From an uncultured Gammaproteobacteria bacterium (GTDB lineage Bacteria; Patescibacteriota; Microgenomatia; CAYXHB01; CAZYTL01): a stretch of 64,000 nt of DNA. The position numbers were made by a program, and so were the translations under genes. This document shows, piece by piece, positions 1 to 64,000 of this stretch. The notes beneath the pieces are model-generated. The model ran no database searches. It was not told the origin of the DNA and worked only from the letters and a program-made list of their open reading frames with translations. The stretch spans positions 4,455 through 68,454 of the forward strand of contig CAZYTL010000007.1 in NCBI GenBank assembly GCA_964650355.1, read 5' to 3'. Position 1 is the stretch's first letter; every line of letters begins with the position of its first letter.

Positions 1-589
1 GAAACAAAAGCATTTATGCGACCGGCTGGAACGATTCGTGACCGGTTCACTGGCTCATGTTTTCGACAGCCAAACCAATATCGAGTTGGACAACCGTCTG
101 GTCGTTTTTGATATCAAAGACTTAAACGAATCGTTACGGCAAATCATGATGTTAGTAGTGGCTAATTTTGTCCAGTCAGAGGTAAAAACTAACCCGCAGA
201 AAAGGATTCTGGTGATTGATGAAGGCTGGCTGCTTCTGGAGCATGAAGACAGCGCCAGGTTTATTGCCGGTCTGGTCCGCCGGGCCAGGAAACATTATCT
301 TGGTGTAACCATTATTGCCCAGCAAGCTAATGATTTCTTAAATCAGGAATACGGGCGGGCCATTGCTTCCCAATCCGCGTTGAGAATTCTAATGAGGCAG
401 GATACCACCACGATTAAGAACGTAGCCAGGGAGTTCCGGTTAAGTGAATATGAGCAGCATTTCCTGCTGACTTGTGACCGGGGAGAAGCCGTGATTATCG
501 CTGATCAGAACCACGTAGCGCTCAAAGTCGTGGCTTCGGAAAAAGAGCATCCTTTATTAACTACTGACCCCAGGGAAATATATATCTGA
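1..589 (+). CDS. T4SS/conjugation ATPase VirB4/TraC/TrbE-like, C-terminal fragment (5' end lies outside the window)
   Basis: The frame is open from the window start. It carries a Walker B-like LVIDEGW, then RRARKHYLGVTIIAQQANDF and a C-terminal region typical of VirB4-family ATPases. The stop overlaps the next start (ATGA). Confidence 0.6.
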   Translation, partial: KQKHLCDRLERFVTGSLAHVFDSQTNIELDNRLVVFDIKDLNESLRQIMMLVVANFVQSEVKTNPQKRILVIDEGWLLLEHEDSARFIAGLVRRARKHYLGVTIIAQQANDFLNQEYGRAIASQSALRILMRQDTTTIKNVAREFRLSEYEQHFLLTCDRGEAVIIADQNHVALKVVASEKEHPLLTTDPREIYI

Positions 590-592
590 TGA

Positions 593-1196
593 ATGAACAA
601 CTTCTTTTTAGCCTACAATCTCTGGTCTTTCCGTGATGAGTTAAAGCTGGTGCTTTATACGTTCCTACTGGTTTTGAGCTTACCGATTATTGCCGTGCTG
701 GTGATTACCAATGCCGGAATTCAGGAAGTCTCCGACGCTCTCGTATCAGTTAATACTCAGGCCCGCACCGTTCAGATCCTTAATCCTGCTACGGGGGAAG
801 TAGTTAAAGAAGTCAGTGGTGACTTTTTCTGGCCGGTGCAGGGTGTGATTACCCTGGAATTCGGACAATCAAGCGGCTACCAATTATTTCATACCGGAAT
901 TGATGTTGCTGACCCGGAAGGGGAAATAGGGGATCAGATTTATCCCTTTATGCCGGGTATGGTAATTTATTCAGGTGAAACTTCCTGGGGATACGGCAAG
1001 CACGTAGTCATTGATAACGGTGATAATATTTCATCAATCTATGCCCACTTAAATAAAATTTCAGTTGCAAAAGGGCAGGAGGTGACCATTAACCCCATTG
1101 GGTACTGAAGGCCAAACTGGCTGGGCCACCGGCCCCCACCTGCACTTTGAAATCCGAGTTTACGGAGTCCCGGTTAATCCAAGGGTATTTTTATAA
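593..1196 (+). pseudogene. M23 (LytM) family metallopeptidase with an apparent +1 frameshift near 1100
   Basis: ORF 593..1108 has an N-terminal TM helix and the HxxxD motif (FHTGIDVA), then ends ...INPIGY*. The +1 frame continues directly as [30 protein letters not shown], the canonical M23 C-terminal HxH motif, up to the stop at 1194-1196. One extra T after GGG around 1101 would explain the shift. Confidence 0.6.
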
Positions 1197-1217
1197 TGAA
1201 TTATTAACTGTTGGAGA

Positions 1218-2492
1218 CTATGGTAAGGGTGTAGCAAGAAAAATCTCAAAATCATTTCCGTCGAAACCTTGCCATACTATTTGGTTGTTGTCATTTAAGT
1301 AAGGAAAGGCATCGTTATAGATATTATCTGTCAATTGTATGTTTTCTGTTGATCCCAGTTCATGAGTAAATAGTTCAAAATCATTTTCCGGTGGAGTGGA
1401 TGGGTTCTCCCAGATTGACAAGCCAACATTATTCAGATACGATTTTTGCTCAGGTCCTTGAGTATCTGTTAACTGGGTGATATCTGTACCATCATAATAA
1501 AAGATTTCTCTGTCATTAGGATTCTCATTAATCCAGCTTTCCCATATCACATGACCTTGATTGTTAATTTTAGGGTTTGTGTCAGTATTGTTATTATTTG
1601 TGATCCTAGTTATAGAACTAGTTGAATAATTATAGTAATAGATTTCGCTATTCATAGCTCCATCTACCCAGTCCATCCAGACTAAATCTCCGTCATCATT
1701 GATACTTGGTTCATCCTTTAAGTAACCTGACAGAGTTATTTGTTTAATGTCCCCTCCGTCATAAAAATAGACTTGTTTGCCGCCTATCCAAACTATCTGT
1801 CCAGCTTCATTCAATCTTGGCAAATGATCGTATAAGCTATTGTTAGTAATTTGGTCAATAGTTCCATCGTTGTACAAGTAAATCTCGTTATCAACCGGGT
1901 TTGCTCCGCCTCTCCATACGATCTCCCTATTATCATTGAATGTCTTTATCGGATAGCTATTACTCCAATCAAAAGTGTCATTAAAGTCATTGTTTGTAAC
2001 TTGTACTATATTTTCAGACTCAGCAACGTAGAGATAGATTTCACTATCTGTGCCGTCAAAGTGCATCCAGGTAATATCACCTGGATTATTGATTTGAGGA
2101 AACCAATTGCCTGAATCATGTGTTATTTGAATGATCTTACCCTCATCATATAGGTAAATATCACCCGCACCGGAATTATTAAATGATCCCCAAACAACTT
2201 GTCCATTGTAATTTATTCGGGAGTATAAATCGTCTTCTGAATTATTGGTGAGTTGGCGCGTCCAATATTTTGTTCCTGCAAGTTTTTTATCAATTCCCGA
2301 AGCATGCTCCAATCCTCGAGGTGTTTTCTCTGACTTCCCAGCTCCTTCAACAAGCAATTTAATATTTTGTTCTATTGACTTAGAATTATTATTCTTTGGA
2401 GTAGCATAAATTGAACCTAAACCATTTGGTATAATTAATATTAAGGCGAAAATTGTAACTATGTGAACAGTTAATCTTAATGATAGCTTCAT
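1218..2492 (-). CDS. secreted PD40/TolB-like beta-propeller repeat protein
   Basis: N-terminal signal/TM (MKLSLRLTVHIVTIFALILII). About 7 tandem ~45-aa repeats of the form (D/N)xEIYLYdGgxIxQITnn...P.iNn.GqIVW, which resembles PD40 repeats. Low GC (about 33%). Confidence 0.5.
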   Translation of the reverse strand: MKLSLRLTVHIVTIFALILIIPNGLGSIYATPKNNNSKSIEQNIKLLVEGAGKSEKTPRGLEHASGIDKKLAGTKYWTRQLTNNSEDDLYSRINYNGQVVWGSFNNSGAGDIYLYDEGKIIQITHDSGNWFPQINNPGDITWMHFDGTDSEIYLYVAESENIVQVTNNDFNDTFDWSNSYPIKTFNDNREIVWRGGANPVDNEIYLYNDGTIDQITNNSLYDHLPRLNEAGQIVWIGGKQVYFYDGGDIKQITLSGYLKDEPSINDDGDLVWMDWVDGAMNSEIYYYNYSTSSITRITNNNNTDTNPKINNQGHVIWESWINENPNDREIFYYDGTDITQLTDTQGPEQKSYLNNVGLSIWENPSTPPENDFELFTHELGSTENIQLTDNIYNDAFPYLNDNNQIVWQGFDGNDFEIFLATPLP

Positions 2493-2584
2493 ATCTCGAC
2501 TACTTACAATTTACAACTAATAATTTATGTTTAGTGAGGTTTAATAACAAAATAACCTCTAGGAAGGCAACTTATACACTAATC

Positions 2585-5116
2585 TTATAATTTACCTTTA
2601 ATTGACTCAAGCAATTCCATTTGTTGATGTTGTAATCCCGCATCAAAAATTATTCGGTATTCAAAGTTCTTGTTTATCTCAGCAAATTCTCTGAAACCGA
2701 CTTCTTTTGCAAATACCTCGTCGAACAGTTCTTCCCGCTTGCCTTGGTATTGTTTTTTGTTTTGCTCGTAGGTGAGCCTTTCAGTATTTAGTTTTACCTC
2801 GATAACAATAAACCTACCTTTTGTGGTTTCAATCAAGAAGTCGGGGAAGTAGCGAGAAATGCGTTTTTCCCTTGGGTTCCAGTACTCGAAGAAAAAGTCG
2901 TTGTGAACTGCATCAGTTACACCGCCTGTAAAGTAAACATCAACTATCGCCTCATCTTCATCAAGCACTTCTCGAAGATGAGTAAATAGACTTTTTTCGT
3001 CTTTACTGTCAAAGTTGTAAGGATCAATATGAAAGCCTAATCTCCCCTTACCAGAGTCCTTTTTATAGACCACTAAGTCGTTTCTGTTTTGGGCAACGCT
3101 AATTTTGAATGGATACTGTTTAGTAAGCTCCAGCTCTTCTTCGATAATTTCAGTTTTTTCTTCATATTCATATGCTTTTGTCAGAATACTTTCGACAATA
3201 AAAGCAATTTGGGCCGGGTTTTTATTTACAAGGACAACTATCTCACCTCTTGAATAGTGGCCTAGTAATACTTTCTCTATAGCCAAACAAGGCAACAAAG
3301 TATAACGGTTGATAATGGCGACAATCTCATAAAAGGTAAAGTCACTTTTTGTTTCAAGAGTTTTTTTTGCGCCTGATCGAGTATATTGTGCTTTCTGCTG
3401 TTCGGATAGTAGTATCCCACTTTCTGCAATGTAAGGTAGATACTTGCTTGCTTTGAAGTTATCCCACTCTATTTTTATCCTTTCAGGTTTTTTAGTTGAG
3501 GCTGAAACAATTTCGGTACGTTTCTTTTTGACTGTGACCTTTTTCTTTTTCTCGACTGTGAGAGTATGTTCAATGTTTTTCTGCTCCTGATTACGAAGTT
3601 CTTCAATTGTAGTGGCGAAGTTATTCTTCAATTCTCTATCCAGTATTTTGTAATTTTCATCCGATAAGAAAATTGAGGCAACTGTTGAATTGTCACCAAT
3701 ACTTCTCAAGCATCTCGTCGAGGATTGAAGTACAAAAATAGCGCTTCTTGGTTTTCTATAAAGAGCACAAGACACTAGAGAGCGACAATTCCATCCCTCA
3801 GTTCCTTTTCCAACTAGTAGTATAAATTGTTTTTTGCTTTGAGGATTGTCAAGGGTTACAAATTCACCTTTACCTTCTTCTGCCTCGGTATGATATTCAA
3901 GCACTTTGTCTTGAGAGATGCCTTTCTCGGTTAGGATTTCTTCCAATTTTGGCCTAAGCTCTTTTTGTAAATCGGAAATGTTGGCAGCAAAAAAGGCAAT
4001 CTTAGGGAGTTTGTCTTCAAGCCTATTTTCGCCATATTCCTTCCAGAATTTGGAAATTACGTCCTCGATAAACTCATAAGATTTGACATTGCCATACTCG
4101 AAGAATCGCACTTGTTTTAGAATCCCTCGTTCAATACCAGGTTTGAGTCCGAAATGAAACACTACGTCAGCAATCATTTTGTTCTTGATATAGGGTGTGC
4201 CGGTAAGGTTGACTACACCGGTTAAAGGGGTTTTTCCTTCCTTGTGGATGTAGTTGATGGTGGTTTTAGTCTTTTTTAGTGTGCCTTCGAGAGTGGTACC
4301 AAATGAATGGTGAGCCTCGTCTACAAATACAATAAGGTTTGACAGTTGCCTGATAGACTGTAAGCGTCGATTCTCGATGGCTTTATTTTTGAGATAGCGT
4401 TCATCTCTAAATAGTTTTGCTTGTTTGTCATCGGCGTGTCTGGTTTTGAGGATTATCTTTTGAGAGTTGGAGACAATCACATTGTAGTTACCAATTGGTT
4501 GTAGAGGGGTTTCAGGAGTTTCCAGATAATGAAATTTAATATTCAACACTATGTTGAGATACTCTTTCGGTAATACCCTTGAATAATCAAAAGTTTTTAT
4601 CTCTTTAAGACTTTCGATTATAGTTGTATCTGGTGCGAAGATGAGTGCGTTTTTGCCAAACCGAGTGTCCTTTTCGTGGTGAAAAGAGAGTACGAAGTCA
4701 TAAAGCATCATTACCCCAGCTAGAATTGTCTTGCCAGCGCCCATGGTGAGAGCATAAACTTGGTTTGCGTAATCAAGCCCGTTGTATTGCTTATGTAGCA
4801 GGTCGGAAATCTTTTTTTCTTTGTCCTTGTCGTAGGCCAGTTTTAAGGCTTCTTTTTCACTAATCCCAAGTGAGAGTATAAGTTCAAGCTCATTAGTGAA
4901 GATTGATTTGACGACTTCAACTGTAGGTTTATTGCCAACTACTTCTTTGAGGTAAACATAGGTTTCAAAAGATTCAAGCTGTGGGGCATGAAGATAGCCT
5001 ATTTTCTTGATATGCCTCAGGATATTTAGTGTTTCTTTTTCTACATTGGGATAACCGGCTACTCGCCACTCACCAACTTTTTGTTGTATTGCCTGTAAGT
5101 ATGCATTGTCCATCAT
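2585..5116 (-). CDS. res: type III restriction enzyme Res subunit (SF2 helicase plus PD-(D/E)xK nuclease)
   Basis: Walker A MGAGKT and a DEAH box (VFVDEAHH). C-terminal PD..ExK motif (PDFLIETTKGRFIVIEVK). Sits immediately downstream of mod, with a 3-nt gap. Confidence 0.85.
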   Translation of the reverse strand: MMDNAYLQAIQQKVGEWRVAGYPNVEKETLNILRHIKKIGYLHAPQLESFETYVYLKEVVGNKPTVEVVKSIFTNELELILSLGISEKEALKLAYDKDKEKKISDLLHKQYNGLDYANQVYALTMGAGKTILAGVMMLYDFVLSFHHEKDTRFGKNALIFAPDTTIIESLKEIKTFDYSRVLPKEYLNIVLNIKFHYLETPETPLQPIGNYNVIVSNSQKIILKTRHADDKQAKLFRDERYLKNKAIENRRLQSIRQLSNLIVFVDEAHHSFGTTLEGTLKKTKTTINYIHKEGKTPLTGVVNLTGTPYIKNKMIADVVFHFGLKPGIERGILKQVRFFEYGNVKSYEFIEDVISKFWKEYGENRLEDKLPKIAFFAANISDLQKELRPKLEEILTEKGISQDKVLEYHTEAEEGKGEFVTLDNPQSKKQFILLVGKGTEGWNCRSLVSCALYRKPRSAIFVLQSSTRCLRSIGDNSTVASIFLSDENYKILDRELKNNFATTIEELRNQEQKNIEHTLTVEKKKKVTVKKKRTEIVSASTKKPERIKIEWDNFKASKYLPYIAESGILLSEQQKAQYTRSGAKKTLETKSDFTFYEIVAIINRYTLLPCLAIEKVLLGHYSRGEIVVLVNKNPAQIAFIVESILTKAYEYEEKTEIIEEELELTKQYPFKISVAQNRNDLVVYKKDSGKGRLGFHIDPYNFDSKDEKSLFTHLREVLDEDEAIVDVYFTGGVTDAVHNDFFFEYWNPREKRISRYFPDFLIETTKGRFIVIEVKLNTERLTYEQNKKQYQGKREELFDEVFAKEVGFREFAEINKNFEYRIIFDAGLQHQQMELLESIKGKL

Positions 5117-5119
5117 GAA

Positions 5120-7075
5120 TTAAGCCTTGACTGAAAATGTTTCAAAGTATTCTTCTCCCAGCACATCCACAATTTTGATGGCTACCCTGTAGGTTCCAGC
5201 CTTTTCGTAGGTGTAGTGGTAAGAGGCAGAAATAACTTCTTTTTTCTCGGGCAAGTCCATGATTTCAGCATTAAAGAGCTTACCGTCGTAATCTATATCG
5301 ATTGTTACACTGTCAATGATTTGCTTGAAATCTTCCACTTTTGCTTTGTCTTTTTTATCAATAATCTTTTCGTTCTCAAGCTCTAGTTTACGCATGAGAA
5401 TAGGAGAGTAGAATTCTTCGACGCTGACAGTTAGCTTTTTGTCTTTTACCTCTATCTCGATTTTTGCTTCAGGCTTTTGTTTGAAAATAAGATTCTTCTT
5501 GTCGTTGAGAATATCTCGGATAACTACTTTGACACCTGACTTGTTTTCTTTTTTGAGATAATCCTCGACATCAAGTTCTGCTCCAGAGCAAATGATAGTG
5601 ACGCCTTCTTCATAAATTTCCTCACCTTGTTTTTGTGTTGCTTTAACAGTAAAGCTATCTGTATTGTCATCTATATCTTTAAGTACTGTTTTTATATCGA
5701 GCTTGTTGAGAACCCTGTTAAGTGGCATGACTTTGACAAAGTTATTGTCGAGTGTTCCATCAAAAGCACCTCGCTTAATAGGTTCGACCCCGTACATTTC
5801 CATGACTATGTCCTTAGCCTCGATTTCATTTTTGAATATGTCGTATTCGTTGACATTCAAAATTTTGAAAGCTAGCAAGCCTTTGAAGTCATCTTTAATT
5901 AATTTCTTTCCGTTTGTTTTAAGTTGACTATCAATGATTTGAGCTAACCTTTTAGTGGTAGTTTGAATTGCACCAATGTTTATATCGCAACCAATCCATT
6001 TTCTTCCTAACTTTTGGGCAACAGCTAGAGTCGTACCACTTCCACAGAAACAATCCATTACTAAATCACCCGATTCACTCCCCATATTAATTATCCTTTC
6101 AAGCAGCGCTTCACGCTTTTGAGTCGGGTAACCTGTAGACTCTATTGCCTGAGAATTTATTGGTGAAATGTCTGTCCATACTGATTGTAATGGTAGTCCA
6201 GGCATTTCGTCTAAATACTTTTTAAGTCTTGGCATTCCGGTAGATGTATAGTAAAGGTGACCTTTTTTCTCAAAATCTTCCATCTTATCTTTTGTGTATC
6301 TCCATGCCCGCTTTATGCCCTTCCATTCATAAATGGGTCCTTGATCGCGTGGTGGTACACATGATTGGTCTTCAAACTTTCTACCGTCTTTATCTACTTT
6401 TTGATAATGGGTTTTGAGATACTCCTCAGAGTAGGGAATGTGAGTTTTTTTTAGCAAAGAATTTGGGCCGTTACCATAAAAGAAGATTGTGTCGTGCAGA
6501 TTACCTATGTTTTTGGCGTCAGAGTGGGCTGCTTGTCTTTTCCATATAACTTCCGAGATTAAAGACTCGGGTCCGAATATTTCATCAAGCAAGCAACGTA
6601 ATAAATAATTTTTATGATAATCACAATGTAGAACGAAAATTCCACGGTTTACGAGTAGTTCCCTCATTATTAGTAAACGCTCATACATAAATTGCAAATA
6701 TTCATCGTTTTCCCAAATGTCGGTATATTGCTTTTCTTCGAGAAGATTTTGTTGTTGGCCTTCAATTTTTTGACCTCTAATTTTCACCTTTTTTACATAG
6801 TCAGCTTTGCTGTCGAATGGTGGATCGATGTAAATAAGGTCAATTTCACCTCGATATTCTTTTAGAAGATGAGAAAGAACTTGCAGATTATCGCCCCAAA
6901 AAAGCTTGTTGAAATTTTTTGATTTTTTATCGCCATAGACCTCTTTTTCCTGAGCCGGGAAGTATTCCACCTTATCTAAAGGTTTTTTGCCTACCCATGA
7001 GAGCATGGGGCGTCCTTTTGCTTTTTGGATTTCGGACCTTGATGATTTTGTAAGTGTGTTTGTTGCTTTTGTCAT
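5120..7075 (-). CDS. mod: type III R-M DNA methyltransferase Mod (beta-class N6A/N4C MTase)
   Basis: Motif IV DLIYIDPPF precedes motif I FCGSGTTLAVAQKLGRKWIGCDIN, which is beta-class order. The size and a C-terminal extension are typical of Mod, and the mod-res gene order matches. Confidence 0.85.
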   Translation of the reverse strand: MTKATNTLTKSSRSEIQKAKGRPMLSWVGKKPLDKVEYFPAQEKEVYGDKKSKNFNKLFWGDNLQVLSHLLKEYRGEIDLIYIDPPFDSKADYVKKVKIRGQKIEGQQQNLLEEKQYTDIWENDEYLQFMYERLLIMRELLVNRGIFVLHCDYHKNYLLRCLLDEIFGPESLISEVIWKRQAAHSDAKNIGNLHDTIFFYGNGPNSLLKKTHIPYSEEYLKTHYQKVDKDGRKFEDQSCVPPRDQGPIYEWKGIKRAWRYTKDKMEDFEKKGHLYYTSTGMPRLKKYLDEMPGLPLQSVWTDISPINSQAIESTGYPTQKREALLERIINMGSESGDLVMDCFCGSGTTLAVAQKLGRKWIGCDINIGAIQTTTKRLAQIIDSQLKTNGKKLIKDDFKGLLAFKILNVNEYDIFKNEIEAKDIVMEMYGVEPIKRGAFDGTLDNNFVKVMPLNRVLNKLDIKTVLKDIDDNTDSFTVKATQKQGEEIYEEGVTIICSGAELDVEDYLKKENKSGVKVVIRDILNDKKNLIFKQKPEAKIEIEVKDKKLTVSVEEFYSPILMRKLELENEKIIDKKDKAKVEDFKQIIDSVTIDIDYDGKLFNAEIMDLPEKKEVISASYHYTYEKAGTYRVAIKIVDVLGEEYFETFSVKA

Positions 7076-7081
7076 AGTTTT

Positions 7082-7294
7082 TTATACCCTTGGTTCCTTT
7101 TTAAGGGCTACTTTGCAGTAAGGGCAAGTGTATCTCATCAACGTTAGATTTCTTTCACCCACATAATGAGTAGGGCAGGTCATTTCAAGGTCGAACAAAA
7201 GCCTCGTCCACTCCCATTCTTCCTCAACTGGTTCGTACATTTGTTCGATTGCTCGTAGCAATTCTTTAGTATCAATATCTGTATTAGCTAGCAT
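7082..7294 (-). CDS. small Zn-ribbon protein (CxxH...CPYC)
   Basis: The ORF track gives 7082..7324. The ATG at 7294 overlaps the upstream gene's stop (ATGCTAGCTAA), which suggests translational coupling. Two Cys/His pairs: TCPTHY and CPYC. Confidence 0.45.
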   Translation of the reverse strand: MLANTDIDTKELLRAIEQMYEPVEEEWEWTRLLFDLEMTCPTHYVGERNLTLMRYTCPYCKVALKKEPRV

Positions 7295-7463
7295 TTTTTT
7301 TGTACCTTTCGACAAAAGCATCAAAGTCTGCTTTTTTTATCCTGAACTGTTTTTCTACTTGGTAAGCCTTGAGTTTACCTGCCTGTATCCAGCGATAGAC
7401 GGTCATGTATGAGACTTTAAGTATTCTGGCAATGTCCTTTGGTGTCAAAAATTTTTCTTCCAT
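7284..7463 (-). CDS. helix-turn-helix protein, excisionase/MerR-like (AlpA/Xis HTH_17-type), 59 aa
   Basis: My own translation: MEEKFLTPKDIARILKVSYMTVYRWIQAGKLKAYQVEKQFRIKKADFDAFVERYKKNAS. It is below the ORF-track length cutoff. It ends in an A8 tract that separates it by one frame from the Zn-ribbon ORF. Confidence 0.5.
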   Translation of the reverse strand: MEEKFLTPKDIARILKVSYMTVYRWIQAGKLKAYQVEKQFRIKKADFDAFVERYKKNAS

Positions 7464-7537
7464 AGTTATCTCTTGTACAGAGTAACATTCTTTAACATTG
7501 ATTACAATAATGGTAAACTAGAATCAGCTTTTCCAGT

Positions 7538-9853
7538 GTGAAAATTATGGTAACTGTTAACGGTAGTCGAAAACTCAATCTAAACCAACCCCAAAGAGTG
7601 TTGGTAGCTATCGTATATCTTTTCTTGCTGGTAATTATTTTTTCTCTGCTGGGTGGTAGCTTCCGAGGATTCTTGTTCGATTCGAGTGTCGATTCGAGTA
7701 TTTTGTTTTATGCGGGGGCGTTCATGATAATACTTGGTGCATATATCGTTGAACCTTTTTTTACTAAGCCCTCAGATGCCATTGCCAACTCAACGGCAAC
7801 ACTAATTGCATTGGTTGGCCTGGCAAATAAACAAGCTTTCTATAGCTATGGGTGGATTTTCATAATATCCTTAGTGGTTTTATTAGCTAGTATTGTTTCG
7901 ATTCTTTTGAGAGAAACTACGAACGAATTCTGGAAGAAAGTGTCTAAAATCAGTTACTGGCTGGCAGTGAATCTTGGTAACTACAAAGTTATATTTTCTT
8001 TAGTTTATTTTTCTGCTGCGTATTCTTATTTTGGGAAAGTTGAAAACCTAATACCATTCATTACGATAATAACTTTTTGGATTTGTCTAACATTCTTCGA
8101 TGTGGTAGGGATAGCGATTGAAAAACTAAGTTTATTGTTAGCGATATTTAAAGGTGGTCGGATAAGTGAGTTAGGCCAGGCGATTGGGTGTGATAACCCA
8201 TTTTTGTATAAGGTAGAAATTGACTATTCTAAACATAAAAGACAGGAGGTTCAATATGGTGACATAGTAGCTATTGAAACAGGGTTAAATGTTGGCTCAA
8301 TTGGTATGATTGTTAGCTCGAGGTTTTTACTGAACAAAAAATGGTTAAGCATCTATCTTCTTAAAGATGATGACGACCAGGTGTTAAAGGTTGATCTTAG
8401 GAATTATAAGCTAATAACCGATGAAAAATCTATTTTTTCTAAGGAAAGTCTAGTTTACAGACTGAACATAAAGCAACTCCCAGATGAAATATCCAAGATG
8501 ATTAAAAAGAATGAGCTTTACCAAAATAAAGAAAATTTTATCGGGTTCGTGACGGTAGGGTCGGATATCAACACCATCAACTTCTCAATCTTGGGAGATG
8601 CTCAATCTCCTGAAAAACAGATTAGTGAAGGTAAAATTATTAAGGCATATATTTATGGCCAAGAAACGCTGTATCAGGTTATCAACGGAAATACACGCGA
8701 GGAACATTTAGAGAATTATGACAAGCATGGATTTACTGTTGGAGTCGCTCGCAAATTAGGTAAATACTTATTCGACAAGAAAGAGCTAGATGTAAGTAAG
8801 TGGATGCCGACAATTTATTCTCCTTTGTTTTTTGCGTATAACGAAGTCATCAACGAGAAGAGGCAAAAGGAAATAGCCCAACAGTCTATTGGTAGATTAC
8901 CTGGCACTAACCTGGAAATCCCCATAAAGGACATAAATACTCTGATTAGTCACAATACCGCAATATTGGGAATTTTGGGGATCGGAAAGTCATGTTTATC
9001 ATATGAGCTAATTATGAAGGTTACAAAGAAAGGTATAAAAGTTGTGTGTTTAGATATTACTAATGAATACGTAAGAGATCTTAAAAAGTACATAAATGAA
9101 GATAAAATAGCGTCAGATTATTCTAATGTGGTTAAGGGATTAAACGATTCTGAAGTAAAAATAGCTGATTCAAAGACCGAAGGTGGAAATGTTGATGTAT
9201 TTTATTCGTCGATTAAAAAAGAGTTAGAAAGTTTCATCGCAGATGACAATACTCTGATAACCATTATTAACGTTGATGAATTTAATGTTATAAAACAAGA
9301 AGAAAATGCTAAAAATAGACAAAAAAACGGTATATGGGAAATGTATGCACCGCATAATCAGGCGACAGTAGCAGAAAAAACCAGAATGATATGTGAGATA
9401 TTATTGTCATTAGCTATGAGTAGTGGATCATCAAATGAAGCTCGCTGTCTGATAGTGTTTGAAGAAGCACACTCGCTTATACCCGAGTGGAATTCTGTTT
9501 CATACGAGGGTGATAAAACAGCTACCAACGGCACAGCTAAAGTGATCCTACAAGGAAGAAAATATGGTTTAGGTAGTTTGGTGGTAACACAAAGGACAGC
9601 AAACGTTAGTAAAAGCATTCTTAACCAATGTAATACAGTTTTTGCTTTAAGAGTGTTTGATGATACTGGGAAAGAGTTTTTAAAGAATTATATCGGCGAG
9701 GATTATTCAAGTACATTGTCCACACTCGAGGAACGCAGAGCAGTAGCTATCGGCAAAGGATTGAAGTTGAAGCAACCAGTTATCATTCAACTTAATGATC
9801 GGGATTACTTGCTAGAATCTAAGCAAGATGGAGAGGAAAGTGATAATGACTGA
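7538..9853 (+). CDS. membrane-anchored HerA/DUF87-family (FtsK-HerA superfamily) ATPase
   Basis: About 6 N-terminal TM helices (aa 1-200), then a central soluble region. C-terminal ATPase with Walker A ILGILGIGKS, Walker B/DEAH-like LIVFEEAHSLIPE, and a GRKYGLGSLVVTQRTANVSKSILNQCNTVFALRV block characteristic of HerA/DUF87. Low GC. Confidence 0.6.
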   Translation: MKIMVTVNGSRKLNLNQPQRVLVAIVYLFLLVIIFSLLGGSFRGFLFDSSVDSSILFYAGAFMIILGAYIVEPFFTKPSDAIANSTATLIALVGLANKQAFYSYGWIFIISLVVLLASIVSILLRETTNEFWKKVSKISYWLAVNLGNYKVIFSLVYFSAAYSYFGKVENLIPFITIITFWICLTFFDVVGIAIEKLSLLLAIFKGGRISELGQAIGCDNPFLYKVEIDYSKHKRQEVQYGDIVAIETGLNVGSIGMIVSSRFLLNKKWLSIYLLKDDDDQVLKVDLRNYKLITDEKSIFSKESLVYRLNIKQLPDEISKMIKKNELYQNKENFIGFVTVGSDINTINFSILGDAQSPEKQISEGKIIKAYIYGQETLYQVINGNTREEHLENYDKHGFTVGVARKLGKYLFDKKELDVSKWMPTIYSPLFFAYNEVINEKRQKEIAQQSIGRLPGTNLEIPIKDINTLISHNTAILGILGIGKSCLSYELIMKVTKKGIKVVCLDITNEYVRDLKKYINEDKIASDYSNVVKGLNDSEVKIADSKTEGGNVDVFYSSIKKELESFIADDNTLITIINVDEFNVIKQEENAKNRQKNGIWEMYAPHNQATVAEKTRMICEILLSLAMSSGSSNEARCLIVFEEAHSLIPEWNSVSYEGDKTATNGTAKVILQGRKYGLGSLVVTQRTANVSKSILNQCNTVFALRVFDDTGKEFLKNYIGEDYSSTLSTLEERRAVAIGKGLKLKQPVIIQLNDRDYLLESKQDGEESDND

Positions 9854-10098
9854 GTTTAATCTATGTCATCGTATCGCAATGCTAAATCAGCTATAGACTT
9901 ATAGGGCCTAACTTAGATCAAACCTTTAATTATGCTGAACTAAGATCAACGCGTTGTTGGGTTGTTTCTATTGGTTCTTTATATAATATTGATCAGATAT
10001 TTATGTTTCTATCCCCAAACCAATATGGTTGTTAACTTAGGTGTCATAGATATGATATTGACTATTAGATTTAGACCTTTAAAGGATAATTTTATCGC

Positions 10099-10623
10099 AT
10101 GAGGGCAGAAATAATTCATAAACTTGAGAAATCTCTCTTATCATTTGATAGCGAAGCCGACGTTGTTTATATTCTAACTAGAATCGGTAAGATTCTTGAA
10201 TTTGATAATAAAGTCTCTGATTATCAAATTCTTTACTTTTATCGCAATTGGAGCGTACATGCCAAGTTAGATAAAAATAAGAAGAACAAATTTGTTAAAA
10301 ATTTTGTCGGAGAATTCATAAAAAATAAAAACTATCGAGATTCGGTACTCCGTCATGAATATTTCGTTAGTAAATTGAATAGCTTTTTAAAAGATTATTC
10401 TCTTCCTCAGTTAAGAAATGGAAAAAAGTTTTTAAAATTACTAAGAGAAATAATTGCCGATACTCCTATTATATTAGAAGGAAAAAACACAACTTATTCA
10501 ATAAGTCTAGATAAATCTGATAAAAAAAATGCTTCAAAGTCTTTCACTATCAAAGTGACAGCATTCCCGAATCCTGTTAAGATAAATTTTTCTGCTCCTC
10601 AGGTAACAGCACTTGGAAGGTAA
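10099..10623 (+). CDS. hypothetical lysine-rich protein (no recognisable domain)
   Basis: Co-oriented and downstream of the HerA-like gene, with an AAGGA RBS. Very AT-rich coding sequence. Confidence 0.4.
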   Translation: MRAEIIHKLEKSLLSFDSEADVVYILTRIGKILEFDNKVSDYQILYFYRNWSVHAKLDKNKKNKFVKNFVGEFIKNKNYRDSVLRHEYFVSKLNSFLKDYSLPQLRNGKKFLKLLREIIADTPIILEGKNTTYSISLDKSDKKNASKSFTIKVTAFPNPVKINFSAPQVTALGR

Positions 10624-10674
10624 AGAAAAAAACTAATACAAAACCTTTGCTTATACTCTTCCCTATTGATTTAG

Positions 10675-10950
10675 TTAATCGTCCCTGTCGTGGTTGTCTG
10701 AGAAGTCTTCTGCTTCCGTTATTTCAGGTTCGTCGTGTTGAGATTCCTCTTCTGACTCTTGTTTGATATTGATGAATTCGTTTTCCACTGTTTTCAAGCG
10801 GTCGCGGCAGTGTTTGATTAATGCATTTCCTGCTTTGAGTTTTTTCAATCCCTCATCCAGATCAATGTCTTCATTCTGAAACCATTGGTTGATTTGGTCC
10901 AGTTCCCTGATCGCTTCTGAAAAATTAAATTTTTTATCCGTGTCTGCCAT
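10675..10950 (-). CDS. xseB: exodeoxyribonuclease VII small subunit
   Basis: About 90 aa, helical, with an acidic C-terminus. Sits immediately downstream of xseA with a 2-nt gap. Confidence 0.8.
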   Translation of the reverse strand: MADTDKKFNFSEAIRELDQINQWFQNEDIDLDEGLKKLKAGNALIKHCRDRLKTVENEFINIKQESEEESQHDEPEITEAEDFSDNHDRDD

Positions 10951-10952
10951 AT

Positions 10953-12311
10953 TTAGCCTATTTTTTTAACTTGAGACTGGATGCCCCCTTCATATAATCT
11001 GATTCCGATTATATCATCAATCCGCACCTGTTTGGTTGACTTGACTACTTTTCCGCCCGCGTCTTTTACAATGCTGTAACCCTGTTTTAATTTATGCTGC
11101 GGATCCGATAAGTTGAGTAGCTGCTCGTGTTGGTTTACTTTCTTTACCAGTCCCGAATGCCAGTCCGCAAATCCCTGATACAAAGTGGTTTCTAATTTTC
11201 GGAGCTCCTTATGGGTTTCATTGATCCACCTTTGGTAAAGTTGGTAATTAAACACAAAATTTGCTTCAATCCGTTTGACTATATCCAGCAATTTACTGAA
11301 ACCACGGGATAAAGATTCACTGTAATTTTCAACAATTTGTTTCTGCCGGGAGAGGTGATGGCCGAAATTAGTGATCAGACTATTTTGGTGACTTGTTAGG
11401 GTAATCTTCATTTTTCCTATCCTGCCCATAAAAACTGTCGCCATGTGCCGTTCCGCTTCACCCACTTCTCTGACTACCGCGTCCCAATTGGCAGTCAGCA
11501 TTTCTCCCGCGTGAGTCGGTGTGGAAGCTCTGGTATCTGCCACTAGGTCTGCAATGGTAATATCCCGTTCATGGCCGACCGCAGATAGTACCGGAATCTT
11601 GGATCCATAGATGGCTTTGGCTACTTCCAAGGTATTAAATGCCTGCAGAGCTTCCAGGCTACCGCCACCTCTGGTAACTACCAACACATCAATTTCCGTA
11701 TTGTGTTCATTAAACCACTTAATCGCGTCAACTATATTATTAACTGCCTTTACCCCTTCGACTCTGGCATCATAAAAATTTACAGTTAATCCGTAATCAC
11801 CCAAGTGGGTCGTGAAGTCAGTAATTGCTGCTCCGGTTTGCGAGGTAATCAGTCCGATTTTTTCTACGAAGCGGGGCAAGGGTCGTTTGCGCTCTTCCTT
11901 AAAATAACCGGCCTGTTCCAGCTCGGTTTTTAATTTCTCAAACGCCTGTCTTAAAGCCCCTTCGCCGACCGGAATAATATATTCCGTCCGGAATGAAAAT
12001 CTGCCTTTGGGTTTATAGACTTCAGGATATCCGGTGACTTTCACTTCCATACCCTCTTCGAGTTCAATACCGATATTTCTCAGGGTAGATGTCCAGCAAA
12101 GACAATTTAAAACAGCGTCTTCGTCTTTGTCGCTCAGGGTAAAATATACAGCCCTGCCCGATTGGCCTACCTGGCTGATTTCTCCCTGAACCGTGGCCGA
12201 CAATTTTTGCAGGGACTGATTCACCAGGTCAAGATACTCACCGACACTAAACACTCTTTTAGTTTCTCCCTCGTCATTATTTCCGAATAAAAAGTCGTTT
12301 GTCATCACCAT
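10953..12311 (-). CDS. xseA: exodeoxyribonuclease VII large subunit
   Basis: N-terminal OB-fold, and the VVTRGGGSLEALQAFN motif typical of ExoVII large subunits. About 450 aa. Confidence 0.85.
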   Translation of the reverse strand: MVMTNDFLFGNNDEGETKRVFSVGEYLDLVNQSLQKLSATVQGEISQVGQSGRAVYFTLSDKDEDAVLNCLCWTSTLRNIGIELEEGMEVKVTGYPEVYKPKGRFSFRTEYIIPVGEGALRQAFEKLKTELEQAGYFKEERKRPLPRFVEKIGLITSQTGAAITDFTTHLGDYGLTVNFYDARVEGVKAVNNIVDAIKWFNEHNTEIDVLVVTRGGGSLEALQAFNTLEVAKAIYGSKIPVLSAVGHERDITIADLVADTRASTPTHAGEMLTANWDAVVREVGEAERHMATVFMGRIGKMKITLTSHQNSLITNFGHHLSRQKQIVENYSESLSRGFSKLLDIVKRIEANFVFNYQLYQRWINETHKELRKLETTLYQGFADWHSGLVKKVNQHEQLLNLSDPQHKLKQGYSIVKDAGGKVVKSTKQVRIDDIIGIRLYEGGIQSQVKKIG

Positions 12312-12594
12312 TAGTTTAAGTTTTGTAATCCAAATTATACCAAGACTGATCAGGTTTAATGATTTCAGTTTGGATTTACAAACTACCTTAATTGTTATAA
12401 ATTGAATCAGAGCGGCCTACCTTCTGCAACAGCTTCAAAGAACAACGGTTCATCTGGCGAGTTGCAGGTTTACAACTTCCAAACAGACTCCAAAGTCCGT
12501 TTTACGAAATCTTAGAATTAATCTATTCTTGTCGGTCCTTTATCTCCATGAGATCTTGTTGACAAACTACTTCCTTTAGATTTATATTATTAGT

Positions 12595-12865
12595 CAAATT
12601 GGTTTGTTTAACTTTCTGGATTTAGTGCGATTAAATCAGTAGTTAAATTGGTTTGGCCGAGGGAAACCAAGGCCAACGCACTAGGCTCTAGAAGCCCAAG
12701 GTCAAATCAATTTAATTGCTGATTTTTTATATAAGATACATACTCCTGCGAAGCTTCAAAATAACGTAAGTTTAACTGAAGAGACCGCGGCTACGGGGAG
12801 GCTGTATTTAAAAAATCAAAGAAGGTGAGGCCGCCACTAATGAGATGGGCGGCCTTTGTGTTTTG
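12595..12865 (+). ncRNA. candidate small non-coding RNA of about 270 nt (identity unknown)
   Basis: Bounded by a sigma70-like promoter (TTGACA 12559-12564, 17-18 nt spacer, TATATT 12583-12588) and an intrinsic terminator at 12827-12865. No ORF of 60 aa or more and no convincing RBS-ORF inside. Confidence 0.3.
12827..12865 (+). terminator. rho-independent terminator (GAGGCCGCC-loop-GGCGGCCTT followed by TGTGTTTTG)
   Basis: A 9-bp GC-rich stem followed by a T-rich tract. An A/T tract also lies on the opposite side, so it could act in both directions. Confidence 0.5.
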
Positions 12866-13127
12866 AGGCTCTTTGACAGTAAAAATGGGTTTTCGGGGTG
12901 ACCCGAATCCATCCTTCGGGTCGCTTTTACCAACCAAATAGGATGGTAGAAAGGACCAGAGACATGGTAATCACCATTCGATTCCATAAAATACCCCGAA
13001 TCATAGAGATTCAGGGTAAATTGTGGAGGGTACTAAATTCGGGTTTACTCGTTCCAGCGACGTAAACCTGAATGGGTGACCTTCGGGTCACCCCAGAAAG
13101 TCCATTTTTGAATAATATTTTAGAAGT

Positions 13128-13199
13128 GCCACCGTAGGTCAATGGATAGACCAGTTCCGTGCTAAGGTTCAGATGGCGGTTCGATTCCACCCGGTGGCA
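13128..13199 (+). tRNA. tRNA of uncertain isotype (loop GUGCUAA gives anticodon GCU, but with class-I architecture and an imperfect anticodon stem)
   Basis: Acceptor stem GCCACCG/CGGTGGC, canonical D-arm GGTC-AATGGATA-GACC, and T-arm GGCGG-TTCGATT-CCACC with one C.A mismatch. Discriminator A, and no encoded CCA. The anticodon stem GTTCC/GGTTC has two U.U mismatches. Confidence 0.5.
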
Positions 13200-13479
13200 T
13201 CTCTAAGATATTACTTAAAACCTACTCTACAATGTCGCCTCCGTTTGCGGTCAGCAGTAAATGGAAGATGATCGAAGTTAAATTGTTAGTCTGAGCAGCT
13301 TTCATACTTCCAGACTGGCACAATATATACAAGGTTGTCAAGGGGATTGACAATAAGTATTTTAAGATCTATATAATAACTCAAAAAATGTTCATTTACA
13401 AGGTTTATAAGTAATTAATTTCAAAAACGCTATCCTAAAAGGAGCTATAATAGCGAAAAATAATTATTAGAGTAAAAAA

Positions 13480-13686
13480 TCAACATCCGATACATGAAGT
13501 AAGAGGATGCTTTTTTAACTTTTCGATGGGTATCAACTGCCTTAGAAGAAGGTTTACCAATTTCCTATTAAAATCCCTCTCTTCTTTACTTAACTTTTGA
13601 ACTCTAGATTCAATCGTCGGTGAAACAATAGAAGCATTTCCCGGAGTCTTTGTTTTTAACGTCTGATTATCTGATTTAATTGTCAT
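13480..13686 (-). CDS. hypothetical small protein (68 aa)
   Basis: Overlaps the upstream ORF by 11 nt, suggesting coupling. Third gene in a PLD-led operon. Confidence 0.35.
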   Translation of the reverse strand: MTIKSDNQTLKTKTPGNASIVSPTIESRVQKLSKEERDFNRKLVNLLLRQLIPIEKLKKHPLTSCIGC

Positions 13687-13864
13687 CTCTATTATTCTTT
13701 TTCTCTTCTCTGACTACCTTATGGGCAATCAGATGAGCCAGAGTCTGCATGTTGCCCAGCATTTCGATGGCATGTTCACGGGTGGCGTTTTCCGGATCGG
13801 TTTGTTTGAGAAATCTGATCACGCTTTGAATATCTTTTTCTCTTTGGTCCTGATCTTCGTTCAT
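13676..13864 (-). CDS. hypothetical small protein (62 aa)
   Basis: Lies between the PLD-like gene and the 68-aa ORF, on the same strand. Confidence 0.35.
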   Translation of the reverse strand: MNEDQDQREKDIQSVIRFLKQTDPENATREHAIEMLGNMQTLAHLIAHKVVREEKKNNRDDN

Positions 13865-13891
13865 ATCTGTATTATATTCTATATGCGAAAA

Positions 13892-14407
13892 TTAGAGAAA
13901 CTTCTCTAATTTTAAAAATTCCACCATCTCCCGGGCATAATATGCACCTGCAATCCGCCGCATAATCTCCCGGCTGTTGGTCTGCGACAAAATATTTAAG
14001 CTGCCTTCCCATAATATTTTTCTGTCTATAATAGCCAGTTTACGGTGGTGGTTGTTTGTGGTGGCGATCACCTGGACGCCGATGCTTTCAAACCATCTGA
14101 TCTCCTGTTCTGCTTGGAGGGCATATTCTTCAATGTGCTTGTCAGGATCGCGGGTGATTACGTAGACTTTAACCCCATTAGCTATCAATCTACTGAAAAC
14201 GGAAGCCAATTGTTTCATCCGGGAAGTTGAAATATACGGACTTTCAATAATCACCTCATGTTTGCAGGTCTTCAGATCCTTTACAAATTGTTGATAAAAC
14301 CCCTTTTCATCATAGAGTCTAGAATCAAATTGCGGTAAAGATTGAGGTGAAGAAAAGAGGTTAAACATACTACTCGGTTGAATCAATAACTTTAACCTGA
14401 CCGTCAA
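13892..14407 (-). CDS. phospholipase D-family (single HKD motif) nuclease-like protein, Nuc-like
   Basis: HxKx4D motif in NHHRKLAIIDRK. About 170 aa, matching the size of single-HKD Nuc endonucleases that dimerise. Confidence 0.65.
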   Translation of the reverse strand: MTVRLKLLIQPSSMFNLFSSPQSLPQFDSRLYDEKGFYQQFVKDLKTCKHEVIIESPYISTSRMKQLASVFSRLIANGVKVYVITRDPDKHIEEYALQAEQEIRWFESIGVQVIATTNNHHRKLAIIDRKILWEGSLNILSQTNSREIMRRIAGAYYAREMVEFLKLEKFL

Positions 14408-14532
14408 AATAGGTAAAGCCTAATTGCTTCAATTTTTCGTATGTTTGTATTAAACTGTCAAAAAGGTGTTCCAAAAACGGGACAGAGGGCTCACACTTCT
14501 GTATACTTAGGGGAAACGGGGAAGGAAGAGAT

Positions 14533-15231
14533 TCAGTCGAATTTGAGGCTGGAGAGGATGTGGTCGTAGAGAGGGGGTTGGTTGAGAAGGCTGATGTTGA
14601 AGAGTTTATCATCGTGAATCAGGTAAAGGTTCTGTTTGGCAAATTCCAAGGGGGTGGGCGGGGTGTCGATCTTGACAGCGGGGATTCCGGCCACGGTGTA
14701 ATTGGTAGTGTTGGGGACGGCCGGGTCTCCTGACAGTTGCTGCAACCAAGCTACTAAGTTTTGGCCGGGAGGAGGGTTGTAGAATTCAGACGAGTAATGG
14801 ATGATTTCCAGACGGGCCATGGTTAAAGGGCCTTCGCCACCGGGATAGTTTTCCATGATGACTGCGTCTTCATCGCTGGTGTCCAAGCGACAGAGACAAT
14901 TAGACGGCCGTTGGTTTTCTACGGTTTCTTGGCAGACTGAAGGCCAGTCGCCGGTTACACATTCCGGAGGATACTTGAAGGTGTAGTGGTAGCGGGAATT
15001 GGTGTAAGTGGGCCAGCCAGCGGTAAGTTCCTCGATTCCGGGTTCTGTTTCCACTCCTTTGACCTGTTCAGGGACAGGGGTCGGTGAGGGAGGGTTGACT
15101 GAAGCCACCTGATTAGAGGTGACTGTTGGTGTCTGAGGAGTGGTCCACATGATCAGCCCGATTCCGCTAAACACCACCATTAACACGAGCATTACCCCTA
15201 ACATGAATGAAGAATTTTTTCCATTTTCCAT
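14533..15231 (-). CDS. membrane-anchored secreted hypothetical protein (Pro/Thr-rich linker)
   Basis: N-terminal TM (MLGVMLVLMVVFSGIGLIMW) followed by a PT-rich stretch. Confidence 0.4.
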   Translation of the reverse strand: MENGKNSSFMLGVMLVLMVVFSGIGLIMWTTPQTPTVTSNQVASVNPPSPTPVPEQVKGVETEPGIEELTAGWPTYTNSRYHYTFKYPPECVTGDWPSVCQETVENQRPSNCLCRLDTSDEDAVIMENYPGGEGPLTMARLEIIHYSSEFYNPPPGQNLVAWLQQLSGDPAVPNTTNYTVAGIPAVKIDTPPTPLEFAKQNLYLIHDDKLFNISLLNQPPLYDHILSSLKFD

Positions 15232-15317
15232 AAGCGGTTGATTTCATTATATACCAGTTAGCTGGAGACCTCATTGCTCGTCGGTAAGACGGTGCGGATT
15301 GCGGCGAGAGAAGGGAT

Positions 15318-15794
15318 TTAATTTAATTGCCAGATACTGAAATTTAGCAGGGCGGCAAACCCCACCCAGAGCAGATAAGGAACCAGCAGCCAGGCAGCCA
15401 ATTTGTCAATGAGTTTGAACAGTTTGATGACGTAGGCGATGAGCACAAACAAAATGATAATTTCCCCGAATGCCAGGCCGAGATTCTTGAATCCGAAAAA
15501 TATCATGGACCAAAGTAGATTAAGGACTAACTGGAGGCAAAAAACCATGAGCGGATAATTGAACTTGCGGCTCTGGCGGTGTTTTTCCCAGACAAGATAC
15601 AGAGAGATTCCCATGAGGGTGTATAAGGTGATCCATACCGGACCAAAGATGCCATTGGGCGGATTAAAAGCGGGTTTGTTTAGACCAGCATACCAGTCAG
15701 TAAGAGATGAAACCGTGAAAAAGGAGCCTGTGACACCTGCTAACTGACAAAGAACAATTGCGGAGATGAGTAATTTCCAGTTTTTGACTTTCAT
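15318..15794 (-). CDS. tspO: TspO/MBR family tryptophan-rich sensory protein
   Basis: WYAGLNKPAFNPP ... FGPVWITLYTLMG, with five TM helices. This is the TspO signature. Confidence 0.75.
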   Translation of the reverse strand: MKVKNWKLLISAIVLCQLAGVTGSFFTVSSLTDWYAGLNKPAFNPPNGIFGPVWITLYTLMGISLYLVWEKHRQSRKFNYPLMVFCLQLVLNLLWSMIFFGFKNLGLAFGEIIILFVLIAYVIKLFKLIDKLAAWLLVPYLLWVGFAALLNFSIWQLN

Positions 15795-15954
15795 GCTTAG
15801 GCACTGAAGAATGATTAGTGCTGAAACAATTATGTGCTGCCTGAAATTAACTATACCTGGTTGGGGTTTGAATTGCTATACTATACCGATGGGGCTCCGA
15901 TGGAATTCGGAGCTCAGAAGTATTTAAGTTACGTTTATCTGCTGTTGATTATTT

Positions 15955-16596
15955 ATGGATTTAGTTAACCTGATTGAAACCGTTGGTTATATCGGGATAT
16001 TTTTTATCATTTTTGCGGAGTCAGGTCTGTTGTTCGGGTTTTTCCTGCCCGGCGACAGCCTGCTATTCACGGCCGGGTTTCTGTCCTCCCAGGGAGTATT
16101 GTCATTGCCGGTGCTGATCGTCGGCTGTTTTCTGGCAGCCGTGTTGGGTGATAATGTGGGGTATGCGTTCGGACATCATGTAGGCAAGAGATTGTTCCAG
16201 CGTAAGGATTCATTGTTTTTTCACCAAAGAAACATCACAAAGGCGCAGGAATTTTATGAAAAATACGGATCTAAGACCATTGTTATAGCCAGATTTATAC
16301 CGGTGGTGAGGACTTTTGCTCCCATTGTGGCCGGGGTGGGAACCATGGATTATAAAGTGTTTGTGGTGTTTAATTTAATCGGCGGAGGTTTATGGACCAT
16401 TGGCGTGACCCTGGCCGGTCATTATTTTGGCAGTTTGATTCCTGATGTGGATAAATATTTGATTCCGGTGGTATTGCTGATCATTATTGTTTCAGTGGCT
16501 CCCACTGCGATTCACATTCTTAAGGATCCTGACCATCGAAGAGAATTGAATAAAATAGGAAGAAAATTACTGCTCAAATGGGTGCCGAGAAGTTAA
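15955..16596 (+). CDS. DedA/SNARE-associated (VTT domain) membrane protein
   Basis: IFAESGLLFGFFLPGDSLLFTAG motif. About 210 aa and polytopic. Confidence 0.75.
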   Translation: MDLVNLIETVGYIGIFFIIFAESGLLFGFFLPGDSLLFTAGFLSSQGVLSLPVLIVGCFLAAVLGDNVGYAFGHHVGKRLFQRKDSLFFHQRNITKAQEFYEKYGSKTIVIARFIPVVRTFAPIVAGVGTMDYKVFVVFNLIGGGLWTIGVTLAGHYFGSLIPDVDKYLIPVVLLIIIVSVAPTAIHILKDPDHRRELNKIGRKLLLKWVPRS

Positions 16597-16658
16597 GGGG
16601 TGGAGTTGATCCGTAAACTTTTTGCTTATTCCACTGCGCTTGGTGTTTAATATGACTA

Positions 16659-17879
16659 ATGGTGAGTAAATCTCGGGTGACGCTTTGGCAACGGATTGGC
16701 TGGGTGGTAATCCTGGCTTGGGGAGTGCAAGTGTTGATCAATTACGGATATTTGTTTGGACGCTATGATTATCAATTACTGGATTTTCGCTCTTTTTACA
16801 CGGCGGCCCAAATTCTGATCAGACAGCCCAAAGATTTGTATAATTTTGATGTCCAAACAGCATATCAACAACCTCTTTTGTCAGGGAAAGAGGAGATCAC
16901 GGACCATGAACTGATCCCGTTTTTAAATCCCCCAATATTTTTGCTGCCGTTTTTACCTTTGACTTTAATTTCTTTTGATGCTGCTTATCTGGTGGCGGTA
17001 ACAGCCTGTCTGCTGGTGGGAGGGCTAGGGGTTTGGTTGTTGGTTAAAAAGATATTTCCTCTGCCGAATAAAAAGTTGCTGATAGCCGTGGGCCTGATAT
17101 TAACTTTTGCTTCGTCGTTTTCCACCATTGCGCTGACTCAGAGTTCTTTTTTTAGTCTATTAATTTGGGTGTTGGTTTACTATCTGCTCACTCACAGACG
17201 GGAAGGGTGGGCGGGTTTATTGGCCAGCGGGCTGCTATATAAACCGCAGTTGGGCATGGTGTTGTTTATCTATTTGTTGTGGACAAAAAATCGACAGCCA
17301 ATTAAGGGCCTAATGATAGGCGGAGTAGCTATGGGGCTGATTTCTTTATTGATGACCCAAGGCGCCTTATGGACCTGGCTGGCCTCATTGCCTGATTTTG
17401 TTAACCACTTGGAAACCGGACCCACTTCAAGGATCAGTTGGGCCGGCTTTTTTGCCCAACTCAATGAGTATTTTCCAGTCTTGCCCACAGTCTGGGTGTC
17501 GGTGATTGTTTCGCTGGTGACTGTAATTTGGACCATAAAGCAAATTAAGGAAATCGAACCGGCCAATAAAGTTTTCCCGCTCGCCTATTCGGCAATGATA
17601 TTAACTACTCTGTTGGCTGGATATCACGTATTAAGCCACGAACTGGTGCTGTTGTTTTTTCCTTTGGTTTATTTTGTTAAACAATACTACTCTACTAAAT
17701 TGTTAATCATCATCGGTGTCGGTTGGGGACTATCGTTGCTGTCGATTTTCAATTTTCTCACGCCGTGGTATCCGGGACGGATGCCCTTTTTGCCTACTAT
17801 TTATCTGGTGATGCTGCTGTACTTAATGATGAGATGGTTAAATAAACAGAGGATAAAAGTCGCCCAATATGCCGGTTAA
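16659..17879 (+). CDS. polytopic membrane protein, paralog 1 of 4 (GT87/DUF2029-like candidate GT-C glycosyltransferase)
   Basis: Shares with its paralogs DFRSFYTAAQIL..LY.FDVQ..YQ..LL and PFLNPPIFLLPFLPL and GLLASGLLYKPQLGMVLFIYLL. About 11 TM helices. Confidence 0.5.
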   Translation: MVSKSRVTLWQRIGWVVILAWGVQVLINYGYLFGRYDYQLLDFRSFYTAAQILIRQPKDLYNFDVQTAYQQPLLSGKEEITDHELIPFLNPPIFLLPFLPLTLISFDAAYLVAVTACLLVGGLGVWLLVKKIFPLPNKKLLIAVGLILTFASSFSTIALTQSSFFSLLIWVLVYYLLTHRREGWAGLLASGLLYKPQLGMVLFIYLLWTKNRQPIKGLMIGGVAMGLISLLMTQGALWTWLASLPDFVNHLETGPTSRISWAGFFAQLNEYFPVLPTVWVSVIVSLVTVIWTIKQIKEIEPANKVFPLAYSAMILTTLLAGYHVLSHELVLLFFPLVYFVKQYYSTKLLIIIGVGWGLSLLSIFNFLTPWYPGRMPFLPTIYLVMLLYLMMRWLNKQRIKVAQYAG

Positions 17880-19095
17880 AAAACACTCTATCAAAAACGT
17901 TCTTCGCTATGGGTTATGGATTGGTCTGTCAGCTTTGGTTTGTTTTTATGCTATTTCGGTATTAACCAGGGCGATGTATCTTTTTGACTTCCGAGTTTAT
18001 TATTCGGCTGCTCAAATTCTGGCCAACGAACCAGAACGGCTTTACGATCTTAATGTGCAAATGCCATATCAATCCCGGCTTTTGCCTGCCCAATATCCGA
18101 TTCCTGAAAATCAGAAATATTTACCTTTTTTAAATCCGCCTCCCTTCTTGTTAATTTTTCTGCCGTTGACGATTTTCTCATTCAGGACAGCATATCTGAT
18201 GTTTGTGACGGGGTTGGTTTTAGTGACGGGAGCAAATATTTTTCTGCTCTATAAATTGAGTCATATCTCCGGACAAAAACTGATCACTATGATCCTGGTC
18301 GCTTTATCGTTTGCGCCTCTGTTTTTGAATTTTGCCCTGGGTCAGAACTCTTTGATCACTTTATGGTTACTGGTATTGGTTTACTACTTTTTAACCAAAG
18401 ATAAATTATTTTTAGCTGGGTTGACGGCCAGCGGATTATTATATGATCCCCATATGGGAATAGTTTTGTTTCTGTATTTGTTTTTTCTGAAATCGAAGAA
18501 GATTTATGGGGGACTGGCTACCGGGGTGCTGGCGTTCCTACTAGTATCCGTAGTCCTTTCCCAAGGCCAGGTGGCAACCATGGGAGCAGATTTGTTTAAT
18601 CTGGGAGCCCGGTATGTGGCTTACCCCCGGTTACAACCAGCCGACAGGATAAGCTGGATGGGATTCTTTACCCAGATGCGGAGGCTAATCACTGGTGTTC
18701 CTGTGCTGGCTTTGACCACAGTGGGGTCAGTGGTAACTGTTATCTGGGCTTTAAGATCGGTTCGCTCTGTATCTATCAGGTCTGATCAGTTTTTCATCGC
18801 GTATAGTATTATCTTGGTGACGACTTTATTATCTGTGTTTCATGTCCACGCTTATGAAGCCGTACTCCTGACGTTTCCTTTATTTATATATTTAGGCAAA
18901 AGTTATTCAAGAAAATTGTTGTGGGCGGTGGCGGTCGGGTGGCTGATCTTTTTCCTTTACGCATTTAGTTTCCTCACCCCTTTCTATCCGCATACTATTC
19001 CTTTCCTGCCCACTCTTTATTTGCTGGGGGTGCTTTATTTAATGATCAGACAGTTGAAAATGGTGACCACTGATCAAATAATGTTAAAAGGTTGA
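17869..19095 (+). CDS. polytopic membrane protein, paralog 2 (GT87/DUF2029-like candidate)
   Basis: Same motif set (AAQIL, LYD, PFLNPPPFLL, SGLLYDPHMG). Overlaps paralog 1 by 11 nt. Confidence 0.5.
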   Translation: MPVKKHSIKNVLRYGLWIGLSALVCFYAISVLTRAMYLFDFRVYYSAAQILANEPERLYDLNVQMPYQSRLLPAQYPIPENQKYLPFLNPPPFLLIFLPLTIFSFRTAYLMFVTGLVLVTGANIFLLYKLSHISGQKLITMILVALSFAPLFLNFALGQNSLITLWLLVLVYYFLTKDKLFLAGLTASGLLYDPHMGIVLFLYLFFLKSKKIYGGLATGVLAFLLVSVVLSQGQVATMGADLFNLGARYVAYPRLQPADRISWMGFFTQMRRLITGVPVLALTTVGSVVTVIWALRSVRSVSIRSDQFFIAYSIILVTTLLSVFHVHAYEAVLLTFPLFIYLGKSYSRKLLWAVAVGWLIFFLYAFSFLTPFYPHTIPFLPTLYLLGVLYLMIRQLKMVTTDQIMLKG

Positions 19096-20288
19096 AGATG
19101 GAAAATTTAATTACTGTTTCCAGACAGAAGTTAGGACCGATATTTTTGCTGGCTGTTTTGGTGTCTGTGGTGATTTTTTATATGGGGAAGATTATTACTC
19201 ATGAGTATTACCGGTCGGATTTTGTGTCTTTTTATTCCTCTGCACAAATTTTAAGAGACAATCCTCAGCAGCTGTATGATTTTGCCACTCAAAAACAATA
19301 CCAGCTGAATTTATTACCAGAGGATTTTCGCCAGCTTCCGGGAAATCATTTTTATCCGTTTATTAATCCCCCGATATTCTTGTTACCCCATTTACCTTTG
19401 CTGGACCTGCCTCCTCAACAGGCATACAGACTGATGATGGCTTCTATTGGGTTGATGATGGCCGGCTGCCTTTGGATTTTGGCAAAATTATTTCCCTTAC
19501 CGAGGAAAAAGTTAGTGCTGCTGGTGTTAGTGATGTTGGCTTATGCGCCGACTTTTACCACCATTTATTTGACCCAAAGCTCTTTTACGTCTCTATTGGT
19601 TTTTGTTGCTACCTACTGGTTATTGATCCGGAAGCAATGGTTCTTATCAGGATTGGCAGCCAGCCTGCTGGTTTACAAGCCGCAACTGGGGATGATTTTG
19701 TATCTGTATTTGCTACTGCAGGCCAACTGGTCTCTGATTTGGGGAATGGTGACGGGCGCGGCATCATGGTTGGTGCTTTCCTGGGTCCTAAGCAAAGGCT
19801 ATTTGTTTAGCCTGGTGTGGTCGTTGCCGGAATTTACCCAACAGATAGGCGCCGGACCCAAGATCAGAATCACCTGGCTGGGGTTTTTCCACCAACTGGC
19901 GGATTTCATTCCCCCACTCCCCTACCAGGCGCTAACTTATGTTTTCAGCGCGGTGACAATTATTTTGGTCCTGAAGGTGACTCATAAAATTAAACTCGAA
20001 TCAAAAAAGTTGCCTTTAGCCTTCAGTCTGATCATTGTGGCGACTTTGCTGGGCTCTATCCATGCTCATTATCAGGAAACAGTGTTGTTGTTCTTTCCCT
20101 TGATGTTTTTTATGCAGAAATTGTCTACCCCAAGGGTTTACTTAATCGCGGCCCTGGGATGGCTGACCTACTTATTGGCGATTTTCAACCCCTGGTTCCC
20201 TCAGCCATTGCTGTTCTTGCCTACTCTGTATTTAGTCTTGATTTTCTATTTGATGGTTAGAAAGTTAAAATTTAGCTTAATAAAATGA
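19092..20288 (+). CDS. polytopic membrane protein, paralog 3 (GT87/DUF2029-like candidate)
   Basis: Same motif set (SAQIL, LYDF, PFINPPIFLLP, LLVYKPQLG). ATGA overlap with paralog 2. Confidence 0.5.
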   Translation: MKMENLITVSRQKLGPIFLLAVLVSVVIFYMGKIITHEYYRSDFVSFYSSAQILRDNPQQLYDFATQKQYQLNLLPEDFRQLPGNHFYPFINPPIFLLPHLPLLDLPPQQAYRLMMASIGLMMAGCLWILAKLFPLPRKKLVLLVLVMLAYAPTFTTIYLTQSSFTSLLVFVATYWLLIRKQWFLSGLAASLLVYKPQLGMILYLYLLLQANWSLIWGMVTGAASWLVLSWVLSKGYLFSLVWSLPEFTQQIGAGPKIRITWLGFFHQLADFIPPLPYQALTYVFSAVTIILVLKVTHKIKLESKKLPLAFSLIIVATLLGSIHAHYQETVLLFFPLMFFMQKLSTPRVYLIAALGWLTYLLAIFNPWFPQPLLFLPTLYLVLIFYLMVRKLKFSLIK

Positions 20289-21394
20289 AGGTCCGGCCTG
20301 TAATCATAGCCTGGATAGCCAGTAAATTAATTTTTATATTAGTGGCTGGAGCGGCAGTGGTTCTTTTTCATTTTAACGCGGATGAAGTATTATTCCGCTG
20401 GGATGCGGTTTGGTATTTAAAAATAGCTGAGCTGGGTTATTTCTCCAAAAATTCCTTGGTGTTTCCCCCCCTGTATCCGTTAGCGGCTGATCTGGTTAAC
20501 GTGGTGTTAAATAATTACCGGTTATCCTTAATGGTGGTGAGTAATGGGGCATCGTTGGTGGCCGCAATATTTGTTTTTAAGTTATTGTCGAAGTGGTTTA
20601 GCCCTCAAAATAGTTTGTCGGCGATTTGGCTGATGCTCTGCTCTCCGATCGGATTCGTGTTTAGTCTCCCTTATAGCGAATCTCTCTTTTGGGCATTAAG
20701 CGTGATCTTTTTTTATTTATTAACTGAGAAAAAATACGGATGGGCGGCCCTGACCATCAATGGTTTATTCCTCACCAGGGTGATTGGTCTTTTGCATTAT
20801 CTTCCGCTCCTGATATTAATCAGAAAAGAAAAGATGAGTCTGGTTAAAAAGTTGTTAATTTTGTTGAGCGGATTACCCGGATTATTAATTTGGCTGTTAT
20901 TCAACTTCTGGCAGTTTGGACATCCGTTAATCTGGTTGATGGAAAGAAGGGATTATTTTTATGGTCTGTCAGTTTTTCCGGTTACTTTGGTTTATCAAAT
21001 TATTTATTTAGTGGCCATCAGTCCTAAATGGCAGCTAAATTCCGGGGGGATGACTAACTGGCTGTTATCAACCTTTCCTTACTGGTTAGATATGGGGTTA
21101 GTCGGAGGATTGGTGTGGCTGATGGTGAAAAATCTCAAACAGTTACCCAAAATTTTTTTGTATTATGTTGTGGTTTATGTGTTTATAGTTACCGGTTATG
21201 CCCGTTATTCTGCAGAGAGACTATTAACGATTCCTCCGCCGGCGTTGGGCTTCACCCGTTATTTAATGGTTTGTTTCCCGATTTTTGTTTTGGTGGTAAG
21301 GAAAATTAAAAATTTGGATAAGGTCATTTGGGCCAGTATTTTTTTGCAAGCGATTTATTTGTCCTATTATGTGTTTGGATTATATGTGCCTTAG
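20285..21394 (+). CDS. GT-C membrane glycosyltransferase, PIG-V-like mannosyltransferase family
   Basis: RWDAVWYLKIAELGY....FPPLYPL resembles the PIG-V/GPI-mannosyltransferase-2 signature. Embedded between the paralogs. Confidence 0.45.
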   Translation: MKVRPVIIAWIASKLIFILVAGAAVVLFHFNADEVLFRWDAVWYLKIAELGYFSKNSLVFPPLYPLAADLVNVVLNNYRLSLMVVSNGASLVAAIFVFKLLSKWFSPQNSLSAIWLMLCSPIGFVFSLPYSESLFWALSVIFFYLLTEKKYGWAALTINGLFLTRVIGLLHYLPLLILIRKEKMSLVKKLLILLSGLPGLLIWLLFNFWQFGHPLIWLMERRDYFYGLSVFPVTLVYQIIYLVAISPKWQLNSGGMTNWLLSTFPYWLDMGLVGGLVWLMVKNLKQLPKIFLYYVVVYVFIVTGYARYSAERLLTIPPPALGFTRYLMVCFPIFVLVVRKIKNLDKVIWASIFLQAIYLSYYVFGLYVP

Positions 21395-21404
21395 TCAGTT
21401 TTAG

Positions 21405-22640
21405 TTGCGCGACATGAAAGACCACTTCAGAAAGGTGACTGAGATCTATCATCATCAAGCGGTGAAGTTAATTATCAAATTGGTGTTCTATGTTTATCTG
21501 ATGGCGATAAGTATTTACTGGATGGCAAGATTCTTGCAACAGCCGTTAGCCTACACGGACTTGCGCTCTCTTTATCCCGCGGCCCAAATTCTGCAGACTC
21601 AGCCTCAAAATCTGTACGAGATCGGGACTCAGTATGACTATGAGCAGAGGTTAGTTCCTGAGGAGGTGAGACCGGCTGAGGATCAATTGGTGATGATGCC
21701 TTACCCGCCAATGATTTTGTTGTTGTTTGCTCCTTTTACCTCCTGGTCGTTTTCCACAGCCTTTTTAATAACCGGGTTATTAAATACGGTCATTTTATTG
21801 CTGGACATTTATTTACTCAACAGATTATTAAAACCCCGGGTCAATAAAATGCTTTTGCTGTTGATGGTGTTGTCGTTTGCGCCCATTTATGCGGTGTTGA
21901 CTGCCAGTCAGACAACTTTTCTGGTATTGCTGATTTTCCTGCTGATTTATGGTTTGCTGACTCGCCAAAAATGGTTCTTGAGCGGACTGGCAACGAGTCT
22001 GTTATTAATTAAGCCCCAGTTTGCTTTGTTTATCGGTCTGTATTTAGTGGCCCTGCGCAAAAAGGAAATCATAGCCGGGCTGTTGCTGGGAGGAGGGTTT
22101 TTTATGTTGGCGGGTCGATTATTAACTCCGGCGTTTCCCAGAGAGATGCTCAGGCTGTGGAGCAACTATGTGGGAGATCAGGCGGTTAATTGGACCACCA
22201 GAATTAGCTGGGCGGGTTTTTTCACTCAAGTGAAGAATTTATGGCCGGGATTCCATGACACGCTGTGGACAATTCCGGCCAGTTGGTTGACGATGTTGAT
22301 CTCTTTATGGGCTTTGTTGTCCGTGAAGATCAAGCGGCGGTCTCTGCCCCAGATTATGAACGTGATCCTGGTGACTACCTTATTAACCGGAGTGCATATT
22401 CACAGCTATGAGAGCGGATTGATGCTTTTTCCGGCCTGTTATTTCCTGAGTCGGAAGAGGCTGGACTATGTTCATTATCTGCTTTTGTTTCTGGGATGGA
22501 TTATTTTTAACCTGGCAGTGGTGTCGGTCAATCATCAACCCCCGGTTTATTTTTTACCGACTTTGTTTTTAGTCTTCGTTTTGGGGTTACTAATCAAATG
22601 TTTGAATCCGAAGCAAAAAGTGGTTCCCGGTCACTCCTGA
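21405..22640 (+). CDS. polytopic membrane protein, paralog 4 (GT87/DUF2029-like candidate)
   Basis: Motifs AAQIL, LYE, MPYPPMILLLFAP and LLLIKPQFALFIGLYL. The true start is probably the ATG at 21414 (the ORF track uses a TTG). Confidence 0.5.
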   Translation: MRDMKDHFRKVTEIYHHQAVKLIIKLVFYVYLMAISIYWMARFLQQPLAYTDLRSLYPAAQILQTQPQNLYEIGTQYDYEQRLVPEEVRPAEDQLVMMPYPPMILLLFAPFTSWSFSTAFLITGLLNTVILLLDIYLLNRLLKPRVNKMLLLLMVLSFAPIYAVLTASQTTFLVLLIFLLIYGLLTRQKWFLSGLATSLLLIKPQFALFIGLYLVALRKKEIIAGLLLGGGFFMLAGRLLTPAFPREMLRLWSNYVGDQAVNWTTRISWAGFFTQVKNLWPGFHDTLWTIPASWLTMLISLWALLSVKIKRRSLPQIMNVILVTTLLTGVHIHSYESGLMLFPACYFLSRKRLDYVHYLLLFLGWIIFNLAVVSVNHQPPVYFLPTLFLVFVLGLLIKCLNPKQKVVPGHS

Positions 22641-24141
22641 CAAAGATAACCGCCACCTGGTCTTCGTAAACCAGCTTCCATTCTGGCATGGTGGTCAGCA
22701 TTTGCACTAGAGGATGGTAAGGAGCCAACAAGATAGTGTCGAATTGATAGTGGTTTAAAAGTTGTTGCCAACCAGGAAGCAGGTTGACCATGGTTAAATA
22801 CTGCTTGGCAAAAGATTCGTGGTTAATGATGAAGTTGTCCATCCTACCGTCAATAAAGGTTTTCATCTCAGGGATGTGCCAAACCAAGTATCCTCCCCAG
22901 TTAAAGTCATTGAAGATCCGTTGAGGAAGAGGATGGTGTTTGAGGAATTCTACTGCTTCGTAAGGGTAATAAACTTTGGTACTTAAATGGCGAATCTGCA
23001 GGGCATAGGTCTGATCATTCTGATAGGCCGTAGCCACCCTGGGAATCCAGATTAAAGCAGGGGTAATAGCCACTAACACAATCAACGGATAAATTAATTT
23101 GTTGATTGGCCAGAGTTTGGTTAGTAGTTGACCTAGGTCGGTGACGAGCTGATTAACAATCACGGAAAATGAAGGGATGAGAACTACTAATAAAGGCACC
23201 ACAAAGCGGCGGTTTTTCAAACTCAAGAGGAAAAAGATCATGATTAGAAGTTTGTCTCTCAAATCCAGTCGGGTTTTAACGATCAACAGTAAAAATATGG
23301 CCATCAGCACCAGGGCAGTGTAGATAAAAGTTTCGGGAGCGTCAGGGCGAATGATCGGATACCAATCGGAATTAAAAGATAAGGCAAACTGATTGGTGCC
23401 CATCTCTAGGGCCTGTTCATAAGCCCGATAATGATAAGGACTTATTAATGACGCCAAGTAGCAAACCCCGACTATGGATGCGAAACTGAGAAGTGGGCGC
23501 GGTTTAAGACAATCGATGGTACCCCAGACCTGAATCGGTTTTACTGCCTGGTAAATGATTTTACCTAACTCGATAATTAAAATTAGGGTGTAAAAAGCTA
23601 ATCCTAAGATGAATCCCCCGTGAAGATTGACCCAGAAGATGAAGATGATGGGGGTGATGAATAACCAGCGGCTGCGATGCGATAACCAATGTAGGTAGAG
23701 AAAGTAAATCAAGCTCAGACCCAGAAATGAGATAAGTTGAATCCTTAAATTGGAAGCGTCAAGAATCAGGGGAATAATGAGTAGCAGATACCAAAAAGCG
23801 CTTGATTGTCGAGTCGAATGCAGGTTAATGGTTTTGAACATCAACAGAAGGATTAAAGCTCCGATGATAGCATAAAAGATGGTCACTCCCCAAAGGCCTG
23901 CCCAGGAGTAGGTTAAGTACAGCCAGGTTTCGGATAACCATGAATGATAGACGTAGGGATAGTCAGGAGCACTAAAGGTAAAAATGTCGGTGGGGGGAAT
24001 CATGTGGTTGTCCCAGATATACCTGCCCACCATGATGTGCCATCCGAAATCGGTATCAAACAATACACGGAGGAACAAGACAGTGGCCAGAACAAAGAAT
24101 ATCAGGATGGGGACACGAGACTTGGTTTGTATATGATTCAT
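22594..24141 (-). CDS. large polytopic GT-C-like membrane protein (possible lipid-linked glycosyltransferase)
   Basis: 515 aa with about 13 TM helices. N-terminal DTDFGWHIMVGRYIW loop motif. Its 3' end overlaps the 3' end of paralog 4 by 47 nt (convergent). Confidence 0.45.
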   Translation of the reverse strand: MNHIQTKSRVPILIFFVLATVLFLRVLFDTDFGWHIMVGRYIWDNHMIPPTDIFTFSAPDYPYVYHSWLSETWLYLTYSWAGLWGVTIFYAIIGALILLLMFKTINLHSTRQSSAFWYLLLIIPLILDASNLRIQLISFLGLSLIYFLYLHWLSHRSRWLFITPIIFIFWVNLHGGFILGLAFYTLILIIELGKIIYQAVKPIQVWGTIDCLKPRPLLSFASIVGVCYLASLISPYHYRAYEQALEMGTNQFALSFNSDWYPIIRPDAPETFIYTALVLMAIFLLLIVKTRLDLRDKLLIMIFFLLSLKNRRFVVPLLVVLIPSFSVIVNQLVTDLGQLLTKLWPINKLIYPLIVLVAITPALIWIPRVATAYQNDQTYALQIRHLSTKVYYPYEAVEFLKHHPLPQRIFNDFNWGGYLVWHIPEMKTFIDGRMDNFIINHESFAKQYLTMVNLLPGWQQLLNHYQFDTILLAPYHPLVQMLTTMPEWKLVYEDQVAVIFVRSDREPLFASDSNI

Positions 24142-24159
24142 GATCCGATAGATGTCTGG

Positions 24160-25077
24160 TTATGGCTGGGAAGGCTTTCCAAAGTTGATGAGTTTAGATA
24201 ATAATTGTTTTTGGGCGGGAACTTTAGTCACGATCATAAAGGCAAGAAAAGCCACCAAATAGCCTGCCAAAATATCAACCACGTAATGATGACCCAAATA
24301 CACTGCGGCAAAGCCAATACTCAAAGGGAAAAGTATTATTGGCCAGGCTTTTTTGCCCCAGATATGAATCATAAACAGTGCCATGTAAGCAGGATAAGCA
24401 GCGTGCAAAGAAGGAATCGCAGCCACCGGATCCGGACTGGAGAGGAGAAAGTTTACGGACATGTTTGAATAATTGGCCACCGTCAGATTTCCAACTAAGT
24501 AGTTGAAATGGGTAGCCCACCAGGGGGGAGCGGCCGGATAGAGAGTCCAACCCAGAAAACTGACATAGTTGGTGATGATAAACCCGATGACAAACCGCCA
24601 GTAAGCAACCCGGTAAAAATTCCAAAGAAATAGAACTACGAAAAAGGGGATTATAAAGTGAGAGATATACAGCACGTTGCTAATCTGCCTGACGATATGG
24701 CCCCAAAACATATTAGGATTCAGCCACTGCTGTAGCCAGACGGCCGGAAGATGACCAAGAAACAGTGTGCGTTCCCAATGAATTAATTCTGTGACATGAA
24801 TCTGACTGGGATCCAGATCGGTGAAGGGACGGCGGAAAATAACATAAGTATAGATTAGAAGAAAAAACGGTAAGAAGGCTTTGACAAACATGCGTCCTTG
24901 TTTGTGCCAAACTGTGGCGACAACCAGAAATACTCCAATCGTGTCCCAACCCTGGGGGACCCGTTTGAGTCTCATAAAGATCAGTAATAACAAAAAACTA
25001 ACAAACTGAATGGTAAAGACTAATTTATCTTCTGATTGCAGAAAACTTTTGGCTTGAGAGAGAAAGCGACTGATCAT
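24160..25077 (-). CDS. PAP2-superfamily membrane phosphatase
   Basis: All three PAP2 motifs are present: KxxxxxxRP (FRRPF), PSLH (PSLHAAY) and SRxxxxxHxxxD-like (GHHYVVDILAGY). Confidence 0.7.
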   Translation of the reverse strand: MISRFLSQAKSFLQSEDKLVFTIQFVSFLLLLIFMRLKRVPQGWDTIGVFLVVATVWHKQGRMFVKAFLPFFLLIYTYVIFRRPFTDLDPSQIHVTELIHWERTLFLGHLPAVWLQQWLNPNMFWGHIVRQISNVLYISHFIIPFFVVLFLWNFYRVAYWRFVIGFIITNYVSFLGWTLYPAAPPWWATHFNYLVGNLTVANYSNMSVNFLLSSPDPVAAIPSLHAAYPAYMALFMIHIWGKKAWPIILFPLSIGFAAVYLGHHYVVDILAGYLVAFLAFMIVTKVPAQKQLLSKLINFGKPSQP

Positions 25078-25255
25078 GGTTTAAAAAGCCTTGTCACAAA
25101 CGGATCCGTAAGTGACAGGGGTTACTTTAATATTACGACTGTTGACATTAAGTCTTCCATGCTATAGTGAAATTACCTATTGCTATTTTCTATCTACTTA
25201 TACTATGTTAAAAATAAGATGCATTCAATAAGGCAGAAGGGAGGTGAAACCATAA

Positions 25256-25651
25256 ATGAGGAAAATTAATTACCTAATTGCTACGAGTTCGAGTTTAGTT
25301 ACCGCAGCACTTATGGCTTCACCGGTTTTTGCTCAAGACAGCGGCTTGTCGATTCCCACGTCCGCTGTGGCAGCCTTCAGTATTACTAGTGTAGGTGAGT
25401 TTGTCGGCGCTGTATTGTCATTAATCTTCCTAGTTGCAGGTATTGCTGTATTTGCTTACCTGGTGTTAGGTGGTATTCAATGGATTACCTCAGGTGGAGA
25501 TAAAGGTAAAACTCAGGAAGCCAGAGACAGGATCACGGCTGCTTTAGTAGGTCTAGCGATTATTGCTGTGGCTTGGGCTCTGACTATCTTAGCCCAGACC
25601 TTCTTCGGCATTAATATTACGAGTATCTCTCTACCTCGGCCATACACGTAA
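25256..25651 (+). CDS. small secreted 2-TM protein, paralog A (pilin-like; possible TrbC/VirB2-type)
   Basis: Signal peptide (AAL MASPVFAQD), then a TM, GGIQWITSGGDKGKTQEARDRI, then a second TM. Strong SD (GGGAGGTGA) and a TTGACA/TATAGT promoter. Confidence 0.4.
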   Translation: MRKINYLIATSSSLVTAALMASPVFAQDSGLSIPTSAVAAFSITSVGEFVGAVLSLIFLVAGIAVFAYLVLGGIQWITSGGDKGKTQEARDRITAALVGLAIIAVAWALTILAQTFFGINITSISLPRPYT

Positions 25652-25669
25652 AATGAATGTCGAGGTCCA

Positions 25670-25700
25670 TAGTTAAAAACCTCGCCCGAGCGAGGTTTTT
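25670..25700. terminator. bidirectional intrinsic terminator AAAAACCTCGC-CCGA-GCGAGGTTTTT
   Basis: A perfect 7-bp GC stem flanked by an A5 tract on one side and a T5 tract on the other. Confidence 0.6.
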
Positions 25701-25783
25701 AGTGGTCACAGATACTTACATGCTTTAATATTGACAAGGATATAGGCGAATCCCTAAAGTTATAGATATGGGAGGTATGAGGT

Positions 25784-26095
25784 ATGTTTAATTTTCCCCG
25801 GCCGGAGGAGTTCCGCATCAGCAGTGTGGGCGAGTTTGTGGGCGCTGTGGGGGGATTGCTATTTATTGGCGGATTGTTGGTGTTTATGATTTTGTTATTG
25901 CTGGGAGGTGTGGTGTGGATGACTTCAGGCGGAGACAAGGCCAAGGTTCAGGAAGGTCGAGAAAGGATCATGCGCGCTTTAATTGGGTTGAGTATTTTGT
26001 CGTTAGCAGCGGCAGTGATTATTCTATTACAAGCGTTTTTGGGGATTAAAATTATCGGCAGTAATCTACCTATACCCCGGGGATTTGTGGAGTAA
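25784..26095 (+). CDS. small 2-TM protein, paralog B of 25256 (lacks the signal peptide)
   Basis: SVGEFVGAV...GGVVWMTSGGDKAKVQEGRERI is colinear with paralog A. Confidence 0.4.
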   Translation: MFNFPRPEEFRISSVGEFVGAVGGLLFIGGLLVFMILLLLGGVVWMTSGGDKAKVQEGRERIMRALIGLSILSLAAAVIILLQAFLGIKIIGSNLPIPRGFVE

Positions 26096-26143
26096 ACAGC
26101 ATCTTTGAGTTAATAAAGCCTGACTGGGTGAAGAAATCGGAAC

Positions 26144-27028
26144 TTACGCACTTCGTCTTCGTTTATTTACTAGACCCGCCCATAAGTTGAGGATGGGTAC
26201 GGCCACAAAAGGAGAAGAGTAGGTACCGGCAATGGTCCCGATTAGTAATGCGACCACAAACCAGCGAATGACAGGCCCTCCGAGTAAGAGCAGGGCCGTC
26301 AACATGAAGATAATGGTCAGGGAGTTATTTAATGATCTGCCCATGGTTTCTGTAAGGGCTTTATTTGATAATTCGGTAATAGAGACGCTGGGATATTGTT
26401 TCAGTGACTCCCGAATGCGGTCATAAACCACCACTGTATCATGAACAGAAAAGGATAAGGTGGTTAAAACAGCGGTTACAAACAAGGTGTCGACCTCCAC
26501 TCCTCCAAAATGTCCTAAGACGGCGAAACTACCTAGCAAGATAAGTGAGTCGTGAAACATGGCTAAGATGGCTGATACCCCGTACTGTAAATTTTTAAAT
26601 GTCCAGGCCACATAGGCCATAATAAAACTGGCGGTAATTATCACCGCTACCAGGGTTTTAATGATTAATTCTCTCCCCAACGTGGGGCCGATGGATTCGA
26701 ATCTTTGTTCCTTAACGTCCTGATTGAATTTTTGATTGAGCACTTGAGTAATTTGTTGGGCTTGTTCTTGGCTGATCGGTTCAGTACGGACTATCAGATG
26801 TTGCCCTTCGGCAGTTTGCAGTCCGGCAATTTGCCAACTCAGATTCTCGGTCAGGACTTGACGGATTTCTCCTAACTGGGGTAGTTGGGAAAATTGATAC
26901 TCGATCAGAGATCCGCCGGTAAAATCAATTGATGGCTGCAGGCCCCAGACGATCAGGGCTACAATACTACCTAAGACTAAAGTCCCGGAGAGGGTCAAAT
27001 AAATGAATTTGTATTTAAGGAAATCCAT
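26144..27028 (-). CDS. secF: protein translocase subunit SecF
   Basis: IDFTGGS motif and a 6-TM SecF architecture. Downstream of secD. Confidence 0.85.
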   Translation of the reverse strand: MDFLKYKFIYLTLSGTLVLGSIVALIVWGLQPSIDFTGGSLIEYQFSQLPQLGEIRQVLTENLSWQIAGLQTAEGQHLIVRTEPISQEQAQQITQVLNQKFNQDVKEQRFESIGPTLGRELIIKTLVAVIITASFIMAYVAWTFKNLQYGVSAILAMFHDSLILLGSFAVLGHFGGVEVDTLFVTAVLTTLSFSVHDTVVVYDRIRESLKQYPSVSITELSNKALTETMGRSLNNSLTIIFMLTALLLLGGPVIRWFVVALLIGTIAGTYSSPFVAVPILNLWAGLVNKRRRSA

Positions 27029-27074
27029 AAAGAATCAATAAAATAAATATCTTCATTTTTATGTTTTGGGGCTT

Positions 27075-28436
27075 CTATGTTTTTGCGGTTGGATGAACAT
27101 ACAACACTCTAATCAGACTCCTAGTGACAATGATTCCGGTAAATAGCCCTAAAAATATTCCTAAACCAAGGGTCAAGGCAAAGCCTCTTACCGGCCCGGA
27201 AGTGTTGAGAAACGCCCAGTTAAATGGATTAAACAACACAAAGCAGGCAATCAAGGTGCAAACATTGGCATCGCGGATAGAGTCAAGAGCGCGGCCAAAA
27301 GCCAATTCCATGGCTAACTTAACCGGACGCTTCATTCTGATTTCCTCTTTATACCTTTCGAAGATTAAGATATTGGCGTCCACGGCCATGCCCACGGATA
27401 AAATAAAGCCAGCGATGCCTGGTAAAGTCAGGGTGACCCCCATTAACTTATACAGGGCCAATGTGAGGATGCCATATATGATCAGGCCGATATCAGCTAG
27501 CAGTCCCAGCCAGCCATAATAAGCAAACATAAAGCCGATTACTAATCCTAAGCCAATCAGTCCGGCAATAATGCTTTTATTAATGGTGTCCTGACCTAGA
27601 GTGGCACCAACAGTTCGTTGAGACACTAGCTCTATGGGCACAGGCAGTGCCCCTGCATTCAACTGAATAGCTAATTGTTTGGCTTGCTCCAGGGTAAAGT
27701 TGCCGGTAATGATCGCCTGGCCGGTGGTGATGGCGGTTTTAACGACCGGTGCACTGACGGGCTGGTTGTCTAAAAAGATGGCTAATTGTTTACCTACCAG
27801 TTCTGTAGTCAGCTGGGCAAATTTTTGAGTTCCTTCGCTATTGAATTCTATACCCACCACTGGTTCACCGGTATTGCGGTCAAATTGGACTTGGGCCCTG
27901 ACCAAGTCCTTACCAGTTAAACCCGTAGACTCGAACAGGTTGGTGACTTCGGCTGAACCGTCCAGTTGAGCACTGGGAGAACTTTCTTTAAGGCGGCGAA
28001 AATCTAACTGAGCTGTTTGCCCGACGACTTGGACTGCTTGAGTGACGTCTGAAACTCCTGGTAATTCAACTATTAACCGATACTGATCACCAACTTGAGC
28101 GGTTTGGACTAGGGCTTCGCTAACTCCCAGTAAATTCACCCGGCGTTCGATGGTATCTTTGGTTGATTCTAAGGCAGAAACTCGATCCTGCTCGGCTATG
28201 CCTTTCATATCAGCTACGAATAGCAAGTGACTCCCCCCTTGAATATCTAATCCGGTTTTAAGTGGCCAACGAGCCAGACTCAAGGGTGGAGGAAAGTACT
28301 GCTTATTAAATTGCTGATGAATTTTGATTGTCTTCAAGTCCAGATTAATGGGGAATTGGTCCGGCAAAGCTATCCACAAAGCGGTTAACGTGAGAATGAT
28401 CACGATTAAAAGGGTAAGTCCAGGTCTGTCTTTCAT
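27075..28436 (-). CDS. secD: protein translocase subunit SecD
   Basis: GLDIQGGS and GATLGQD motifs, with a periplasmic domain and a C-terminal 6-TM domain. Confidence 0.85.
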   Translation of the reverse strand: MKDRPGLTLLIVIILTLTALWIALPDQFPINLDLKTIKIHQQFNKQYFPPPLSLARWPLKTGLDIQGGSHLLFVADMKGIAEQDRVSALESTKDTIERRVNLLGVSEALVQTAQVGDQYRLIVELPGVSDVTQAVQVVGQTAQLDFRRLKESSPSAQLDGSAEVTNLFESTGLTGKDLVRAQVQFDRNTGEPVVGIEFNSEGTQKFAQLTTELVGKQLAIFLDNQPVSAPVVKTAITTGQAIITGNFTLEQAKQLAIQLNAGALPVPIELVSQRTVGATLGQDTINKSIIAGLIGLGLVIGFMFAYYGWLGLLADIGLIIYGILTLALYKLMGVTLTLPGIAGFILSVGMAVDANILIFERYKEEIRMKRPVKLAMELAFGRALDSIRDANVCTLIACFVLFNPFNWAFLNTSGPVRGFALTLGLGIFLGLFTGIIVTRSLIRVLYVHPTAKT

Positions 28437-28528
28437 AGCTCAACACTCGTAATTAATTAACTGTTAGTAGTAAAGAAATTGTTATTATTTGGGATTATCA
28501 GCAAAATAAAGGAATTGATCCAGGGAGA

Positions 28529-28753
28529 TTAAGCGGTGGATACGTCACTCTGGTTATCTTTGTCCCGTGAAGAAGCCAACAAGGGTAATTGTTTGGCATC
28601 TGGAAATTCATAGGTGATTTTGCTTTCATGCCAAGAAGGTTGGCAGATGGCTGTTTGCCCGACTGCCAGCCCCAATCGTCTGACAATTTTGGCAGGAATG
28701 CTGATTGCCAGACTGTTCCCGGTTTTGAAAATTGTTTGTTTACGGGAAGACAT
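28529..28753 (-). CDS. AbrB/MazE/SpoVT-family DNA-binding protein (antitoxin-like, orphan)
   Basis: The swapped-hairpin signature KTGNSLAISIPAKIV. No toxin partner is present downstream. Confidence 0.55.
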   Translation of the reverse strand: MSSRKQTIFKTGNSLAISIPAKIVRRLGLAVGQTAICQPSWHESKITYEFPDAKQLPLLASSRDKDNQSDVSTA

Positions 28754-28841
28754 AAATTATGCTGCGCGAAAATTGGCAGGAAAGCTTTTGGTCTAAATGT
28801 TTTTGCCCCACTTTAATTAATTAAATTATACACCTTTTGAT

Positions 28842-29435
28842 TTAGTTTAGTAACTTTCGTTCGCTGCCGATGATCATTACTCTGGACTGGGAAAGAATGG
28901 ACGCCAGAAATGGATCCCGGCCTTTTTTTCTGGTCTCTAATTCTTGATCTGTCATGACGGTATAATTGATTTCTTGTTTACGACGGGCTTCTTCCGCTTG
29001 AATTAAAGTGGTGATTTCCGGTAAGACGATATCCCCCACGAATAAAACTTCTACTTCCTCCGGAGATTCTTTGGGAAGATAATGGGCAAATCTTCCCGAA
29101 AACATCACATAACTTAATTTGCCCAATTTGTTGCGTTCTTTGATGATTTGTTTTCCCAATCCAGTGGTTTTCACGACTAGGTGAGAGAGCTCTTCATAAA
29201 AGAGGTAATCTTTACGAAACCAGTAATAAAGGCGATTTCCCCGAAATTCCTTTTTAACCATTTCCGCTCCTTCCATGTGACTGAGTTCCCGGCGCACGGC
29301 ATTAATTTCTTCATCGGTCATCCGGACCAATTGGCGGACATAAAACAGCTCTTCCGGATGGCTAAGAAAAACTTGCAGTAATTTAACCCGGACTTTGGAA
29401 ATGAATAAGTCTGTGAGTCGAGGGGTCATACGCAA
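28842..29435 (-). CDS. putative winged-helix DNA-binding protein
   Basis: N-terminal wHTH-like segment LLQVFLSHPEELFYVRQLVRMT. The remainder is unassigned. Confidence 0.35.
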   Translation of the reverse strand: MRMTPRLTDLFISKVRVKLLQVFLSHPEELFYVRQLVRMTDEEINAVRRELSHMEGAEMVKKEFRGNRLYYWFRKDYLFYEELSHLVVKTTGLGKQIIKERNKLGKLSYVMFSGRFAHYLPKESPEEVEVLFVGDIVLPEITTLIQAEEARRKQEINYTVMTDQELETRKKGRDPFLASILSQSRVMIIGSERKLLN

Positions 29436-29544
29436 TAATTGCGGACAGGAAAGGGGTTACGAAGCAGGTCGCGGGCTGCGGGCAGGTTAAATCTTTGGTA
29501 TGGATAAAACCCGGCGTTGTTACCTAAACCGTAACCCAGACTAA

Positions 29545-30753
29545 TTAATAATCAACTTTTTTACCAGAGGGCAGAATACTGATCCAAATTACTCCTGGAT
29601 TAAATTCAATTTCTTTTCCTGAGGAATCAGTAAATATGGTGCGGTCGGTACGAGACTTTTTGCGCCAATTGGCTTGAATGGCTTGGCCGTCCTTGAAGAC
29701 GAGAGCTTTACCGGTACCGGTATCTTTATAGAGTAAATGCAGGTTTCTTTCATAACCGTCGTTGGCCCGAGATTCTACCATAAAGGCGACCACCACATTT
29801 TTAGCTGTCAACTGTTGGTTAAAATCTAAGTCCAGATGCGGCTGGCCACCGTTGTTGCGTAAATATTGGTTGTTCTCAGAGTCGTATTGCCATTCTACCC
29901 GATAATTTGGTGAGTCTTGATTGTCCCAAAAATTGTAAGCCGGAGCTGTCTCTCCTTTCTCGCTAGGTTCTTCCTGAGTGAATTTCCAGGGTTGATATGT
30001 TTCACTCCAGAGTTGGCCGTCTTCGTCTTTGTAAGTTAATCCTCTTTTAGCACCCACTTCCCAGAGTTTATCCGTGGTGGAGTACATGGTATGTTCAGTA
30101 GCCACTTCTTTGCCTAACCGATCATAGTCACGCCAAAAGGTAGGAAAGCCGACTGAAAATTGATTGATGTCGTTGTAGGCTTCCCAGCCGTATTTGCGAA
30201 TTTGGCCTAAGGCATCTGCTTTTGCCCCGTTCAGACATCCGGATCCGGTCCGAGGGTCACAGTTACCACCTCCGACGTGGACGTATAATGGAGAAACGCC
30301 GTATTCGGAAATCCAGTCTAAAAAGTAAGTACGCGCTGATCTGACAGGTCCTACCTGAACATCCTCGGCAGAAGCCCCGCAAAGATATATCGCAAGGAAA
30401 CGGGTAATGCCTCCTTCAGCCACGGCTTCGTAGACTATATCCGCCCGAGAGAGACCTGACTGGGGTCGGGCATCAAGGCTGTTTTCAATCATCACCCCCA
30501 TCGGTCGCCTGGTTGACCAGATATCTTTTTCTGCTTTGGTATATAGTTTGTTGTTCAGAGGACAGGCTTCGGTTTTGGGTGCTGATAAGTCGACCTTGAC
30601 TCTTTGCTCTGCGGTAGGAACAGTTAAATCGGGGCTGTCAACCAGCTGGGGATTGGAATTTTGCAAATAACTAAAAGCCGCATAGGAAATGCCGGTGGAG
30701 ACTAAATATAAACCTAGCCCCGCCAGTAAGGTGATTAATTTGGGTTTGTTCAT
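29545..30753 (-). CDS. secreted/lipoprotein-like protein, DUF3048 (YerB)-like
   Basis: Signal peptide. GITRFLAIY and RSARTYFLDW segments resemble DUF3048. The assignment is weak. Confidence 0.4.
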   Translation of the reverse strand: MNKPKLITLLAGLGLYLVSTGISYAAFSYLQNSNPQLVDSPDLTVPTAEQRVKVDLSAPKTEACPLNNKLYTKAEKDIWSTRRPMGVMIENSLDARPQSGLSRADIVYEAVAEGGITRFLAIYLCGASAEDVQVGPVRSARTYFLDWISEYGVSPLYVHVGGGNCDPRTGSGCLNGAKADALGQIRKYGWEAYNDINQFSVGFPTFWRDYDRLGKEVATEHTMYSTTDKLWEVGAKRGLTYKDEDGQLWSETYQPWKFTQEEPSEKGETAPAYNFWDNQDSPNYRVEWQYDSENNQYLRNNGGQPHLDLDFNQQLTAKNVVVAFMVESRANDGYERNLHLLYKDTGTGKALVFKDGQAIQANWRKKSRTDRTIFTDSSGKEIEFNPGVIWISILPSGKKVDY

Positions 30754-30932
30754 GGTATTTAGAAATTTATTTTGAGTAACATGTGTATTCTATGTGGTGA
30801 TTTTCTGCTCTGTCAATAACGGAATTTTACTGGTCAGTGTGGTATAGAGGTAGTCCTAGCTTGGCTTGAACGAGCACGATTGAAACTGGCTGGTAGGGTT
30901 GTTTTGAAAGAACGACAACAAAGTAGTATATT

Positions 30933-31199
30933 ATGGCTATGGGAAAGAAAAGAAAGACTAGAAAGCAAAAACTCCTTTCTCGGCAGAGAAAAAAACAGTT
31001 AGAGTCACCGCAAGTGAAGCCGTCTGTGCCTGATGATCAGATGTCTACTATAATTAAGTCTGAAAAAAATGAGCCGAGGATTGACAGCTCTATTTATGCT
31101 TATCCCGTCAATTTAATCAAACGGGATCTGGTTAAATCCTTGGGACTAGCTCTAATAGCTACTTTAATATTAGGGCTATTTTATTATTTCCTGCCTTAA
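30933..31199 (+). CDS. small basic protein with a C-terminal TM
   Basis: KR-rich N-terminus. The promoter TTGAAA-17-TATATT abuts the ATG, so the transcript may be leaderless. Confidence 0.35.
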   Translation: MAMGKKRKTRKQKLLSRQRKKQLESPQVKPSVPDDQMSTIIKSEKNEPRIDSSIYAYPVNLIKRDLVKSLGLALIATLILGLFYYFLP

Positions 31200-31213
31200 G
31201 TTGTGATATTTGC

Positions 31214-31378
31214 CTACCAACGGATGATACCATATCTGGCTAGGATAAAGATCATAAAGATGGCGACAGCAATAATTCCGAGTAACGCTCTGGTAATACT
31301 CTGCTGAAGTTCAAATTCCCCTTCTATCTTAGTAGAAAATTTTGCGCTACTAGTGGTCTCGGGCTTTTTTTTCGGCAT
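31214..31378 (-). CDS. unannotated small tail-anchored membrane protein (54 aa)
   Basis: My own translation: MPKKKPETTSSAKFSTKIEGEFELQQSITRALLGIIAVAIFMIFILARYGIIRW. A perfect SD (AGGAGGTGAAAATT) sits upstream of the ATG. Confidence 0.4.
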   Translation of the reverse strand: MPKKKPETTSSAKFSTKIEGEFELQQSITRALLGIIAVAIFMIFILARYGIIRW

Positions 31379-31463
31379 AATTTTCACCTCCTGTCTATAA
31401 TTTAAATCAACTATCTAAGTCTGTTATCATCAGCATAACATCCTGTAAAAATTGCTGTCAATT

Positions 31464-32609
31464 ATGAACGTTAAAAAATTTATCAAGCCGGTTATCATAG
31501 GCGTGATCTTAGCCGTGGTATTGGCGATGGTTCCCGCAGGGGTGGAGCTGAATAAAGCTCTACAACCCAGCCGAGCTGATGATACCGATTTTTCAAAATC
31601 TATTCCAGAGCAAATTACCACGAATCAGATTCTGCCGCCCACGATAACTCCCACACCATTTCCTGAGTTGAGCGTTGATAAAATTTTAGCCGTTTCACGA
31701 AACCAAATCGCCAGCCAAGTCACTGGTTTACCTCAACAGCAAGTGATCCAAGTGATCCTGGTAGGGGACATGATGCTGGGTAGAGCAGTTAATTTTAATA
31801 TGCACCGCAAAGATGATTTTGGTTATCCGGTGGCTAAGGTAGCTGAGAAGTTAAAACAAGCAGATCTGGTGATTGCCAATTTGGAAGCTCCCATTTTAAT
31901 AGACTGCCCATTAACCACGGAAGGAATGAAATTATGTACTGACTACCAGTCCTTGTACACGCTTTATTTTGCCGGGATTGATACGGTGCAATTAGCCAAC
32001 AACCATGTGGCTGATTATGGCCAAGAGGGTATCAAAGAGACCCAGAAATGGGTTGAGTTTCAGGGATTACAGTCGGTGGGATTAGGAAAAGCAGCCATAA
32101 AAGAGATTCGAGGAATTAAGGTAGGAGTGCTGGCCTACAGCCAGGTTTTGCCTGTGGCTAAGGGAGTGGAAACTGCCGATCCGGATCTGTTACAACAGGA
32201 GATTGCTCAGCTAAAACAGGAAGCTGATGTGGTGATAGTAGGCTTTCATTGGGGTAATGAATATCAAGCACAACCGAATGGCCAACAAATCCAGCTGGCC
32301 CATGCGGCAATTGATAGCGGGGCAGACGTGGTATTTGGTCATCATCCTCACTGGATTCAGGGAATAGAAATTTATCAGGGTAAGCCGATTTTCTACTCGC
32401 TGGGAAATTTTGTGTTTGATCAAATGTGGTCCAGAGAGACCAGGGAAGGGTTAGCCGTGGAATTAAATTTTTGGCAGCAAAAACTGGTGGAAGTGAGATT
32501 ACTGCCTACTTTCATGGGTGATTTCTCCCAACCGGATTGGCAGCCGGTGGGAGTTGGGAATGTGACTTTGGGAAGAGTAGAAAAACTAAGCCAGAGTCTG
32601 GGTAAGTGA
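31464..32609 (+). CDS. CapA/PGA_cap family metallophosphatase-like protein
   Basis: LVGDMMLGR and ANLEAP motifs. Secreted/anchored N-terminus. The ORF-track start at 31452 is a TTG, so the ATG at 31464 is preferred. Confidence 0.65.
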   Translation: MNVKKFIKPVIIGVILAVVLAMVPAGVELNKALQPSRADDTDFSKSIPEQITTNQILPPTITPTPFPELSVDKILAVSRNQIASQVTGLPQQQVIQVILVGDMMLGRAVNFNMHRKDDFGYPVAKVAEKLKQADLVIANLEAPILIDCPLTTEGMKLCTDYQSLYTLYFAGIDTVQLANNHVADYGQEGIKETQKWVEFQGLQSVGLGKAAIKEIRGIKVGVLAYSQVLPVAKGVETADPDLLQQEIAQLKQEADVVIVGFHWGNEYQAQPNGQQIQLAHAAIDSGADVVFGHHPHWIQGIEIYQGKPIFYSLGNFVFDQMWSRETREGLAVELNFWQQKLVEVRLLPTFMGDFSQPDWQPVGVGNVTLGRVEKLSQSLGK

Positions 32610-33818
32610 CTTTGTTTTTCTTTCTTTAATTAGATGAAGATAAACACCTAGCCAAAAAATTATTAGTAATAGATTACGCGAACCAATTAATAACATTGGC
32701 CCGGGAGAGACTTCTAATAACAGATGAATCTTGTCAACCGCATAATAAGTCAAATAAGCTGTGGTTAGTCCTTGCATAGAGAGTAATAGACTGAGATAAA
32801 AAAGTACCTGTCGTCTAGTAACTACATGGGACGCATAGCCGTAAATTAACCACAACCCCAAAGGAATCCAGAGCCAGAGTAAATATTGGGGGGATAAGAC
32901 ATTATGGGCGATAAGTAATCCTAAAACCAAAAGTAAACAACTTTGATAAAGCATTTCCGGACGAGATTTAGAAGTCTTACGCAAATAGATGGGTAGGGGC
33001 AATATCAGCGGCAGCCATTTAATTAACTTCAAGAAAGTCCACCAGGCAGGTAACGGGTTAAACATCAGATTGATCGACATATACTCCGGTTGCACACTGG
33101 TATTGATTTGATAACCAAATTGGCTCGCAAGCCACATTAAACTGGCGCTGATGCTTTCAATTTGAGGAGGCCGGCTGATTTGATCCAAAAAACTGTGGCC
33201 AAAACCGACAGCCACCGGCCAGCCGCCCAGATGCCAGATGACAATCAATCCGGGAAAAACAAAGGCCAGCAGGCGAACTAAGTTTAGTTTGGAAAATAGA
33301 GGGCGAGATAAGAATAAAGGCCAAAACAACAGAGGATAGCCCCGGATAACCGCAGCCCAACCCAAAAGAAAATTCTCCAGGACAGGGTGGTAGTTTTGGC
33401 GAGAGAGAAAGGTTGCCAGTAAAATTAAAGCCACTAATAAGTCAGGATTGATAAAGGATTTATTGGCGGTGAGCACTAAAGTGGCGGCGTAGATAATTAA
33501 AAGCAATCTCTGCCATTGAGGTAAGGGGTCGATTTTGGCCGCGATTAACTGATTGAAGAGATAAATAATTACCAGAAAGCTTATCAAGAGAATGGCAAAT
33601 AGCAGGTATCTGAACGTTTCCTCACTCCAGGATAGTTGACGAATGATAATTAAGAAACTTAAAAATCCCGGAGGGTATTCCCAGAAGAAATCCTGATAAG
33701 GTATTTTTCCCGCCAAAAACTGTGAGGAAGTTCGTAGATATTCGATGATCTCAATATTATTGGCTGCGGGGATCAGTAACTTAAGAGCATTGCCAATCAT
33801 ATTAAAATCATAACCCAC
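32586..33818 (-). CDS. polytopic membrane protein, GT87/DUF2029-like (distant fifth relative of the paralog array)
   Basis: DFFWEYPPGFLSF (the YPP motif) and GWAAVIRGYPLLF. About 11 TM helices. Confidence 0.45.
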   Translation of the reverse strand: MGYDFNMIGNALKLLIPAANNIEIIEYLRTSSQFLAGKIPYQDFFWEYPPGFLSFLIIIRQLSWSEETFRYLLFAILLISFLVIIYLFNQLIAAKIDPLPQWQRLLLIIYAATLVLTANKSFINPDLLVALILLATFLSRQNYHPVLENFLLGWAAVIRGYPLLFWPLFLSRPLFSKLNLVRLLAFVFPGLIVIWHLGGWPVAVGFGHSFLDQISRPPQIESISASLMWLASQFGYQINTSVQPEYMSINLMFNPLPAWWTFLKLIKWLPLILPLPIYLRKTSKSRPEMLYQSCLLLVLGLLIAHNVLSPQYLLWLWIPLGLWLIYGYASHVVTRRQVLFYLSLLLSMQGLTTAYLTYYAVDKIHLLLEVSPGPMLLIGSRNLLLIIFWLGVYLHLIKERKTKSLTQTLA

Positions 33819-33848
33819 TTGGCTCTCAAATTCTCACAGTAACTTTGG

Positions 33849-33854
33849 TATAAT
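33849..33854 (+). promoter_or_regulatory. extended -10 promoter (TGgTATAAT) driving the tRNA-Leu locus
   Basis: TTTGGTATAAT lies 14 nt upstream of the first tRNA-Leu 5' fragment. Confidence 0.45.
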
Positions 33855-33868
33855 TTAGCTTGTTATCC

Positions 33869-33940
33869 GCCGAGGTGGTGAAATTGGCCCGCCTCGCGTC
33901 GACTCGTCGAGTCTTCGCGAGTCGAGGCGGGTAGACACGC
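33869..33940 (+). repeat. duplicated 5' part of tRNA-Leu (nt 1-19, then a 44-nt GC-rich palindromic insertion, then nt 20-28)
   Basis: GCCGAGGTGGTGAAATTGG, then [CCCGCCTCGCGTCGACTCGTCGAGTCTTCGCGAGTCGAGGCGGG], then TAGACACGC. This is identical to the 5' end of the intact tRNA at 34240, except for the hairpin insert. Confidence 0.6.
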
Positions 33941-33941
33941 T

Positions 33942-34190
33942 ATGTACTATGTTTATATTCTGTATAGTAAAAATTTTAACAAAATCTATATCGGAATAAC
34001 TTCCGATCTTAAAAGAAGACTTTATCAGCATAATCAAGGATATACTATTTACTCAAAAAGATATCGTCCTTGGGTAATTCTATACACAGAAAAATATTCT
34101 AATAGAAATGACGCCAGAAAGAGAGAAAGGTATCTCAAATCAGCAGCTGGCAGAAAGTGGATTAGAAGATGTGTTTTTAAATCTAAATAA
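33942..34190 (+). CDS. GIY-YIG nuclease family protein (YhbQ/UPF0213-like, free-standing)
   Basis: YVYILYS..KIYIGITSDLKRRLYQHNQG....YRPWVILYTE......ARKRERYLK, with the GIY and YIG motifs plus the Arg and Glu of the catalytic core. 82 aa. Confidence 0.7.
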   Translation: MYYVYILYSKNFNKIYIGITSDLKRRLYQHNQGYTIYSKRYRPWVILYTEKYSNRNDARKRERYLKSAAGRKWIRRCVFKSK

Positions 34191-34239
34191 TTAATGGAAT
34201 CGATTTTTAATAGTGATCTTTAATCCGTCGATTCCACGA

Positions 34240-34324
34240 GCCGAGGTGGTGAAATTGGTAGACACGCAGGCTTGAGGGGCCTGTGGGCGAATAGCCCGTG
34301 GAGGTTCAAGTCCTCTCCTCGGCA
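34240..34324 (+). tRNA. tRNA-Leu (anticodon GAG), class II with a long variable arm
   Basis: Acceptor GCCGAGG/CCTCGGC, discriminator A. Anticodon stem-loop CAGGC-TTGAGGG-GCCTG. Variable arm TGGGCGAATAGCCCGT. T-arm GGAGG-TTCAAGT-CCTCT. No encoded CCA. Confidence 0.85.
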
Positions 34325-34390
34325 CTTCTGCAAAGCAGAATTGCGTCAATTCGGCATTGGGTTGGATAACAAAAATTCTGCTTTGCAGAA
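34325..34390 (+). repeat. perfect 18-bp inverted repeat (CTTCTGCAAAGCAGAATT...AATTCTGCTTTGCAGAAG) with a 31-nt loop that fills the tRNA-Leu/tRNA-Val spacer
   Basis: The two arms are exact reverse complements. The element abuts both tRNAs. Confidence 0.6.
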
Positions 34391-34467
34391 GGATCCGTAG
34401 CTCAGTTGGCCAGAGCGCTTGGTTTACATCCATGAGGTCGCAGGTTCGAGCCCTGCCGGATCCACCA
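34391..34467 (+). tRNA. tRNA-Val (anticodon TAC), CCA encoded
   Basis: Acceptor GGATCCG/CGGATCC, D-arm GCTC-AGTTGGCCA-GAGC, anticodon loop TTTACAT, T-arm GCAGG-TTCGAGC-CCTGC, ACCA 3' end. One U.U mismatch in the anticodon stem. Confidence 0.7.
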
Positions 34468-34502
34468 GTGAAGAGGAATAATGTTTACTATAATCATTAC
34501 AG

Positions 34503-34901
34503 ATGCCGCTAAATACAGCTGAAAAAGACCGGCTGCTGCAAACCGAAATTGTATATTTGGCCACTGCGGATTTGAAAGGCAATCCTCACGTAAAGCCGAT
34601 TTGGTTTGTTTATCACCAGGGTAAAATTTGGTTTGAAACTCATTTGCCAACCCGGGCGTTTAGGAACATTAAAGAAAATAACAAGATCATGCTTTGCTTC
34701 GGCGGCAGGGAAACTTACTTAGTTTGGGGGAAGGTGAAGTGGTATGAGGAAAAGAACAGCCCTGTGCCTTTTAGAGAACTGCTTTGGGATAAATATGGAG
34801 AAGATATGGATGACAGTTACATAACAGAGAAAACAAGAATTTTTGAAGTCATCATTGAAAAAGAAACTTCTTGGCATTACGCCGATCAAGATTGGGAGTG
34901 A
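34503..34901 (+). CDS. pyridoxamine 5'-phosphate oxidase-like FMN-binding family protein
   Basis: VYLATADLKGNPHVKPIWFVY..GKIWFET pattern of the PNPOx-like split barrel. Confidence 0.6.
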   Translation: MPLNTAEKDRLLQTEIVYLATADLKGNPHVKPIWFVYHQGKIWFETHLPTRAFRNIKENNKIMLCFGGRETYLVWGKVKWYEEKNSPVPFRELLWDKYGEDMDDSYITEKTRIFEVIIEKETSWHYADQDWE

Positions 34902-34973
34902 AAGCGATTCGCATCTGAGGCGAATTAGTGGCCAGGGGTGGTATTTAAAGGGGGTTTACGTTAACATGAGGTT

Positions 34974-35486
34974 ATGAATCTTAAAGTTTTGGGTTTGATT
35001 GCTGCCGGGTCGTTGCTGTTTACGATTCTGGCTTTTGTATTGACTGCGAGAAAACCAGCCGGGCAAACTCCTGCGACCGGAGAGTCTCCCACGCCAGCGT
35101 TGACCTTGATTCCCACCCTGGATCCCCAACAGCCTCCCAGCGAAGGAAAAGCCAAGATTACCGGATACGTTTGCCCACTCACTACCGGCAATTTGGATCA
35201 GGGAGTAACCGTGGTAGCGGAAAAGATTCCCAGCCGGGAAAGATTTACTTTTTATATTCAAGGGCCGATTACTCAAGATACGGTTTATGCCATGGAAATT
35301 GATCCGGGCACTTATGAAGTTTATTCGGAAATCGCTAATCGAAGGAAGTTAGGTTTATATAGTAAATATGTGCTCTGTGGTCTGGATCCTGAGAGGTGCT
35401 TGGATCATGCCTTACTGCAATTTGAAATTCCCCAGGGCCAACTGCTGACAGATGTTGATGTTTGCGACTATGATTGGTTCAAGTGA
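34974..35486 (+). CDS. secreted hypothetical protein
   Basis: Signal/TM, then a Pro-rich linker, then a globular domain. Overlaps the next gene by 13 nt. Confidence 0.4.
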   Translation: MNLKVLGLIAAGSLLFTILAFVLTARKPAGQTPATGESPTPALTLIPTLDPQQPPSEGKAKITGYVCPLTTGNLDQGVTVVAEKIPSRERFTFYIQGPITQDTVYAMEIDPGTYEVYSEIANRRKLGLYSKYVLCGLDPERCLDHALLQFEIPQGQLLTDVDVCDYDWFK

Positions 35487-37360
35487 GAGGTATGGTAAAG
35501 AAGATTTTAACTGAGATCTTAATATTACTAGCTCTGGTTTTAGTTAAAACGTCAATTACTCCTGTCTCGGTCTGGGCTGCTGATGACTACCAGATCACTG
35601 ATTTTCAAAGTCAGATTATTCTAAACCAGGACACTTCTTTATTGGTGAAAGAAACGATTAAGGTTAATTTCTTGGTGGCCAAGCACGGAATTTACAGGGT
35701 AATTCCTGTAATCTATTCAGCCCAGGGTAAAACCATCAAAGCCGGGTTAACTGATGTGCAGGTGACTGATGGTCAAGGTACGCCTATCCAGGTTGATCGC
35801 AGTCGGTTGGCTCAGAGTATCAAACTGCGCATTGGTGATCCGGATCGGACGCTGACCGGGCCGATGACTTACGTGATTAGCTACCGAATCACGGATGTGA
35901 TCCAGAGATTCGAGGGCTACGATGAGATTTACTGGAATGTAACCGGTTCGGAATGGGACACTCCCATCCCTCTGCCAAAAGCTCAGGTAGAATCCCCTTT
36001 TGCCACGATTATCAAAACCAGTTGTTTTGCAGGCGGATTCGGAACTCAGCAGCAATTTTGTACTAGTCAACATCAACAGAATATTGCAATGTTTGCCAGT
36101 TCCACATCCGTGGGTCAGGGATCTGATTTCACGATTGTGGTTGCCTTAGATTCTCAGAACCAACTACAGTTTCCCGGACCGGTGGAGCAGACGATGAAGT
36201 TGATCATCGATAACTTAGGATATGGATTAGCCTTGCTGCCTTTGTTGATTATCTCTTATTTATGGTACCGACGGGGACGGGACTTTCGGTACGCTAGTGA
36301 TCAAATTTATTATCAGCCGGAAAACGTGGAGCAAAAATTGGTGTCGCCATTTGCCCGGCCCCACTTGCCCATGGTTTATGCTCCAATCCAGGATTTGACT
36401 CCGGCACAAGTGGGCACGATTATTGATGAGAAGGTGGATATTCATGACTTGGTAGCGGAAATAGTGGAGTTGGCCAGATTAAAATATTTGGAGATTCATA
36501 AATTAACAGCTAAGAAATTGCTGGGCACAGATGTTGACTATGCGTTTGTGAAGCTCGAAGGGTCTAAGAGCAAACTGGAACCTTATCAGCAATATCTGCT
36601 AGATAAGTTGTTTACGGATAAACGACTGGAAAAGAGTCAAAAAAGATTTGATAAGTTAGCTAAAGATTCTCAGCAGCAACTTGAACAGGTGATTAAACAG
36701 CGTGATAAGCAGTCATATGTACTGCTTTCTGCATTGAAAGACGACTTTTATAAGGATCTGGATAAATTCCGGAAGCAGCTATACGCCAATATGAAAGATA
36801 AAAACTACTTTGTAGGTAATCCGGAAAAGACCCGCAGTCAATGGTTGGTGATTTATGTGTTGATAATGGCCGCGATGCTGGGATTGGTTTCGTTTTGGAC
36901 CAATTTAACTGCTAATTACTGGCCCTTGATTGTAGGTGCAGTCGTATCAGCCCCGGGCTTGATATTGGCGGCGGCCATGCCCAGAAGAACTGCCTGGGGC
37001 TATTCTTTGTATCGGCAGATTTCAGGTCTGAAATATTTTATTGGTAAGGGCAAATGGCGGCAGCAAATTGCGGAAAAACATTTGTTCTTGGAGGAAACTC
37101 TTCCTTTGGCAATTTCCTTGGGAGTAGTGGATCAATTAGCCAAAGACATGGCCAAACTGGGAGTGGAGCCGCCCAGCTATACCCAGGGATTCACTGCCGG
37201 GGCTTTGGCCGCTGATTTCAGTAAATTTGAATCGCAAACAGGGCAGGTGTTGACTTCATCGCCCAGCAGCTCTGGTCGGTCTTCGTGGTCAGGGGGTTCA
37301 GGTTTCAGCGGCGGATCCTCGGGTGGGGGTTTTGGAGGAGGAGGAGGAGGAAGTTGGTAA
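35474..37360 (+). CDS. DUF2207 family membrane protein
   Basis: Signal peptide, a large extracellular domain, TM helices near aa 440-500, and a C-terminal Gly-rich tail (SSGGGFGGGGGGSW) typical of DUF2207. Confidence 0.6.
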   Translation: MVQVRGMVKKILTEILILLALVLVKTSITPVSVWAADDYQITDFQSQIILNQDTSLLVKETIKVNFLVAKHGIYRVIPVIYSAQGKTIKAGLTDVQVTDGQGTPIQVDRSRLAQSIKLRIGDPDRTLTGPMTYVISYRITDVIQRFEGYDEIYWNVTGSEWDTPIPLPKAQVESPFATIIKTSCFAGGFGTQQQFCTSQHQQNIAMFASSTSVGQGSDFTIVVALDSQNQLQFPGPVEQTMKLIIDNLGYGLALLPLLIISYLWYRRGRDFRYASDQIYYQPENVEQKLVSPFARPHLPMVYAPIQDLTPAQVGTIIDEKVDIHDLVAEIVELARLKYLEIHKLTAKKLLGTDVDYAFVKLEGSKSKLEPYQQYLLDKLFTDKRLEKSQKRFDKLAKDSQQQLEQVIKQRDKQSYVLLSALKDDFYKDLDKFRKQLYANMKDKNYFVGNPEKTRSQWLVIYVLIMAAMLGLVSFWTNLTANYWPLIVGAVVSAPGLILAAAMPRRTAWGYSLYRQISGLKYFIGKGKWRQQIAEKHLFLEETLPLAISLGVVDQLAKDMAKLGVEPPSYTQGFTAGALAADFSKFESQTGQVLTSSPSSSGRSSWSGGSGFSGGSSGGGFGGGGGGSW

Positions 37361-37467
37361 TGGGCTTAGGAATAGATAGTCAAACTCTTCAAATCTTTAT
37401 AAATGTCAAACTATTTTTCATCTATGGCAGTGGGATAAAAATGGCTATAATGTAAAATAAAGGTATC

Positions 37468-38493
37468 ATGAATCCTGAAATTCGGATTGTGACGATTGGC
37501 GGAGGTAGCGGGGCGCCAGTGGTGTTGAGAGCATTGATGCAGGCTGGGTTTAGCGATATAAAAGCTATTTGCGCTGCCATGGATACCGGCGGTCTTTCAG
37601 GACGGGTGAGAACAGACGAGCGGGATCGAGTGATTTCAGTCGGGGATCTGTTTCGTAATTTTATGGCTTTGATTCCCGGGCAACATTTGTCAAAACCACA
37701 AGTGCAGGCGTTTTTGGAGTTGATTGATTTTATAGATGGCCGGGGTAGGAATCTAGGTTATACCATTTATTATGCTTTGCTGGAAAAATACCATGATGAT
37801 TTCTTACAGGTGCAACAATTAATCGAGCAATTGCTGCAGATTAAAATGTCCGGGATGGCGATTCCGGTAACTTTGACACCGACGAATATTCACTTTTTGA
37901 CTCAATCCGGGCAGGAATATGTGGGCGAGCACCAGTTGGATTTATATTCCATGTCCAAGGATTTGATCTCTAAGGTGTGGATTGAACCGCGAAGTGAAGC
38001 AACTGATGAAGCTAAGCAAGCTATCCGGCAAGCGACCCATATTATTTATTGTCCAGGAAGCCTGTACGGGTCAGTGATATGCAATTTTTTGCCTAAGGGG
38101 ATAACTGCTGCCCTGGACGTATCCCAAGCCACTAAAATTCTGGTGACGAATCTGGTGTCTACTCGTCACGAAAATCATTATTTCAAACCCTTGGATTATT
38201 GGCGGATATTTAAAAAATACACCCATACCCGAACACCTTTTGAAGTGATGGTTGTGCCGGACGTTTCCCGGATGGAGTTCGAAGAGAAATATCCGAAAGT
38301 GGCTCAGAATTATGATCATGAGCATTCTTATTTCCAAGGATGGGATGATGCTGAATTGCAACGTTTGACGTCCAAAGGAGTTCGAGTGGTAAAAGGAAAA
38401 ATCTATACCATCAGTCCTCAATATAGCCGGATCCGCCATCACCCAAAATCTTTGGCCAAGGTTCTCAAGCCCGTATTGGTTGACAAAGGATAA
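37468..38493 (+). CDS. YvcK/CofD-like (UPF0052, gluconeogenesis factor family) protein
   Basis: IVTIGGGSG...AAMDTGGLSGRVR signature. Confidence 0.7.
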   Translation: MNPEIRIVTIGGGSGAPVVLRALMQAGFSDIKAICAAMDTGGLSGRVRTDERDRVISVGDLFRNFMALIPGQHLSKPQVQAFLELIDFIDGRGRNLGYTIYYALLEKYHDDFLQVQQLIEQLLQIKMSGMAIPVTLTPTNIHFLTQSGQEYVGEHQLDLYSMSKDLISKVWIEPRSEATDEAKQAIRQATHIIYCPGSLYGSVICNFLPKGITAALDVSQATKILVTNLVSTRHENHYFKPLDYWRIFKKYTHTRTPFEVMVVPDVSRMEFEEKYPKVAQNYDHEHSYFQGWDDAELQRLTSKGVRVVKGKIYTISPQYSRIRHHPKSLAKVLKPVLVDKG

Positions 38494-38546
38494 ATAACTA
38501 GATTACCCTTGAAATAGGGATAAGATTATGTTTTTCATGGAGGGAG

Positions 38547-39014
38547 GTGAACAAAATGAATAAAATTACCCCTTTTATAGGATTTTGGGTGGTTAACTCC
38601 CTACTCATCTATCTGGCTAATCTGTGGTTGCCAAGTAATTTTGTGCTGGGGAATGCCCGATGGTCACCTCTAGTAGCGGTGGTGTTAGCAGGATTAGCGA
38701 TTACTATCATTGTGGTAGTGACCACGTCGGTAAAGATAGTTCTTAATCGAGTGGCCCCGGCATTGGATAGCATGCCATTGACCCTGGTTTACTATTTTTT
38801 TGCTAATTTCGCGGCGATCTGGATCGTGGCCAGAATGGCGGAGATTTTCGGGTTGGGGATTTCCAAGTTCACTTACGTGGCCGGGCTGGCTCTGGTAGCA
38901 GATGTCGCCCAATGGGTGGTGTGGACAGTGCTGGGGCCAAAAGAGTCCATGTCAAAGGCGGCAAAAACTGCAGACGAGGAACCGGATGATGATGAAGACG
39001 AGGAAGGCGATTAG
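38547..39014 (+). CDS. small 4-TM membrane protein with an acidic C-terminus
   Basis: Hydrophobic, with an EEPDDDEDEEGD tail. Confidence 0.4.
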   Translation: MNKMNKITPFIGFWVVNSLLIYLANLWLPSNFVLGNARWSPLVAVVLAGLAITIIVVVTTSVKIVLNRVAPALDSMPLTLVYYFFANFAAIWIVARMAEIFGLGISKFTYVAGLALVADVAQWVVWTVLGPKESMSKAAKTADEEPDDDEDEEGD

Positions 39015-39228
39015 ATTCTAGTTACTCCAAGACAGACCTTGGCTTGGTGATCTCTGAGATTGGCTTCAGAAAAGTGTATGATTAACTTAATTAATAATTC
39101 AAACGTTACGCAGTTGTCATTGCGAGTATTTGAAATTTTACCTTTATTAAGTATAAATCTAAAATTTCAACACGTGGCAATCCCGTACGAAATTACGGCC
39201 AAAGTGCGTAACTCCTGATAATTGTAAG

Positions 39229-39741
39229 ATGAACAACCGGGTTGTCTGGTTAGTAATTTTTCTCAAATTTTTTCTGCCAATACTTTTCTTGCGCTATCCT
39301 TTTCCTGTTTCATGGATTAACTGGCTGTTGGATACCACTGACGGAGACATCCTGATGCATTTTGGTTTGCAACCTTTTGCTTATCAAACTTGGGATAAAC
39401 TGGCAGATTGGTTTACTTACCTGATGATGCTATTGGTGGGGAGGAAGTGGAGGATCCGGCGAACGATTGTTTTTCTGTTTATCTTCCGCACAGTGGGACA
39501 GATGGTTTATTTTATTACCAGAAGAGACGAGGTGTTCTTTTTCTTCCCCAATTTTTTGGAACCACTGTTCATGCTGTACTCATTATTGATATTCATTAAT
39601 AGGAAACAGGCTTATCGAAGGTACAGAAAATACCTATTACCTTTCTGGACAGTGATCGCGGCATATAAGATGTGGAATGAATGGAATACCCACATCGCCA
39701 AAAACGATTTGTCTCAACAATGGTTTGGGGTTAATAACTGA
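39229..39741 (+). CDS. membrane protein, hypothetical
   Basis: Trp-rich polytopic ORF, preceded by a complex inverted-repeat leader. Confidence 0.35.
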   Translation: MNNRVVWLVIFLKFFLPILFLRYPFPVSWINWLLDTTDGDILMHFGLQPFAYQTWDKLADWFTYLMMLLVGRKWRIRRTIVFLFIFRTVGQMVYFITRRDEVFFFFPNFLEPLFMLYSLLIFINRKQAYRRYRKYLLPFWTVIAAYKMWNEWNTHIAKNDLSQQWFGVNN

Positions 39742-39810
39742 TCAGGAATGGAGACACTGAAAAATTTTGCTGCTTGCATTATTGGATAATATATTCTATT
39801 CTTTGAATAT

Positions 39811-40299
39811 ATGTATTCTCAGGTGTTTGATTTGCAAGCCAGATTGTACCGGGCTTTAGGCAATCCGAAACGGTTGGAAATTATTCATCTGTTACGGGAT
39901 CAGGAAATTCCGGTCACGGAAATGGTGGAAATGCTGGATTTACCTCAGGCCAATGTGTCTCAGCATTTGATGGTGTTAAGGGAGCAAAAGTTGGTGAAAA
40001 CCAGAAAGCAAGGAAAGGAAATTTATTACCGGCTTTCTCACCCCAATTTAATTGCGGCGTCCGATTTGGTCAGAGAGTTGTTGATTGATTTACATCAGGT
40101 TAAAGATGATTTGGCCAAAGAATTGCGGTTAAAAATGAAAGAGTTAGTGCCGGTAGTGCACGATCCGGTATGCGGGATGCGATTGTCTCCTAAAACAGCC
40201 GGTTATGCCACGAAATATCGAGGACAAGATTATTACTTTTGCGCCCAAGGGTGTTTAAATAAATTCGAGAATAAACCCGATCATTATCTTAACGGTTAA
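39811..40299 (+). CDS. ArsR/SmtB-family metal-responsive regulator fused to a YHS/TRASH metal-binding domain
   Basis: HTH segment LGNPKRLEIIHLL...VSQHLMVLREQKLV. C-terminal PVCGMRL...YYFCAQGC (YHS). Confidence 0.65.
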   Translation: MYSQVFDLQARLYRALGNPKRLEIIHLLRDQEIPVTEMVEMLDLPQANVSQHLMVLREQKLVKTRKQGKEIYYRLSHPNLIAASDLVRELLIDLHQVKDDLAKELRLKMKELVPVVHDPVCGMRLSPKTAGYATKYRGQDYYFCAQGCLNKFENKPDHYLNG

Positions 40300-40416
40300 T
40301 ATTCGAGTCATTCGGATGTTAATTTGGATCATTGGGATCGCTTTAATGCCGGCTTGAGAGCGATCATAATTTACTAACTCGTCCGAAAGATCCGAATTGA
40401 AGATAAAGAGTCGCTT

Positions 40417-40905
40417 ATGGAAAATAAATTAGTCATCGGAGTCATCATCGGCACAATCGCCTTAATTGGTGGTGGAGTGTGGCTGGCAGGGACCATGAAA
40501 CAACCAGATATCGTGGTTAGCCAAGATGCTATAGCAGAGGTGGAAGAAACCAGTCATGACTGGGGAGCAATTCCTTTGAACGGGGGCAAGGTCAACCAGA
40601 GTTTTACGATCAAAAATACAGGTACTGTCCCACTCCAACTCCATGATATTTTGACTTCCTGTATGTGCACTACAGCCCAAGTGATGATTAATGGTCAGTC
40701 GAGCCCAGAATTCGGCATGCACCAGAAATCCGCCTGGGTAGGGGAAGTCCCTCCCGGACAGGAAGCGCAATTAACAGTCACTTTTGACCCGGCCTACCAC
40801 GGTCCGTCTGGAGTAGGGGACATCACGCGACAGGTAAAAGTGGAAACTAATGACCCGAATCATCCGCAACTGACTTTTAATTTAGCTGCTCAGGTAACTA
40901 ATTAG
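40417..40905 (+). CDS. DUF1573 domain protein (membrane-anchored)
   Basis: HDWGAIPLNGGKVNQSFTIKNTGTVPLQL..LTSCMCTT is the DUF1573 signature, including the SCxCT motif. Confidence 0.6.
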   Translation: MENKLVIGVIIGTIALIGGGVWLAGTMKQPDIVVSQDAIAEVEETSHDWGAIPLNGGKVNQSFTIKNTGTVPLQLHDILTSCMCTTAQVMINGQSSPEFGMHQKSAWVGEVPPGQEAQLTVTFDPAYHGPSGVGDITRQVKVETNDPNHPQLTFNLAAQVTN

Positions 40906-40906
40906 T

Positions 40907-41656
40907 ATGAATAAACAATCTTTAATTCTGGCTTTGGTAATCCTAGGACTGGGAATCTTTTTCTGGTTGAATAAGCCTACTTCCCAGGTCGACTCAAGCA
41001 CGAATGATGTGATGACTACGGAAAATGCTCAAGTTAAGTCAATTTCTACCCAGGAGTTTGATCAATTGGTTCAAAATTCTAATACCTTTGTTCTGGACGT
41101 TCATACTCCGGAACAAACTCATATTCCTGGAACTGATGCATTCATTGATTACACCAAAATTAATCAAAATCAAGACCAGTTGCCGCAAGACAAAAATACG
41201 CCAGTGATTGTTTACTGTCGCTCCGGGAATATGAGTGCGCAGGCTGCCGAAGATCTGCTGGCTTTGGGATACACTCAGGTTTACGATTTACAAGGCGGCA
41301 CTGATGCTTACAAGCAGTCCGGCAAACAGGCGGTCACTGTGAGCCCGGATACTCAGCCTTTGGGAACGGTGATATACGGAGATGTGCCGGAGACGCAGTT
41401 TATGCTCACCAATTACACGGATAACACTTTACAAGTTACGCGATTGTCCACTTCCTGCGGATGTACCAAGGCTTTTATGGACCAAAAGACGGTGGAGCCG
41501 TTTAGCTCGGCTCCGATCAGGGTGACTTTTAATCCGGCGGTGCACAAAGATGACACTGACCTGGGTGATCTCACCAGAACTATTTATATAGAAACGAATA
41601 ACCCTCAATTTGCTAAACTGGAAACTACTATCACAGCCACGGTGGTGAAAAAATAA
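40907..41656 (+). CDS. rhodanese domain plus DUF1573 fusion protein
   Basis: Rhodanese active-site loop VIVYCRSGNMSAQAA. C-terminal DUF1573 with LSTSCGCTKA. Confidence 0.65.
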   Translation: MNKQSLILALVILGLGIFFWLNKPTSQVDSSTNDVMTTENAQVKSISTQEFDQLVQNSNTFVLDVHTPEQTHIPGTDAFIDYTKINQNQDQLPQDKNTPVIVYCRSGNMSAQAAEDLLALGYTQVYDLQGGTDAYKQSGKQAVTVSPDTQPLGTVIYGDVPETQFMLTNYTDNTLQVTRLSTSCGCTKAFMDQKTVEPFSSAPIRVTFNPAVHKDDTDLGDLTRTIYIETNNPQFAKLETTITATVVKK

Positions 41657-41665
41657 GTATTTAAT

Positions 41666-42292
41666 ATGGAGAGATTAAAAATACAAATTAAAAATCAAAT
41701 ATTAGTAGGGGCGATAATATTTTTCGCGGGATTGTTGTTTGCGGGAACGCTTTCTATAGCTCATGCCCAGATGGGAATGATGGGTAGTGTTGACCAATCA
41801 ACAACGGCTGAGCATGATGAGGACCTGAATACGGTTCTGGCAGATATCCTGGCTAAACAGAATAAGCAGACGGCTGATCAACTGGATTGCAGCCAAATCT
41901 CTGACGACGATTTTGAAAGTTTGGGCGATGCTTGGATGGGGGTGATGCATCCGGATCAGGAAGTCCATGAGCGGATGGATCAGATGATGGGCGGAGAAGG
42001 ATCAGCAAGTTTACGCCAAGCCCATATCAATATGGGGAAGAGCTATCTCCGATGTGGAGGTAATTATGGAATGATGGGCATGGGGCAGATGATGGGTGGG
42101 GGAAGCTTTCCTGTGGGGAGAGGAGGTGGAAACCAAATGATGGGATACGGATGGAATGGCGCTAGCCAGATGATGGGCTTTTCCGGTTTATCCGGATTTG
42201 GAGGTATATTTGGGTTAGTGAATGGTTTATTGGTCATGGTGCTGCTGGCAGTGTTGATTCGTTATTTCTGGAATAAAGGAGGGAAAAAGTAA
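41666..42292 (+). CDS. Met/Gly-rich extracytoplasmic protein (putative Cu(I)-binding), with signal peptide and C-terminal TM
   Basis: Repeated MMG/MGMGQMMGGG motifs and a His/Asp-rich segment. Sits inside the copper locus. Confidence 0.45.
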   Translation: MERLKIQIKNQILVGAIIFFAGLLFAGTLSIAHAQMGMMGSVDQSTTAEHDEDLNTVLADILAKQNKQTADQLDCSQISDDDFESLGDAWMGVMHPDQEVHERMDQMMGGEGSASLRQAHINMGKSYLRCGGNYGMMGMGQMMGGGSFPVGRGGGNQMMGYGWNGASQMMGFSGLSGFGGIFGLVNGLLVMVLLAVLIRYFWNKGGKK

Positions 42293-42786
42293 TGAAGATG
42301 AAGGAATTGCAGGATTGGATTTGGGTACTGCTCCGCTTGGCGATGGCCTGGATTATGTTGTGGGCTTTTTTTGACAAGGTTTTCGGATTGGGATATGCCA
42401 CGGCAACCGGTAAATCCTGGTTGGCTGGTAATTCTCCCACTGCAGGGTTTCTGAAAATGGGCACTTCCGGTCCTTTGGCGCTATTATTTCAGTCAATGTC
42501 CGGCAATCCCCTGGTTGATTGGTTATTTATGCTGGGGTTGTTGGGAGTGGGCACGGCTTTGTTATTGGGTATGGGCATGAAAATTGCAGGCTATTCCGGA
42601 GCTTTAATGATGGCGCTGATCTGGATGGCTGGTTTTCCGCCTCAACAAAACCCCTTTCTTGATGAGCACATTGTTTATATTTTGGTCTTCATTGGTTTGT
42701 CTTATTCATCAGCCGGAGAAAAATGGGGACTGGGTAAATGGTGGAAAAATACCGAGTTAGTGAGAAAATTCCCGGTCTTAAGATAG
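42292..42786 (+). CDS. DoxX-family membrane protein
   Basis: LRLAMAWIMLWAFFDK start and a 4-TM DoxX-like layout. Confidence 0.5.
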   Translation: MKMKELQDWIWVLLRLAMAWIMLWAFFDKVFGLGYATATGKSWLAGNSPTAGFLKMGTSGPLALLFQSMSGNPLVDWLFMLGLLGVGTALLLGMGMKIAGYSGALMMALIWMAGFPPQQNPFLDEHIVYILVFIGLSYSSAGEKWGLGKWWKNTELVRKFPVLR

Positions 42787-42802
42787 GCCAACAAAAAACT
42801 AT

Positions 42803-43450
42803 ATGAAAAATGTACCCAAAATTATTCAAAGAGCAGAGACGCTACTTAAAGAGCATCCTTATGACGTGGGCCATGACCTGGAACATCACTTAGAAGTCTG
42901 GAAGTTGGCTCAAGATATTGCTAACCATATAGAGGAAAAAGTGGACTACGATGCTCTTCAGCTTGCTGTGATGTGGCATGACGTAGTGACGTTGGAAAAG
43001 TTTGACAATACTTTTAAAGACAGAGATAGGATTACGGAAAAAACGGCTGACGAACTTGAGGAGTTATTAAAAAAGGAGAAATTCACCAAGAGCTTTATCT
43101 CAAAAGTGATTTTGGCGATCCTTCATCATGGTTTTGAAGATCAACAAGTTAATACCGAAGGCGAGATCCTTTATGATGCGGATAAACTATCCGCATTAGA
43201 TGTTACCCGATGGATTAAGCTATTTGACGCTGCCAAAGCAGGGAGACTGAGTCCGGTGTCTGTTGAGGCTTATAAAAAGTCAGGAAAAAAGTGGATCTCG
43301 ACCATGCGGGGCAAATTACACTTTCAATATAGCAAAAACCTGCATGACAGAATGATTAAGGCTCTTTTAAAAGACGAAAAAGCCATTGCAATAGCCAAAA
43401 CTGCCGGCTGGGATCTTAAAAGTGCGGGAACTAAAGCAGTAGGATTATAA
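42803..43450 (+). CDS. HD-domain phosphohydrolase
   Basis: H..H...HD motif (HDLEHHLEV, MWHDV). Confidence 0.6.
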   Translation: MKNVPKIIQRAETLLKEHPYDVGHDLEHHLEVWKLAQDIANHIEEKVDYDALQLAVMWHDVVTLEKFDNTFKDRDRITEKTADELEELLKKEKFTKSFISKVILAILHHGFEDQQVNTEGEILYDADKLSALDVTRWIKLFDAAKAGRLSPVSVEAYKKSGKKWISTMRGKLHFQYSKNLHDRMIKALLKDEKAIAIAKTAGWDLKSAGTKAVGL

Positions 43451-43454
43451 GATT

Positions 43455-44309
43455 ATGGGAGGACAAGTAATTTACCAAGTTTCGTTGATCGCGGCTTTTG
43501 TAGCCGGCATGGTGGCGTTGTTTGCGCCCTGCTGCGTTTCGTATTTGTTGCCGGCATACTTCGGCAATGTTTTTAAGGAGAAAAAGCAGGTCTTGCTGAT
43601 GACTTTCATTTATAGTCTGGGAATTTTCGTGGTGATGCTGCCGGTGGTTTTGGGGGCGAAAACCATTGCCTCTTTCTTTTACGGATTGCACGACCAGGTA
43701 TATTACATCGGCGGGGTATTCATGTTATTAGTGGCATTGATGGCTCTGTTAGGGATTAAAATGCCCCAGCCGAAACTTCCCTGGGCTCCCAAACGCGGCA
43801 CTGATGTGTGGTCAACGTTTACTCTGGGGATTTTTTCCGGCATCACGTCTTCCTGCTGTGCTCCGGTGCTGGTAGGCGTGATTACTTTGAGTTCCCTATC
43901 CCCGACGATAATTCAGTCTTTGGGTGTGGGGTTTGCTTACGTGATGGGCATGGTCACTCCTCTATATTTGGCATCCTTGTTCATTGATAAACGCAATATC
44001 CTGGAAAAGCCGATTCTACGCAAACAAGTCGGTCAGTTAGTTATCGGAGGCAAGACCTATCCACTGATTATTTCCAATGTGATTGCGGCTGTGATTTTCA
44101 CTGTCACCGCTGGAGTGATGTTGATTTTAACTTCAGCAGGAATGCTGGGTATGCCGACAGGCGAATCCCCGATTGTGAAATTCATCAATAATACAGCGGT
44201 GAAAGTCGACCAGTTTACTCATTGGTTACCGGGAATCAATTTGATGTTTGCGGTTTTGGGTGGCTATTTGTTCTATCGGTTGATCGAGCGCATCTTTAAG
44301 AAAAACTGA
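43455..44309 (+). CDS. CcdA/DsbD-like transmembrane thiol-disulfide protein (two Cys-containing TMs)
   Basis: LFAPCCVSYLLP in TM1 and ITSSCCAPVLVGV in a later TM, like the CcdA SPCxLP/ TPCxxP pair. Confidence 0.5.
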   Translation: MGGQVIYQVSLIAAFVAGMVALFAPCCVSYLLPAYFGNVFKEKKQVLLMTFIYSLGIFVVMLPVVLGAKTIASFFYGLHDQVYYIGGVFMLLVALMALLGIKMPQPKLPWAPKRGTDVWSTFTLGIFSGITSSCCAPVLVGVITLSSLSPTIIQSLGVGFAYVMGMVTPLYLASLFIDKRNILEKPILRKQVGQLVIGGKTYPLIISNVIAAVIFTVTAGVMLILTSAGMLGMPTGESPIVKFINNTAVKVDQFTHWLPGINLMFAVLGGYLFYRLIERIFKKN

Positions 44310-44322
44310 AAAATTTCGGGGC

Positions 44323-44355
44323 TTGACATGTCAACAACAATCTACTACATTTGTA
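44323..44355 (+). promoter_or_regulatory. promoter with a cop box: TTGACA(TGTCAA palindrome)-17-TACATT overlapping TACATTTGTA
   Basis: -35 TTGACA at 44323-28 inside the perfect 12-nt palindrome TTGACATGTCAA. -10 TACATT at 44346-51. The cop box TACAnnTGTA at 44346-55 is the CopY/BlaI-family operator consensus. Confidence 0.5.
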
Positions 44356-44364
44356 ATACACTAA

Positions 44365-44901
44365 TTGTTGGATATGCAAACGAAGACACTTTTAATTCTA
44401 TTTACTTCTGCTTTGGTACTGACGGGTTGTTCCCTACTTCCGGCAAACAATCAGACTATGATGCCAGAGAACAACCAAACTTCTACCTCTACCCAATCAA
44501 CTGACCAGGGAATGACTGAAAATCAAGGGGCAATGAATGAGAGTAATGAGGGTGCAATGGAAGACGAAAGCAAAGAATTACCGGCGGGAATGGCTGATGA
44601 AGGCAATCAAGCGGCGGTTGATTATTCATTGGATTTAAAAAATTACAGCTTTACCCCCAATAAAATGACAGCTAGTCCAGGGCAAACTTTGCGGGTGAAG
44701 CTCACTAATGTAGGCGGGTTACATGATTTCGTGATCGATGAACTAAATGTGCGTAGTAATCGCTTGTCCACAGGAGATTCACAAATCGTGGAAATTAAGA
44801 TCCCCCAAGATGCCGCCGGAAAATCGTATGAATTCTACTGCAGCGTGGCGAATCACCGAGCCTTGGGTATGAAAGGCACCTTGGAAGTGACTAATCAGTA
44901 A
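44365..44901 (+). CDS. cupredoxin (plastocyanin/azurin-like blue copper) lipoprotein
   Basis: Lipobox LVLTGCS. Type-1 Cu ligands are GGLHDF ... YCSVANHRALGM (His, Cys, His, Met). Confidence 0.7.
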   Translation: MLDMQTKTLLILFTSALVLTGCSLLPANNQTMMPENNQTSTSTQSTDQGMTENQGAMNESNEGAMEDESKELPAGMADEGNQAAVDYSLDLKNYSFTPNKMTASPGQTLRVKLTNVGGLHDFVIDELNVRSNRLSTGDSQIVEIKIPQDAAGKSYEFYCSVANHRALGMKGTLEVTNQ

Positions 44902-44997
44902 CTTGGGTAAATTCCTTCTTCTGTACCTGTGTTTTGTAGTCTTTATTTACTGGAGTGAGGCGAGAGAGTCTTTGGGAGATTAATTTTGTCCTAAGCG

Positions 44998-45777
44998 TTA
45001 TTTGGTTTGTTCCAGGGTAATGGTGACTTTTTTCTCAAACTCTACCGGGTCGTTAGAAAAAATTGACACGGTTCTGGTGACGGCACCGACTAAATCTTTG
45101 TGCACGTTCGGATCATAATAAACTCTTAGAATAGCCTGATCGCCTGGGGCAATGGCCACTTGCCAGTCGGTGGGATTATCCTGGCCATGACCGGGCATGG
45201 TAAAAGTCGGACCTTCCTGGCCATGATAAACAATGGCTCCTGAGGTGCACCCGCAGGAAGAGCTAAGTTTGTTGATGACCAAATTTGTTTTGCCCTCATT
45301 GGTGAATTGAAAGTCGGTATGCACTTTCCCCTGCTTCTGGCTAACCGTGCCCAGGTCTCTTTGCGTTTCACTCATGGTAATTTTGGGGGCGTCCGCAGGC
45401 GCCTGAGCAGCCAGGAATTGTTTGATATTCGCCTGGTCAATGGAATAGGTTAAACGTTCTAGCCCGAATTCTTTAGCGGTAGCCAATATCACATCCTGTT
45501 CTGATTTACCCGATTCTACCTGCTGATCAATGTAGTTGGTCATGTCGATCATGTCCTGACAACAGGGTTCCTCTTTGTTTAAAGGCTGACCGCAGCAGGG
45601 GCAAGTGAATTTAGGGTAAATGTCTTTAGCTAGTACGGGTTTAACAATTTGTAAGGCTGAGTGGGCATCTCCTTGAGAGGAAAAGTTGAAGGTGACAGCT
45701 CGTCCGCTGTTGGAGATAATTAACAGCGCTAGGATCAAGGCGGTGATTTTCCAGATGGGGGTGTTAGTTAGCTTCAT
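44998..45777 (-). CDS. membrane-anchored protein with a Cys-rich metal site and a C-terminal DUF1573 domain
   Basis: CPCCGQPLNKEEPCCQD, and a C-terminal LSSSCGCTSG DUF1573 motif. Confidence 0.55.
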   Translation of the reverse strand: MKLTNTPIWKITALILALLIISNSGRAVTFNFSSQGDAHSALQIVKPVLAKDIYPKFTCPCCGQPLNKEEPCCQDMIDMTNYIDQQVESGKSEQDVILATAKEFGLERLTYSIDQANIKQFLAAQAPADAPKITMSETQRDLGTVSQKQGKVHTDFQFTNEGKTNLVINKLSSSCGCTSGAIVYHGQEGPTFTMPGHGQDNPTDWQVAIAPGDQAILRVYYDPNVHKDLVGAVTRTVSIFSNDPVEFEKKVTITLEQTK

Positions 45778-45808
45778 TTGAAATACGGCGGAGACTTAAC
45801 CATAAATT

Positions 45809-46798
45809 CTACACTCCACAGCCACCGCCTCCGGATTGTACCTGAGGCAGGGACTTGATTTTCTTTCTGGTGGCGGCGTAACCCTGTCCGCTGGAGTAAT
45901 CAGCGCTTAGGGCCAATTTAGGATCAACCTGATTCCATTCCTGACCCTGTTCTTTGAAGTAGGTGGCCAAGTCCAAATAAGTTTGGGTAAACCAATAGCT
46001 ATTGACCGCCAAGGCGGTTTGATACATTTGATCTTTAGATGCGCCTTGGCTGGCCATTAGTTCCAGCAATCCCAACATCGCCATGCCGTGGTTGCAGTCC
46101 GGGAAATGAGTGCTGTTGCCGCAACAAGGTCGGTAAATGTTTTGAGAGACTTCGTCAACTAAGGCCTGTTGCTGGCTGGTTAAGGTAATGAAGGTATGTT
46201 TGCTGTAATGCTGCATGACATCGCCTTTGGCCAAGGTCCACCCACCGGTGGAAGCGAATTTGTCTGCTCCCCCGTAGCGGGGATCGGACATTTCTCCCTG
46301 GGTGAGAATGGGATTTTTGTTGCCCAAACCCAAAGCCCAGAAGAGGTCTAGGAGAAATCGGGAATTCTGCTGGTCGATTTTAACTGGTTGATCCCATTTT
46401 CCAGTAAGCATGGCTTCCTGGTCTTCCGGTAATTGGCCATTAAATAGTTGACGGAATTTGGTGACGTCAATTACGCCGGCATTGACCATTTGTTTGCCTA
46501 AATCACCCCAAGTAATGGGTAAAGTCACCCCTGCTTCCGGAGCTACTTGGGAAACTAAGGAGTTGACGTCAACTGGTGGCGATGGAGTAGGGGACAGGTT
46601 GTTGGTGGCGGTTTTGTTGGCCGTCTGAGTAGTCCCCTCTTTGGGTACGATATTTATTTCCAGTTGATAACGCTGGCTAAAAAATAAATAGGCTAACAAC
46701 AATCCACTGACTACCATCCAAGTGCTGGGTTTGTTCCATAAACTGGCCATGGGTTTAGGCGGCAATTCTTTTGGTTGGTCTTCGGACTTCTTATTCAT
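45809..46798 (-). CDS. membrane-anchored hypothetical protein with a CCGNSTHFPDCNHG Cys/His cluster
   Basis: N-terminal TM. Cys/His cluster and a C-terminal GGGGCGV. Confidence 0.4.
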   Translation of the reverse strand: MNKKSEDQPKELPPKPMASLWNKPSTWMVVSGLLLAYLFFSQRYQLEINIVPKEGTTQTANKTATNNLSPTPSPPVDVNSLVSQVAPEAGVTLPITWGDLGKQMVNAGVIDVTKFRQLFNGQLPEDQEAMLTGKWDQPVKIDQQNSRFLLDLFWALGLGNKNPILTQGEMSDPRYGGADKFASTGGWTLAKGDVMQHYSKHTFITLTSQQQALVDEVSQNIYRPCCGNSTHFPDCNHGMAMLGLLELMASQGASKDQMYQTALAVNSYWFTQTYLDLATYFKEQGQEWNQVDPKLALSADYSSGQGYAATRKKIKSLPQVQSGGGGCGV

Positions 46799-46959
46799 AA
46801 AATTTAATATTTTTAATTGTCCAGCAGTCTTTTATTTAATATCAAATTCGATTTCTTGAATATATTTATGGATGAAACCTAAACAAATTGCAAGAGGTAA
46901 TTTTTTACCTTACTAGAGGTGGTGGTATACCAAGGAGTAGTTTATCTGGCTATTAGATA

Positions 46960-47688
46960 TTAATAGCCAGGATATTTTTTTCCTTCGAGGGTTTCCCTGA
47001 TGTATTTTTCAGGATCGAATTCGATGTTAAAAACTTGTTTTAAGATGATTTTGGCAATGTAGGCGTTTCCCAACTGGTTGGGATGTTGCAGATCAGGCTC
47101 CCCGGCCTTGATGCCCTCTAGCGGATTGGCCTCGGACTGGAAAGTAAAAAACTTTTCCGTGGGGTATTGTTGGTAAAGGTTAAACATGTCGATTTTAAAG
47201 AAATTTTCCTGGTCAGGGATTTGCATCATGGCTTGAGCATAAGGTTTATATTCAGGATTTTTCTTAGAACCTTTGCCGGCCGGAGTGGAATTGCACCAAA
47301 TCAATTTTGAACCACTTTCTGTAACCAATTCTGAAATCCGTTTGATATTGGCTACGGATTGTTCAACGCTGACACCCATTACCGGATCGTTCCCGCCCAT
47401 CAAACCAATTACCAATTGGGGGTTAACCAAGAGCAGGTCGTCAATTCTTTCTAGAATGTCTTTGGTGGTGGCTCCGTCATAGGCAAAATTAAAACCCTTG
47501 ATCCCCCACTCTGCTGTTTTCCAATCCCCTTTTAGTAAAGCGGTTAATTCTTCTTGCAGCACGTAAATCACCATGTCTCTCCAGTTGGGATGCACCCATT
47601 CACAACTGGTGATCGAATCACCGGTAAACACAATCCAATACTTGCCTTTAACGAGTAGACTGGCACTAATGTCTGTTAACTGGATCAT
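46960..47688 (-). CDS. SGNH/GDSL hydrolase family protein
   Basis: GDSIT block I (VFTGDSITS) and GGND block III. The start is trimmed to MIQLTD to remove overlap with the cupin gene. Confidence 0.6.
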   Translation of the reverse strand: MIQLTDISASLLVKGKYWIVFTGDSITSCEWVHPNWRDMVIYVLQEELTALLKGDWKTAEWGIKGFNFAYDGATTKDILERIDDLLLVNPQLVIGLMGGNDPVMGVSVEQSVANIKRISELVTESGSKLIWCNSTPAGKGSKKNPEYKPYAQAMMQIPDQENFFKIDMFNLYQQYPTEKFFTFQSEANPLEGIKAGEPDLQHPNQLGNAYIAKIILKQVFNIEFDPEKYIRETLEGKKYPGY

Positions 47689-47693
47689 ATGTT

Positions 47694-48062
47694 TTACTTT
47701 AATATGTGATCGGCCAATTTCCAACCCGGTTGGGAATAACATTTAACCCAGGTTTCATCGCCTGCTGCCCAGTGGACTTGTCCTGGCTCGATAACTATTT
47801 CTTCGCCTACTTTTAATTCGTGTTTCTGATCGTCAATAATCAAAGTTAACTTTCCTTTGATCACTTTATATGTTTCTTGGCTTTGCTGATGAACATGAGG
47901 TGCGCTTTTGTCGATTACTGCCACAGCCAAACTATACTCGGGATGATCGGTTGCCGGCTTAACCTCACAAATAATTTCCGTGGGGTGATGTTCGTCATTT
48001 TTGACAATTTCTGCTTGAGGATATTTTTCTCTTAACTCTCCTACAACTAATTTGGTGTTCAT
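47694..48062 (-). CDS. cupin domain protein
   Basis: Two-His cupin motifs (HVHQQSQETYKV ... GQVHWAAGDE). Confidence 0.5.
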   Translation of the reverse strand: MNTKLVVGELREKYPQAEIVKNDEHHPTEIICEVKPATDHPEYSLAVAVIDKSAPHVHQQSQETYKVIKGKLTLIIDDQKHELKVGEEIVIEPGQVHWAAGDETWVKCYSQPGWKLADHILK

Positions 48063-48130
48063 GATTAAGAAATTTTCTTATTGCCTCAATGTGAGTTGTT
48101 AAATGTTAAGTAATTTGGGGTGATCATTAA

Positions 48131-48505
48131 CTATTCAGTTGAAGTATAAAATGAAATCAAATACCCATCCGGATCCTTGATAGTAAACTCTCTGTCTCCC
48201 CATGACTTGGTTTCGATTTTATCTACAACCGGGGCCTTTTCACTGATTTGCTTCCACTTGCTGTCAACGTCGTTAACTTGAACGAAAAATTGCACCCCGG
48301 ATCCGCCAAGGTTTCGAGAGCGAAATTTTTTATTACTTGCTCTGCTAACCACCAGCATTAATTTTTGGTCGCCGATGAAGATCGGGGCGTATGTAGGGTT
48401 TTGTTTGTTGGGAAACAAATTACCCAGTCTAAAATCTAAAATCTTGGTGTAAAACTTAACAGATTTTTGTAAATCTGATACGTAAATCAGGGGTTCAAGT
48501 TTCAT
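48131..48505 (-). CDS. VOC/glyoxalase-bleomycin resistance family protein
   Basis: MKLEPLIYVSDLQKSVKFYTKILDF is a typical beta-alpha-beta-beta-beta VOC start. Confidence 0.5.
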   Translation of the reverse strand: MKLEPLIYVSDLQKSVKFYTKILDFRLGNLFPNKQNPTYAPIFIGDQKLMLVVSRASNKKFRSRNLGGSGVQFFVQVNDVDSKWKQISEKAPVVDKIETKSWGDREFTIKDPDGYLISFYTSTE

Positions 48506-48513
48506 ATCAATCT

Positions 48514-48741
48514 TTATCCAACAAATTTAAACCTGGGCACCTGCTTACCTTTCACTTTAACTTTTTCAAGGAACATCTTTAGAGGTCTTATCCATAAGGC
48601 TTGCGGGCCAAACTCCTGACTGTCGTACAGAGCCTGATAGACCACCAACTCCTCCAGGGTTTCACTATGACGGGCTACACCAATCACTTGGTAAAACTTA
48701 CCCTTGTAATGCTGATATTTGCCTGATTTTATTTTTTTCAC
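48514..48741 (-). CDS. DUF1653 family protein (GTG start)
   Basis: KYQHYKGKFYQVIGVARHSETLEELVVYQALY matches DUF1653. The GTG at 48741 follows the stop of the upstream gene directly. Confidence 0.5.
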   Translation of the reverse strand: MKKIKSGKYQHYKGKFYQVIGVARHSETLEELVVYQALYDSQEFGPQALWIRPLKMFLEKVKVKGKQVPRFKFVG

Positions 48742-48742
48742 T

Positions 48743-49249
48743 TTATCCGGCTTTCTTTTGTTGATAAAACAGTGTTTCAATAGGCTGCAAGTCAGTCTTT
48801 GGTTCGTGACTGGAAACAGATTCGATGATCTGGCCTGCTTCTTTGTCTTCAAACATAATCACCCATTTACCCGGGTGCGTATTGAATCTGCATCCCGGGA
48901 AGAGCATATGATGATGCCAAGATTTGCCTGCTTCATTTAATTGTTGGGCCTTGGTTAAAATTTTAGCTGCTTGAGCAGAAGGCTGATCACTTTCAACTTC
49001 TACTTGAGAGTCTTTTACCACATCTCCGCCGTGCAATAATTTCACCAACTCCTTTCCAATATTCATATAAGGCTCGTCCGAATAACGAACAAAGGTCTCA
49101 TTATCTGAAGTATTTTCTAAAACCAAAGCGTAATTTTTTTTATCATTCAACTGACATTCAGGTGTCAAAATATGAAAATGCCACTGTTTGCCAGATTCCG
49201 AAAACTGCTTTGCCTTCGATTTAACTTCCTTTATTGTGACCGTCTCCAT
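48743..49249 (-). CDS. internally duplicated His/Cys-motif protein (putative metal-binding), immediately downstream of copB
   Basis: Two copies of a module of about 75 aa: ESGKQWHFHILTPEC... and EAGKSWHHHMLFPGC... Confidence 0.45.
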   Translation of the reverse strand: METVTIKEVKSKAKQFSESGKQWHFHILTPECQLNDKKNYALVLENTSDNETFVRYSDEPYMNIGKELVKLLHGGDVVKDSQVEVESDQPSAQAAKILTKAQQLNEAGKSWHHHMLFPGCRFNTHPGKWVIMFEDKEAGQIIESVSSHEPKTDLQPIETLFYQQKKAG

Positions 49250-49292
49250 TTCTTTTATTCTACCTTAAACTACGACTTAAATCTCCTATACG

Positions 49293-51512
49293 CTAGCTCA
49301 CCTCCAATTTGGCTTTGCGCAGGCTCAGGGCGTTGATGACCACGATCACTGAAGACAAACTCATGAGTAAAGCCCCGACGGCAGGGGTTAACCTGAATCC
49401 CCAGGGAATAAATAAGCCTGCGGCTGAAGGGATAGCCAGCACGTTGTAACCTATTGCCCAGAAAAGGTTTTCTACCATTTTGCGATAGACTTTCCGGGAG
49501 AGGACAATCAAGCGCACAATGTGTTGAGGATTGCTTTGGGTAAGCACCAAGTCGCCGGCTTCCACGGCCACGTCTGTGCCGGCGCCAATGGCTACTCCGG
49601 CGTTCGCCTGAGTCAGGGCAGGGGCATCATTAACTCCGTCTCCGGCCATGAGCACCACATTGCCCTCGTCCTGCAGTTTCTTAATGTGTTTGTATTTGTC
49701 TTCGGGCAAAACTTGGGCAAACACAGTATCAATGCCCAATTCTTTAGCCACGGGTTGGGCGGCGGACTGGGTATCGCCGGTCAGCATGGCCACTTTGACT
49801 CCTAGTCTATGTAGTTCCTCAACCGCGGTGCGGGATTCTTCTTTAATCTGATCGCTTAAGGCAATTACTCCTAAAATTTGTTTTTGGTCAGCCACAAATA
49901 CAGGAGTTTTTCCCCCGGCTGCCAGATCTTTCAATACTGATTCGACCTGGTCGTTCCATAATCTATGTTCCTGCATCAGAGTTTGGTTGCCGATCAAATA
50001 GGGTTGTTTGCCAATGACGGCATGAATACCTTTGCCGGCCAAATTCTTAAACTTACTGACTTTCTTGAGTTTGACACGGTGGTCTTTGGCATATTTAACA
50101 ATGGCTAACCCGATTACGTGCGATGACTGCTCTTCCAAGGACGCTGCGATTTGTAAAATTGAATTTTGCGTTTTAGTTAATTTTTGATTTTTCTGTTTAA
50201 TGTTTATAACTTCCGTGACTCCGAATTCTCCTTTAGTCAAGGTTCCGGTTTTATCAAACACCACATAATCGGCGTCTTTGACCACTTCGATCTTGGCCAT
50301 GTCTTTGATGAACACCCCGTTGTTAACTGCCAGTTTGGTGGCGATGGTGGACACGGTGGGAATAGCCAAGCCCAGAGCATGAGGGCAGGCGATCACGAGT
50401 ACGGTAATTGCCAAGGTGATGGCGAAGACTAGAGGCTGGCCGATAATCACTGACCAAACGAATAAGGCCAGGATAGAGACAGACAAAGCTGAAAAAGTTA
50501 ACCATTTGGCTGCCCTGTCAGCTAATTTTTGCGCCGAAGGTTTGGTTTGTTGGGCAGTAGTAATCAGTTTTTGAATCTGGCCGATGGTGGAGGACTCCCC
50601 TACTCTTAAGAGCTTCACTTCTACGGAGCCGTCAAGGCTGATGGCTCCGGCCACCACTTTCGCTCCTTTGCCTTTTTCCACGGGTTTTGATTCGCCGGAA
50701 ATATGGGCTTCGTTAAAGTTGGCTGATCCTTTGACGATTTGGCCGTCAGCCGGAACTTTTTCTCCGGGTTTGATTAACACCACGTCTCCTGTTTTAAGTT
50801 TCTCCAGCTCAACTTCTTTAACTCCTTTGGGTGTCTTCAAATGGGCTTGTTTCGGTAGCAGTTTGGCCACTTCCTGGAGGGCATTTCCGGCGGCGGTGGA
50901 TGATTTGGCCTCCAGAAAATGCCCGAACAACAATACCCAGATTAAAGTAGAAATCTCTAAATAAAATTCCACGTTCAAAGCGGGAATGAAAGTCGAGGCC
51001 GCTGAAAACAAATAACCGGCACCCACACCTAATGAGACTAAGGTCATCATGCCGTATTGTTTGGCCATGATTTCGTGTCTGGCGTGTTGGAAGAAAACCA
51101 AACCGAAGTAGAAAATGGCTGTAGCAATGGCAAATTCTAAATAATGCCGCCCGGAAAAGTCAGGGGCGTGCAAGTATTTGACTGCCGGAGAGCTAAACAA
51201 AGCCAAAGGCACCAATAAGAAGGTAACAATAAAAAATCTGCTGAGGAAGTCCTGGGCAGCGCCAGGCCCGGACATCATACTGTCATGATCATGCATAGCA
51301 TGGTCATGATGCAGATTTCCGCCATGGTCAGCGTGTTCCATGTGGTGCTGATGGTCGCCGGCAGAATTTTGTGCTTTCACTAAATCCATGCCGCACTGTG
51401 GACACTTTCCGGGTTTGTCTGACACGACTTTGGGGTGCATGGGGCACGTGTATGCCTGATCTGCATAAGTCATATCCGTATCTGACTCTATGTGGCCTGG
51501 ACAACAAGACAT
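49293..51512 (-). CDS. copB: copper-translocating P1B-type ATPase, CopB-like (CPH subtype)
   Basis: N-terminal CPMHP...CPQCGM metal-binding domain and a His-rich stretch. TM motif CPH (ACPHALGLAIP). DKTGTLT, TGD and GDGVNDAP motifs. Confidence 0.85.
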   Translation of the reverse strand: MSCCPGHIESDTDMTYADQAYTCPMHPKVVSDKPGKCPQCGMDLVKAQNSAGDHQHHMEHADHGGNLHHDHAMHDHDSMMSGPGAAQDFLSRFFIVTFLLVPLALFSSPAVKYLHAPDFSGRHYLEFAIATAIFYFGLVFFQHARHEIMAKQYGMMTLVSLGVGAGYLFSAASTFIPALNVEFYLEISTLIWVLLFGHFLEAKSSTAAGNALQEVAKLLPKQAHLKTPKGVKEVELEKLKTGDVVLIKPGEKVPADGQIVKGSANFNEAHISGESKPVEKGKGAKVVAGAISLDGSVEVKLLRVGESSTIGQIQKLITTAQQTKPSAQKLADRAAKWLTFSALSVSILALFVWSVIIGQPLVFAITLAITVLVIACPHALGLAIPTVSTIATKLAVNNGVFIKDMAKIEVVKDADYVVFDKTGTLTKGEFGVTEVINIKQKNQKLTKTQNSILQIAASLEEQSSHVIGLAIVKYAKDHRVKLKKVSKFKNLAGKGIHAVIGKQPYLIGNQTLMQEHRLWNDQVESVLKDLAAGGKTPVFVADQKQILGVIALSDQIKEESRTAVEELHRLGVKVAMLTGDTQSAAQPVAKELGIDTVFAQVLPEDKYKHIKKLQDEGNVVLMAGDGVNDAPALTQANAGVAIGAGTDVAVEAGDLVLTQSNPQHIVRLIVLSRKVYRKMVENLFWAIGYNVLAIPSAAGLFIPWGFRLTPAVGALLMSLSSVIVVINALSLRKAKLEVS

Positions 51513-51524
51513 ATGAATAGTTGA

Positions 51525-51803
51525 TCAAGTGGTTTTGGAAACCCGGGTATAAACTTTAAGCAATTCTTTGATGGCCTTTTTGGGCTGCTTGACGAACTGC
51601 TGCTTAACATGGGTACGCAAGTGATGATCCAGGATTACGGTATTCAAACTCTTTAAAGAATTTTGGATGGCAAAACTTTGGTCCAGGACGTTAATACAAT
51701 ATTCATCCTGATCGATGAGTTTGTAAAGTCCATCCAGTTGGCCCTTGAGAATGTTGATGCGTTTTTGAATGGAGTGTTTATAAGCATCGGTAGTCTGATT
51801 CAC
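51525..51803 (-). CDS. csoR: CsoR/RcnR-family metal-sensing repressor (GTG start), upstream of copB
   Basis: QKRINILKGQLDGLYKLIDQDEYCINVLDQ....LDHHLRTH. Cys and His ligand positions conserved. The csoR-copB operon arrangement is canonical. Confidence 0.7.
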   Translation of the reverse strand: MNQTTDAYKHSIQKRINILKGQLDGLYKLIDQDEYCINVLDQSFAIQNSLKSLNTVILDHHLRTHVKQQFVKQPKKAIKELLKVYTRVSKTT

Positions 51804-51814
51804 GAATATACCAT

Positions 51815-51875
51815 ATACCCCCTAGGGGTATCTTGTCAAACTGTGCTTGACATCGTATAGGGGCGGGGGTATATT
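51815..51875. promoter_or_regulatory. divergent csoR/csoR2 control region: palindrome ATACCCCCTAGGGGTAT plus G-tract TATAGGGGCGGGGGTATA inside a TTGACA-17-TATATT promoter
   Basis: The C/G-tract pseudo-palindromes resemble known CsoR operators. -35 TTGACA at 51847-52, -10 TATATT at 51870-75, ATG at 51883, so likely leaderless. Confidence 0.45.
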
Positions 51876-51882
51876 GCAATTT

Positions 51883-52149
51883 ATGCAGCATTCGCATCAG
51901 GACCGTAAGCATGAGACGATTAATCATATTAACCGCATCCTGGGTCAGTTAAAAAGCCTGAAAAATTATGTTGAAACAGACAAAGACTGCGAGCAAATAG
52001 CTTCTCTGACCACCTCTGTTTCCAAATCATTCAGTACCCTGCGGGCCAGAACCTTAGAAGGCTTTATTTTAAATGAAATAGCCACTAAAGATACTCAGAA
52101 AAATAAAATAGAACAATTGAAAAGATTAATGAATTTATATAAAAAATGA
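51883..52149 (+). CDS. second CsoR/RcnR-family regulator (divergent)
   Basis: INRILGQLKSLKNYVETDKDCEQIASLTTSV fits the DUF156/CsoR fold pattern. Start moved to the ATG at 51883, downstream of the promoter. Confidence 0.55.
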   Translation: MQHSHQDRKHETINHINRILGQLKSLKNYVETDKDCEQIASLTTSVSKSFSTLRARTLEGFILNEIATKDTQKNKIEQLKRLMNLYKK

Positions 52150-52793
52150 AATATAAGCTGATAATTATTGCGGGAGTGGCAATCTTGCTGGGATTTGCTG
52201 GCGGTTATTTTTTGAAGCCCGACCAAATATCCCGCACTGAAGTTGAGCCCCAGACTAATAATCCCCTACTCTCACCTTACTCAGGCCAAGAAACACGAAC
52301 GATTAAATCCCTGTCTCAACCCGAAATTGAAGGCTTATTGGCGGGCGAAGGTACTCCGTTTGGCGGTATGGCTAAGCTGGCAGAACTAAACGGCTATCCT
52401 GGTCCCCGACATGTGCTGGATATGAAAGACGAACTGGGGTTAACTGAGTCCCAAACCAACGCTGTCGAGAAATATTTCCAGGAAATGAAATCGGAGGCGG
52501 TTAAACTAGGCACGCAAATCATAGATAAAGAGATCCAACTGAACACTGACTTTGCCAACCACAAAATTACTGAAGACAGGCTAAAGAGCGGCATTGATGA
52601 AAGCGCTAATATTTATGCCGCTTTAAGGTTTGTTCATCTTAAATATCATTTAGCCACTATGGGCATCTTAAACGAAGATCAAATTGCCAAGTACAATGAA
52701 CTAAGAGGATACACAGGATCAACCAATCCCTGCAATCATGTTCCTGACGGGCACGACCCGGAATTATGGAAAATGCATAATAACTGTCCTTGA
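52146..52793 (+). CDS. LTXXQ-motif (CpxP/Spy/ZraP-like) periplasmic protein with a C-terminal Cys/His cluster
   Basis: Signal/TM, an LTESQ motif, and CNHVPDGHDPELWKMHNNCP at the C-terminus. ATGA overlap with csoR2. Confidence 0.45.
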   Translation: MKYKLIIIAGVAILLGFAGGYFLKPDQISRTEVEPQTNNPLLSPYSGQETRTIKSLSQPEIEGLLAGEGTPFGGMAKLAELNGYPGPRHVLDMKDELGLTESQTNAVEKYFQEMKSEAVKLGTQIIDKEIQLNTDFANHKITEDRLKSGIDESANIYAALRFVHLKYHLATMGILNEDQIAKYNELRGYTGSTNPCNHVPDGHDPELWKMHNNCP

Positions 52794-52896
52794 ACAAATG
52801 AGTTTTCGTCCCTCCATCTTCGCCTTTTGGTAAGGCTCGTTGCTTGACTCTGGCACTAAAAATAATTAACCTGGGGTTAGGGAACGAGAGAAAGAT

Positions 52897-53838
52897 ATGG
52901 GTAAAAAACATAAATCCGTGAATACCGAAGCAGACAAAGTGGCCATTATTGGTTGCGGAAACGTAGGAGCGACAACTGCTTTCACTTTGTTGATTGAAGG
53001 GATTGCCAACGAGCTAGTACTGCTATCCAGAACCAAAGAAAAGGCGGTGGGGGAAAAACTAGATCTGGAACACGGACTGCCTTTTCTTGAACACACCAGG
53101 ATTATTGCCACCGACGACTACCAGGATATTGTTGGTTCGGATGTGGTGGTGATTACTGCCGGCATCAAACAAAAACCGGGCCAGACCCGGCTGGATGTGG
53201 CTGGTCAGAATACTAAAATCATCGAAACCATCATTCCTCAAATTCTCCATCATGCCCCGGATGCGGTGATCGTGATTGTTTCCAACCCGGTAGATGTGCT
53301 TACCTACAAAGCCGCAACTATTTCTAAAGGGCACCAAGGTAAAATTTTTGGTACAGGCACTACCTTGGATACTGCCCGTTTCCGCTTTCATCTGTCTGAG
53401 TTTCTCAAAGTAAATCCCAGGAGTATTCATACTTACATCCTGGGGGAGCATGGAGACAGTTCATTTCCTGCTCTGTCCAACGCCACAGTCGGAGGACAAC
53501 CGATCGCCGGATTTCCTAACTACTCAAAACAAAAGGCTGAGGAAGCCTTCAAAAAAGCCCAAACTGCTGCCTACAAAATCATCAACGCCAAAGGCGCCAC
53601 TTTTTACGCCATCGCAGTTGTGGTTGCCAGAATCGTGGCTAATGTCCTCAGGGATTCGCATAGCGTGCTTCCGGTTTCAGTGCCCCTCACCGATTACTAT
53701 GGTCATAGCGGGGTTGCTTTAAGCGTGCCCTGTGTGATTGGCAGAAACGGCATTGAAAAAGTCATCCATCTGCCTCTCTCTACTACTGAACGGAAATTAC
53801 TCACCAAATCAGTCCACACCCTCAAGAAATATCTCTGA
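52897..53838 (+). CDS. ldh: L-lactate dehydrogenase
   Basis: KVAIIGCGNVGATTAF NAD-binding motif, QKPGQTRLD (Gln102 gives LDH specificity), LDTARFRF, and catalytic His in ILGEHGDS. Confidence 0.85.
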   Translation: MGKKHKSVNTEADKVAIIGCGNVGATTAFTLLIEGIANELVLLSRTKEKAVGEKLDLEHGLPFLEHTRIIATDDYQDIVGSDVVVITAGIKQKPGQTRLDVAGQNTKIIETIIPQILHHAPDAVIVIVSNPVDVLTYKAATISKGHQGKIFGTGTTLDTARFRFHLSEFLKVNPRSIHTYILGEHGDSSFPALSNATVGGQPIAGFPNYSKQKAEEAFKKAQTAAYKIINAKGATFYAIAVVVARIVANVLRDSHSVLPVSVPLTDYYGHSGVALSVPCVIGRNGIEKVIHLPLSTTERKLLTKSVHTLKKYL

Positions 53839-53909
53839 AGAACACTTGAAACTAATTAGCTTCCGACTTTTTATCCTAGCATTTGTTATCTGCGGATGAA
53901 CATTAATTT

Positions 53910-54134
53910 ATGCCGAATGACATCATCACTTACGCAACTTTGACTTGCCCTCAGTGCGGTCACGAGCAGTCTGTAAGTATGCCTACAAATGCTTGCCAAT
54001 ATTTTTATGAGTGTGTAGCTTGTCACGCCAGGCTGGCTCCCAAACCAGGTGATTGTTGTGTGTTTTGCTCTTATGCAGATCGAAAATGTCCGATTAAGCA
54101 GAAAGAAGCGCTTGATGAAGGAGAGGCTGGATAA
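53910..54134 (+). CDS. small Cys-rich GDCCVxC-motif protein (zinc-ribbon-like)
   Basis: CPQCG, CVACH and GDCCVFCSYADRKCP. Confidence 0.5.
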   Translation: MPNDIITYATLTCPQCGHEQSVSMPTNACQYFYECVACHARLAPKPGDCCVFCSYADRKCPIKQKEALDEGEAG

Positions 54135-54137
54135 GAT

Positions 54138-54959
54138 TTATTGAGGATGGTGGTCAATGCCCCGGTATTTTTTGATGAAGCGCTGAACGCGGTCATGGTC
54201 GAAGTCGTTAAACTTATCGATTCTGGTCCAGGCCGTGAGGGCGATACGAGTATCCAGTTTGGGATAAGGGGCCAAGATCACATGATCCGCATATTGATTA
54301 ACGATATTGGTTAGCTCAGTAATTAATAGTTGGCATTCAGGACTGGCTTCAGGTGCTGGTTGAGCGCTGGCTGTGGATTCTACTGGTTGAGTTTCACCTG
54401 TGCCTGCCTGGGCGATGGCAATTCCGGTAGAGTCCAGCATTTGTAGATCCCCGCTGCCGTCACCAGCAGGCGGAGTCAATTCAACTGTGATATTTTCTCC
54501 GGTGGTAGAGTTTGGTTCACAATTATATTGGACCATGACTCCCCCGTCTTCTAAGTTATGCACCTGCAGCTCGTCAGGGATGGATTGGTCATGAATACCC
54601 CAGACTGCCAGCTGATCAAGGTGAGGACCTGAGGTGGGGGGATTGGAATTATAAGGCTCGTGTTGCGCATCCAGAGAAGGAATATGCGCGTTACCTAAGC
54701 TGGGCACGAGTTGCCCGGGTAGTGGCTGCAACAAGTTGGTATATGCCCACCACCCTAAACCAATGAGCAAAACTACACCGATTAAGCCGATAGCGTACTT
54801 GGTCAATTTGCCTTTCTTGGCTGTAGCTTCCCTTTGTTCACGTTTCCACTGGCGTTTCCATTTTTTACGCTCAGCTTTGGTCATTTGCTGCCAGTTGTCG
54901 GGGTGTTTCATAAATCCGGGTTTACTGTCTGAATTGTATGAGCCTGGCTGCGCTGCCAA
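54138..54959 (-). CDS. DUF3105 family membrane-anchored protein
   Basis: YNSNPPTSGPH and VHNLEDGGVMVQY motifs. KR-rich N-terminus plus a TM. Confidence 0.5.
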   Translation of the reverse strand: MAAQPGSYNSDSKPGFMKHPDNWQQMTKAERKKWKRQWKREQREATAKKGKLTKYAIGLIGVVLLIGLGWWAYTNLLQPLPGQLVPSLGNAHIPSLDAQHEPYNSNPPTSGPHLDQLAVWGIHDQSIPDELQVHNLEDGGVMVQYNCEPNSTTGENITVELTPPAGDGSGDLQMLDSTGIAIAQAGTGETQPVESTASAQPAPEASPECQLLITELTNIVNQYADHVILAPYPKLDTRIALTAWTRIDKFNDFDHDRVQRFIKKYRGIDHHPQ

Positions 54960-55662
54960 AGCGGTTTAAAAAGTATCCGGACAGCAAGCCGAAATTTCCG
55001 CTTAATACCAGCAAGCCATAGACAATCACTACTCCACCGGCAGCTCGATTAAGAAGATATGAGTAATGATTGATTTTCCTTATTATAGGGGATATTTTAT
55101 CAAAAAGTAAACCCAAAGCAACGAAAGGCAGAGCTAGACCAAGAGAAAATAAAATTAAGAGTAAAGCTCCTTGAGTAAAAGTGGCCTGAGAAGCAACCCA
55201 AAACAAAATGGCCGCCAATACCGGTCCAATGCAAGGCGTCCAGGCCAGGCCAAAAGTGATGCCCAAGAGAACTGCTCCTTGAGAGTGAATGGCGTCTTTA
55301 GGGAAAGAGCTACCTGGGTTTTTGTTCAGCCAAGGTAAATTAATAATCTGGGACATTTGTAACCCAAAAACGATTAACACCAATCCGCTGAATTTTTGCA
55401 GAAGGGGACGATAGACAGACAAAAGTCTGAAAAAAGTGTTGACCGTCAGACCAAGTGACAGAAATACCAGCAAGAAACCAGCGACGAAGAATAAGGCGTT
55501 CTTAGTAAATACCCGTTTTTGATGATTGGTTAAATCTTGAGGTAAACTACCAGCCAAATAACTAATGTAGATCGGAGCCATGGGTGCCAAGCAACCGGTA
55601 AAAAAGGTTAAAATTCCGGCCGCAAAAGCAATTCCCAGATTAAGTAGAGTCACAGGTACCAT
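54922..55662 (-). CDS. ccdA: cytochrome c biogenesis/thiol-disulfide transporter CcdA family
   Basis: TGCLAPMAPIYISYL in TM1 and WTPCIGPVLAAIL in TM4, the two conserved Cys positions. Confidence 0.65.
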   Translation of the reverse strand: MVPVTLLNLGIAFAAGILTFFTGCLAPMAPIYISYLAGSLPQDLTNHQKRVFTKNALFFVAGFLLVFLSLGLTVNTFFRLLSVYRPLLQKFSGLVLIVFGLQMSQIINLPWLNKNPGSSFPKDAIHSQGAVLLGITFGLAWTPCIGPVLAAILFWVASQATFTQGALLLILFSLGLALPFVALGLLFDKISPIIRKINHYSYLLNRAAGGVVIVYGLLVLSGNFGLLSGYFLNRFGSAARLIQFRQ

Positions 55663-55676
55663 TGATAGGCATGATT

Positions 55677-56480
55677 TTAAGATTGAGCCAACATCCCGTC
55701 AATTGCCTGCTTCATTTGCGTTAAGGGCAGGGCGCCAGGAATCAGTTGTGTTTTACCGGTTTTGGTATCCAGAAGAATGTTGGTGGGAGTGGCGTTTACC
55801 CCCGCTTTGATCCCGGATTGGTAATCGGCCTCTACCACCGATTTAGTTTTGCCACTGTCAAGACAAGTTTGAAATTGACTTTGATTAATTCCTACCTGGC
55901 CGGCTAATACAGGAAGTTGATCCTCTGACAAACCGTTATTAGATGGCGTAGTCGCAAAGATTTTATCTACGTAAGCCCAAAATTTATCTTCGCCTCCAAG
56001 TTCAGCCACGCATTCGCTAGCCACGGCTTCGTTAGGAGCTTTTGAATGGAGCTGGGCAATGGGAAAATGGCGATAAACCCAGGCCACCTGGCCGTTGTAA
56101 TCATCCAAGATCTGTTGAGCGGTGGGGTGGAATTGCTTACAAAAAGGACACTCTAAGTCAGAGTACTCAATCAACATGATTCGAGCTTGACGATCACCTC
56201 TAACGTGGTCCTGGTCAGTGACAGGATTAACGTCGTCGGCTGTCTGTACAGCGGGGGCTTGGGCATTGCCGGCCTGGACATTAGGTTGAGGGTTGTTACC
56301 GACCGCGGAAGGACTATTGCCAGTGGTGGTGGTTTGGGTTCCCGAAGACAATTCAGCCACTTTCTTTTCTAATGTTTGCATTCGGTTATAAAACATGCCC
56401 ACGATAAATGCGGCTGCGATTAAAAGGAGGATCACAGGAGTGCTGAACATTGGTGATTTCTGAGGGGTTTTATTTTCCAT
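55677..56480 (-). CDS. DsbA-family thioredoxin-like oxidoreductase (membrane-anchored)
   Basis: CxxC active site (LECPFCKQFH). N-terminal TM plus a low-complexity linker. Confidence 0.65.
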   Translation of the reverse strand: MENKTPQKSPMFSTPVILLLIAAAFIVGMFYNRMQTLEKKVAELSSGTQTTTTGNSPSAVGNNPQPNVQAGNAQAPAVQTADDVNPVTDQDHVRGDRQARIMLIEYSDLECPFCKQFHPTAQQILDDYNGQVAWVYRHFPIAQLHSKAPNEAVASECVAELGGEDKFWAYVDKIFATTPSNNGLSEDQLPVLAGQVGINQSQFQTCLDSGKTKSVVEADYQSGIKAGVNATPTNILLDTKTGKTQLIPGALPLTQMKQAIDGMLAQS

Positions 56481-56564
56481 AAGTTGAATTTGTGAATAAC
56501 TAGTATTAGTTATTTACGACAACTGTAGTAGTTGGTGGAATGCGTGTCAAGAGGCAATCCTTAA

Positions 56565-57545
56565 CTATTGTTTAACCAAAGAGGAATACAACGCAGAGCT
56601 GTAATTAAGGTTGGCAAAGGTGGCCATCTGGCTATCAGTAAGGCAATAAATTGAACATTGCTGAGAGCCACAGTGGTCAGGAGTGATGGTGGCTGCCAGA
56701 ACTTGGCTGCGGCGAGGAAGGAACCAAAGGTTCAAACCCAGCAGGACAACTAAAACAGAAATCAACAGGGCAGGTAAAGGCACGTGGTGGGAGACCGTTG
56801 GTTGCTCTAGAAGTTGTGAAAGTCGTTCTTTGACGTGCTGGGATGCAAATCCGGAATAAGGACCAGCACTTTCTGAAGGGATTACTCTGGCTAAGGCCAG
56901 CTTCAAATATCTATCGCTTTGCTGTTGGTTTAAGGCATATAAATCTGCCTGATGTTCGCAGATGACCCGCAACTTGTTAACCAGAACGCGGATTATGGGA
57001 AGGAAAAATAAACAAGTGGCCAGCAGATCGCTGATAATTAACAGGCGATTATGGCGTTGGCGCAGATGATAGATCTCATGGAGAACTACTGCTTCAAGCT
57101 GTCCAAGGGTGAGCAGATTAATTAGGCCGGTGGAAATTAGAATGCGGGGTTGGAGAATTCCAAAGGTAAAGGCCTCGTGTCCAGGATGGTTAACCACTAA
57201 TAATTGGCGAACAGAGAGGTGGTGTTTGCGAATGAGGGGCCACAATTTAGCAGGCGTAGAGAGCGCTGGGTGATCAAGCAGCCTTTGAGTTCTTTGCCGG
57301 GTTTTGATTAAAGAAAGCCCCAATCTGACTATGCCCATGCCGGTTACTAAACCCATGAAGACAACTATGCCTAATCCCATATAATGAATTCTCCCGGAGA
57401 AAAAATTCTGGCCGATCGATTGGCAGTTGGCTGTCCAATAACCGAAAATTAGGGGCTGGTATTTGCTCATCAATCCACCCAATCCCAAGAACCCTGCCAG
57501 GCCAAGGGCGCTAATAGCGGCAAAATAACGATGTTCAAGATTCAT
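56565..57545 (-). CDS. BlaR1/MecR1-like M56 family membrane metallopeptidase
   Basis: HEIYHL (HExxH). Multi-TM. Downstream of a blaI-like gene. Confidence 0.7.
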   Translation of the reverse strand: MNLEHRYFAAISALGLAGFLGLGGLMSKYQPLIFGYWTANCQSIGQNFFSGRIHYMGLGIVVFMGLVTGMGIVRLGLSLIKTRQRTQRLLDHPALSTPAKLWPLIRKHHLSVRQLLVVNHPGHEAFTFGILQPRILISTGLINLLTLGQLEAVVLHEIYHLRQRHNRLLIISDLLATCLFFLPIIRVLVNKLRVICEHQADLYALNQQQSDRYLKLALARVIPSESAGPYSGFASQHVKERLSQLLEQPTVSHHVPLPALLISVLVVLLGLNLWFLPRRSQVLAATITPDHCGSQQCSIYCLTDSQMATFANLNYSSALYSSLVKQ

Positions 57546-57562
57546 ACACGGAGAGAGGGAAA

Positions 57563-57970
57563 CTAACGCTTTGATTTTGTTTGACCCTGGTTTGGCTTCT
57601 TCAATTCCTGAATAAAGAATTGCTTTTCTTCGTCTGAGAGTTGATTGAGCTCGTTGGCAAAGGCCACCACTGCTTCCTGGCCGAACTGATTTACTAAAGG
57701 CTGAAACACATGATGCACTAAGGATTTGATAGCTTGTTTGGGTGAGATTTTAGAAGAGTAAACAAAAGCTCTCCCCTGTTTTTTTCTTGTTAATAAGCCT
57801 TTATCCGTCAACCGATTCATAATGGTCATCACCGTGGTATAGGCTACTGACTTTTTGTTTCGGAGACAGTTAAAAATCCGCCGCACGCTGACGGCTTGCT
57901 CATCGTGATGATGCCAGACACAATTGAGAATTTCCTGTTCCAGAGGACCGAGCGAAGTGATTTTTTTCAT
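57563..57970 (-). CDS. BlaI/MecI/CopY-family transcriptional repressor
   Basis: N-terminal winged helix LGPLEQEILNCVW....AYTTVMTIMNRLTDKGLLTRKK is the penicillinase-repressor family signature. Confidence 0.75.
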   Translation of the reverse strand: MKKITSLGPLEQEILNCVWHHHDEQAVSVRRIFNCLRNKKSVAYTTVMTIMNRLTDKGLLTRKKQGRAFVYSSKISPKQAIKSLVHHVFQPLVNQFGQEAVVAFANELNQLSDEEKQFFIQELKKPNQGQTKSKR

Positions 57971-58257
57971 TACTATAATTGTAGTAATGGATCAGCAAAT
58001 TATCAACTGTTAACCGATCCATAGATCAATAAACATTGATGTGGTTGGTCAGTTCATGTTTTTGTTTATCCTCGTCTGAAACTTCCGCGACAACCCGTCT
58101 GTAGGAAACGACCATACCGAGTTCCAATTGCCATGTTTTGTCAAATTCGATTCGCGGATTAGAATCGACAGGAGTAATGTCTTCGTTACCCATATTGCGG
58201 TTTATTCTACTAAATAGTCATGGGTTAATGTTCCGTGTCCAGCGATTTAACTCAATT

Positions 58258-59901
58258 TCAGAGTTTCAATTTATCTGCAGCCATTTTAAGTTTGATTTTG
58301 ACTTTCTGCTGACGGGAATCAACGACTAAAGATTTTTGATATAAATCTTTGGCAATCTGCCAGTCGCCGTGAGCCATATAAATATCAGCTACTTTATTCA
58401 TGGCTTCCACCCCTTGGGGATTTTTGATCATCGCTCCTACGAGGTAATACATGGATGCAGGTATTTCCTGATGAGAGAAAAATTTCATACCTTCGTCAAG
58501 GAAAAACTGATAGTTGTCTATCTGATTGGTAAAATACTCAGAACTATTCATGACTTGATCGGGTATTCCATGGTTTATGAATATGTATCCGATATTATTG
58601 ATGGATGAAGCGCTCCGGGGGTTAGCTTTTAGGGCCTGCCCGAAATATTTGATGGCCTGATTAAAATTGCTTTTTTGATAATATATCAAACCCAAATCAT
58701 GGTATGGTCTATCACTGTAAGGAGAAGCTTTGACGTTTGCCCGAGCGAGTTTTTCAGGAGTGTCGTAATCTGCGTTGCGAATTATGGTGCGAATAGACAA
58801 AAGTAATGTAATTAGGGGTACGGACACTATGATAAATGTTTTCTTTTTAATTCCCTGGGTCATTTTAATTAATAAAAGTGCAATCAGAGTGCCATAGAAA
58901 ACGGTTCCCAGGTATAAGTATCTTTCGGCCATACTCCAGGTGATTTTAACTGGGCTAAAACAAGGACCCAAAACAACAATTAATAAAATCATCAGACCGG
59001 CAATTTGCGTGTTTTTCTTCCAAAAATATGCAATCGCCAGTCCGTAAAAGACTGAGATGAAAAGCATTAGATGGTAACTCATTGAGGTGATGATGTTGCC
59101 ATCGTAATAATTTTTTAAATCTAAAGGAAAAACGTACAAGCGTAACATCGAAGAGATGGTGAAAGGGTAACTTTGTAGAACGGGACTGAGAGCTTGTTGG
59201 TTAATGTAATATCCATCAGCTCTGCCTGTCATGCGCGTATCAATGCTACCCTCGAGGGAGTATAAGATAAACAAACCAGTGGGTAAGAGGAAATAAATAA
59301 GATAAGTTAGCGACCGCCAATTAAATCTCTTTTCCAAGATAAACTGGTCAATGATGATTAGTGCAAAAGGTAAAGTTAACACCCAGGGAGTGCGCGTCAA
59401 TAACAAGGCCAACGTATAAACCACCAATGACAGAATTAAGTAATTAGTCTTCTTAGTTTGTTTAAAATGAACATAACAGATTAGAGATGAAAGTAAAAAG
59501 ATGGCATTAATCAGGTAAGAGCTACCGCTGATCCAGCTAACAGCTTCGGTGTTGATCGGATGGACAGCGAAAATCAAAGCCGCCACTCGAGCGGGTTGTT
59601 CGCCCCAAATTTTATAGATTAGGGCGAAAGCCAGGATGACCGCGAAGATATGCAGGGTTAAGGAAAAAAGGTGAAAGGGTAGGGGATTGGCCCCGAAGAC
59701 ATTTTTAAAGGCTGAGAAAATGATGGTCTGGAGATGGAGTGACCTTAGATTGTCCGTGTAGTTATCCAGGCGATTACTGGTGACAATCCCAGGGATGTCA
59801 TCTGGATAGACAAACTCTCCAGGTAAGGCATTGGCATAAACGCAAAAAGTCACGATTACCAATAGCAACAAGTATTTCCAGTTTTGTTTGAGGACGACCA
59901 T
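58258..59901 (-). CDS. GT-C-like polytopic membrane protein with C-terminal TPR repeats
   Basis: About 11 TM helices over aa 1-380, then TPR-like helices (YHDLGLIYYQKSNFNQAIKYFGQALKANP; YMAHGDWQIAKDLYQKS). Confidence 0.5.
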   Translation of the reverse strand: MVVLKQNWKYLLLLVIVTFCVYANALPGEFVYPDDIPGIVTSNRLDNYTDNLRSLHLQTIIFSAFKNVFGANPLPFHLFSLTLHIFAVILAFALIYKIWGEQPARVAALIFAVHPINTEAVSWISGSSYLINAIFLLSSLICYVHFKQTKKTNYLILSLVVYTLALLLTRTPWVLTLPFALIIIDQFILEKRFNWRSLTYLIYFLLPTGLFILYSLEGSIDTRMTGRADGYYINQQALSPVLQSYPFTISSMLRLYVFPLDLKNYYDGNIITSMSYHLMLFISVFYGLAIAYFWKKNTQIAGLMILLIVVLGPCFSPVKITWSMAERYLYLGTVFYGTLIALLLIKMTQGIKKKTFIIVSVPLITLLLSIRTIIRNADYDTPEKLARANVKASPYSDRPYHDLGLIYYQKSNFNQAIKYFGQALKANPRSASSINNIGYIFINHGIPDQVMNSSEYFTNQIDNYQFFLDEGMKFFSHQEIPASMYYLVGAMIKNPQGVEAMNKVADIYMAHGDWQIAKDLYQKSLVVDSRQQKVKIKLKMAADKLKL

Positions 59902-59951
59902 CCATCTTAATTATACGCACCGTACGGGAACTCTTAATACCAAAATTACGA

Positions 59952-61658
59952 TTATTTCATAGCGGCTTTGATGAACTCCACAAACATGGGGTGAGGATGG
60001 AGAGGGTAAGACCGATACTCAGGATGTCCTTGAGTGGCGATAAAAAAGGGATGCATCTTTCTGGGCAGTTCTATCATTTCTACAAAGAAATTATCTGGTG
60101 ACATGCCGGAAAATATCATTCCGTGGTCTTCCAGCGCTTGCTTATAATCGTTGTTAAATTCATACCTATGTCTATGCCGCTCTTCAATCACTCCTGTTTG
60201 GCCCTTTTTAAACCCATGATGCCGCTGGTAAATCGAGTAGGCTAGAGTGCCCGGCTGCAACACACAATCAAAAGTTCCCAACCGCATGGATACCCCGTCA
60301 CCTTTAATCACCTGATATTTGGAGTCGAAAGGGATGCTGTGAATAATCGGATACTTGGTTTGAGGATCTACTTCTTCGGTGTGCGCTGTTTTCCAACCCA
60401 CCACGCGGCGGGCAAATTCCACACAGGCCAGTTGCATGCCATAACACAAACCCAGATACGGGACTTGGTTTTCGCGCGCATACTTAATGGCTTTGATTTT
60501 GCCTTCTATCCCTCTGGATCCCCAGCCAATAGGCACGATGATCCCTTGGGCTTCTTTTAATAACTCATCCAGGTCGTCTGCCTGTTTCTCAGCATTGATG
60601 CAAAGTAGTTCTAATTCTGCGTCGTTAGCTAAACATCCGTGCTTAATGGCTTCGACTAAAGCATAATAGGCGTCGAGCAACTGAAACGCACCTGAACCAA
60701 AATACTTGCCGACAATGGCAATTTTTACTTGTTTGGTTTTCTTCTGGGCCCGGTGGTTAACGAATTTTTGCCAGGATCTTAAGTTTGTGGGTTTAGGTCT
60801 CCTAATGTTAAAAAATTTCAAGATCCGCTCATCTAACTTTTGGCGATGTAAAAGTAAAGGCACCTGGTGAAAGTCCGGAAGATTCTCGTTGGAAAACACG
60901 GCTTCGGGTTTGATATGAAATTTCATGGCAAATTTGTATCTCCTTTGCTCGTCCACTGGTTGTTCGCTGCGAATGACTATGAAGTTGGGAGTAATCCCCA
61001 TGGACATCAGCTGCTTAATTCCGAATTGGGCGGGTTTGGTTTTGGGCTCTCCCACATGCGGGGGAATGGGCACATAAGTCACGTGCACATTAGCTACCGG
61101 CTCATATAATCCCATGATCCTGGCAGCTTCGTAATATAAACCATTGTTGTTTTCGTATTCCCCTACTGTGCCGCCCAGTTCCATGATCACGAAATCAGCC
61201 TGACTGATTTCCGCCGCGGTGTGAATCCGGTCCATGATTTCATTCACAATGTGGGGAATGGGTTCCACGTCTTCGCCGTCATATTCCATTCTTCTCTCCC
61301 GGCCAATCACCGTGGAATATAACTGACCCATGGTCATGAAGTTGTTATATCCTACTTGCTGTTCTAAGAATCTCTCGTAATTGCCCAAGTCCTGGTCAGC
61401 TTCCAAACCATCAAAACACAAAAAGGGATCACCGTGTTCAATCGGGTTCAAGGTACCGAAATCAACATTGAGGTTATTCTCGCATTTAATCGGACAAATG
61501 GTATAACCGCGGCTCTTAAGTAATAACGCGATTGAAGCTGAAGTGACTCCTTTGCCCAGGGCGCTCATTACTCCACCGGACACGAAGATGTATTTGGCTT
61601 TACTTACTTTGGTTGTTTCAGGAGATGTTACGGTATACTTTTTGACAACTGGCACCAT
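59952..61658 (-). CDS. pyrG: CTP synthase
   Basis: N-terminal synthetase domain (IFVSGGVMSALGKGVTSAS). C-terminal glutamine amidotransferase domain with GLCYGMQ and the His-Glu pair. Confidence 0.9.
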   Translation of the reverse strand: MVPVVKKYTVTSPETTKVSKAKYIFVSGGVMSALGKGVTSASIALLLKSRGYTICPIKCENNLNVDFGTLNPIEHGDPFLCFDGLEADQDLGNYERFLEQQVGYNNFMTMGQLYSTVIGRERRMEYDGEDVEPIPHIVNEIMDRIHTAAEISQADFVIMELGGTVGEYENNNGLYYEAARIMGLYEPVANVHVTYVPIPPHVGEPKTKPAQFGIKQLMSMGITPNFIVIRSEQPVDEQRRYKFAMKFHIKPEAVFSNENLPDFHQVPLLLHRQKLDERILKFFNIRRPKPTNLRSWQKFVNHRAQKKTKQVKIAIVGKYFGSGAFQLLDAYYALVEAIKHGCLANDAELELLCINAEKQADDLDELLKEAQGIIVPIGWGSRGIEGKIKAIKYARENQVPYLGLCYGMQLACVEFARRVVGWKTAHTEEVDPQTKYPIIHSIPFDSKYQVIKGDGVSMRLGTFDCVLQPGTLAYSIYQRHHGFKKGQTGVIEERHRHRYEFNNDYKQALEDHGMIFSGMSPDNFFVEMIELPRKMHPFFIATQGHPEYRSYPLHPHPMFVEFIKAAMK

Positions 61659-61780
61659 TTATTTTTAGCTGATCGTTGTCTATCTGTCAACCACAATCTG
61701 TTTCCCTGTCAAAAGACACGTTAAGGGAGGGTTTGGTTTATAATAGAGTCCAGCATCTGTCTTTTATTGTCATTAATTTT

Positions 61781-62278
61781 ATGGAGGAAGAATATCAAGT
61801 TGCTAAACGAATTATCTCTCAAATCATTTATCTAAACCTGGCTACTATTACACCAGAAGGTCAGCCGTGGAATACGCCGGTGTATTTTGCTTATGACCAA
61901 GAGTTGAATTTTTACTGGATATCGTGGACGAAAAACCAACACTCAATTAATGTCAAACAGAATTCCAGCTCCTTTGTGACGATCTATGATTCTACTGCGC
62001 CTGCAGATACCGGACTGGGAGTATATTTTCAAGGCAAAGCCAGCCAGATTACCAGTGTGAAAGAAATGCTGCACGCTCTTAAGCCTTTGTATTTAAGAAG
62101 AGATAAGAAGATGAGGTCGGTTAAACAGTTTATGCAGAAATTTCCCCGAAGAATTTATAAATTTATTCCCGAGAGAGTCTGGATCAACGGAGAAGGAGAT
62201 ATCAACGGCAATTTTATTGATGTGAGGATGGAACTGGATTTGAAGAAACTGGTTAAGGTAATTAATGAATCAAGCTAA
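61781..62278 (+). CDS. pyridoxamine 5'-phosphate oxidase-like (general stress protein 26-like) protein
   Basis: IIYLNLATITPEGQPWNTPVYFAYD...YWISW is the split-barrel pattern. Start moved to the ATG at 61781. Confidence 0.5.
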   Translation: MEEEYQVAKRIISQIIYLNLATITPEGQPWNTPVYFAYDQELNFYWISWTKNQHSINVKQNSSSFVTIYDSTAPADTGLGVYFQGKASQITSVKEMLHALKPLYLRRDKKMRSVKQFMQKFPRRIYKFIPERVWINGEGDINGNFIDVRMELDLKKLVKVINESS

Positions 62279-62285
62279 TCAATCT

Positions 62286-64000
62286 CTAATTTTTTTCAGG
62301 ATTTCGGTGTCGTCTTCTTTCTAATTCAGTAAGATATTTTTTCCTTAATCGAAGAGACTTAGGGGTAATCTCCAGTAACTCGTCTGATTCAAGAAAGTCC
62401 AATGATTGTTCCAGGCTTAATTTAACAGCCGGGGTTAACTGGATGGCAATATCAGCTGCAGCAGCCCGCATATTGGTCAGCTTTTTGCCTTTACAGACAT
62501 TGATGCTGATATCGTCATCTTTGGCGTTTTGGCCGACAATCATACCTTCATAAACCTGTTCTCCAGGCTCCACGAAAGTAATTCCCCTGCCTTGGGCATT
62601 TTCCAATCCGTAAGTTAAGGCATCTCCGCTGGTGGCTGAGATAAGGGCTCCTCTCCTAAGCTTGGGCAATGATTTGCCCACAGGTTGGTAACCGACTACT
62701 TGAGAACTGAAGATGGCTGTGCCTTTGGTTCTGGTAAGCAGGAGATTGCGTAAGCCAATGGTTGCCCTGGTGGGCAAGCGAAACACAAATTCGGTTTCGG
62801 AATCGTTGATATCAGCCATTTTTTCCATGATAGCAAATCTTTTACCCAGTTCCTGGCTGATGACACCGGAAAACTCCTTGTCCACGATGATATTGACTTC
62901 TTCTACCGGTTCCAGGGAGACACCGTTTTCCTGTTTGATAATTACTTCTGGTTTGCCCACTTCCATTTCGTAGCCTTCCCGCCTCAAGGTTTCCAGGAGG
63001 ATAGCCAGATGAAGTTCTCCCCTACCTGAGAGTTTAAACTTGCCGTTGGGTAAGAATTCTACTTGCAAACTTAAATTGCTTTCCAGTTCTTTTTCCAGTC
63101 TTTTTTGAATTTGGCGGGTAGTGGTGTATTGGCCTTCCCGACCGGAAAACGGTGAGGTGTTAGGCCCTATGGTCATGTGTAGAGTAGGACCGCCGATTTC
63201 TAATGAAGGTAAGGGCTGAATGTCTGAAGGATCCGCCAAAGTGGAGCCGATTTGGGCTTCATGAATACCGGACATGGCCACGATATCGCCGGCCAGAGCT
63301 TCCTGGATTTCGACTCTTTCCAGCCCACTGGCGGTCATTAATTTTTCTACTGTCCAGTATTTGGTAGGAGCAGAAGTTAAGACCACCTTTTGGCCCTTTT
63401 TGATCACCCCTTGATGAATTCTGCCAATGACGATTCTGCCCAGGTGGGGATTGTAGTCAAGGGAAGAGATGAGCATTTTGAAAGGCTGGTCAGGGTCGGC
63501 TTCAGGTCCGGGAATGAGATTAACGATGGTATCCAGCAAGGGTATCACGTCTGCCGGAGTATTGATGTCATCTGGTAACTGGGGAAAGACGGCGCCTCTT
63601 TTGCCCACGGCATAAAGGATTTCAAATTCAAGCGAAGACGGATCGTCTGCCAGTTCCAGAAAAAGTTCCTCCACTTTGGAGACCACTTCCTGAGGACGGG
63701 CGAATTTTTTGTCGATTTTATTAATCACCACGATGACTTTAAGATGCAACTGCAAAGCCTTTTTTAGGACGAATCTGGTTTGGGGCATGGGGCCTTCCTG
63801 CGCGTCTACTATTAATAAGGCTCCGTCAGCCATACTTAAGGTTCTTTCCACTTCTCCTGAAAAGTCAGCATGGCCAGGAGTATCAATGATGTTGATCTTG
63901 ATGCCTTGGTAGTTAATTGCACAGTTCTTGGCCAGGATAGTGATGCCTTTTTCCCGTTCCAGATCATTACTATCCAGAATCCTTTCCATGGACATTTCTT
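62286..64000 (-). CDS. typA: translational GTPase TypA/BipA (the N-terminal ~25 aa lie beyond the window)
   Basis: MDSNDLEREKGITILAKN, DTPGHADF and NKIDK G-motifs. C-terminal CKGKKLTNMRA is typical of BipA. Confidence 0.85.
   Translation of the reverse strand, partial: EMSMERILDSNDLEREKGITILAKNCAINYQGIKINIIDTPGHADFSGEVERTLSMADGALLIVDAQEGPMPQTRFVLKKALQLHLKVIVVINKIDKKFARPQEVVSKVEELFLELADDPSSLEFEILYAVGKRGAVFPQLPDDINTPADVIPLLDTIVNLIPGPEADPDQPFKMLISSLDYNPHLGRIVIGRIHQGVIKKGQKVVLTSAPTKYWTVEKLMTASGLERVEIQEALAGDIVAMSGIHEAQIGSTLADPSDIQPLPSLEIGGPTLHMTIGPNTSPFSGREGQYTTTRQIQKRLEKELESNLSLQVEFLPNGKFKLSGRGELHLAILLETLRREGYEMEVGKPEVIIKQENGVSLEPVEEVNIIVDKEFSGVISQELGKRFAIMEKMADINDSETEFVFRLPTRATIGLRNLLLTRTKGTAIFSSQVVGYQPVGKSLPKLRRGALISATSGDALTYGLENAQGRGITFVEPGEQVYEGMIVGQNAKDDDISINVCKGKKLTNMRAAAADIAIQLTPAVKLSLEQSLDFLESDELLEITPKSLRLRKKYLTELERRRHRNPEKN

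Follow-up and report, generated by a model that had tools for sequence, protein, structure and literature searches.

How a block of AT-rich accessory genes came to lie between a VirB4/M23 gene pair and xseBA in a Patescibacteria (candidate phyla radiation) chromosome, and whether it forms a single element, is the question raised by this locus. The window, the whole stretch of 64,000 nt that was analysed, had been annotated in a preliminary description as carrying one island of about 9.5 kb, horizontally acquired and probably devoted to defence. Our analysis shows that the low-GC island is real, but that at least four modules, each evolving separately, make up what is a mosaic and not one element. 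The stretch from 1197 to 10674 is probably a horizontally acquired mosaic defence island, assembled from modules with separate histories that include a type III-like restriction–modification system and a HerA protein predicted to be a membrane defence factor. The features are collected in Table 1.

Table 1. Features of the island and its flanks (positions in the 64,000-nt window)
Feature	Position	Strand	Basis
C-terminal part of VirB4-like conjugative type IV secretion ATPase (left flank, outside island)	2–589	+	P-loop_TraG 3.4e-12
M23 peptidase gene, +1 frameshift at ~1106 (left flank)	593–1196	+	Pfam Peptidase_M23 3e-14
Left island junction: 21-bp spacer, convergent genes either side	1197–1217		Sequence and GC step
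424-aa repeat protein	1218–2492	-	Hydrophobic segment residues 3–21, repeat motif; GC3 0.318
Restriction–modification module as transferable unit (HTH, small ORF, Mod, Res, upstream control region)	2599–7519	-	blastn
Res subunit, 843 aa: SF2 helicase-type ATPase and C-terminal PD-(D/E)xK nuclease motif	2585–5116	-	Pfam ResIII 7.6e-6
Mod subunit, 651 aa: beta-class N6/N4 DNA methyltransferase	5120–7075	-	Pfam N6_N4_Mtase 4.9e-44
70-aa ORF (MLANTDID...), CxxH...CxxC motif	7082–7294	-	ORF translation
59-aa HTH protein, excisionase/HTH_17 family, first gene of restriction–modification operon	7284–7463	-	TIGR01764 6.1e-16
Membrane-anchored HerA-like ATPase, 771 aa from GTG (768 aa from ATG at 7547)	7538–9853	+	Pfam DUF87 1e-8
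174-aa protein, uncharacterised family	10099–10623	+	ORF
Right island junction: 51-bp spacer, convergent genes either side	10624–10674		Sequence and GC recovery
xseB (right flank, outside island)	10675–10950	-	Pfam Exonuc_VII_S 3.5e-12; GC3 of xseB/xseA pair 0.457 and 0.453
xseA (right flank, outside island)	10953–12311	-	Pfam Exonuc_VII_L 4.5e-77; host-like composition

The GC content of the interval 1218–10623 is 36.3%, versus 43.9% in the remainder of the window, and stretches of equal length (9,406 bp) lying wholly to the right of the island range from 42.5 to 45.5%, with none under 42.5%. In 500-bp windows, GC falls at the left edge from 0.45 (751–1250) to 0.35 (1251–1750) and rises at the right edge from 0.316 (10251–10750) to 0.426 (11001–11500). 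The GC3 of the six island genes measured spans 0.229–0.400 (mean 0.336), compared with a mean of 0.478 (sd 0.047) for the other 57 ORFs of the window. Base-corrected tetranucleotide deviations in 4.7-kb windows inside the island correlate with those of the rest of the window at r = 0.34–0.61, versus r = 0.84–0.93 throughout the region right of 11.7 kb. The GC drop that the preliminary description had judged by eye is therefore borne out, and the sliding GC and tetranucleotide analysis that it had proposed finds a composition that is not uniform. AT-rich non-coding stretches also occur elsewhere in the window.

Two alternatives bear directly on these measurements. Possibly, the genes are native and owe their low GC to gene-specific constraints, being lysine- or asparagine-rich and membrane-bound or secreted; several island proteins are indeed rich in Lys, Asn or Ile, and the AT-rich non-coding stretches elsewhere in the window would fit. 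However, GC3, on which protein constraints have little bearing, lies about 3 sd under the window mean for all island genes, the base-corrected tetranucleotide signature departs as well, and the relatives that the island genes have elsewhere are far closer than those of the core gene xseA; a native origin is accordingly extremely improbable. A chimeric join with DNA from an AT-richer organism might likewise be suspected, given that the window comes from an uncultured-organism assembly, that its contig is on record solely in NCBI and Logan, with unnamed proteins, and that the shift in composition is abrupt. Exact-sequence look-ups of XseA, the HerA protein and the 424-aa protein likewise found none of them on record. 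Yet host-like DNA on both sides (46% left, 44% right) would call for two precise chimeric joins, both falling in short spacers between intact convergent genes, and the block is itself heterogeneous (GC3 0.23–0.40), with modules that have different nearest relatives, which a mosaic fits better. We consider an assembly artefact very unlikely.

The edges of the island, while sharp, carry no signature of an integration event. At the junctions, only short chance-level matches were found and no flanking direct or inverted repeat stood out in the search that the preliminary description had recommended; the left junction (1197–1217) found no repeat partner at the right one. Profile searches detected no integrase, recombinase or transposase domain in any ORF of 1–14.5 kb, in line with the earlier impression, nor a serine-recombinase homologue in the entire 64 kb. 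There is no tRNA at either junction, the nearest lying 2.5 kb off, beyond xseA, and promoter and terminator scans returned counts equal to the shuffled expectation. With junctions that hold neither recombinase, flanking repeat nor tRNA, any route of acquisition is conjectural.

The left boundary had been described as coinciding with the 3' end of a disrupted M23 peptidase gene. The disruption is genuine: the ORF stops at 1106–1108 and the next frame carries on to 1196, with the HxxxD zinc-ligand motif preceding the frameshift and the HxH motif (GPHLHFE) following it. The frameshift, however, is found 90 bp within the gene and does not mark the insertion. The Peptidase_M23 match itself spans only profile positions 2–64 of 96. 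Upstream of this gene, the VirB4-like ORF extends past the window start (its frame is open from base 2), has a host-like composition (GC 46.7%, GC3 0.527) and encodes a protein about 37% identical to the products of plasmid genes annotated as 'VirB4-like conjugal transfer ATPase, CD1110 family'.

These flanking genes raise the possibility that the island is cargo at one end of a larger integrative conjugative element, with its type IV secretion (T4SS) backbone to the left of the window and its right end at 10624–10674; the defence genes would then have come in with the element or been loaded onto it. In conjugative transfer modules a Gram-positive-type VirB4 usually precedes a peptidoglycan hydrolase, as it does here, a frameshifted M23 hydrolase is expected of a decaying element, and at one locus encoding a HerA homologue (L017) the HerA gene clusters with those for a serine recombinase and a large M23 protein, all within 10 kb. 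Such an element would be compatible with the mosaic island and would supply the missing mechanism. Nonetheless, VirB4 and M23 are host-like (GC 45–47%, GC3 0.48–0.53), unlike the island; the window shows neither a relaxase nor an integrase nor an attachment repeat; and Saccharibacteria-like genomes commonly harbour resident T4SS gene clusters. We regard a conjugative element as unlikely, and retain the mosaic defence island as the preferred reading.

Turning to the contents of the island, its largest module is a restriction–modification operon in which mod lies upstream of res, both on the minus strand and separated by a 3-bp spacer. As far as can be judged from Mod and from this architecture, the system is type III-like, in agreement with the preliminary description. 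Mod possesses a variable central target-recognition region (approximately aa 156–315) and a C-terminal extension of about 270 aa; it matches PADLOC MTase_III models down to 5.8e-61, with one MTase_II model scoring higher (7.6e-73), and its N-terminal part matches EcoP15I Mod (4zcf_A, 1.5e-18). The N-terminal 300 aa of Res match the NCBIfam BPTD_3080 restriction endonuclease (1.3e-21), while its C-terminus has a weak Pfam match to DUF1064. The Res motifs G126xGKT130, D266EAH269, T305GTP308 and P758D759...E773xK775 are invariant across 30 homologues, of which eight match PADLOC REase_III, weakly (best E 0.003). Neither single-sequence nor profile searches of Res against PDB sequences gave a match, and its structure model (pLDDT 64), which finds generic SF2 helicase folds only, is too poor to test the fold. 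Set against the type III Res proteins catalogued to date, Res is highly divergent.

The operon is headed by the HTH gene annotated previously, whose product is probably its transcriptional controller. The accompanying zinc-ribbon annotation corresponds to the small ORF with the CxxH...CxxC motif, which matches no family besides a weak match to the SprT zinc-ribbon region. This ORF is carried by an insert of about 205 bp that separates the HTH gene from mod. A pairwise alignment shows the insert to be absent from the related contig L020, where the HTH_17–Mod–Res gene order is identical.

The module behaves as a transferable unit. By blastn, 2601–6071 is 81% identical at the DNA level to L019, an unrelated contig from a metagenome, and 2599–6130, 6608–7031 and 7280–7519 are 75–76% identical to L020, the homology being interrupted at 6131–6607, which is the central recognition region of Mod. 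Neither contig matches the window outside the module. The closest Res homologues, at 91, 84 and 83% identity, are likewise found in other metagenomes. Restriction modules are thus exchanged between small-genome Patescibacteria and unrelated members of their communities, with high identity (81% DNA), and the island as such is a routine case of defence-gene traffic. Related modules adjoin serine recombinases elsewhere.

The outermost genes of the island have no demonstrable link to defence. The 424-aa protein, which falls outside the restriction–modification homology block, combines an N-terminal hydrophobic signal or anchor with repeated '(D/N)xEI(Y/F)xY...Q(I/V/L)T(N/D)' units, and is probably secreted, with repeats of a beta-propeller-like kind. 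The earlier annotation as PD40 is not upheld: it has no Pfam match at E ≤ 0.01 and no PADLOC match, and its TolB propeller match (6.6e-5; 22 bits against a cut-off of 343) and beta-propeller repeat matches are weak, far under cut-off. A propeller-like repeat is still plausible. The gene for the 174-aa protein, noted previously as an ORF of unknown function, has the lowest GC of the island (29.5%; GC3 0.229). The family of this protein, which has no Pfam or PDB match, numbers 379 cluster representatives (E ≤ 1e-3), up to 40% identical to it; the family profile found no match in any of the loci fetched, and hence no linkage to other island genes.

A horizontal origin was further examined by comparison with the adjacent core gene. 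The best non-self relatives of XseA, retrieved with the same search tool as those of Res and HerA, are 58, 52, 51 and 50% identical; those up to 58% came from a search of a large protein database, whereas scans of GTDB genomes and JGI metagenomes gave only full-length relatives of 37–40% identity. Res and HerA, in comparison, have relatives at 91% and 71%. At the xseAB loci nearest by XseA (L023, 58%; L021, 50%; L001, L006 and L008, 38–40%), unrelated genes follow xseB, and the island, M23 and VirB4 are all absent beside it, although at 38–58% XseA identity these loci share no synteny with the window past xseAB and so define no empty site. Three independent lines, namely the strongly atypical composition and signature, the much closer relatives of the island genes compared with the core gene, and the absence of the island beside xseB in the nearest available relatives, support the assignment of 1218–10623 as horizontally acquired defence DNA already made in the preliminary description.

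The remaining gene of the island encodes the HerA-like ATPase and is transcribed divergently from the restriction–modification operon. It had been annotated as an ATPase motor; the HerA assignment holds (PADLOC HerA, 4.8e-27), but the motor domain is not the whole protein. The predicted layout comprises a multi-helix membrane domain (residues 17–204) with four strongly hydrophobic segments, beta-barrel domains (approximately 211–433) and a RecA-type ATPase (approximately 440–760) with conserved Walker A (G478ILGIGKS485) and Walker B (V640FEEAH645) motifs. With the AlphaFold2 model (pLDDT 80.9) as query, the top 50 Foldseek matches are all HerA chains (E ~1e-14 to 1e-11), the top 20 covering approximately 450–600 aligned columns at E ~1e-14. 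The model thus depicts a complete HerA fused to a novel membrane domain. This domain corresponded to no Pfam family when checked across eight homologues, and no Pfam, NCBIfam or PADLOC model describes it or the full architecture, known defence-system models recognising only the generic HerA ATPase region. Matches of the Walker A region to NCBIfam CedD (1.2e-8) and of the ATPase core to mad8 (1.4e-8) are weak. A literature search found no description of a membrane-anchored HerA defence gene.

This membrane-HerA family has hundreds of members, at approximately 45–70% identity across phyla. The best relatives of the island protein are 71, 71 and 67% identical; others of approximately 48–54% occur in Bacteroidota (Gramella, Flagellimonas, Flavivirga), and further ones in many candidate-phyla-radiation lineages. 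The family is common in Patescibacteria and is also found in Bacteroidota, Campylobacterota and Alphaproteobacteria. A phage origin was considered and rejected, since the family is absent from 50,697 phage records and from IMG/VR contigs. In most other hosts the GC of the HerA gene lies under that of its flanks (in Gramella, 30.1% versus 44.7% and 35.0%), the exception being a uniformly AT-rich Arcobacter plasmid; this comparison covered the loci other than L026.

The neighbourhoods of the family point to defence. Seven of eight independent loci lie among defence genes, six of them beside restriction–modification genes, and it is on these eight neighbourhoods that the defence reading is based. 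In L013, the HerA gene overlaps a gene for a 1201-aa Eco57I/MmeI-type methyltransferase, with GmrSD and PDDEXK genes next; in L014/L015, it follows an HpaII restriction–modification pair and Vsr and precedes a PIF1 helicase. L017 encodes type I HsdR, GmrSD and PIN-TPR within 10 kb upstream and DUF2779 immediately upstream. On the Arcobacter plasmid (L018), the gene lies inside a type I operon, between hsdS and hsdR, and in L024/L025 it begins 7 bp downstream of genes for an HsdR-like protein and a methyltransferase-S fusion, with a serine recombinase nearby. In L026 an AbiE pair flanks it on one side and two reverse transcriptases on the other, and it has no nearby defence gene in Gramella (L016). 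No partner is conserved, as the downstream genes differ per locus (GmrSD, PIF1, RNase_H_2-like, RNA-binding protein, reverse transcriptase, unknowns). We therefore put forward membrane-HerA as a candidate new defence gene.

Alternatively, this protein could serve mobile elements as a DNA-transfer motor, in the form of a dsDNA translocase made of one protein and analogous to the FtsK-like membrane-bound TraB of Streptomyces plasmids or to archaeal CedD, with restriction–modification as a co-passenger. The HerA/FtsK superfamily does include membrane-bound DNA pumps, and the weak CedD match, the high conservation across phyla indicative of frequent transfer, the serine recombinases in L017 and L024/L025 and the lack of a conserved partner are all consistent with such a role. 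On the other hand, the gene shares a transcriptional unit with restriction–modification genes in three loci (L013, L018, L024), it is accompanied by neither relaxase nor replication genes, its only full-length plasmid copy (L018) resides on a plasmid typed as non-mobilizable, and the fold matches are all to HerA proper, including anti-phage complexes, and not to FtsK or TraB. Transfer by this protein is thus improbable. As to a role in defence, we tentatively propose that the 771-aa HerA is an uncharacterised, widely transferred single-gene defence module, uniting a hexameric motor with its own multi-pass membrane domain, that may work beside type I, II, IIG and III restriction–modification systems, either catching foreign DNA as it enters at the membrane or deploying the membrane domain as its effector, a role taken in known HerA systems by a separate SIR2 or DUF4297 subunit.

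Together, the four modules suggest the following scheme. The first would contribute a secreted repeat protein. Within the second, family precedents suggest that Mod would methylate an asymmetric site selected by its variable central region, that Mod–Res would communicate between unmethylated sites by means of the Res ATPase, and that the PD-(D/E)xK domain of Res would cut incoming DNA, with the HTH protein timing expression. In the third, HerA would form a membrane-embedded hexameric DNA-dependent ATPase ring, by analogy with HerA structures, and, given its recurrent siting beside restriction–modification and other defence genes, would act as a membrane defence factor; speculatively, it may capture or hold foreign DNA as it enters, or use the fused membrane domain as an effector instead of a SIR2 or DUF4297 partner. 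The fourth would be the orphan 174-aa gene.

Among known systems, the locus resembles the defence islands of bacteria and archaea: it is a compact cluster of restriction–modification and accessory genes with atypical composition and a patchy distribution, and has closer relatives in unrelated genomes than core genes have. It differs from these in having no integrase, tRNA junction or direct repeats, in containing restriction–modification as its sole recognised defence system, and in belonging to a small-genome Patescibacteria lineage. Type III systems are defined by hemimethylation of an asymmetric site and by ATP-dependent cleavage that requires two inverted sites. With type III systems such as EcoP15I (PDB 4ZCF) the operon shares the precedence of mod over res, a beta-class Mod with a variable central recognition region, and a Res that pairs SF2 helicase motifs with a C-terminal PD-(D/E)xK motif. 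By contrast, no sequence match of its Res to EcoP15I Res or to any solved structure was detected, an HTH gene heads the operon, and the 70-aa zinc-ribbon ORF is inserted before mod. The L019 and L020 relatives differ in turn by a fourth, NucS_C/DUF5655-like gene after res, which is missing from the island.

A methyltransferase module for self/non-self discrimination, an HTH protein and a P-loop ATPase of the HerA/FtsK kind are also features of MADS (methylation-associated defence system) and of the 'HerA/FtsK capture systems' put forward for DndFGH and for BREX-related loci. However, the MADS detection model requires MAD6, MAD7 and MAD8 (bioRxiv 10.1101/2023.03.30.534895); MAD6 and MAD7 are absent here, and the matches to MAD1 (the HTH protein, 41.9 bits against a cut-off of 80) and mad8 are far under family level. 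As no other mad models match and the similarity is that of generic HTH and P-loop proteins, membership of MADS was rejected. Of the other components of the capture systems (PMC10853773, PMC12839542), none is present.

The closest structural counterparts are the HerA anti-phage complexes, which are the best matches to the island HerA model (E ~1e-14). With SIR2-HerA, DUF4297-HerA and archaeal HerA-NurA, the protein shares the beta-barrel, the RecA-type ATPase and intact Walker motifs. Unlike these, the island has no SIR2, DUF4297 or NurA partner gene, a SIR2 or DUF4297 effector being equally absent beside seven homologous loci, and NCBIfam anti-phage HerA models score the protein at approximately 63 bits against cut-offs of 800–850. 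What it has instead is an N-terminal multi-helix membrane domain of some 200 residues that belongs to no known family. The membrane-HerA family is a more useful lead than the island itself. Should it prove to act in defence, the use of HerA as a scaffold would be extended to a membrane-bound form made of a single polypeptide.

The interval between the M23 peptidase gene and xseB (1218–10623) has a GC content of 36.3%, against 43.9% across the remainder of the 64-kb window and 42.5–45.5% for all 9.4-kb stretches to its right. In 500-bp windows, the left step is abrupt, from 0.45 (751–1250) to 0.35 (1251–1750), and the recovery on the right runs from 0.316 (10251–10750) to 0.426 (11001–11500). 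GC3 spans 0.229–0.400 (mean 0.336) among the six island genes covered, compared with a mean of 0.478 (s.d. 0.047) for the other 57 ORFs of the window, and the base-composition-corrected tetranucleotide signature of the island correlates with that of the remainder at r = 0.34–0.61, compared with 0.84–0.93 outside the island. Given these departures in GC, GC3 and tetranucleotide usage, the GC drop described by eye in the preliminary description is a real compositional anomaly, far beyond chance; composition across the window is not uniform.

XseA relatives among GTDB species representatives derive from Saccharibacteria genomes (37–38% identity), and the named matches in a large protein database from Patescibacteria and WWE3; on this taxonomy and low identity, the host is therefore a bacterium of the candidate phyla radiation that has no close relatives among sequenced genomes. 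With a single search tool used for all three proteins, best non-self identities were 91, 84, 83 and 81% for Res, 71, 71 and 67% for the HerA-like protein, and 58, 52, 51 and 50% for the core-gene product XseA. Relatives of the HerA-like protein at about 48–54% identity occur in Bacteroidota and many candidate-phyla-radiation lineages. At the DNA level, contig L019 is 81% identical to window 2601–6071 and contig L020 is 75–76% identical to 2599–6130, 6608–7031 and 7280–7519; neither has other similarity to the window outside these restriction-modification segments. The genes after xseB are unrelated in five xseB loci, L023 (XseA 58%), L021 (50%) and the more distant L001, L006 and L008, none of which carries island genes, VirB4 or M23 beside xseB; synteny is not conserved, and with XseA at most 58% identical the xseAB relatives compared stand too far from the host for an empty site to be defined. 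The closer relatives of Res and the HerA-like protein than of XseA, the atypical composition and the DNA matches to L019 and L020 support the proposed horizontal acquisition.

The finding is correct and largely ordinary: the interval is a defence island, mosaic in make-up and acquired horizontally. The earlier view of a single low-GC defence island holds for its foreign origin and restriction-modification content; the homology block and GC3 instead indicate a mosaic of modules. That block (2599–7519) bounds the restriction-modification module, its end lying 14 bp away from the stop codon of Res, and GC3 ranges between modules from 0.23 (174-aa gene) to 0.37 (Res). Behind res, and overlapping it, L019 and L020 each carry a 290-aa gene with weak NucS_C/DUF5655-like matches, the two products being 74% identical to each other. 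The window lacks this fourth gene; there the 424-aa gene comes after Res across a 92-bp gap. L019 and L020 contain nothing that corresponds to the 424-aa, HerA or 174-aa genes. A hydrophobic stretch at the N-terminus and propeller-like repeats characterise the 424-aa protein, which matches neither PD40 nor anything else at family level; the PD40 label is not supported. The 174-aa protein falls into a genuine though uncharacterised family of 379 cluster representatives (best identity 40%), which has no Pfam or PDB relative. Neither protein is tied to defence.

At each junction, a short spacer separates convergent genes. No repeats are common to the two, and no recombinase gene is present in window 1–14.5 kb, in agreement with the reported absence of an integrase and flanking direct repeats. 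The closest tRNA gene is separated from the island by xseBA. The M23 frame stops at 1106–1108, resumes in the next frame and ends at 1196; this +1 frameshift, which is not at a homopolymer run, splits the zinc-ligand motifs HxxxD and HxH (GPHLHFE), so that the gene is either a pseudogene or contains a sequencing error. Since the site lies 90 bp within the gene, an insertion scar was ruled out. Plasmid genes annotated as CD1110-family VirB4 share about 37% identity with the VirB4-like ATPase. The VirB4–M23 pair adjoins the island, which could be the cargo, at one margin, of a conjugative element reaching beyond the window, although both genes have host-like composition. In other Patescibacteria contigs, related defence modules have beside them a mobile module that combines a DUF5659 protein, small ORFs and a serine recombinase of the small type, the large type or both. 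It adjoins them in L017, L020, L024/L025 and partly L019, and has no homologue anywhere in the 64-kb window.

To the right of the island, the ORF-free stretch 12312–13126 ends in an exceptionally stable predicted RNA structure directly upstream of the tRNA gene (MFE −147.7 kcal/mol over 357 nt; z = −9.5 versus shuffles, −8.7 for the other strand), with several GC-rich tetraloop hairpins. It has no Rfam match at gathering score or E ≤ 1 and no second copy in the window or fetched loci, and may be an undescribed structured RNA. The adjacent tRNA-Ser(GCT), called by ARAGORN (Rfam tRNA 48.1 bits), is only 75 nt and therefore has no long variable arm, which is unusual in a bacterial serine tRNA. 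Just past it, the gene for a 171-aa PLD-like protein (PLDc_2, 3.5e-11; Nuc-type nuclease size) adjoins two short ORFs in AT-rich 13251–13750 (32.6% GC). Further on lie tandem GT87-family glycosyltransferase paralogues, four with Pfam matches and a 369-aa ORF without a match among them.

Coordinates of features in the window and in the compared contigs and loci
Feature	Source	Position	Strand	Remarks
VirB4-like ATPase, C-terminal part	window			left flank; frame open from base 2
M23 peptidase gene	window	593–1196	+	left flank, after VirB4-like gene; frameshifted
Left junction	window	1197–1217		
Res	window	5116–2585	−	fourth in operon
Mod	window	7075–5120	−	third in operon
70-aa ORF	window	7294–7082	−	second in operon; CxxH...CxxC
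HTH	window	7463–7284	−	first in operon
HerA-like protein	window	7538–9853	+	771 aa
Right junction	window	10624–10674		
xseB–xseA	window			right flank
Predicted structured RNA	window	12770–13126	+	
tRNA-Ser(GCT)	window	13127–13201	+	
PLD-like protein	window	13892–14407	−	
GT87 array	window	16659–22640	+	
290-aa NucS_C/DUF5655-like gene	L019	3746–4621		overlaps res
290-aa NucS_C/DUF5655-like gene	L020	7643–8515		overlaps res
DUF5659/serine-recombinase module	L020	9678–13340		
DUF5659/serine-recombinase module	L024/L025	1–2248		
DUF5659/serine-recombinase module	L017	14837–16531		
DUF5659/serine-recombinase module	L019	5042–6561		

The island is of most interest for the membrane-anchored HerA family, which numbers 460 or more members and may, as can be tested, represent a new defence gene accompanying restriction-modification. 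The predicted model is confident (pLDDT 80.9) and places eight or nine helices at residues 17–204, beta-barrel domains at about 211–433 and a RecA-type ATPase on to about 760; four segments are strongly hydrophobic. All 50 top structural matches are HerA chains, including archaeal HerA, HerA–NurA, SIR2–HerA and DUF4297–HerA, the best 20 at E ~1e-14 over alignments of about 450–600 columns, upholding the assignment as a HerA-like ATPase. Walker A (G478ILGIGKS485) and Walker B (V640FEEAH645) are kept in 43 homologues, as is a membrane-domain loop motif, EPFFTKPSDAIANS, in which E72, F75 and P78 are invariant. The membrane domain belongs to no Pfam family, and known defence HerA models match the ATPase core only, with scores far under cut-offs.

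Seven of eight loci, the window counted, are defence neighbourhoods, six of them with restriction-modification genes. The homologue overlaps the 3′ end of a 1201-aa Eco57I/MmeI-type methyltransferase gene followed by GmrSD and PDDEXK (L013); lies between HpaII methylase, HpaII endonuclease and Vsr and a PIF1 helicase (L014/L015); has type I HsdR, GmrSD and PIN-TPR within 10 kb upstream, DUF2779 directly upstream and a serine recombinase downstream (L017); sits in a type I operon with hsdS/SLATT on one side and hsdR on the other (Arcobacter plasmid, L018); follows by 7 bp an HsdR-like gene and methyltransferase–S fusion, themselves preceded by HTH_17 and RhuM (Microgenomates, L024/L025); or, with a membrane domain, stands between an AbiE pair and two reverse transcriptases (Aminobacter plasmid, L026). 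Defence genes are absent near the Gramella homologue (L016), and no partner gene is conserved among the loci compared. Neither phage records nor IMG/VR contain members of the family. In most other hosts (L016, L013, L014 and L017; L026 unmeasured), GC drops in the gene relative to the sequence on either side, as in Gramella (L016 10001–12256, 30.1% versus 44.7% and 35.0%), the exception being the uniformly AT-rich Arcobacter plasmid. This lower GC suggests recent transfer in many lineages. The protein would form a hexameric DNA-dependent ATPase embedded in the membrane. Our preferred but tentative reading is that it serves defence there. It could seize DNA as it enters, as has been proposed for HerA/FtsK modules of DndFGH-like and BREX-related loci (PMC10853773, PMC12839542), or the fused membrane domain could act as the effector, replacing a separate SIR2 or DUF4297 subunit. 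In the main rival account, the gene would encode a motor, resembling TraB or CedD, that transfers the DNA of mobile islands.

Turning to the restriction-modification operon, its first product is an excisionase/HTH_17-type protein (TIGR01764, 6e-16). L020 shows the same order, HTH–Mod–Res, with the stop codon of its HTH gene overlapping the start of Mod and no CxxH...CxxC ORF; relative to that locus, some 205 bp are inserted here between HTH and mod, and the 70-aa ORF fills them. Mod carries an N6_N4_Mtase domain (Pfam, 4.9e-44) and matches PADLOC type III methyltransferase models; its only part without DNA similarity to L020, at about residues 156–315, lies where a variable target-recognition domain is expected. 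Across 30 Res homologues, the helicase motifs GxGKT, DEAH and TGTP are invariant, and so is PD...ExK at the C-terminus. Res is very divergent: it matches Pfam ResIII weakly (7.6e-6), has no PADLOC match itself (8 of the 30 homologues match REase_III weakly, the others not), and its AlphaFold model (pLDDT 64) finds only generic SF2 helicases as fold matches. The proposed type III system with an HTH regulator is thus retained as type III-like, since Mod, architecture and gene order fit and no homology was established between Res and the type III enzymes characterised so far. From their families, Mod would mark host DNA and a Mod–Res complex would cut unmethylated incoming DNA, with the HTH protein in control. 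The island Mod shares similarity with Mod of the type III enzyme EcoP15I (1.5e-18); the island Res has no sequence match in the PDB, by profile either.

Follow-up and report, generated by a model that had tools for sequence, protein, structure and literature searches.

A Single-Domain GIY-YIG Nuclease Gene between Partial and Intact Copies of tRNA-Leu, with a GC-Rich Hairpin in the Partial Copy: A Candidate Mobile Mini-Element of Bacterial Stable-RNA Genes

The tRNA-Leu(GAG) Locus

The term 'window' is used here to describe the whole stretch of bacterial DNA that was analyzed, 64,000 nucleotides in length. Within this window, a gene encoding an 82-amino-acid GIY-YIG nuclease is nested between an intact tRNA-Leu(GAG) gene, found downstream, and a partial copy of that same tRNA, found upstream (Table 1). 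That is, nucleotides 1 to 19 along with nucleotides 20 to 28 of the tRNA are repeated ahead of the intact gene with a start-to-start spacing of 371 nt, just as an earlier note on this DNA had described, including as to the presence of an 82-aa GIY-YIG gene between the two copies. The upstream nt 1-19 copy runs from the 5' strand of the acceptor stem to G18G19 in the D-loop, a hairpin then interrupts, and the copy of nt 20-28 is separated from the ATG of the nuclease gene by a single base, T (33941). Neither ARAGORN nor Rfam calls a tRNA at the upstream fragment. An Rfam scan of positions 33500-34700 at E <= 10 returns two tRNAs only, i.e., tRNA-Leu(GAG) as well as a tRNA-Val(TAC) at 34391-34467 (seen with ARAGORN, too), and neither the fragment nor the hairpin yields an intron, ribozyme, or known cis-element.

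Table 1. Features of the tRNA-Leu(GAG) locus in window coordinates.
Feature	Position	Strand	Basis or remark
Extended -10, TGGTATAAT	33846..33854	+	Read from sequence; 14 nt ahead of tRNA fragment
Upstream copy of tRNA-Leu(GAG) nt 1-19, GCCGAGGTGGTGAAATTGG	33869..33887	+	100% identical to 34240-34258
GC-rich imperfect hairpin, 44 nt, in D-loop of partial tRNA copy	33888..33931	+	DNA fold
Copy of tRNA-Leu(GAG) nt 20-28, TAGACACGC	33932..33940	+	Identical to 34259-34267
ORF, 82-aa single-domain GIY-YIG nuclease (UPF0213/Slx1-like)	33942..34190	+	ORF list; Pfam PF01541
Spacer, stop codon to intact tRNA, 49 nt	34191..34239	+	Unlike leader of empty site
Intact tRNA-Leu(GAG), downstream of ORF	34240..34325	+	ARAGORN; Rfam tRNA 52.8 bits

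Ahead of the fragment is an extended -10 element, TGGTATAAT, which the earlier note had likewise pointed out, though it is absent from the output of a simple -35/-10 scan. This element is a putative ancestral tRNA-Leu promoter which now would represent the sole promoter-like element found 5' of both the fragment and the ORF. The interval from hairpin to ATG contains no promoter-like element, and no Shine-Dalgarno-like sequence is found at the usual distance ahead of the ORF. On the other side of the ORF, the spacer leading to the intact tRNA is 49 nt long in the window versus only 0-40 nt in most relatives. Found within it, at 34196-34235, is the small AT-rich hairpin (GGAATCGA...TCGATTCC) that had been noted previously as preceding the intact tRNA, present indeed but weak (-5.9 kcal/mol, z = -2.3). 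Among plus-strand ORFs of at least 40 aa lying wholly between the repeats, the GIY-YIG gene is found alone, with no tyrosine or serine recombinase, and the 64-kb window holds no further copies of the GIY-YIG gene.

The Encoded Protein

Against Pfam, the 82-aa protein matches GIY-YIG (PF01541) over residues 1-70 with E = 7.6e-18 and 65 bits, relative to a cut-off of 22.6, so that what had been a reading of the translation is upheld by profile. Across an alignment of 23 sequences, residues V4, Y5, Y16, G18, R26, H30, E62, and K66 do not vary, and the Tyr, Tyr, Arg, His, and Glu that are the catalytic residues of GIY-YIG nucleases are all retained. An AF2 model (pLDDT 93.3) predicts a succession of strand, strand, helix, strand, helix, and helix, which is the GIY-YIG fold. 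The best Foldseek matches to that model are 1ZG2, Slx1 (6SEH, 7CQ3), and 1YWL, with I-TevI (1LN0) behind. For the best of the UPF0213 and Slx1 matches TM is 0.70 and rmsd is about 2 A, with a TM of 0.68-0.70 for the two Slx1 structures and an identity of 31% for Slx1. A sequence search of the PDB yields only 1YWL (E = 3.7e-7) and 1ZG2 (E = 1.9e-3), and the closest solved relatives of the window protein are UPF0213 proteins. No NCBIfam model claims the protein, with TIGR01453 sub-threshold at 17 versus 56 bits.

Likeness to UPF0213 (YhbQ, YazA) and Slx1 proteins is seen with the best sequence and structure matches and with the catalytic residues, and UPF0213 proteins too consist of a single domain of approximately 80-100 aa. 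To our knowledge, however, housekeeping yhbQ and yazA are neither tRNA-linked nor nested in duplicated target sequence. Slx1, for its part, requires an Slx4 partner and possesses a RING domain. Both Pfam and the AF2 model indicate that the window protein consists of a catalytic domain only, without a separate DNA-binding domain. As all characterized homing endonucleases, so far as we are aware, possess a DNA-binding domain, sequence-specific homing by this 82-aa protein is doubtful.

An Empty Site in a Syntenic Relative

Related loci are designated here by L numbers. One of these, L094, is syntenic with the window, i.e., PGA_cap followed by GT87 in both, and displays what can be described as an empty site. 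There the same TGGTATAAT along with a shared leader motif, AGCTTGTTA, is followed by a directly contiguous tRNA-Leu(GAG), with two adjacent variable-arm bases differing between the two tRNAs (GGGCGAATAGCCC in the window versus GGGCAGATAGCCC in L094). The relative is a distant one, its neighboring protein being 48% identical and the single homologue found. Metagenome contigs that were scanned for exact matches to the leader plus tRNA start yielded no closer relative and no population-level polymorphism.

The earlier note had as its core the suggestion that a GIY-YIG gene had entered the 5' part of a tRNA gene, with an intact tRNA regenerated downstream and with the old 5' end and promoter left behind upstream. 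The empty site, with its promoter, uninterrupted tRNA-Leu(GAG), and lack of a GIY-YIG gene, bears this out: Sequence comparison demonstrates insertion into the tRNA-Leu(GAG) gene at the window locus. The copy at 33869..33887, given a left flank held in common with the empty site, is on that evidence the ancestral tRNA position. Strict homing and co-transcription with the tRNA are, for the window locus, what we infer in addition.

A junction of 33887 with 34259 would, in a formal sense, yield an identical tRNA, and the locus had been described as compatible with a 371-nt D-loop intervening sequence. That idea now can be dropped. A complete, normally scoring tRNA already exists downstream, no group I or group II ribozyme or other RNA family is matched, and L094 points to insertion instead. 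Chance repetition is countered by a BLAST E of 5e-7 for the 19-mer repeat, as obtained with a search within the local region, and both chance and assembly artefact by recurrence of the same design in more than 100 independent assemblies, isolate genomes among them. To such readings, whether as intron, split or permuted tRNA, chance repeat, or artefact, we consequently give next to no credence.

The Family and Its Stable-RNA Genes

Approximately 150 further loci share the window's design, which lends additional support to the insertion reading of the earlier note. Family copies, 205 in total, were considered as two independent collections of 118 and 87, the second a metagenome set. A tRNA, tmRNA, or RNase P RNA gene is present within 150 nt for 154 of the 205, and in 154 of 154 cases that gene is found on the same strand (86 of 118 in the first collection and 68 of 87 in the metagenome set, with all 86 and all 68 co-oriented). 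These RNA neighbors mostly are tRNA genes, with tmRNA and RNase P RNA detected by Rfam in L038, L052, L077, and L084. The copies without an RNA gene within 150 nt mostly are inner members of tandem arrays, are at contig ends, or have tmRNA neighbors, and for about 10 copies no RNA gene is detectable nearby. The family as a whole is large, consisting of 6,700 clusters at 50% identity with E <= 1e-10, and the carrier phyla include Patescibacteria, Bacteroidota, Proteobacteria, Planctomycetota, and Verrucomicrobiota. Only 3 weak relatives occur on viral contigs, none of them beside a tRNA, so a phage origin is not supported.

The architecture is family-wide and comes in two mirror-image forms. 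With the ORF upstream of the tRNA, the order is partial 5' copy, hairpin, ORF, and then intact tRNA, whereas with the ORF downstream it is intact tRNA, ORF, hairpin, and then partial 3' copy. Beyond the ORF, as seen from the intact gene, a partial copy of the neighboring tRNA is present in 63 of 92 cases with an upstream ORF and in 25 of 56 with a downstream ORF, versus 0 of 24 control windows. Duplication of a 5' end, considered unusual in the earlier note, is the commoner of the two configurations within this family. No published description of this architecture was found in the searchable full-text literature, which omits most subscription journals.

The element is not a simple transposon with target-site duplication, as the hairpin is found inside of the duplicated segment and the length of the repeat varies from 10 to 74 nt. 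A second integrative possibility, one which we consider very unlikely, is that of a miniature element, that is, a circle carrying the interrupted 5' part of a tRNA which would have entered by a Campbell-style crossover within nt 1-19 as catalyzed by a host recombinase, the GIY-YIG protein then being an accessory or passenger. The layout of A, hairpin, B', ORF, A', and B is exactly the product of a single crossover in segment A, and for the 3' mirror image there is a resemblance to the classical islands of tRNA genes and their att repeats. Breakpoints in tRNA loops flanked by stem symmetry also recall the sublocations of integrases within tRNA genes, which Williams in 2002 reportedly placed in just such loops. 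An integrase or recombinase gene is nonetheless absent from the units, as it is from the neighboring genes that were inspected at related loci, and the repeats are short, at 12-36 nt. A circular form is not indicated by any of the data, and the match to the local tRNA that is seen on both sides of the hairpin following a change in tRNA species would be left unexplained.

Hairpins within Partial tRNA Copies

The 44-nt hairpin of the window is approximately 73% G+C, in comparison with approximately 43% for the window. As DNA it folds with -17.7 kcal/mol (z = -4.2), a value which none of 200 shuffles equals. Its GC richness and its D-loop location are as had been described by the earlier note but its perfection is not, since a 9-bp outer stem is followed by a 5-nt asymmetric bulge and then an 8-bp inner part, with complementarity of 86% when taken as 14-nt arms. 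No second copy is found in the 64 kb with 3 mismatches allowed, and simple 6+3+6 hairpins occur window-wide at the chance rate (18 versus 18.25). An RNA fold for the window locus suggested that the hairpin's 5' arm might sequester the acceptor strand of the fragment, an idea that is not general as such complementarity is absent from double-hairpin loci.

Though viewed previously as a local anomaly, the hairpin has homologues (CCCGCCTCG...CGAGGCGGG) accompanying related ORFs. In L015, L099, and L100 the D-loop position of the homologue is that of the window, whereas in L016 the homologue is nearer to the 5' end of the tRNA copy. The layout in the first three of these is that of the window as well, i.e., hairpin, 8-10 nt of D-arm sequence, and then an ATG following 1 or 9 more bases. 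The hairpin, as these comparisons of sequence indicate, is a conserved part of the element. Many other relatives instead possess 30-nt double hairpins, the stems of which covary, with the window's single composite 44-nt hairpin representing another subtype. Within partial tRNA copies, inserts occupy a D, anticodon, or T loop or else the boundary between a stem and its loop, and the tRNA-derived sequence that is left between hairpin and ORF is 6-13 nt long.

A GC hairpin is present within 80 nt in 57 of 109 family copies versus 9 of 432 control windows. With an unbiased pattern test, fully paired units were seen in 27 of 59 instances near ORFs versus 18 of 827 in the background. Covariation of the hairpin stems is seen as well, both partners having changed in 7 of 12 pairs, and it is on these two-sided changes along with the pattern test that we rely. 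The pairing percentage from the covariation set was set aside, that set having been chosen for its perfect stems, which renders the percentage circular. Imperfect stems are few and mostly contain non-pairing mismatches, with G-T making up only 2 of 7 odd pairs.

Inheritance, Copy Dynamics, and Selection

Hairpin and ORF are seen, by sequence comparison, to be inherited together across different tRNAs. The window, at tRNA-Leu, and L015, at tRNA-Asn, have proteins that are 57% identical along with homologous hairpins, and the same is the case for L016, also at tRNA-Asn, with its protein 51% identical to that of the window. In L099 the protein is 66% identical to the window's and the hairpin is present. 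The fragment there is of a Leu(GAG) type, equal to that of the window at 27 of 28 positions, but the intact tRNA behind the ORF is Leu(CAA), which agrees with the L099 fragment at only 22 of 28. While the window's two tRNA copies are identical, the fragments of L099, L100, and L010 all differ from the adjacent tRNA, differences which loss of a neighboring tRNA could explain as well. The compensatory D-stem differences of L010 were considered as proof of a foreign copy, but that is over-interpretation as it is the 'intact' copy which has the less canonical D-stem.

Copy number varies. Tandem units that are 98-100% identical are found as 2 copies in L006 and in L007 and as 5 in L034, and Aequorivita loci differ in possessing one versus two copies. 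ORF-less remnants exist (L025, L065), as do decayed older copies, and L031 has acquired an additional hairpin in comparison with L030, the two ORFs being 92% identical. Within a single genome, copies residing at different tRNAs have diverged (38-56% aa), and recent jumps from one tRNA species to another are not in evidence there.

Family dN/dS values are 0.06-0.13 and the proteins are, to judge from these, under purifying selection. Between L018 and L025, identity is 95.7% over the block made up of leader, hairpin, and fragment, versus 90.5% for the ORF (dS 0.46) and 52% for further-upstream sequence, a comparison of sequences that demonstrates selection acting on the hairpin as well as on the ORF.

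That a non-coding block should be better conserved than the synonymous sites of an ORF invites a highly improbable alternative, by analogy with the transposon-end guide RNAs of TnpB and IscB, in which a transcript of fragment plus hairpin, or instead the hairpin as DNA, would guide or scaffold the minimal nuclease to tRNA genes. A conserved, covarying hairpin flanked by a match to the tRNA target, lying on the same strand as the nuclease gene and probably transcribed along with it, would fit such targeting, as would a protein lacking any DNA-binding domain. With the downstream form, however, the hairpin is found in mirror image, 3' of the ORF, which better fits a role at the level of DNA than of RNA. 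At 82 aa the protein also is far smaller than any known RNA-guided nuclease, no Rfam family is matched, and the odd pairs of imperfect stems are, as noted above, mostly non-pairing.

Weighing more heavily, though still unlikely in our estimation, is the possibility of a resident, host-beneficial UPF0213/Slx1-like nuclease that is retained at highly transcribed stable-RNA genes to deal with R-loops, cruciforms, and stalled forks. Partial copies, hairpins, and tandem arrays then would be by-products of breaks rather than any means of spread. Such residency is consistent with strong purifying selection over long divergence, with the absence of near-identical copies at different tRNAs of one genome, and with protein clades that keep to one tRNA type across species, e.g., a tRNA-Ser clade. 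It is consistent too with a predicted fold that is nearest that of the structure-specific nuclease Slx1 and with rarity on viral contigs. It is less readily reconciled with an empty site in a syntenic relative, with a fragment-hairpin-ORF unit that in L099 fronts a different tRNA, or with an occupied tRNA species that varies between genomes, several diverged copies being found per genome. The existence of ORF-less remnants and decayed older copies argues against residency as well, and an ORF that lacks a promoter-like element and is nested in duplicated target is, furthermore, the layout of mobile endonuclease ORFs (PMC3630166).

A Proposed Means of Spread

We consider it probable that the insert is a mobile mini-element, one which colonizes stable-RNA genes while keeping one intact copy of the gene, and which probably is expressed from the tRNA promoter. 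Its bounds would be 33888-34239 or instead 33888-34258, depending on which copy of nt 1-19 is counted as inserted, for a length of approximately 370 bp. Its parts would be a GC-rich hairpin module along with one gene, that for a minimal (82-aa) nuclease of UPF0213/Slx1 type. Sequence from the tRNA would be found on both sides, with the old, hairpin-split 5' part (nt 1-28) upstream and the complete tRNA downstream, and it is this bracketing, with a complete copy downstream, that allows an essential gene to survive.

The ORF, promoterless, would be transcribed from the tRNA promoter, with its mRNA released by processing of the tRNA. The nuclease is predicted to break DNA at tRNA genes or at hairpins, and recognition may be of structure, a possibility raised by the placement of hairpins in tRNA loops and by a fold closest to that of the branched-DNA nuclease Slx1. 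Host recombination repair, making use of the tRNA-homologous arms which flank the ORF, then would copy the unit into cognate tRNA genes, and copying by repair would also yield local tandem arrays. The hairpin would be a constrained and heritable part of the unit, and may serve either as the nuclease's site or as a device which inactivates the pseudo-copy as a target. Classical immunity it cannot provide, as the intact tRNA of an occupied allele retains every tRNA sequence. What we infer comprises the activity of the nuclease, the substrate on which it would act, the pathway of repair, and co-transcription.

Certain observations count against mobility. A dN/dS of about 0.1 over a dS of greater than 1 also fits a gene that is beneficial to its host, the 6-13 nt of tRNA sequence found between hairpin and ORF are left unexplained, copies at different tRNAs of one genome are diverged, approximately 10 copies lack a detectable RNA gene nearby, and the lone empty site for the window locus is in a distant relative.

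Should there be such an element, it would represent a class of mini mobile element as yet unrecognized, very abundant, and found in many bacterial phyla, which leaves stable-RNA genes intact. It would explain thousands of annotations as "GIY-YIG nuclease family protein" as well as many tRNA fragments and pseudo-tRNAs, and it bears on the origin of tRNA gene arrays, on tRNA gene disruption, and on split tRNA genes. The puzzle is how a nuclease domain without a DNA-binding module finds tRNA loops, which could be in a structure-specific or nucleic-acid-assisted manner. Very unlikely, in this regard, is a reading in which the hairpin, along with the tRNA-derived sequence on its flanks, would serve as a targeting device for the smallest programmable or structure-guided nuclease known so far. 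That device could be a transcribed guide or scaffold RNA, or else a DNA hairpin mimicking the cloverleaf or cruciform of a tRNA gene, by which an 80-aa GIY-YIG domain lacking a DNA-binding domain would be led to the loops of stable-RNA genes. If so, then this would be a new class of mobile element, one inserting by nucleic-acid structure rather than by sequence.

Comparison with Known Systems

For the mobile mini-element that we favor, the closest analogue is the mobile endonuclease ORF ('mORF') of fungal mitochondria, with its duplicated gene terminus. mORFs are free-standing LAGLIDADG or GIY-YIG ORFs which are found in conserved genes and which bring with them a second terminal part, leaving one functional gene and the other copy displaced (PMC3630166). 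They are co-transcribed with the host gene and spread horizontally, with examples including the ORF360 of Allomyces macrogynus atp6 and those of Glomus atp6, atp9, cox2, and nad3 (PMC3630166). In the window, similarly, the endonuclease ORF has a functional gene on one side and a displaced partial copy on the other, and the same is seen with those family members in which a far-side partial copy is found (63/92 and 25/56). The downstream-ORF form, i.e., intact tRNA, ORF, and displaced 3' part, indeed has the mORF topology, although the form that is commoner here, with its 5' part duplicated, is the mirror image.

The nuclease here differs in being a bare 80-aa domain, the family in spanning many bacterial phyla, and the partial copy in being interrupted, in a tRNA loop, by a conserved hairpin module. 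Targets also differ, as these are bacterial stable-RNA genes rather than protein-coding genes. Such targets are without synonymous sites, so an occupied allele is not made immune in that way, and the element, if real, would be a bacterial counterpart of mitochondrial mobile ORFs but one whose RNA genes offer no synonymous sites. GC-rich double-hairpin elements were reportedly described by Paquin et al. in 2000 from those same fungal mitochondrial genomes.

T4-like phages encode free-standing Seg GIY-YIG homing endonucleases, SegB being found in a tRNA cluster, for which an intron-less spread via break repair as well as local segmental amplification are reported (PMC2988022, PMC13096335). There, too, a GIY-YIG gene is found between or beside tRNA genes. 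Neither a partial tRNA duplication nor a hairpin module is known to have been described for Seg. Seg proteins are approximately 200-250 aa in length and possess DNA-binding domains, versus 82 aa without, and they are phage-encoded whereas the family considered here is almost absent from viral contigs. The modeled fold also is nearer that of Slx1/UPF0213 than that of I-TevI.

Islands and prophages of integrase type share with the present loci their tRNA and tmRNA targets, restoration of the gene by an element-borne copy, and a displaced partial copy as direct repeat. The breakpoints of such integrative elements are said, following Williams in 2002, to be located in anticodon or T loops. The differences are a lack of integrase, a size of 0.3-0.4 kb versus 10-100 kb, and here the usual duplication of the 5' part, with a hairpin found inside the displaced copy.

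Lastly, the tRNA genes of Neurospora mitochondria are flanked by GC-rich palindromes, and the mitochondria of fungi and sponges contain elements of double-hairpin or repetitive hairpin type, all of them presumably mobile. We know of no tie of these elements to any one nuclease gene, nor of their placement inside partial tRNA copies. What they have in common with the hairpins described here is that these are short and GC-rich, are often paired, and cluster at tRNA genes within AT-rich DNA.

Layout of the locus and its empty counterpart

The sequence layout that the earlier note described at the window locus is confirmed (see table), and the ORF that it took for a GIY-YIG nuclease gives a clear domain match. 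The exception is the hairpin, which it had called perfect and which is found to be imperfectly paired. That hairpin, occurring once within the 64-kb window, is far stabler than shuffled versions of it (DNA, -17.7 kcal/mol; z = -4.2). In the locus region Rfam matches the two tRNAs and no other RNA families.

Features of the window locus, and family copies beside tmRNA and RNase P RNA genes (L-numbers are contig loci of other genomes and metagenomes)
Feature	Position	Strand	Basis or remark
GT87-like neighbour, 410 aa	32586-33818	divergent	
Extended -10 element TGGTATAAT	33846-33854	+	sequence
tRNA-Leu(GAG) nt 1-19, upstream copy	33869-33887	+	identical to 34240-34258
Hairpin, 44 nt, ~73% G+C	33888-33931	+	sequence
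tRNA nt 20-28 (TAGACACGC)	33932-33940	+	sequence
Single base T before ATG	33941	+	sequence
82-codon ORF, GIY-YIG domain	33942-34190	+	Pfam 65 bits
Spacer, 49 nt, containing weak AT-rich hairpin	34191-34239	+	sequence
Intact tRNA-Leu(GAG)	34240-34325	+	ARAGORN / Rfam
tRNA-Val(TAC)	34391-34467	+	
tmRNA-associated copies	L038 1990-2374; L052 1956-2367; L077 1956-2356	same as tmRNA	~130 nt downstream of tmRNA gene
RNase P RNA-associated copy	L084 2735-3079	same as RNase P RNA	overlaps RNase P RNA start by 18 nt

For the divergently transcribed GT87-like neighbour the protein collection searched contains a single homologue (48% identity), and this lies on a contig, L094, with the window's gene order, PGA_cap then GT87. 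There an uninterrupted tRNA-Leu(GAG), which differs from that of the window at two adjacent variable-arm bases only, comes immediately after TGGTATAAT and a leader with the shared motif AGCTTGTTA. As promoter and leader of L094 thus run straight into the tRNA, the window's upstream fragment occupies the tRNA's ancestral position, behind the ancestral promoter, while hairpin, ORF, spacer, and a second copy of nt 1-28 are derived. The comparison shows insertion into a tRNA gene with an intact copy preserved. An empty site in a related genome, which the earlier note had suggested looking for, is therefore found, if in a distant relative, and favours insertion; the metagenome scan turned up no closer relative.

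A family associated with stable-RNA genes

Homologues of the window ORF were placed on contigs, and two collections were then surveyed for neighbouring RNA genes. The first, of 118 copies, consists of one genome per species (a scan in which 518 relatives were confirmed and 80 loci retained) plus loci already located. A tRNA, tmRNA, or RNase P RNA gene lies within 150 nt of 86 of these copies, and on the same strand in 86/86; among independent metagenome contigs the corresponding values are 68 of 87 copies and 68/68. Association with stable-RNA genes is family-wide, that is, and strictly co-oriented. Of the copies lacking such a gene within 150 nt, most sit inside tandem arrays or at the end of a contig, while others adjoin tmRNA (L038, L052, L077) or immediately precede RNase P RNA (L084), as matched by Rfam, with no flanking duplication detected at those four. 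Near about ten family copies no RNA gene was detectable.

The family comprises 6,700 clusters at 50% identity (E <= 1e-10), found in Patescibacteria, Bacteroidota, Proteobacteria, Planctomycetota, Verrucomicrobiota, Omnitrophota, and others, and is nearly absent from viral contigs. In Aequorivita, for example, the gene is upstream of tRNA-Arg(TCG), and in a second lineage it directly adjoins tRNA-Ser(TGA), with the ORF in both cases preceded by a partial 5' copy of its own tRNA, interrupted by a GC-rich hairpin. Among database gene calls (cluster representatives P0063-P0212) many proteins begin with 20-50 additional residues, a few being of double length. The family's annotated proteins are thus often too long, as gene callers apparently run the ORF through hairpin and tRNA fragment, or instead fuse tandem copies.

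Anatomy of the unit

The unit, i.e., partial tRNA copy, GC-rich hairpin, and small ORF beside an intact gene, occurs in two forms. In form (a) a partial 5' copy precedes the ORF and then the intact tRNA (partial copy detected in 63/92); form (b), its mirror image, consists of intact tRNA, ORF, and partial 3' copy (detected in 25/56), with the order of insert, tRNA remnant, and ORF likewise mirrored. Control windows yielded partial copies in 0/24. Inserts within partial copies are 11-90 nt long and are located in the D-loop, anticodon loop, or T-loop, or at stem-loop boundaries, with position 12/13 common to Ser, Cys, and Asp tRNAs despite their differing sequence. The last insert is followed by ~6-13 nt of further tRNA sequence and then, after 1-25 nt, by the ATG. 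At its other end the ORF frequently abuts the tRNA exactly, and in L015 (2739-2749) and L016 (~2736-2743) the two overlap by ~10 nt, the stop codon being the TAG of the conserved tRNA D-arm sequence GTAGCTCA. In L057, L039, and L070 the duplication takes in as many as 9 nt 5' of the tRNA.

Most often the insert is a 30-nt double hairpin of two units, each a 6-bp stem with a 3-nt loop (NNNGCC-nnn-GGCNNN), whose stems covary. A GC hairpin is present within 80 nt of 57/109 copies versus 9/432 control windows, and matches to the pattern, pairing not having been preselected, are fully paired in 27/59 cases near ORFs versus 18/827 elsewhere.

Hairpins homologous to that of the window are found in five further loci: L015 and L016, at tRNA-Asn (57% and 51% protein identity to the window ORF), L098 and L100, at tRNA-Leu(TAG) (62% and 58%), and L099, at tRNA-Leu(CAA) (66%). 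L015 shares the window's geometry (insert after G18G19, 8 nt of D-arm, one T, ATG), with local tRNA-Asn matched on both flanks of its hairpin. The L099 fragment, by contrast with its neighbour, is of Leu(GAG) type, matching the window at 27/28 positions versus 22/28 for the Leu(CAA) gene 3' of the ORF, and in L100 fragment and local tRNA disagree in the acceptor stem. Hairpin and ORF thus share their inheritance, the tRNA pieces being local or not, and the three parts of the unit can persist, or move, en bloc; for L099 an alternative is later loss of a neighbouring tRNA gene.

Amplification, decay, and selection

Units within tandem arrays are 98-100% identical (five copies in L034), and Aequorivita contigs hold two tandem copies in some cases versus one in others, whereas identity between copies at different tRNAs of the same genome is no more than 38-56%. 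Lineages that are old and site-faithful, with local amplification, are suggested by this, not promiscuous transposition. Protein clades, moreover, follow target type: a 65-98%-identical clade resides at tRNA-Ser genes whatever their anticodon, apart from outliers at Cys and Asp, and several alphaproteobacterial form (b) loci are mutual nearest relatives. In L106 (1-900) the ORF alternates in tandem with a 96-nt 'tRNA-Arg(ACG)', ending in a 3' partial copy (nt 35-96). As 21 nt are inserted in the T arm, where the T-stem 5' strand meets the T-loop, these repeated ARAGORN 'tRNAs' are probably hairpin-disrupted pseudo-copies.

ORF-less derivatives and decayed older copies are present as well, so that unit comparisons show both local amplification and decay. 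L065 has tRNA-Leu(GAG) nt 1-19 plus ~100 nt with hairpins before the intact gene, and L025 has two 113-nt units (tRNA-Ser nt 1-18 plus 95 nt) before tRNA-Ser(GCT). The 95-nt L025 inserts (2059-2290 and 2750-2863), namely the tandem two and one more between a GIY-YIG ORF and tRNA-Ser(TGA), each behind a copy of tRNA-Ser nt 1-18, have a hairpin of their own, GGGTTTCAAAAGAAACCC, and possibly represent a non-autonomous element sharing the unit's insertion style. In L051 (2870-3280) three tandem pseudo-copies of tRNA nt 18-74, with no ORF, lie 3' of an intact tRNA-Gln. All three have an interrupted anticodon loop, and in the first and third the T-loop is interrupted as well.

When L018 is compared with L025, the 70-nt block made up of fragment, double hairpin, and leader is 95.7% identical and the ORF 90.5% (dS 0.46), with sequence farther upstream unrelated, a contrast which puts the edge of the unit at tRNA nt 1 and shows constraint on the hairpin block. 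L030 and L031 (ORFs 92% identical) differ by an extra 20-nt hairpin gained in one. Purifying selection acts on the proteins (dN/dS 0.06-0.13), so that selection is shown for both protein and hairpin, the latter a conserved module. Such strong purifying selection, along with target fidelity, would also suit the main rival explanation, a resident nuclease beneficial to its host, against which, however, stand the empty site of L094, the L099 configuration, the ORF-less or decayed remnants, and the nesting of the ORF within duplicated target sequence.

A possible mechanism, and its precedents

The ORF would be expressed from the tRNA promoter: between window hairpin and ATG there is neither a promoter-like element nor a Shine-Dalgarno-like sequence at the usual distance, and the ancestral extended -10 is the sole promoter-like element 5' of the ORF. 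The absolute strand bias fits this. The region's best -35/-10-like match (33932-33959; 10/12, 16-nt spacer) combines tRNA-derived TAGACA with TATATT of the ORF start and is probably fortuitous, as its transcription start would fall within the ORF.

Catalytic residues are invariant in the family alignment. The AF2 model of the window protein (pLDDT 93), whose 82 aa include no extra domain, is nearest among solved structures to UPF0213 proteins and the Slx1 nuclease domain (TM 0.68-0.70, rmsd ~2 A, 31% identity), with the I-TevI catalytic domain ranking behind (TM 0.53). Slx1 is a branched-DNA-specific nuclease. Recognition may thus be of structure, not sequence, given this fold, the lack of a DNA-binding domain, inserts in loops, and one position used across different tRNAs. 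That forms (a) and (b) are mirror images favours a role of the hairpin at the DNA level.

Nuclease-induced breaks would be repaired using tRNA-homologous arms, the partial copy supplying target homology on both ORF sides while sparing the tRNA gene. The occupied allele, however, still has a whole tRNA, which speaks against its classical immunity to cutting. With intron-encoded endonucleases it is exons which supply flanking homology, a role taken here by the partial tRNA copy. Mitochondrial mobile ORFs carrying a duplicated gene terminus follow a comparable logic (PMC3630166).

The full-text literature searched, subscription journals excepted, yielded no published description of this architecture. 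Its kind has three precedents: mobile endonuclease ORFs accompanied by a duplicated terminus of their target, GIY-YIG genes that stand free among the tRNA genes of phages, and integrative elements that target tRNA genes. Relative to these, bacterial stable-RNA targets, predominating 5' duplication, a minimal nuclease, conserved hairpins inserted in loops, and the scale of the family appear new.

Other hairpin arrangements

In L065 an ORF downstream of tRNA-Leu(GAG) lies between 39-nt direct repeats (2444-2482 and 2792-2830), each a double hairpin which begins at, and finishes with, the tRNA 3'-terminal ACCA. In the window the entire tRNA-Leu/tRNA-Val spacer (34325-34391) forms an inverted repeat, its perfectly matched 18-nt arms 31 nt apart and touching both tRNAs (DNA fold, -19.7 kcal/mol; z = -6.9). 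Both arms are in turn 6-bp, 3-nt-loop hairpins (TTCTGCAAAGCAGAA, TTCTGCTTTGCAGAA), the loops being mutually reverse-complementary. As this is the unit geometry of double hairpins beside GIY-YIG genes elsewhere, the repeat may be a remnant or relative of the associated hairpin module.
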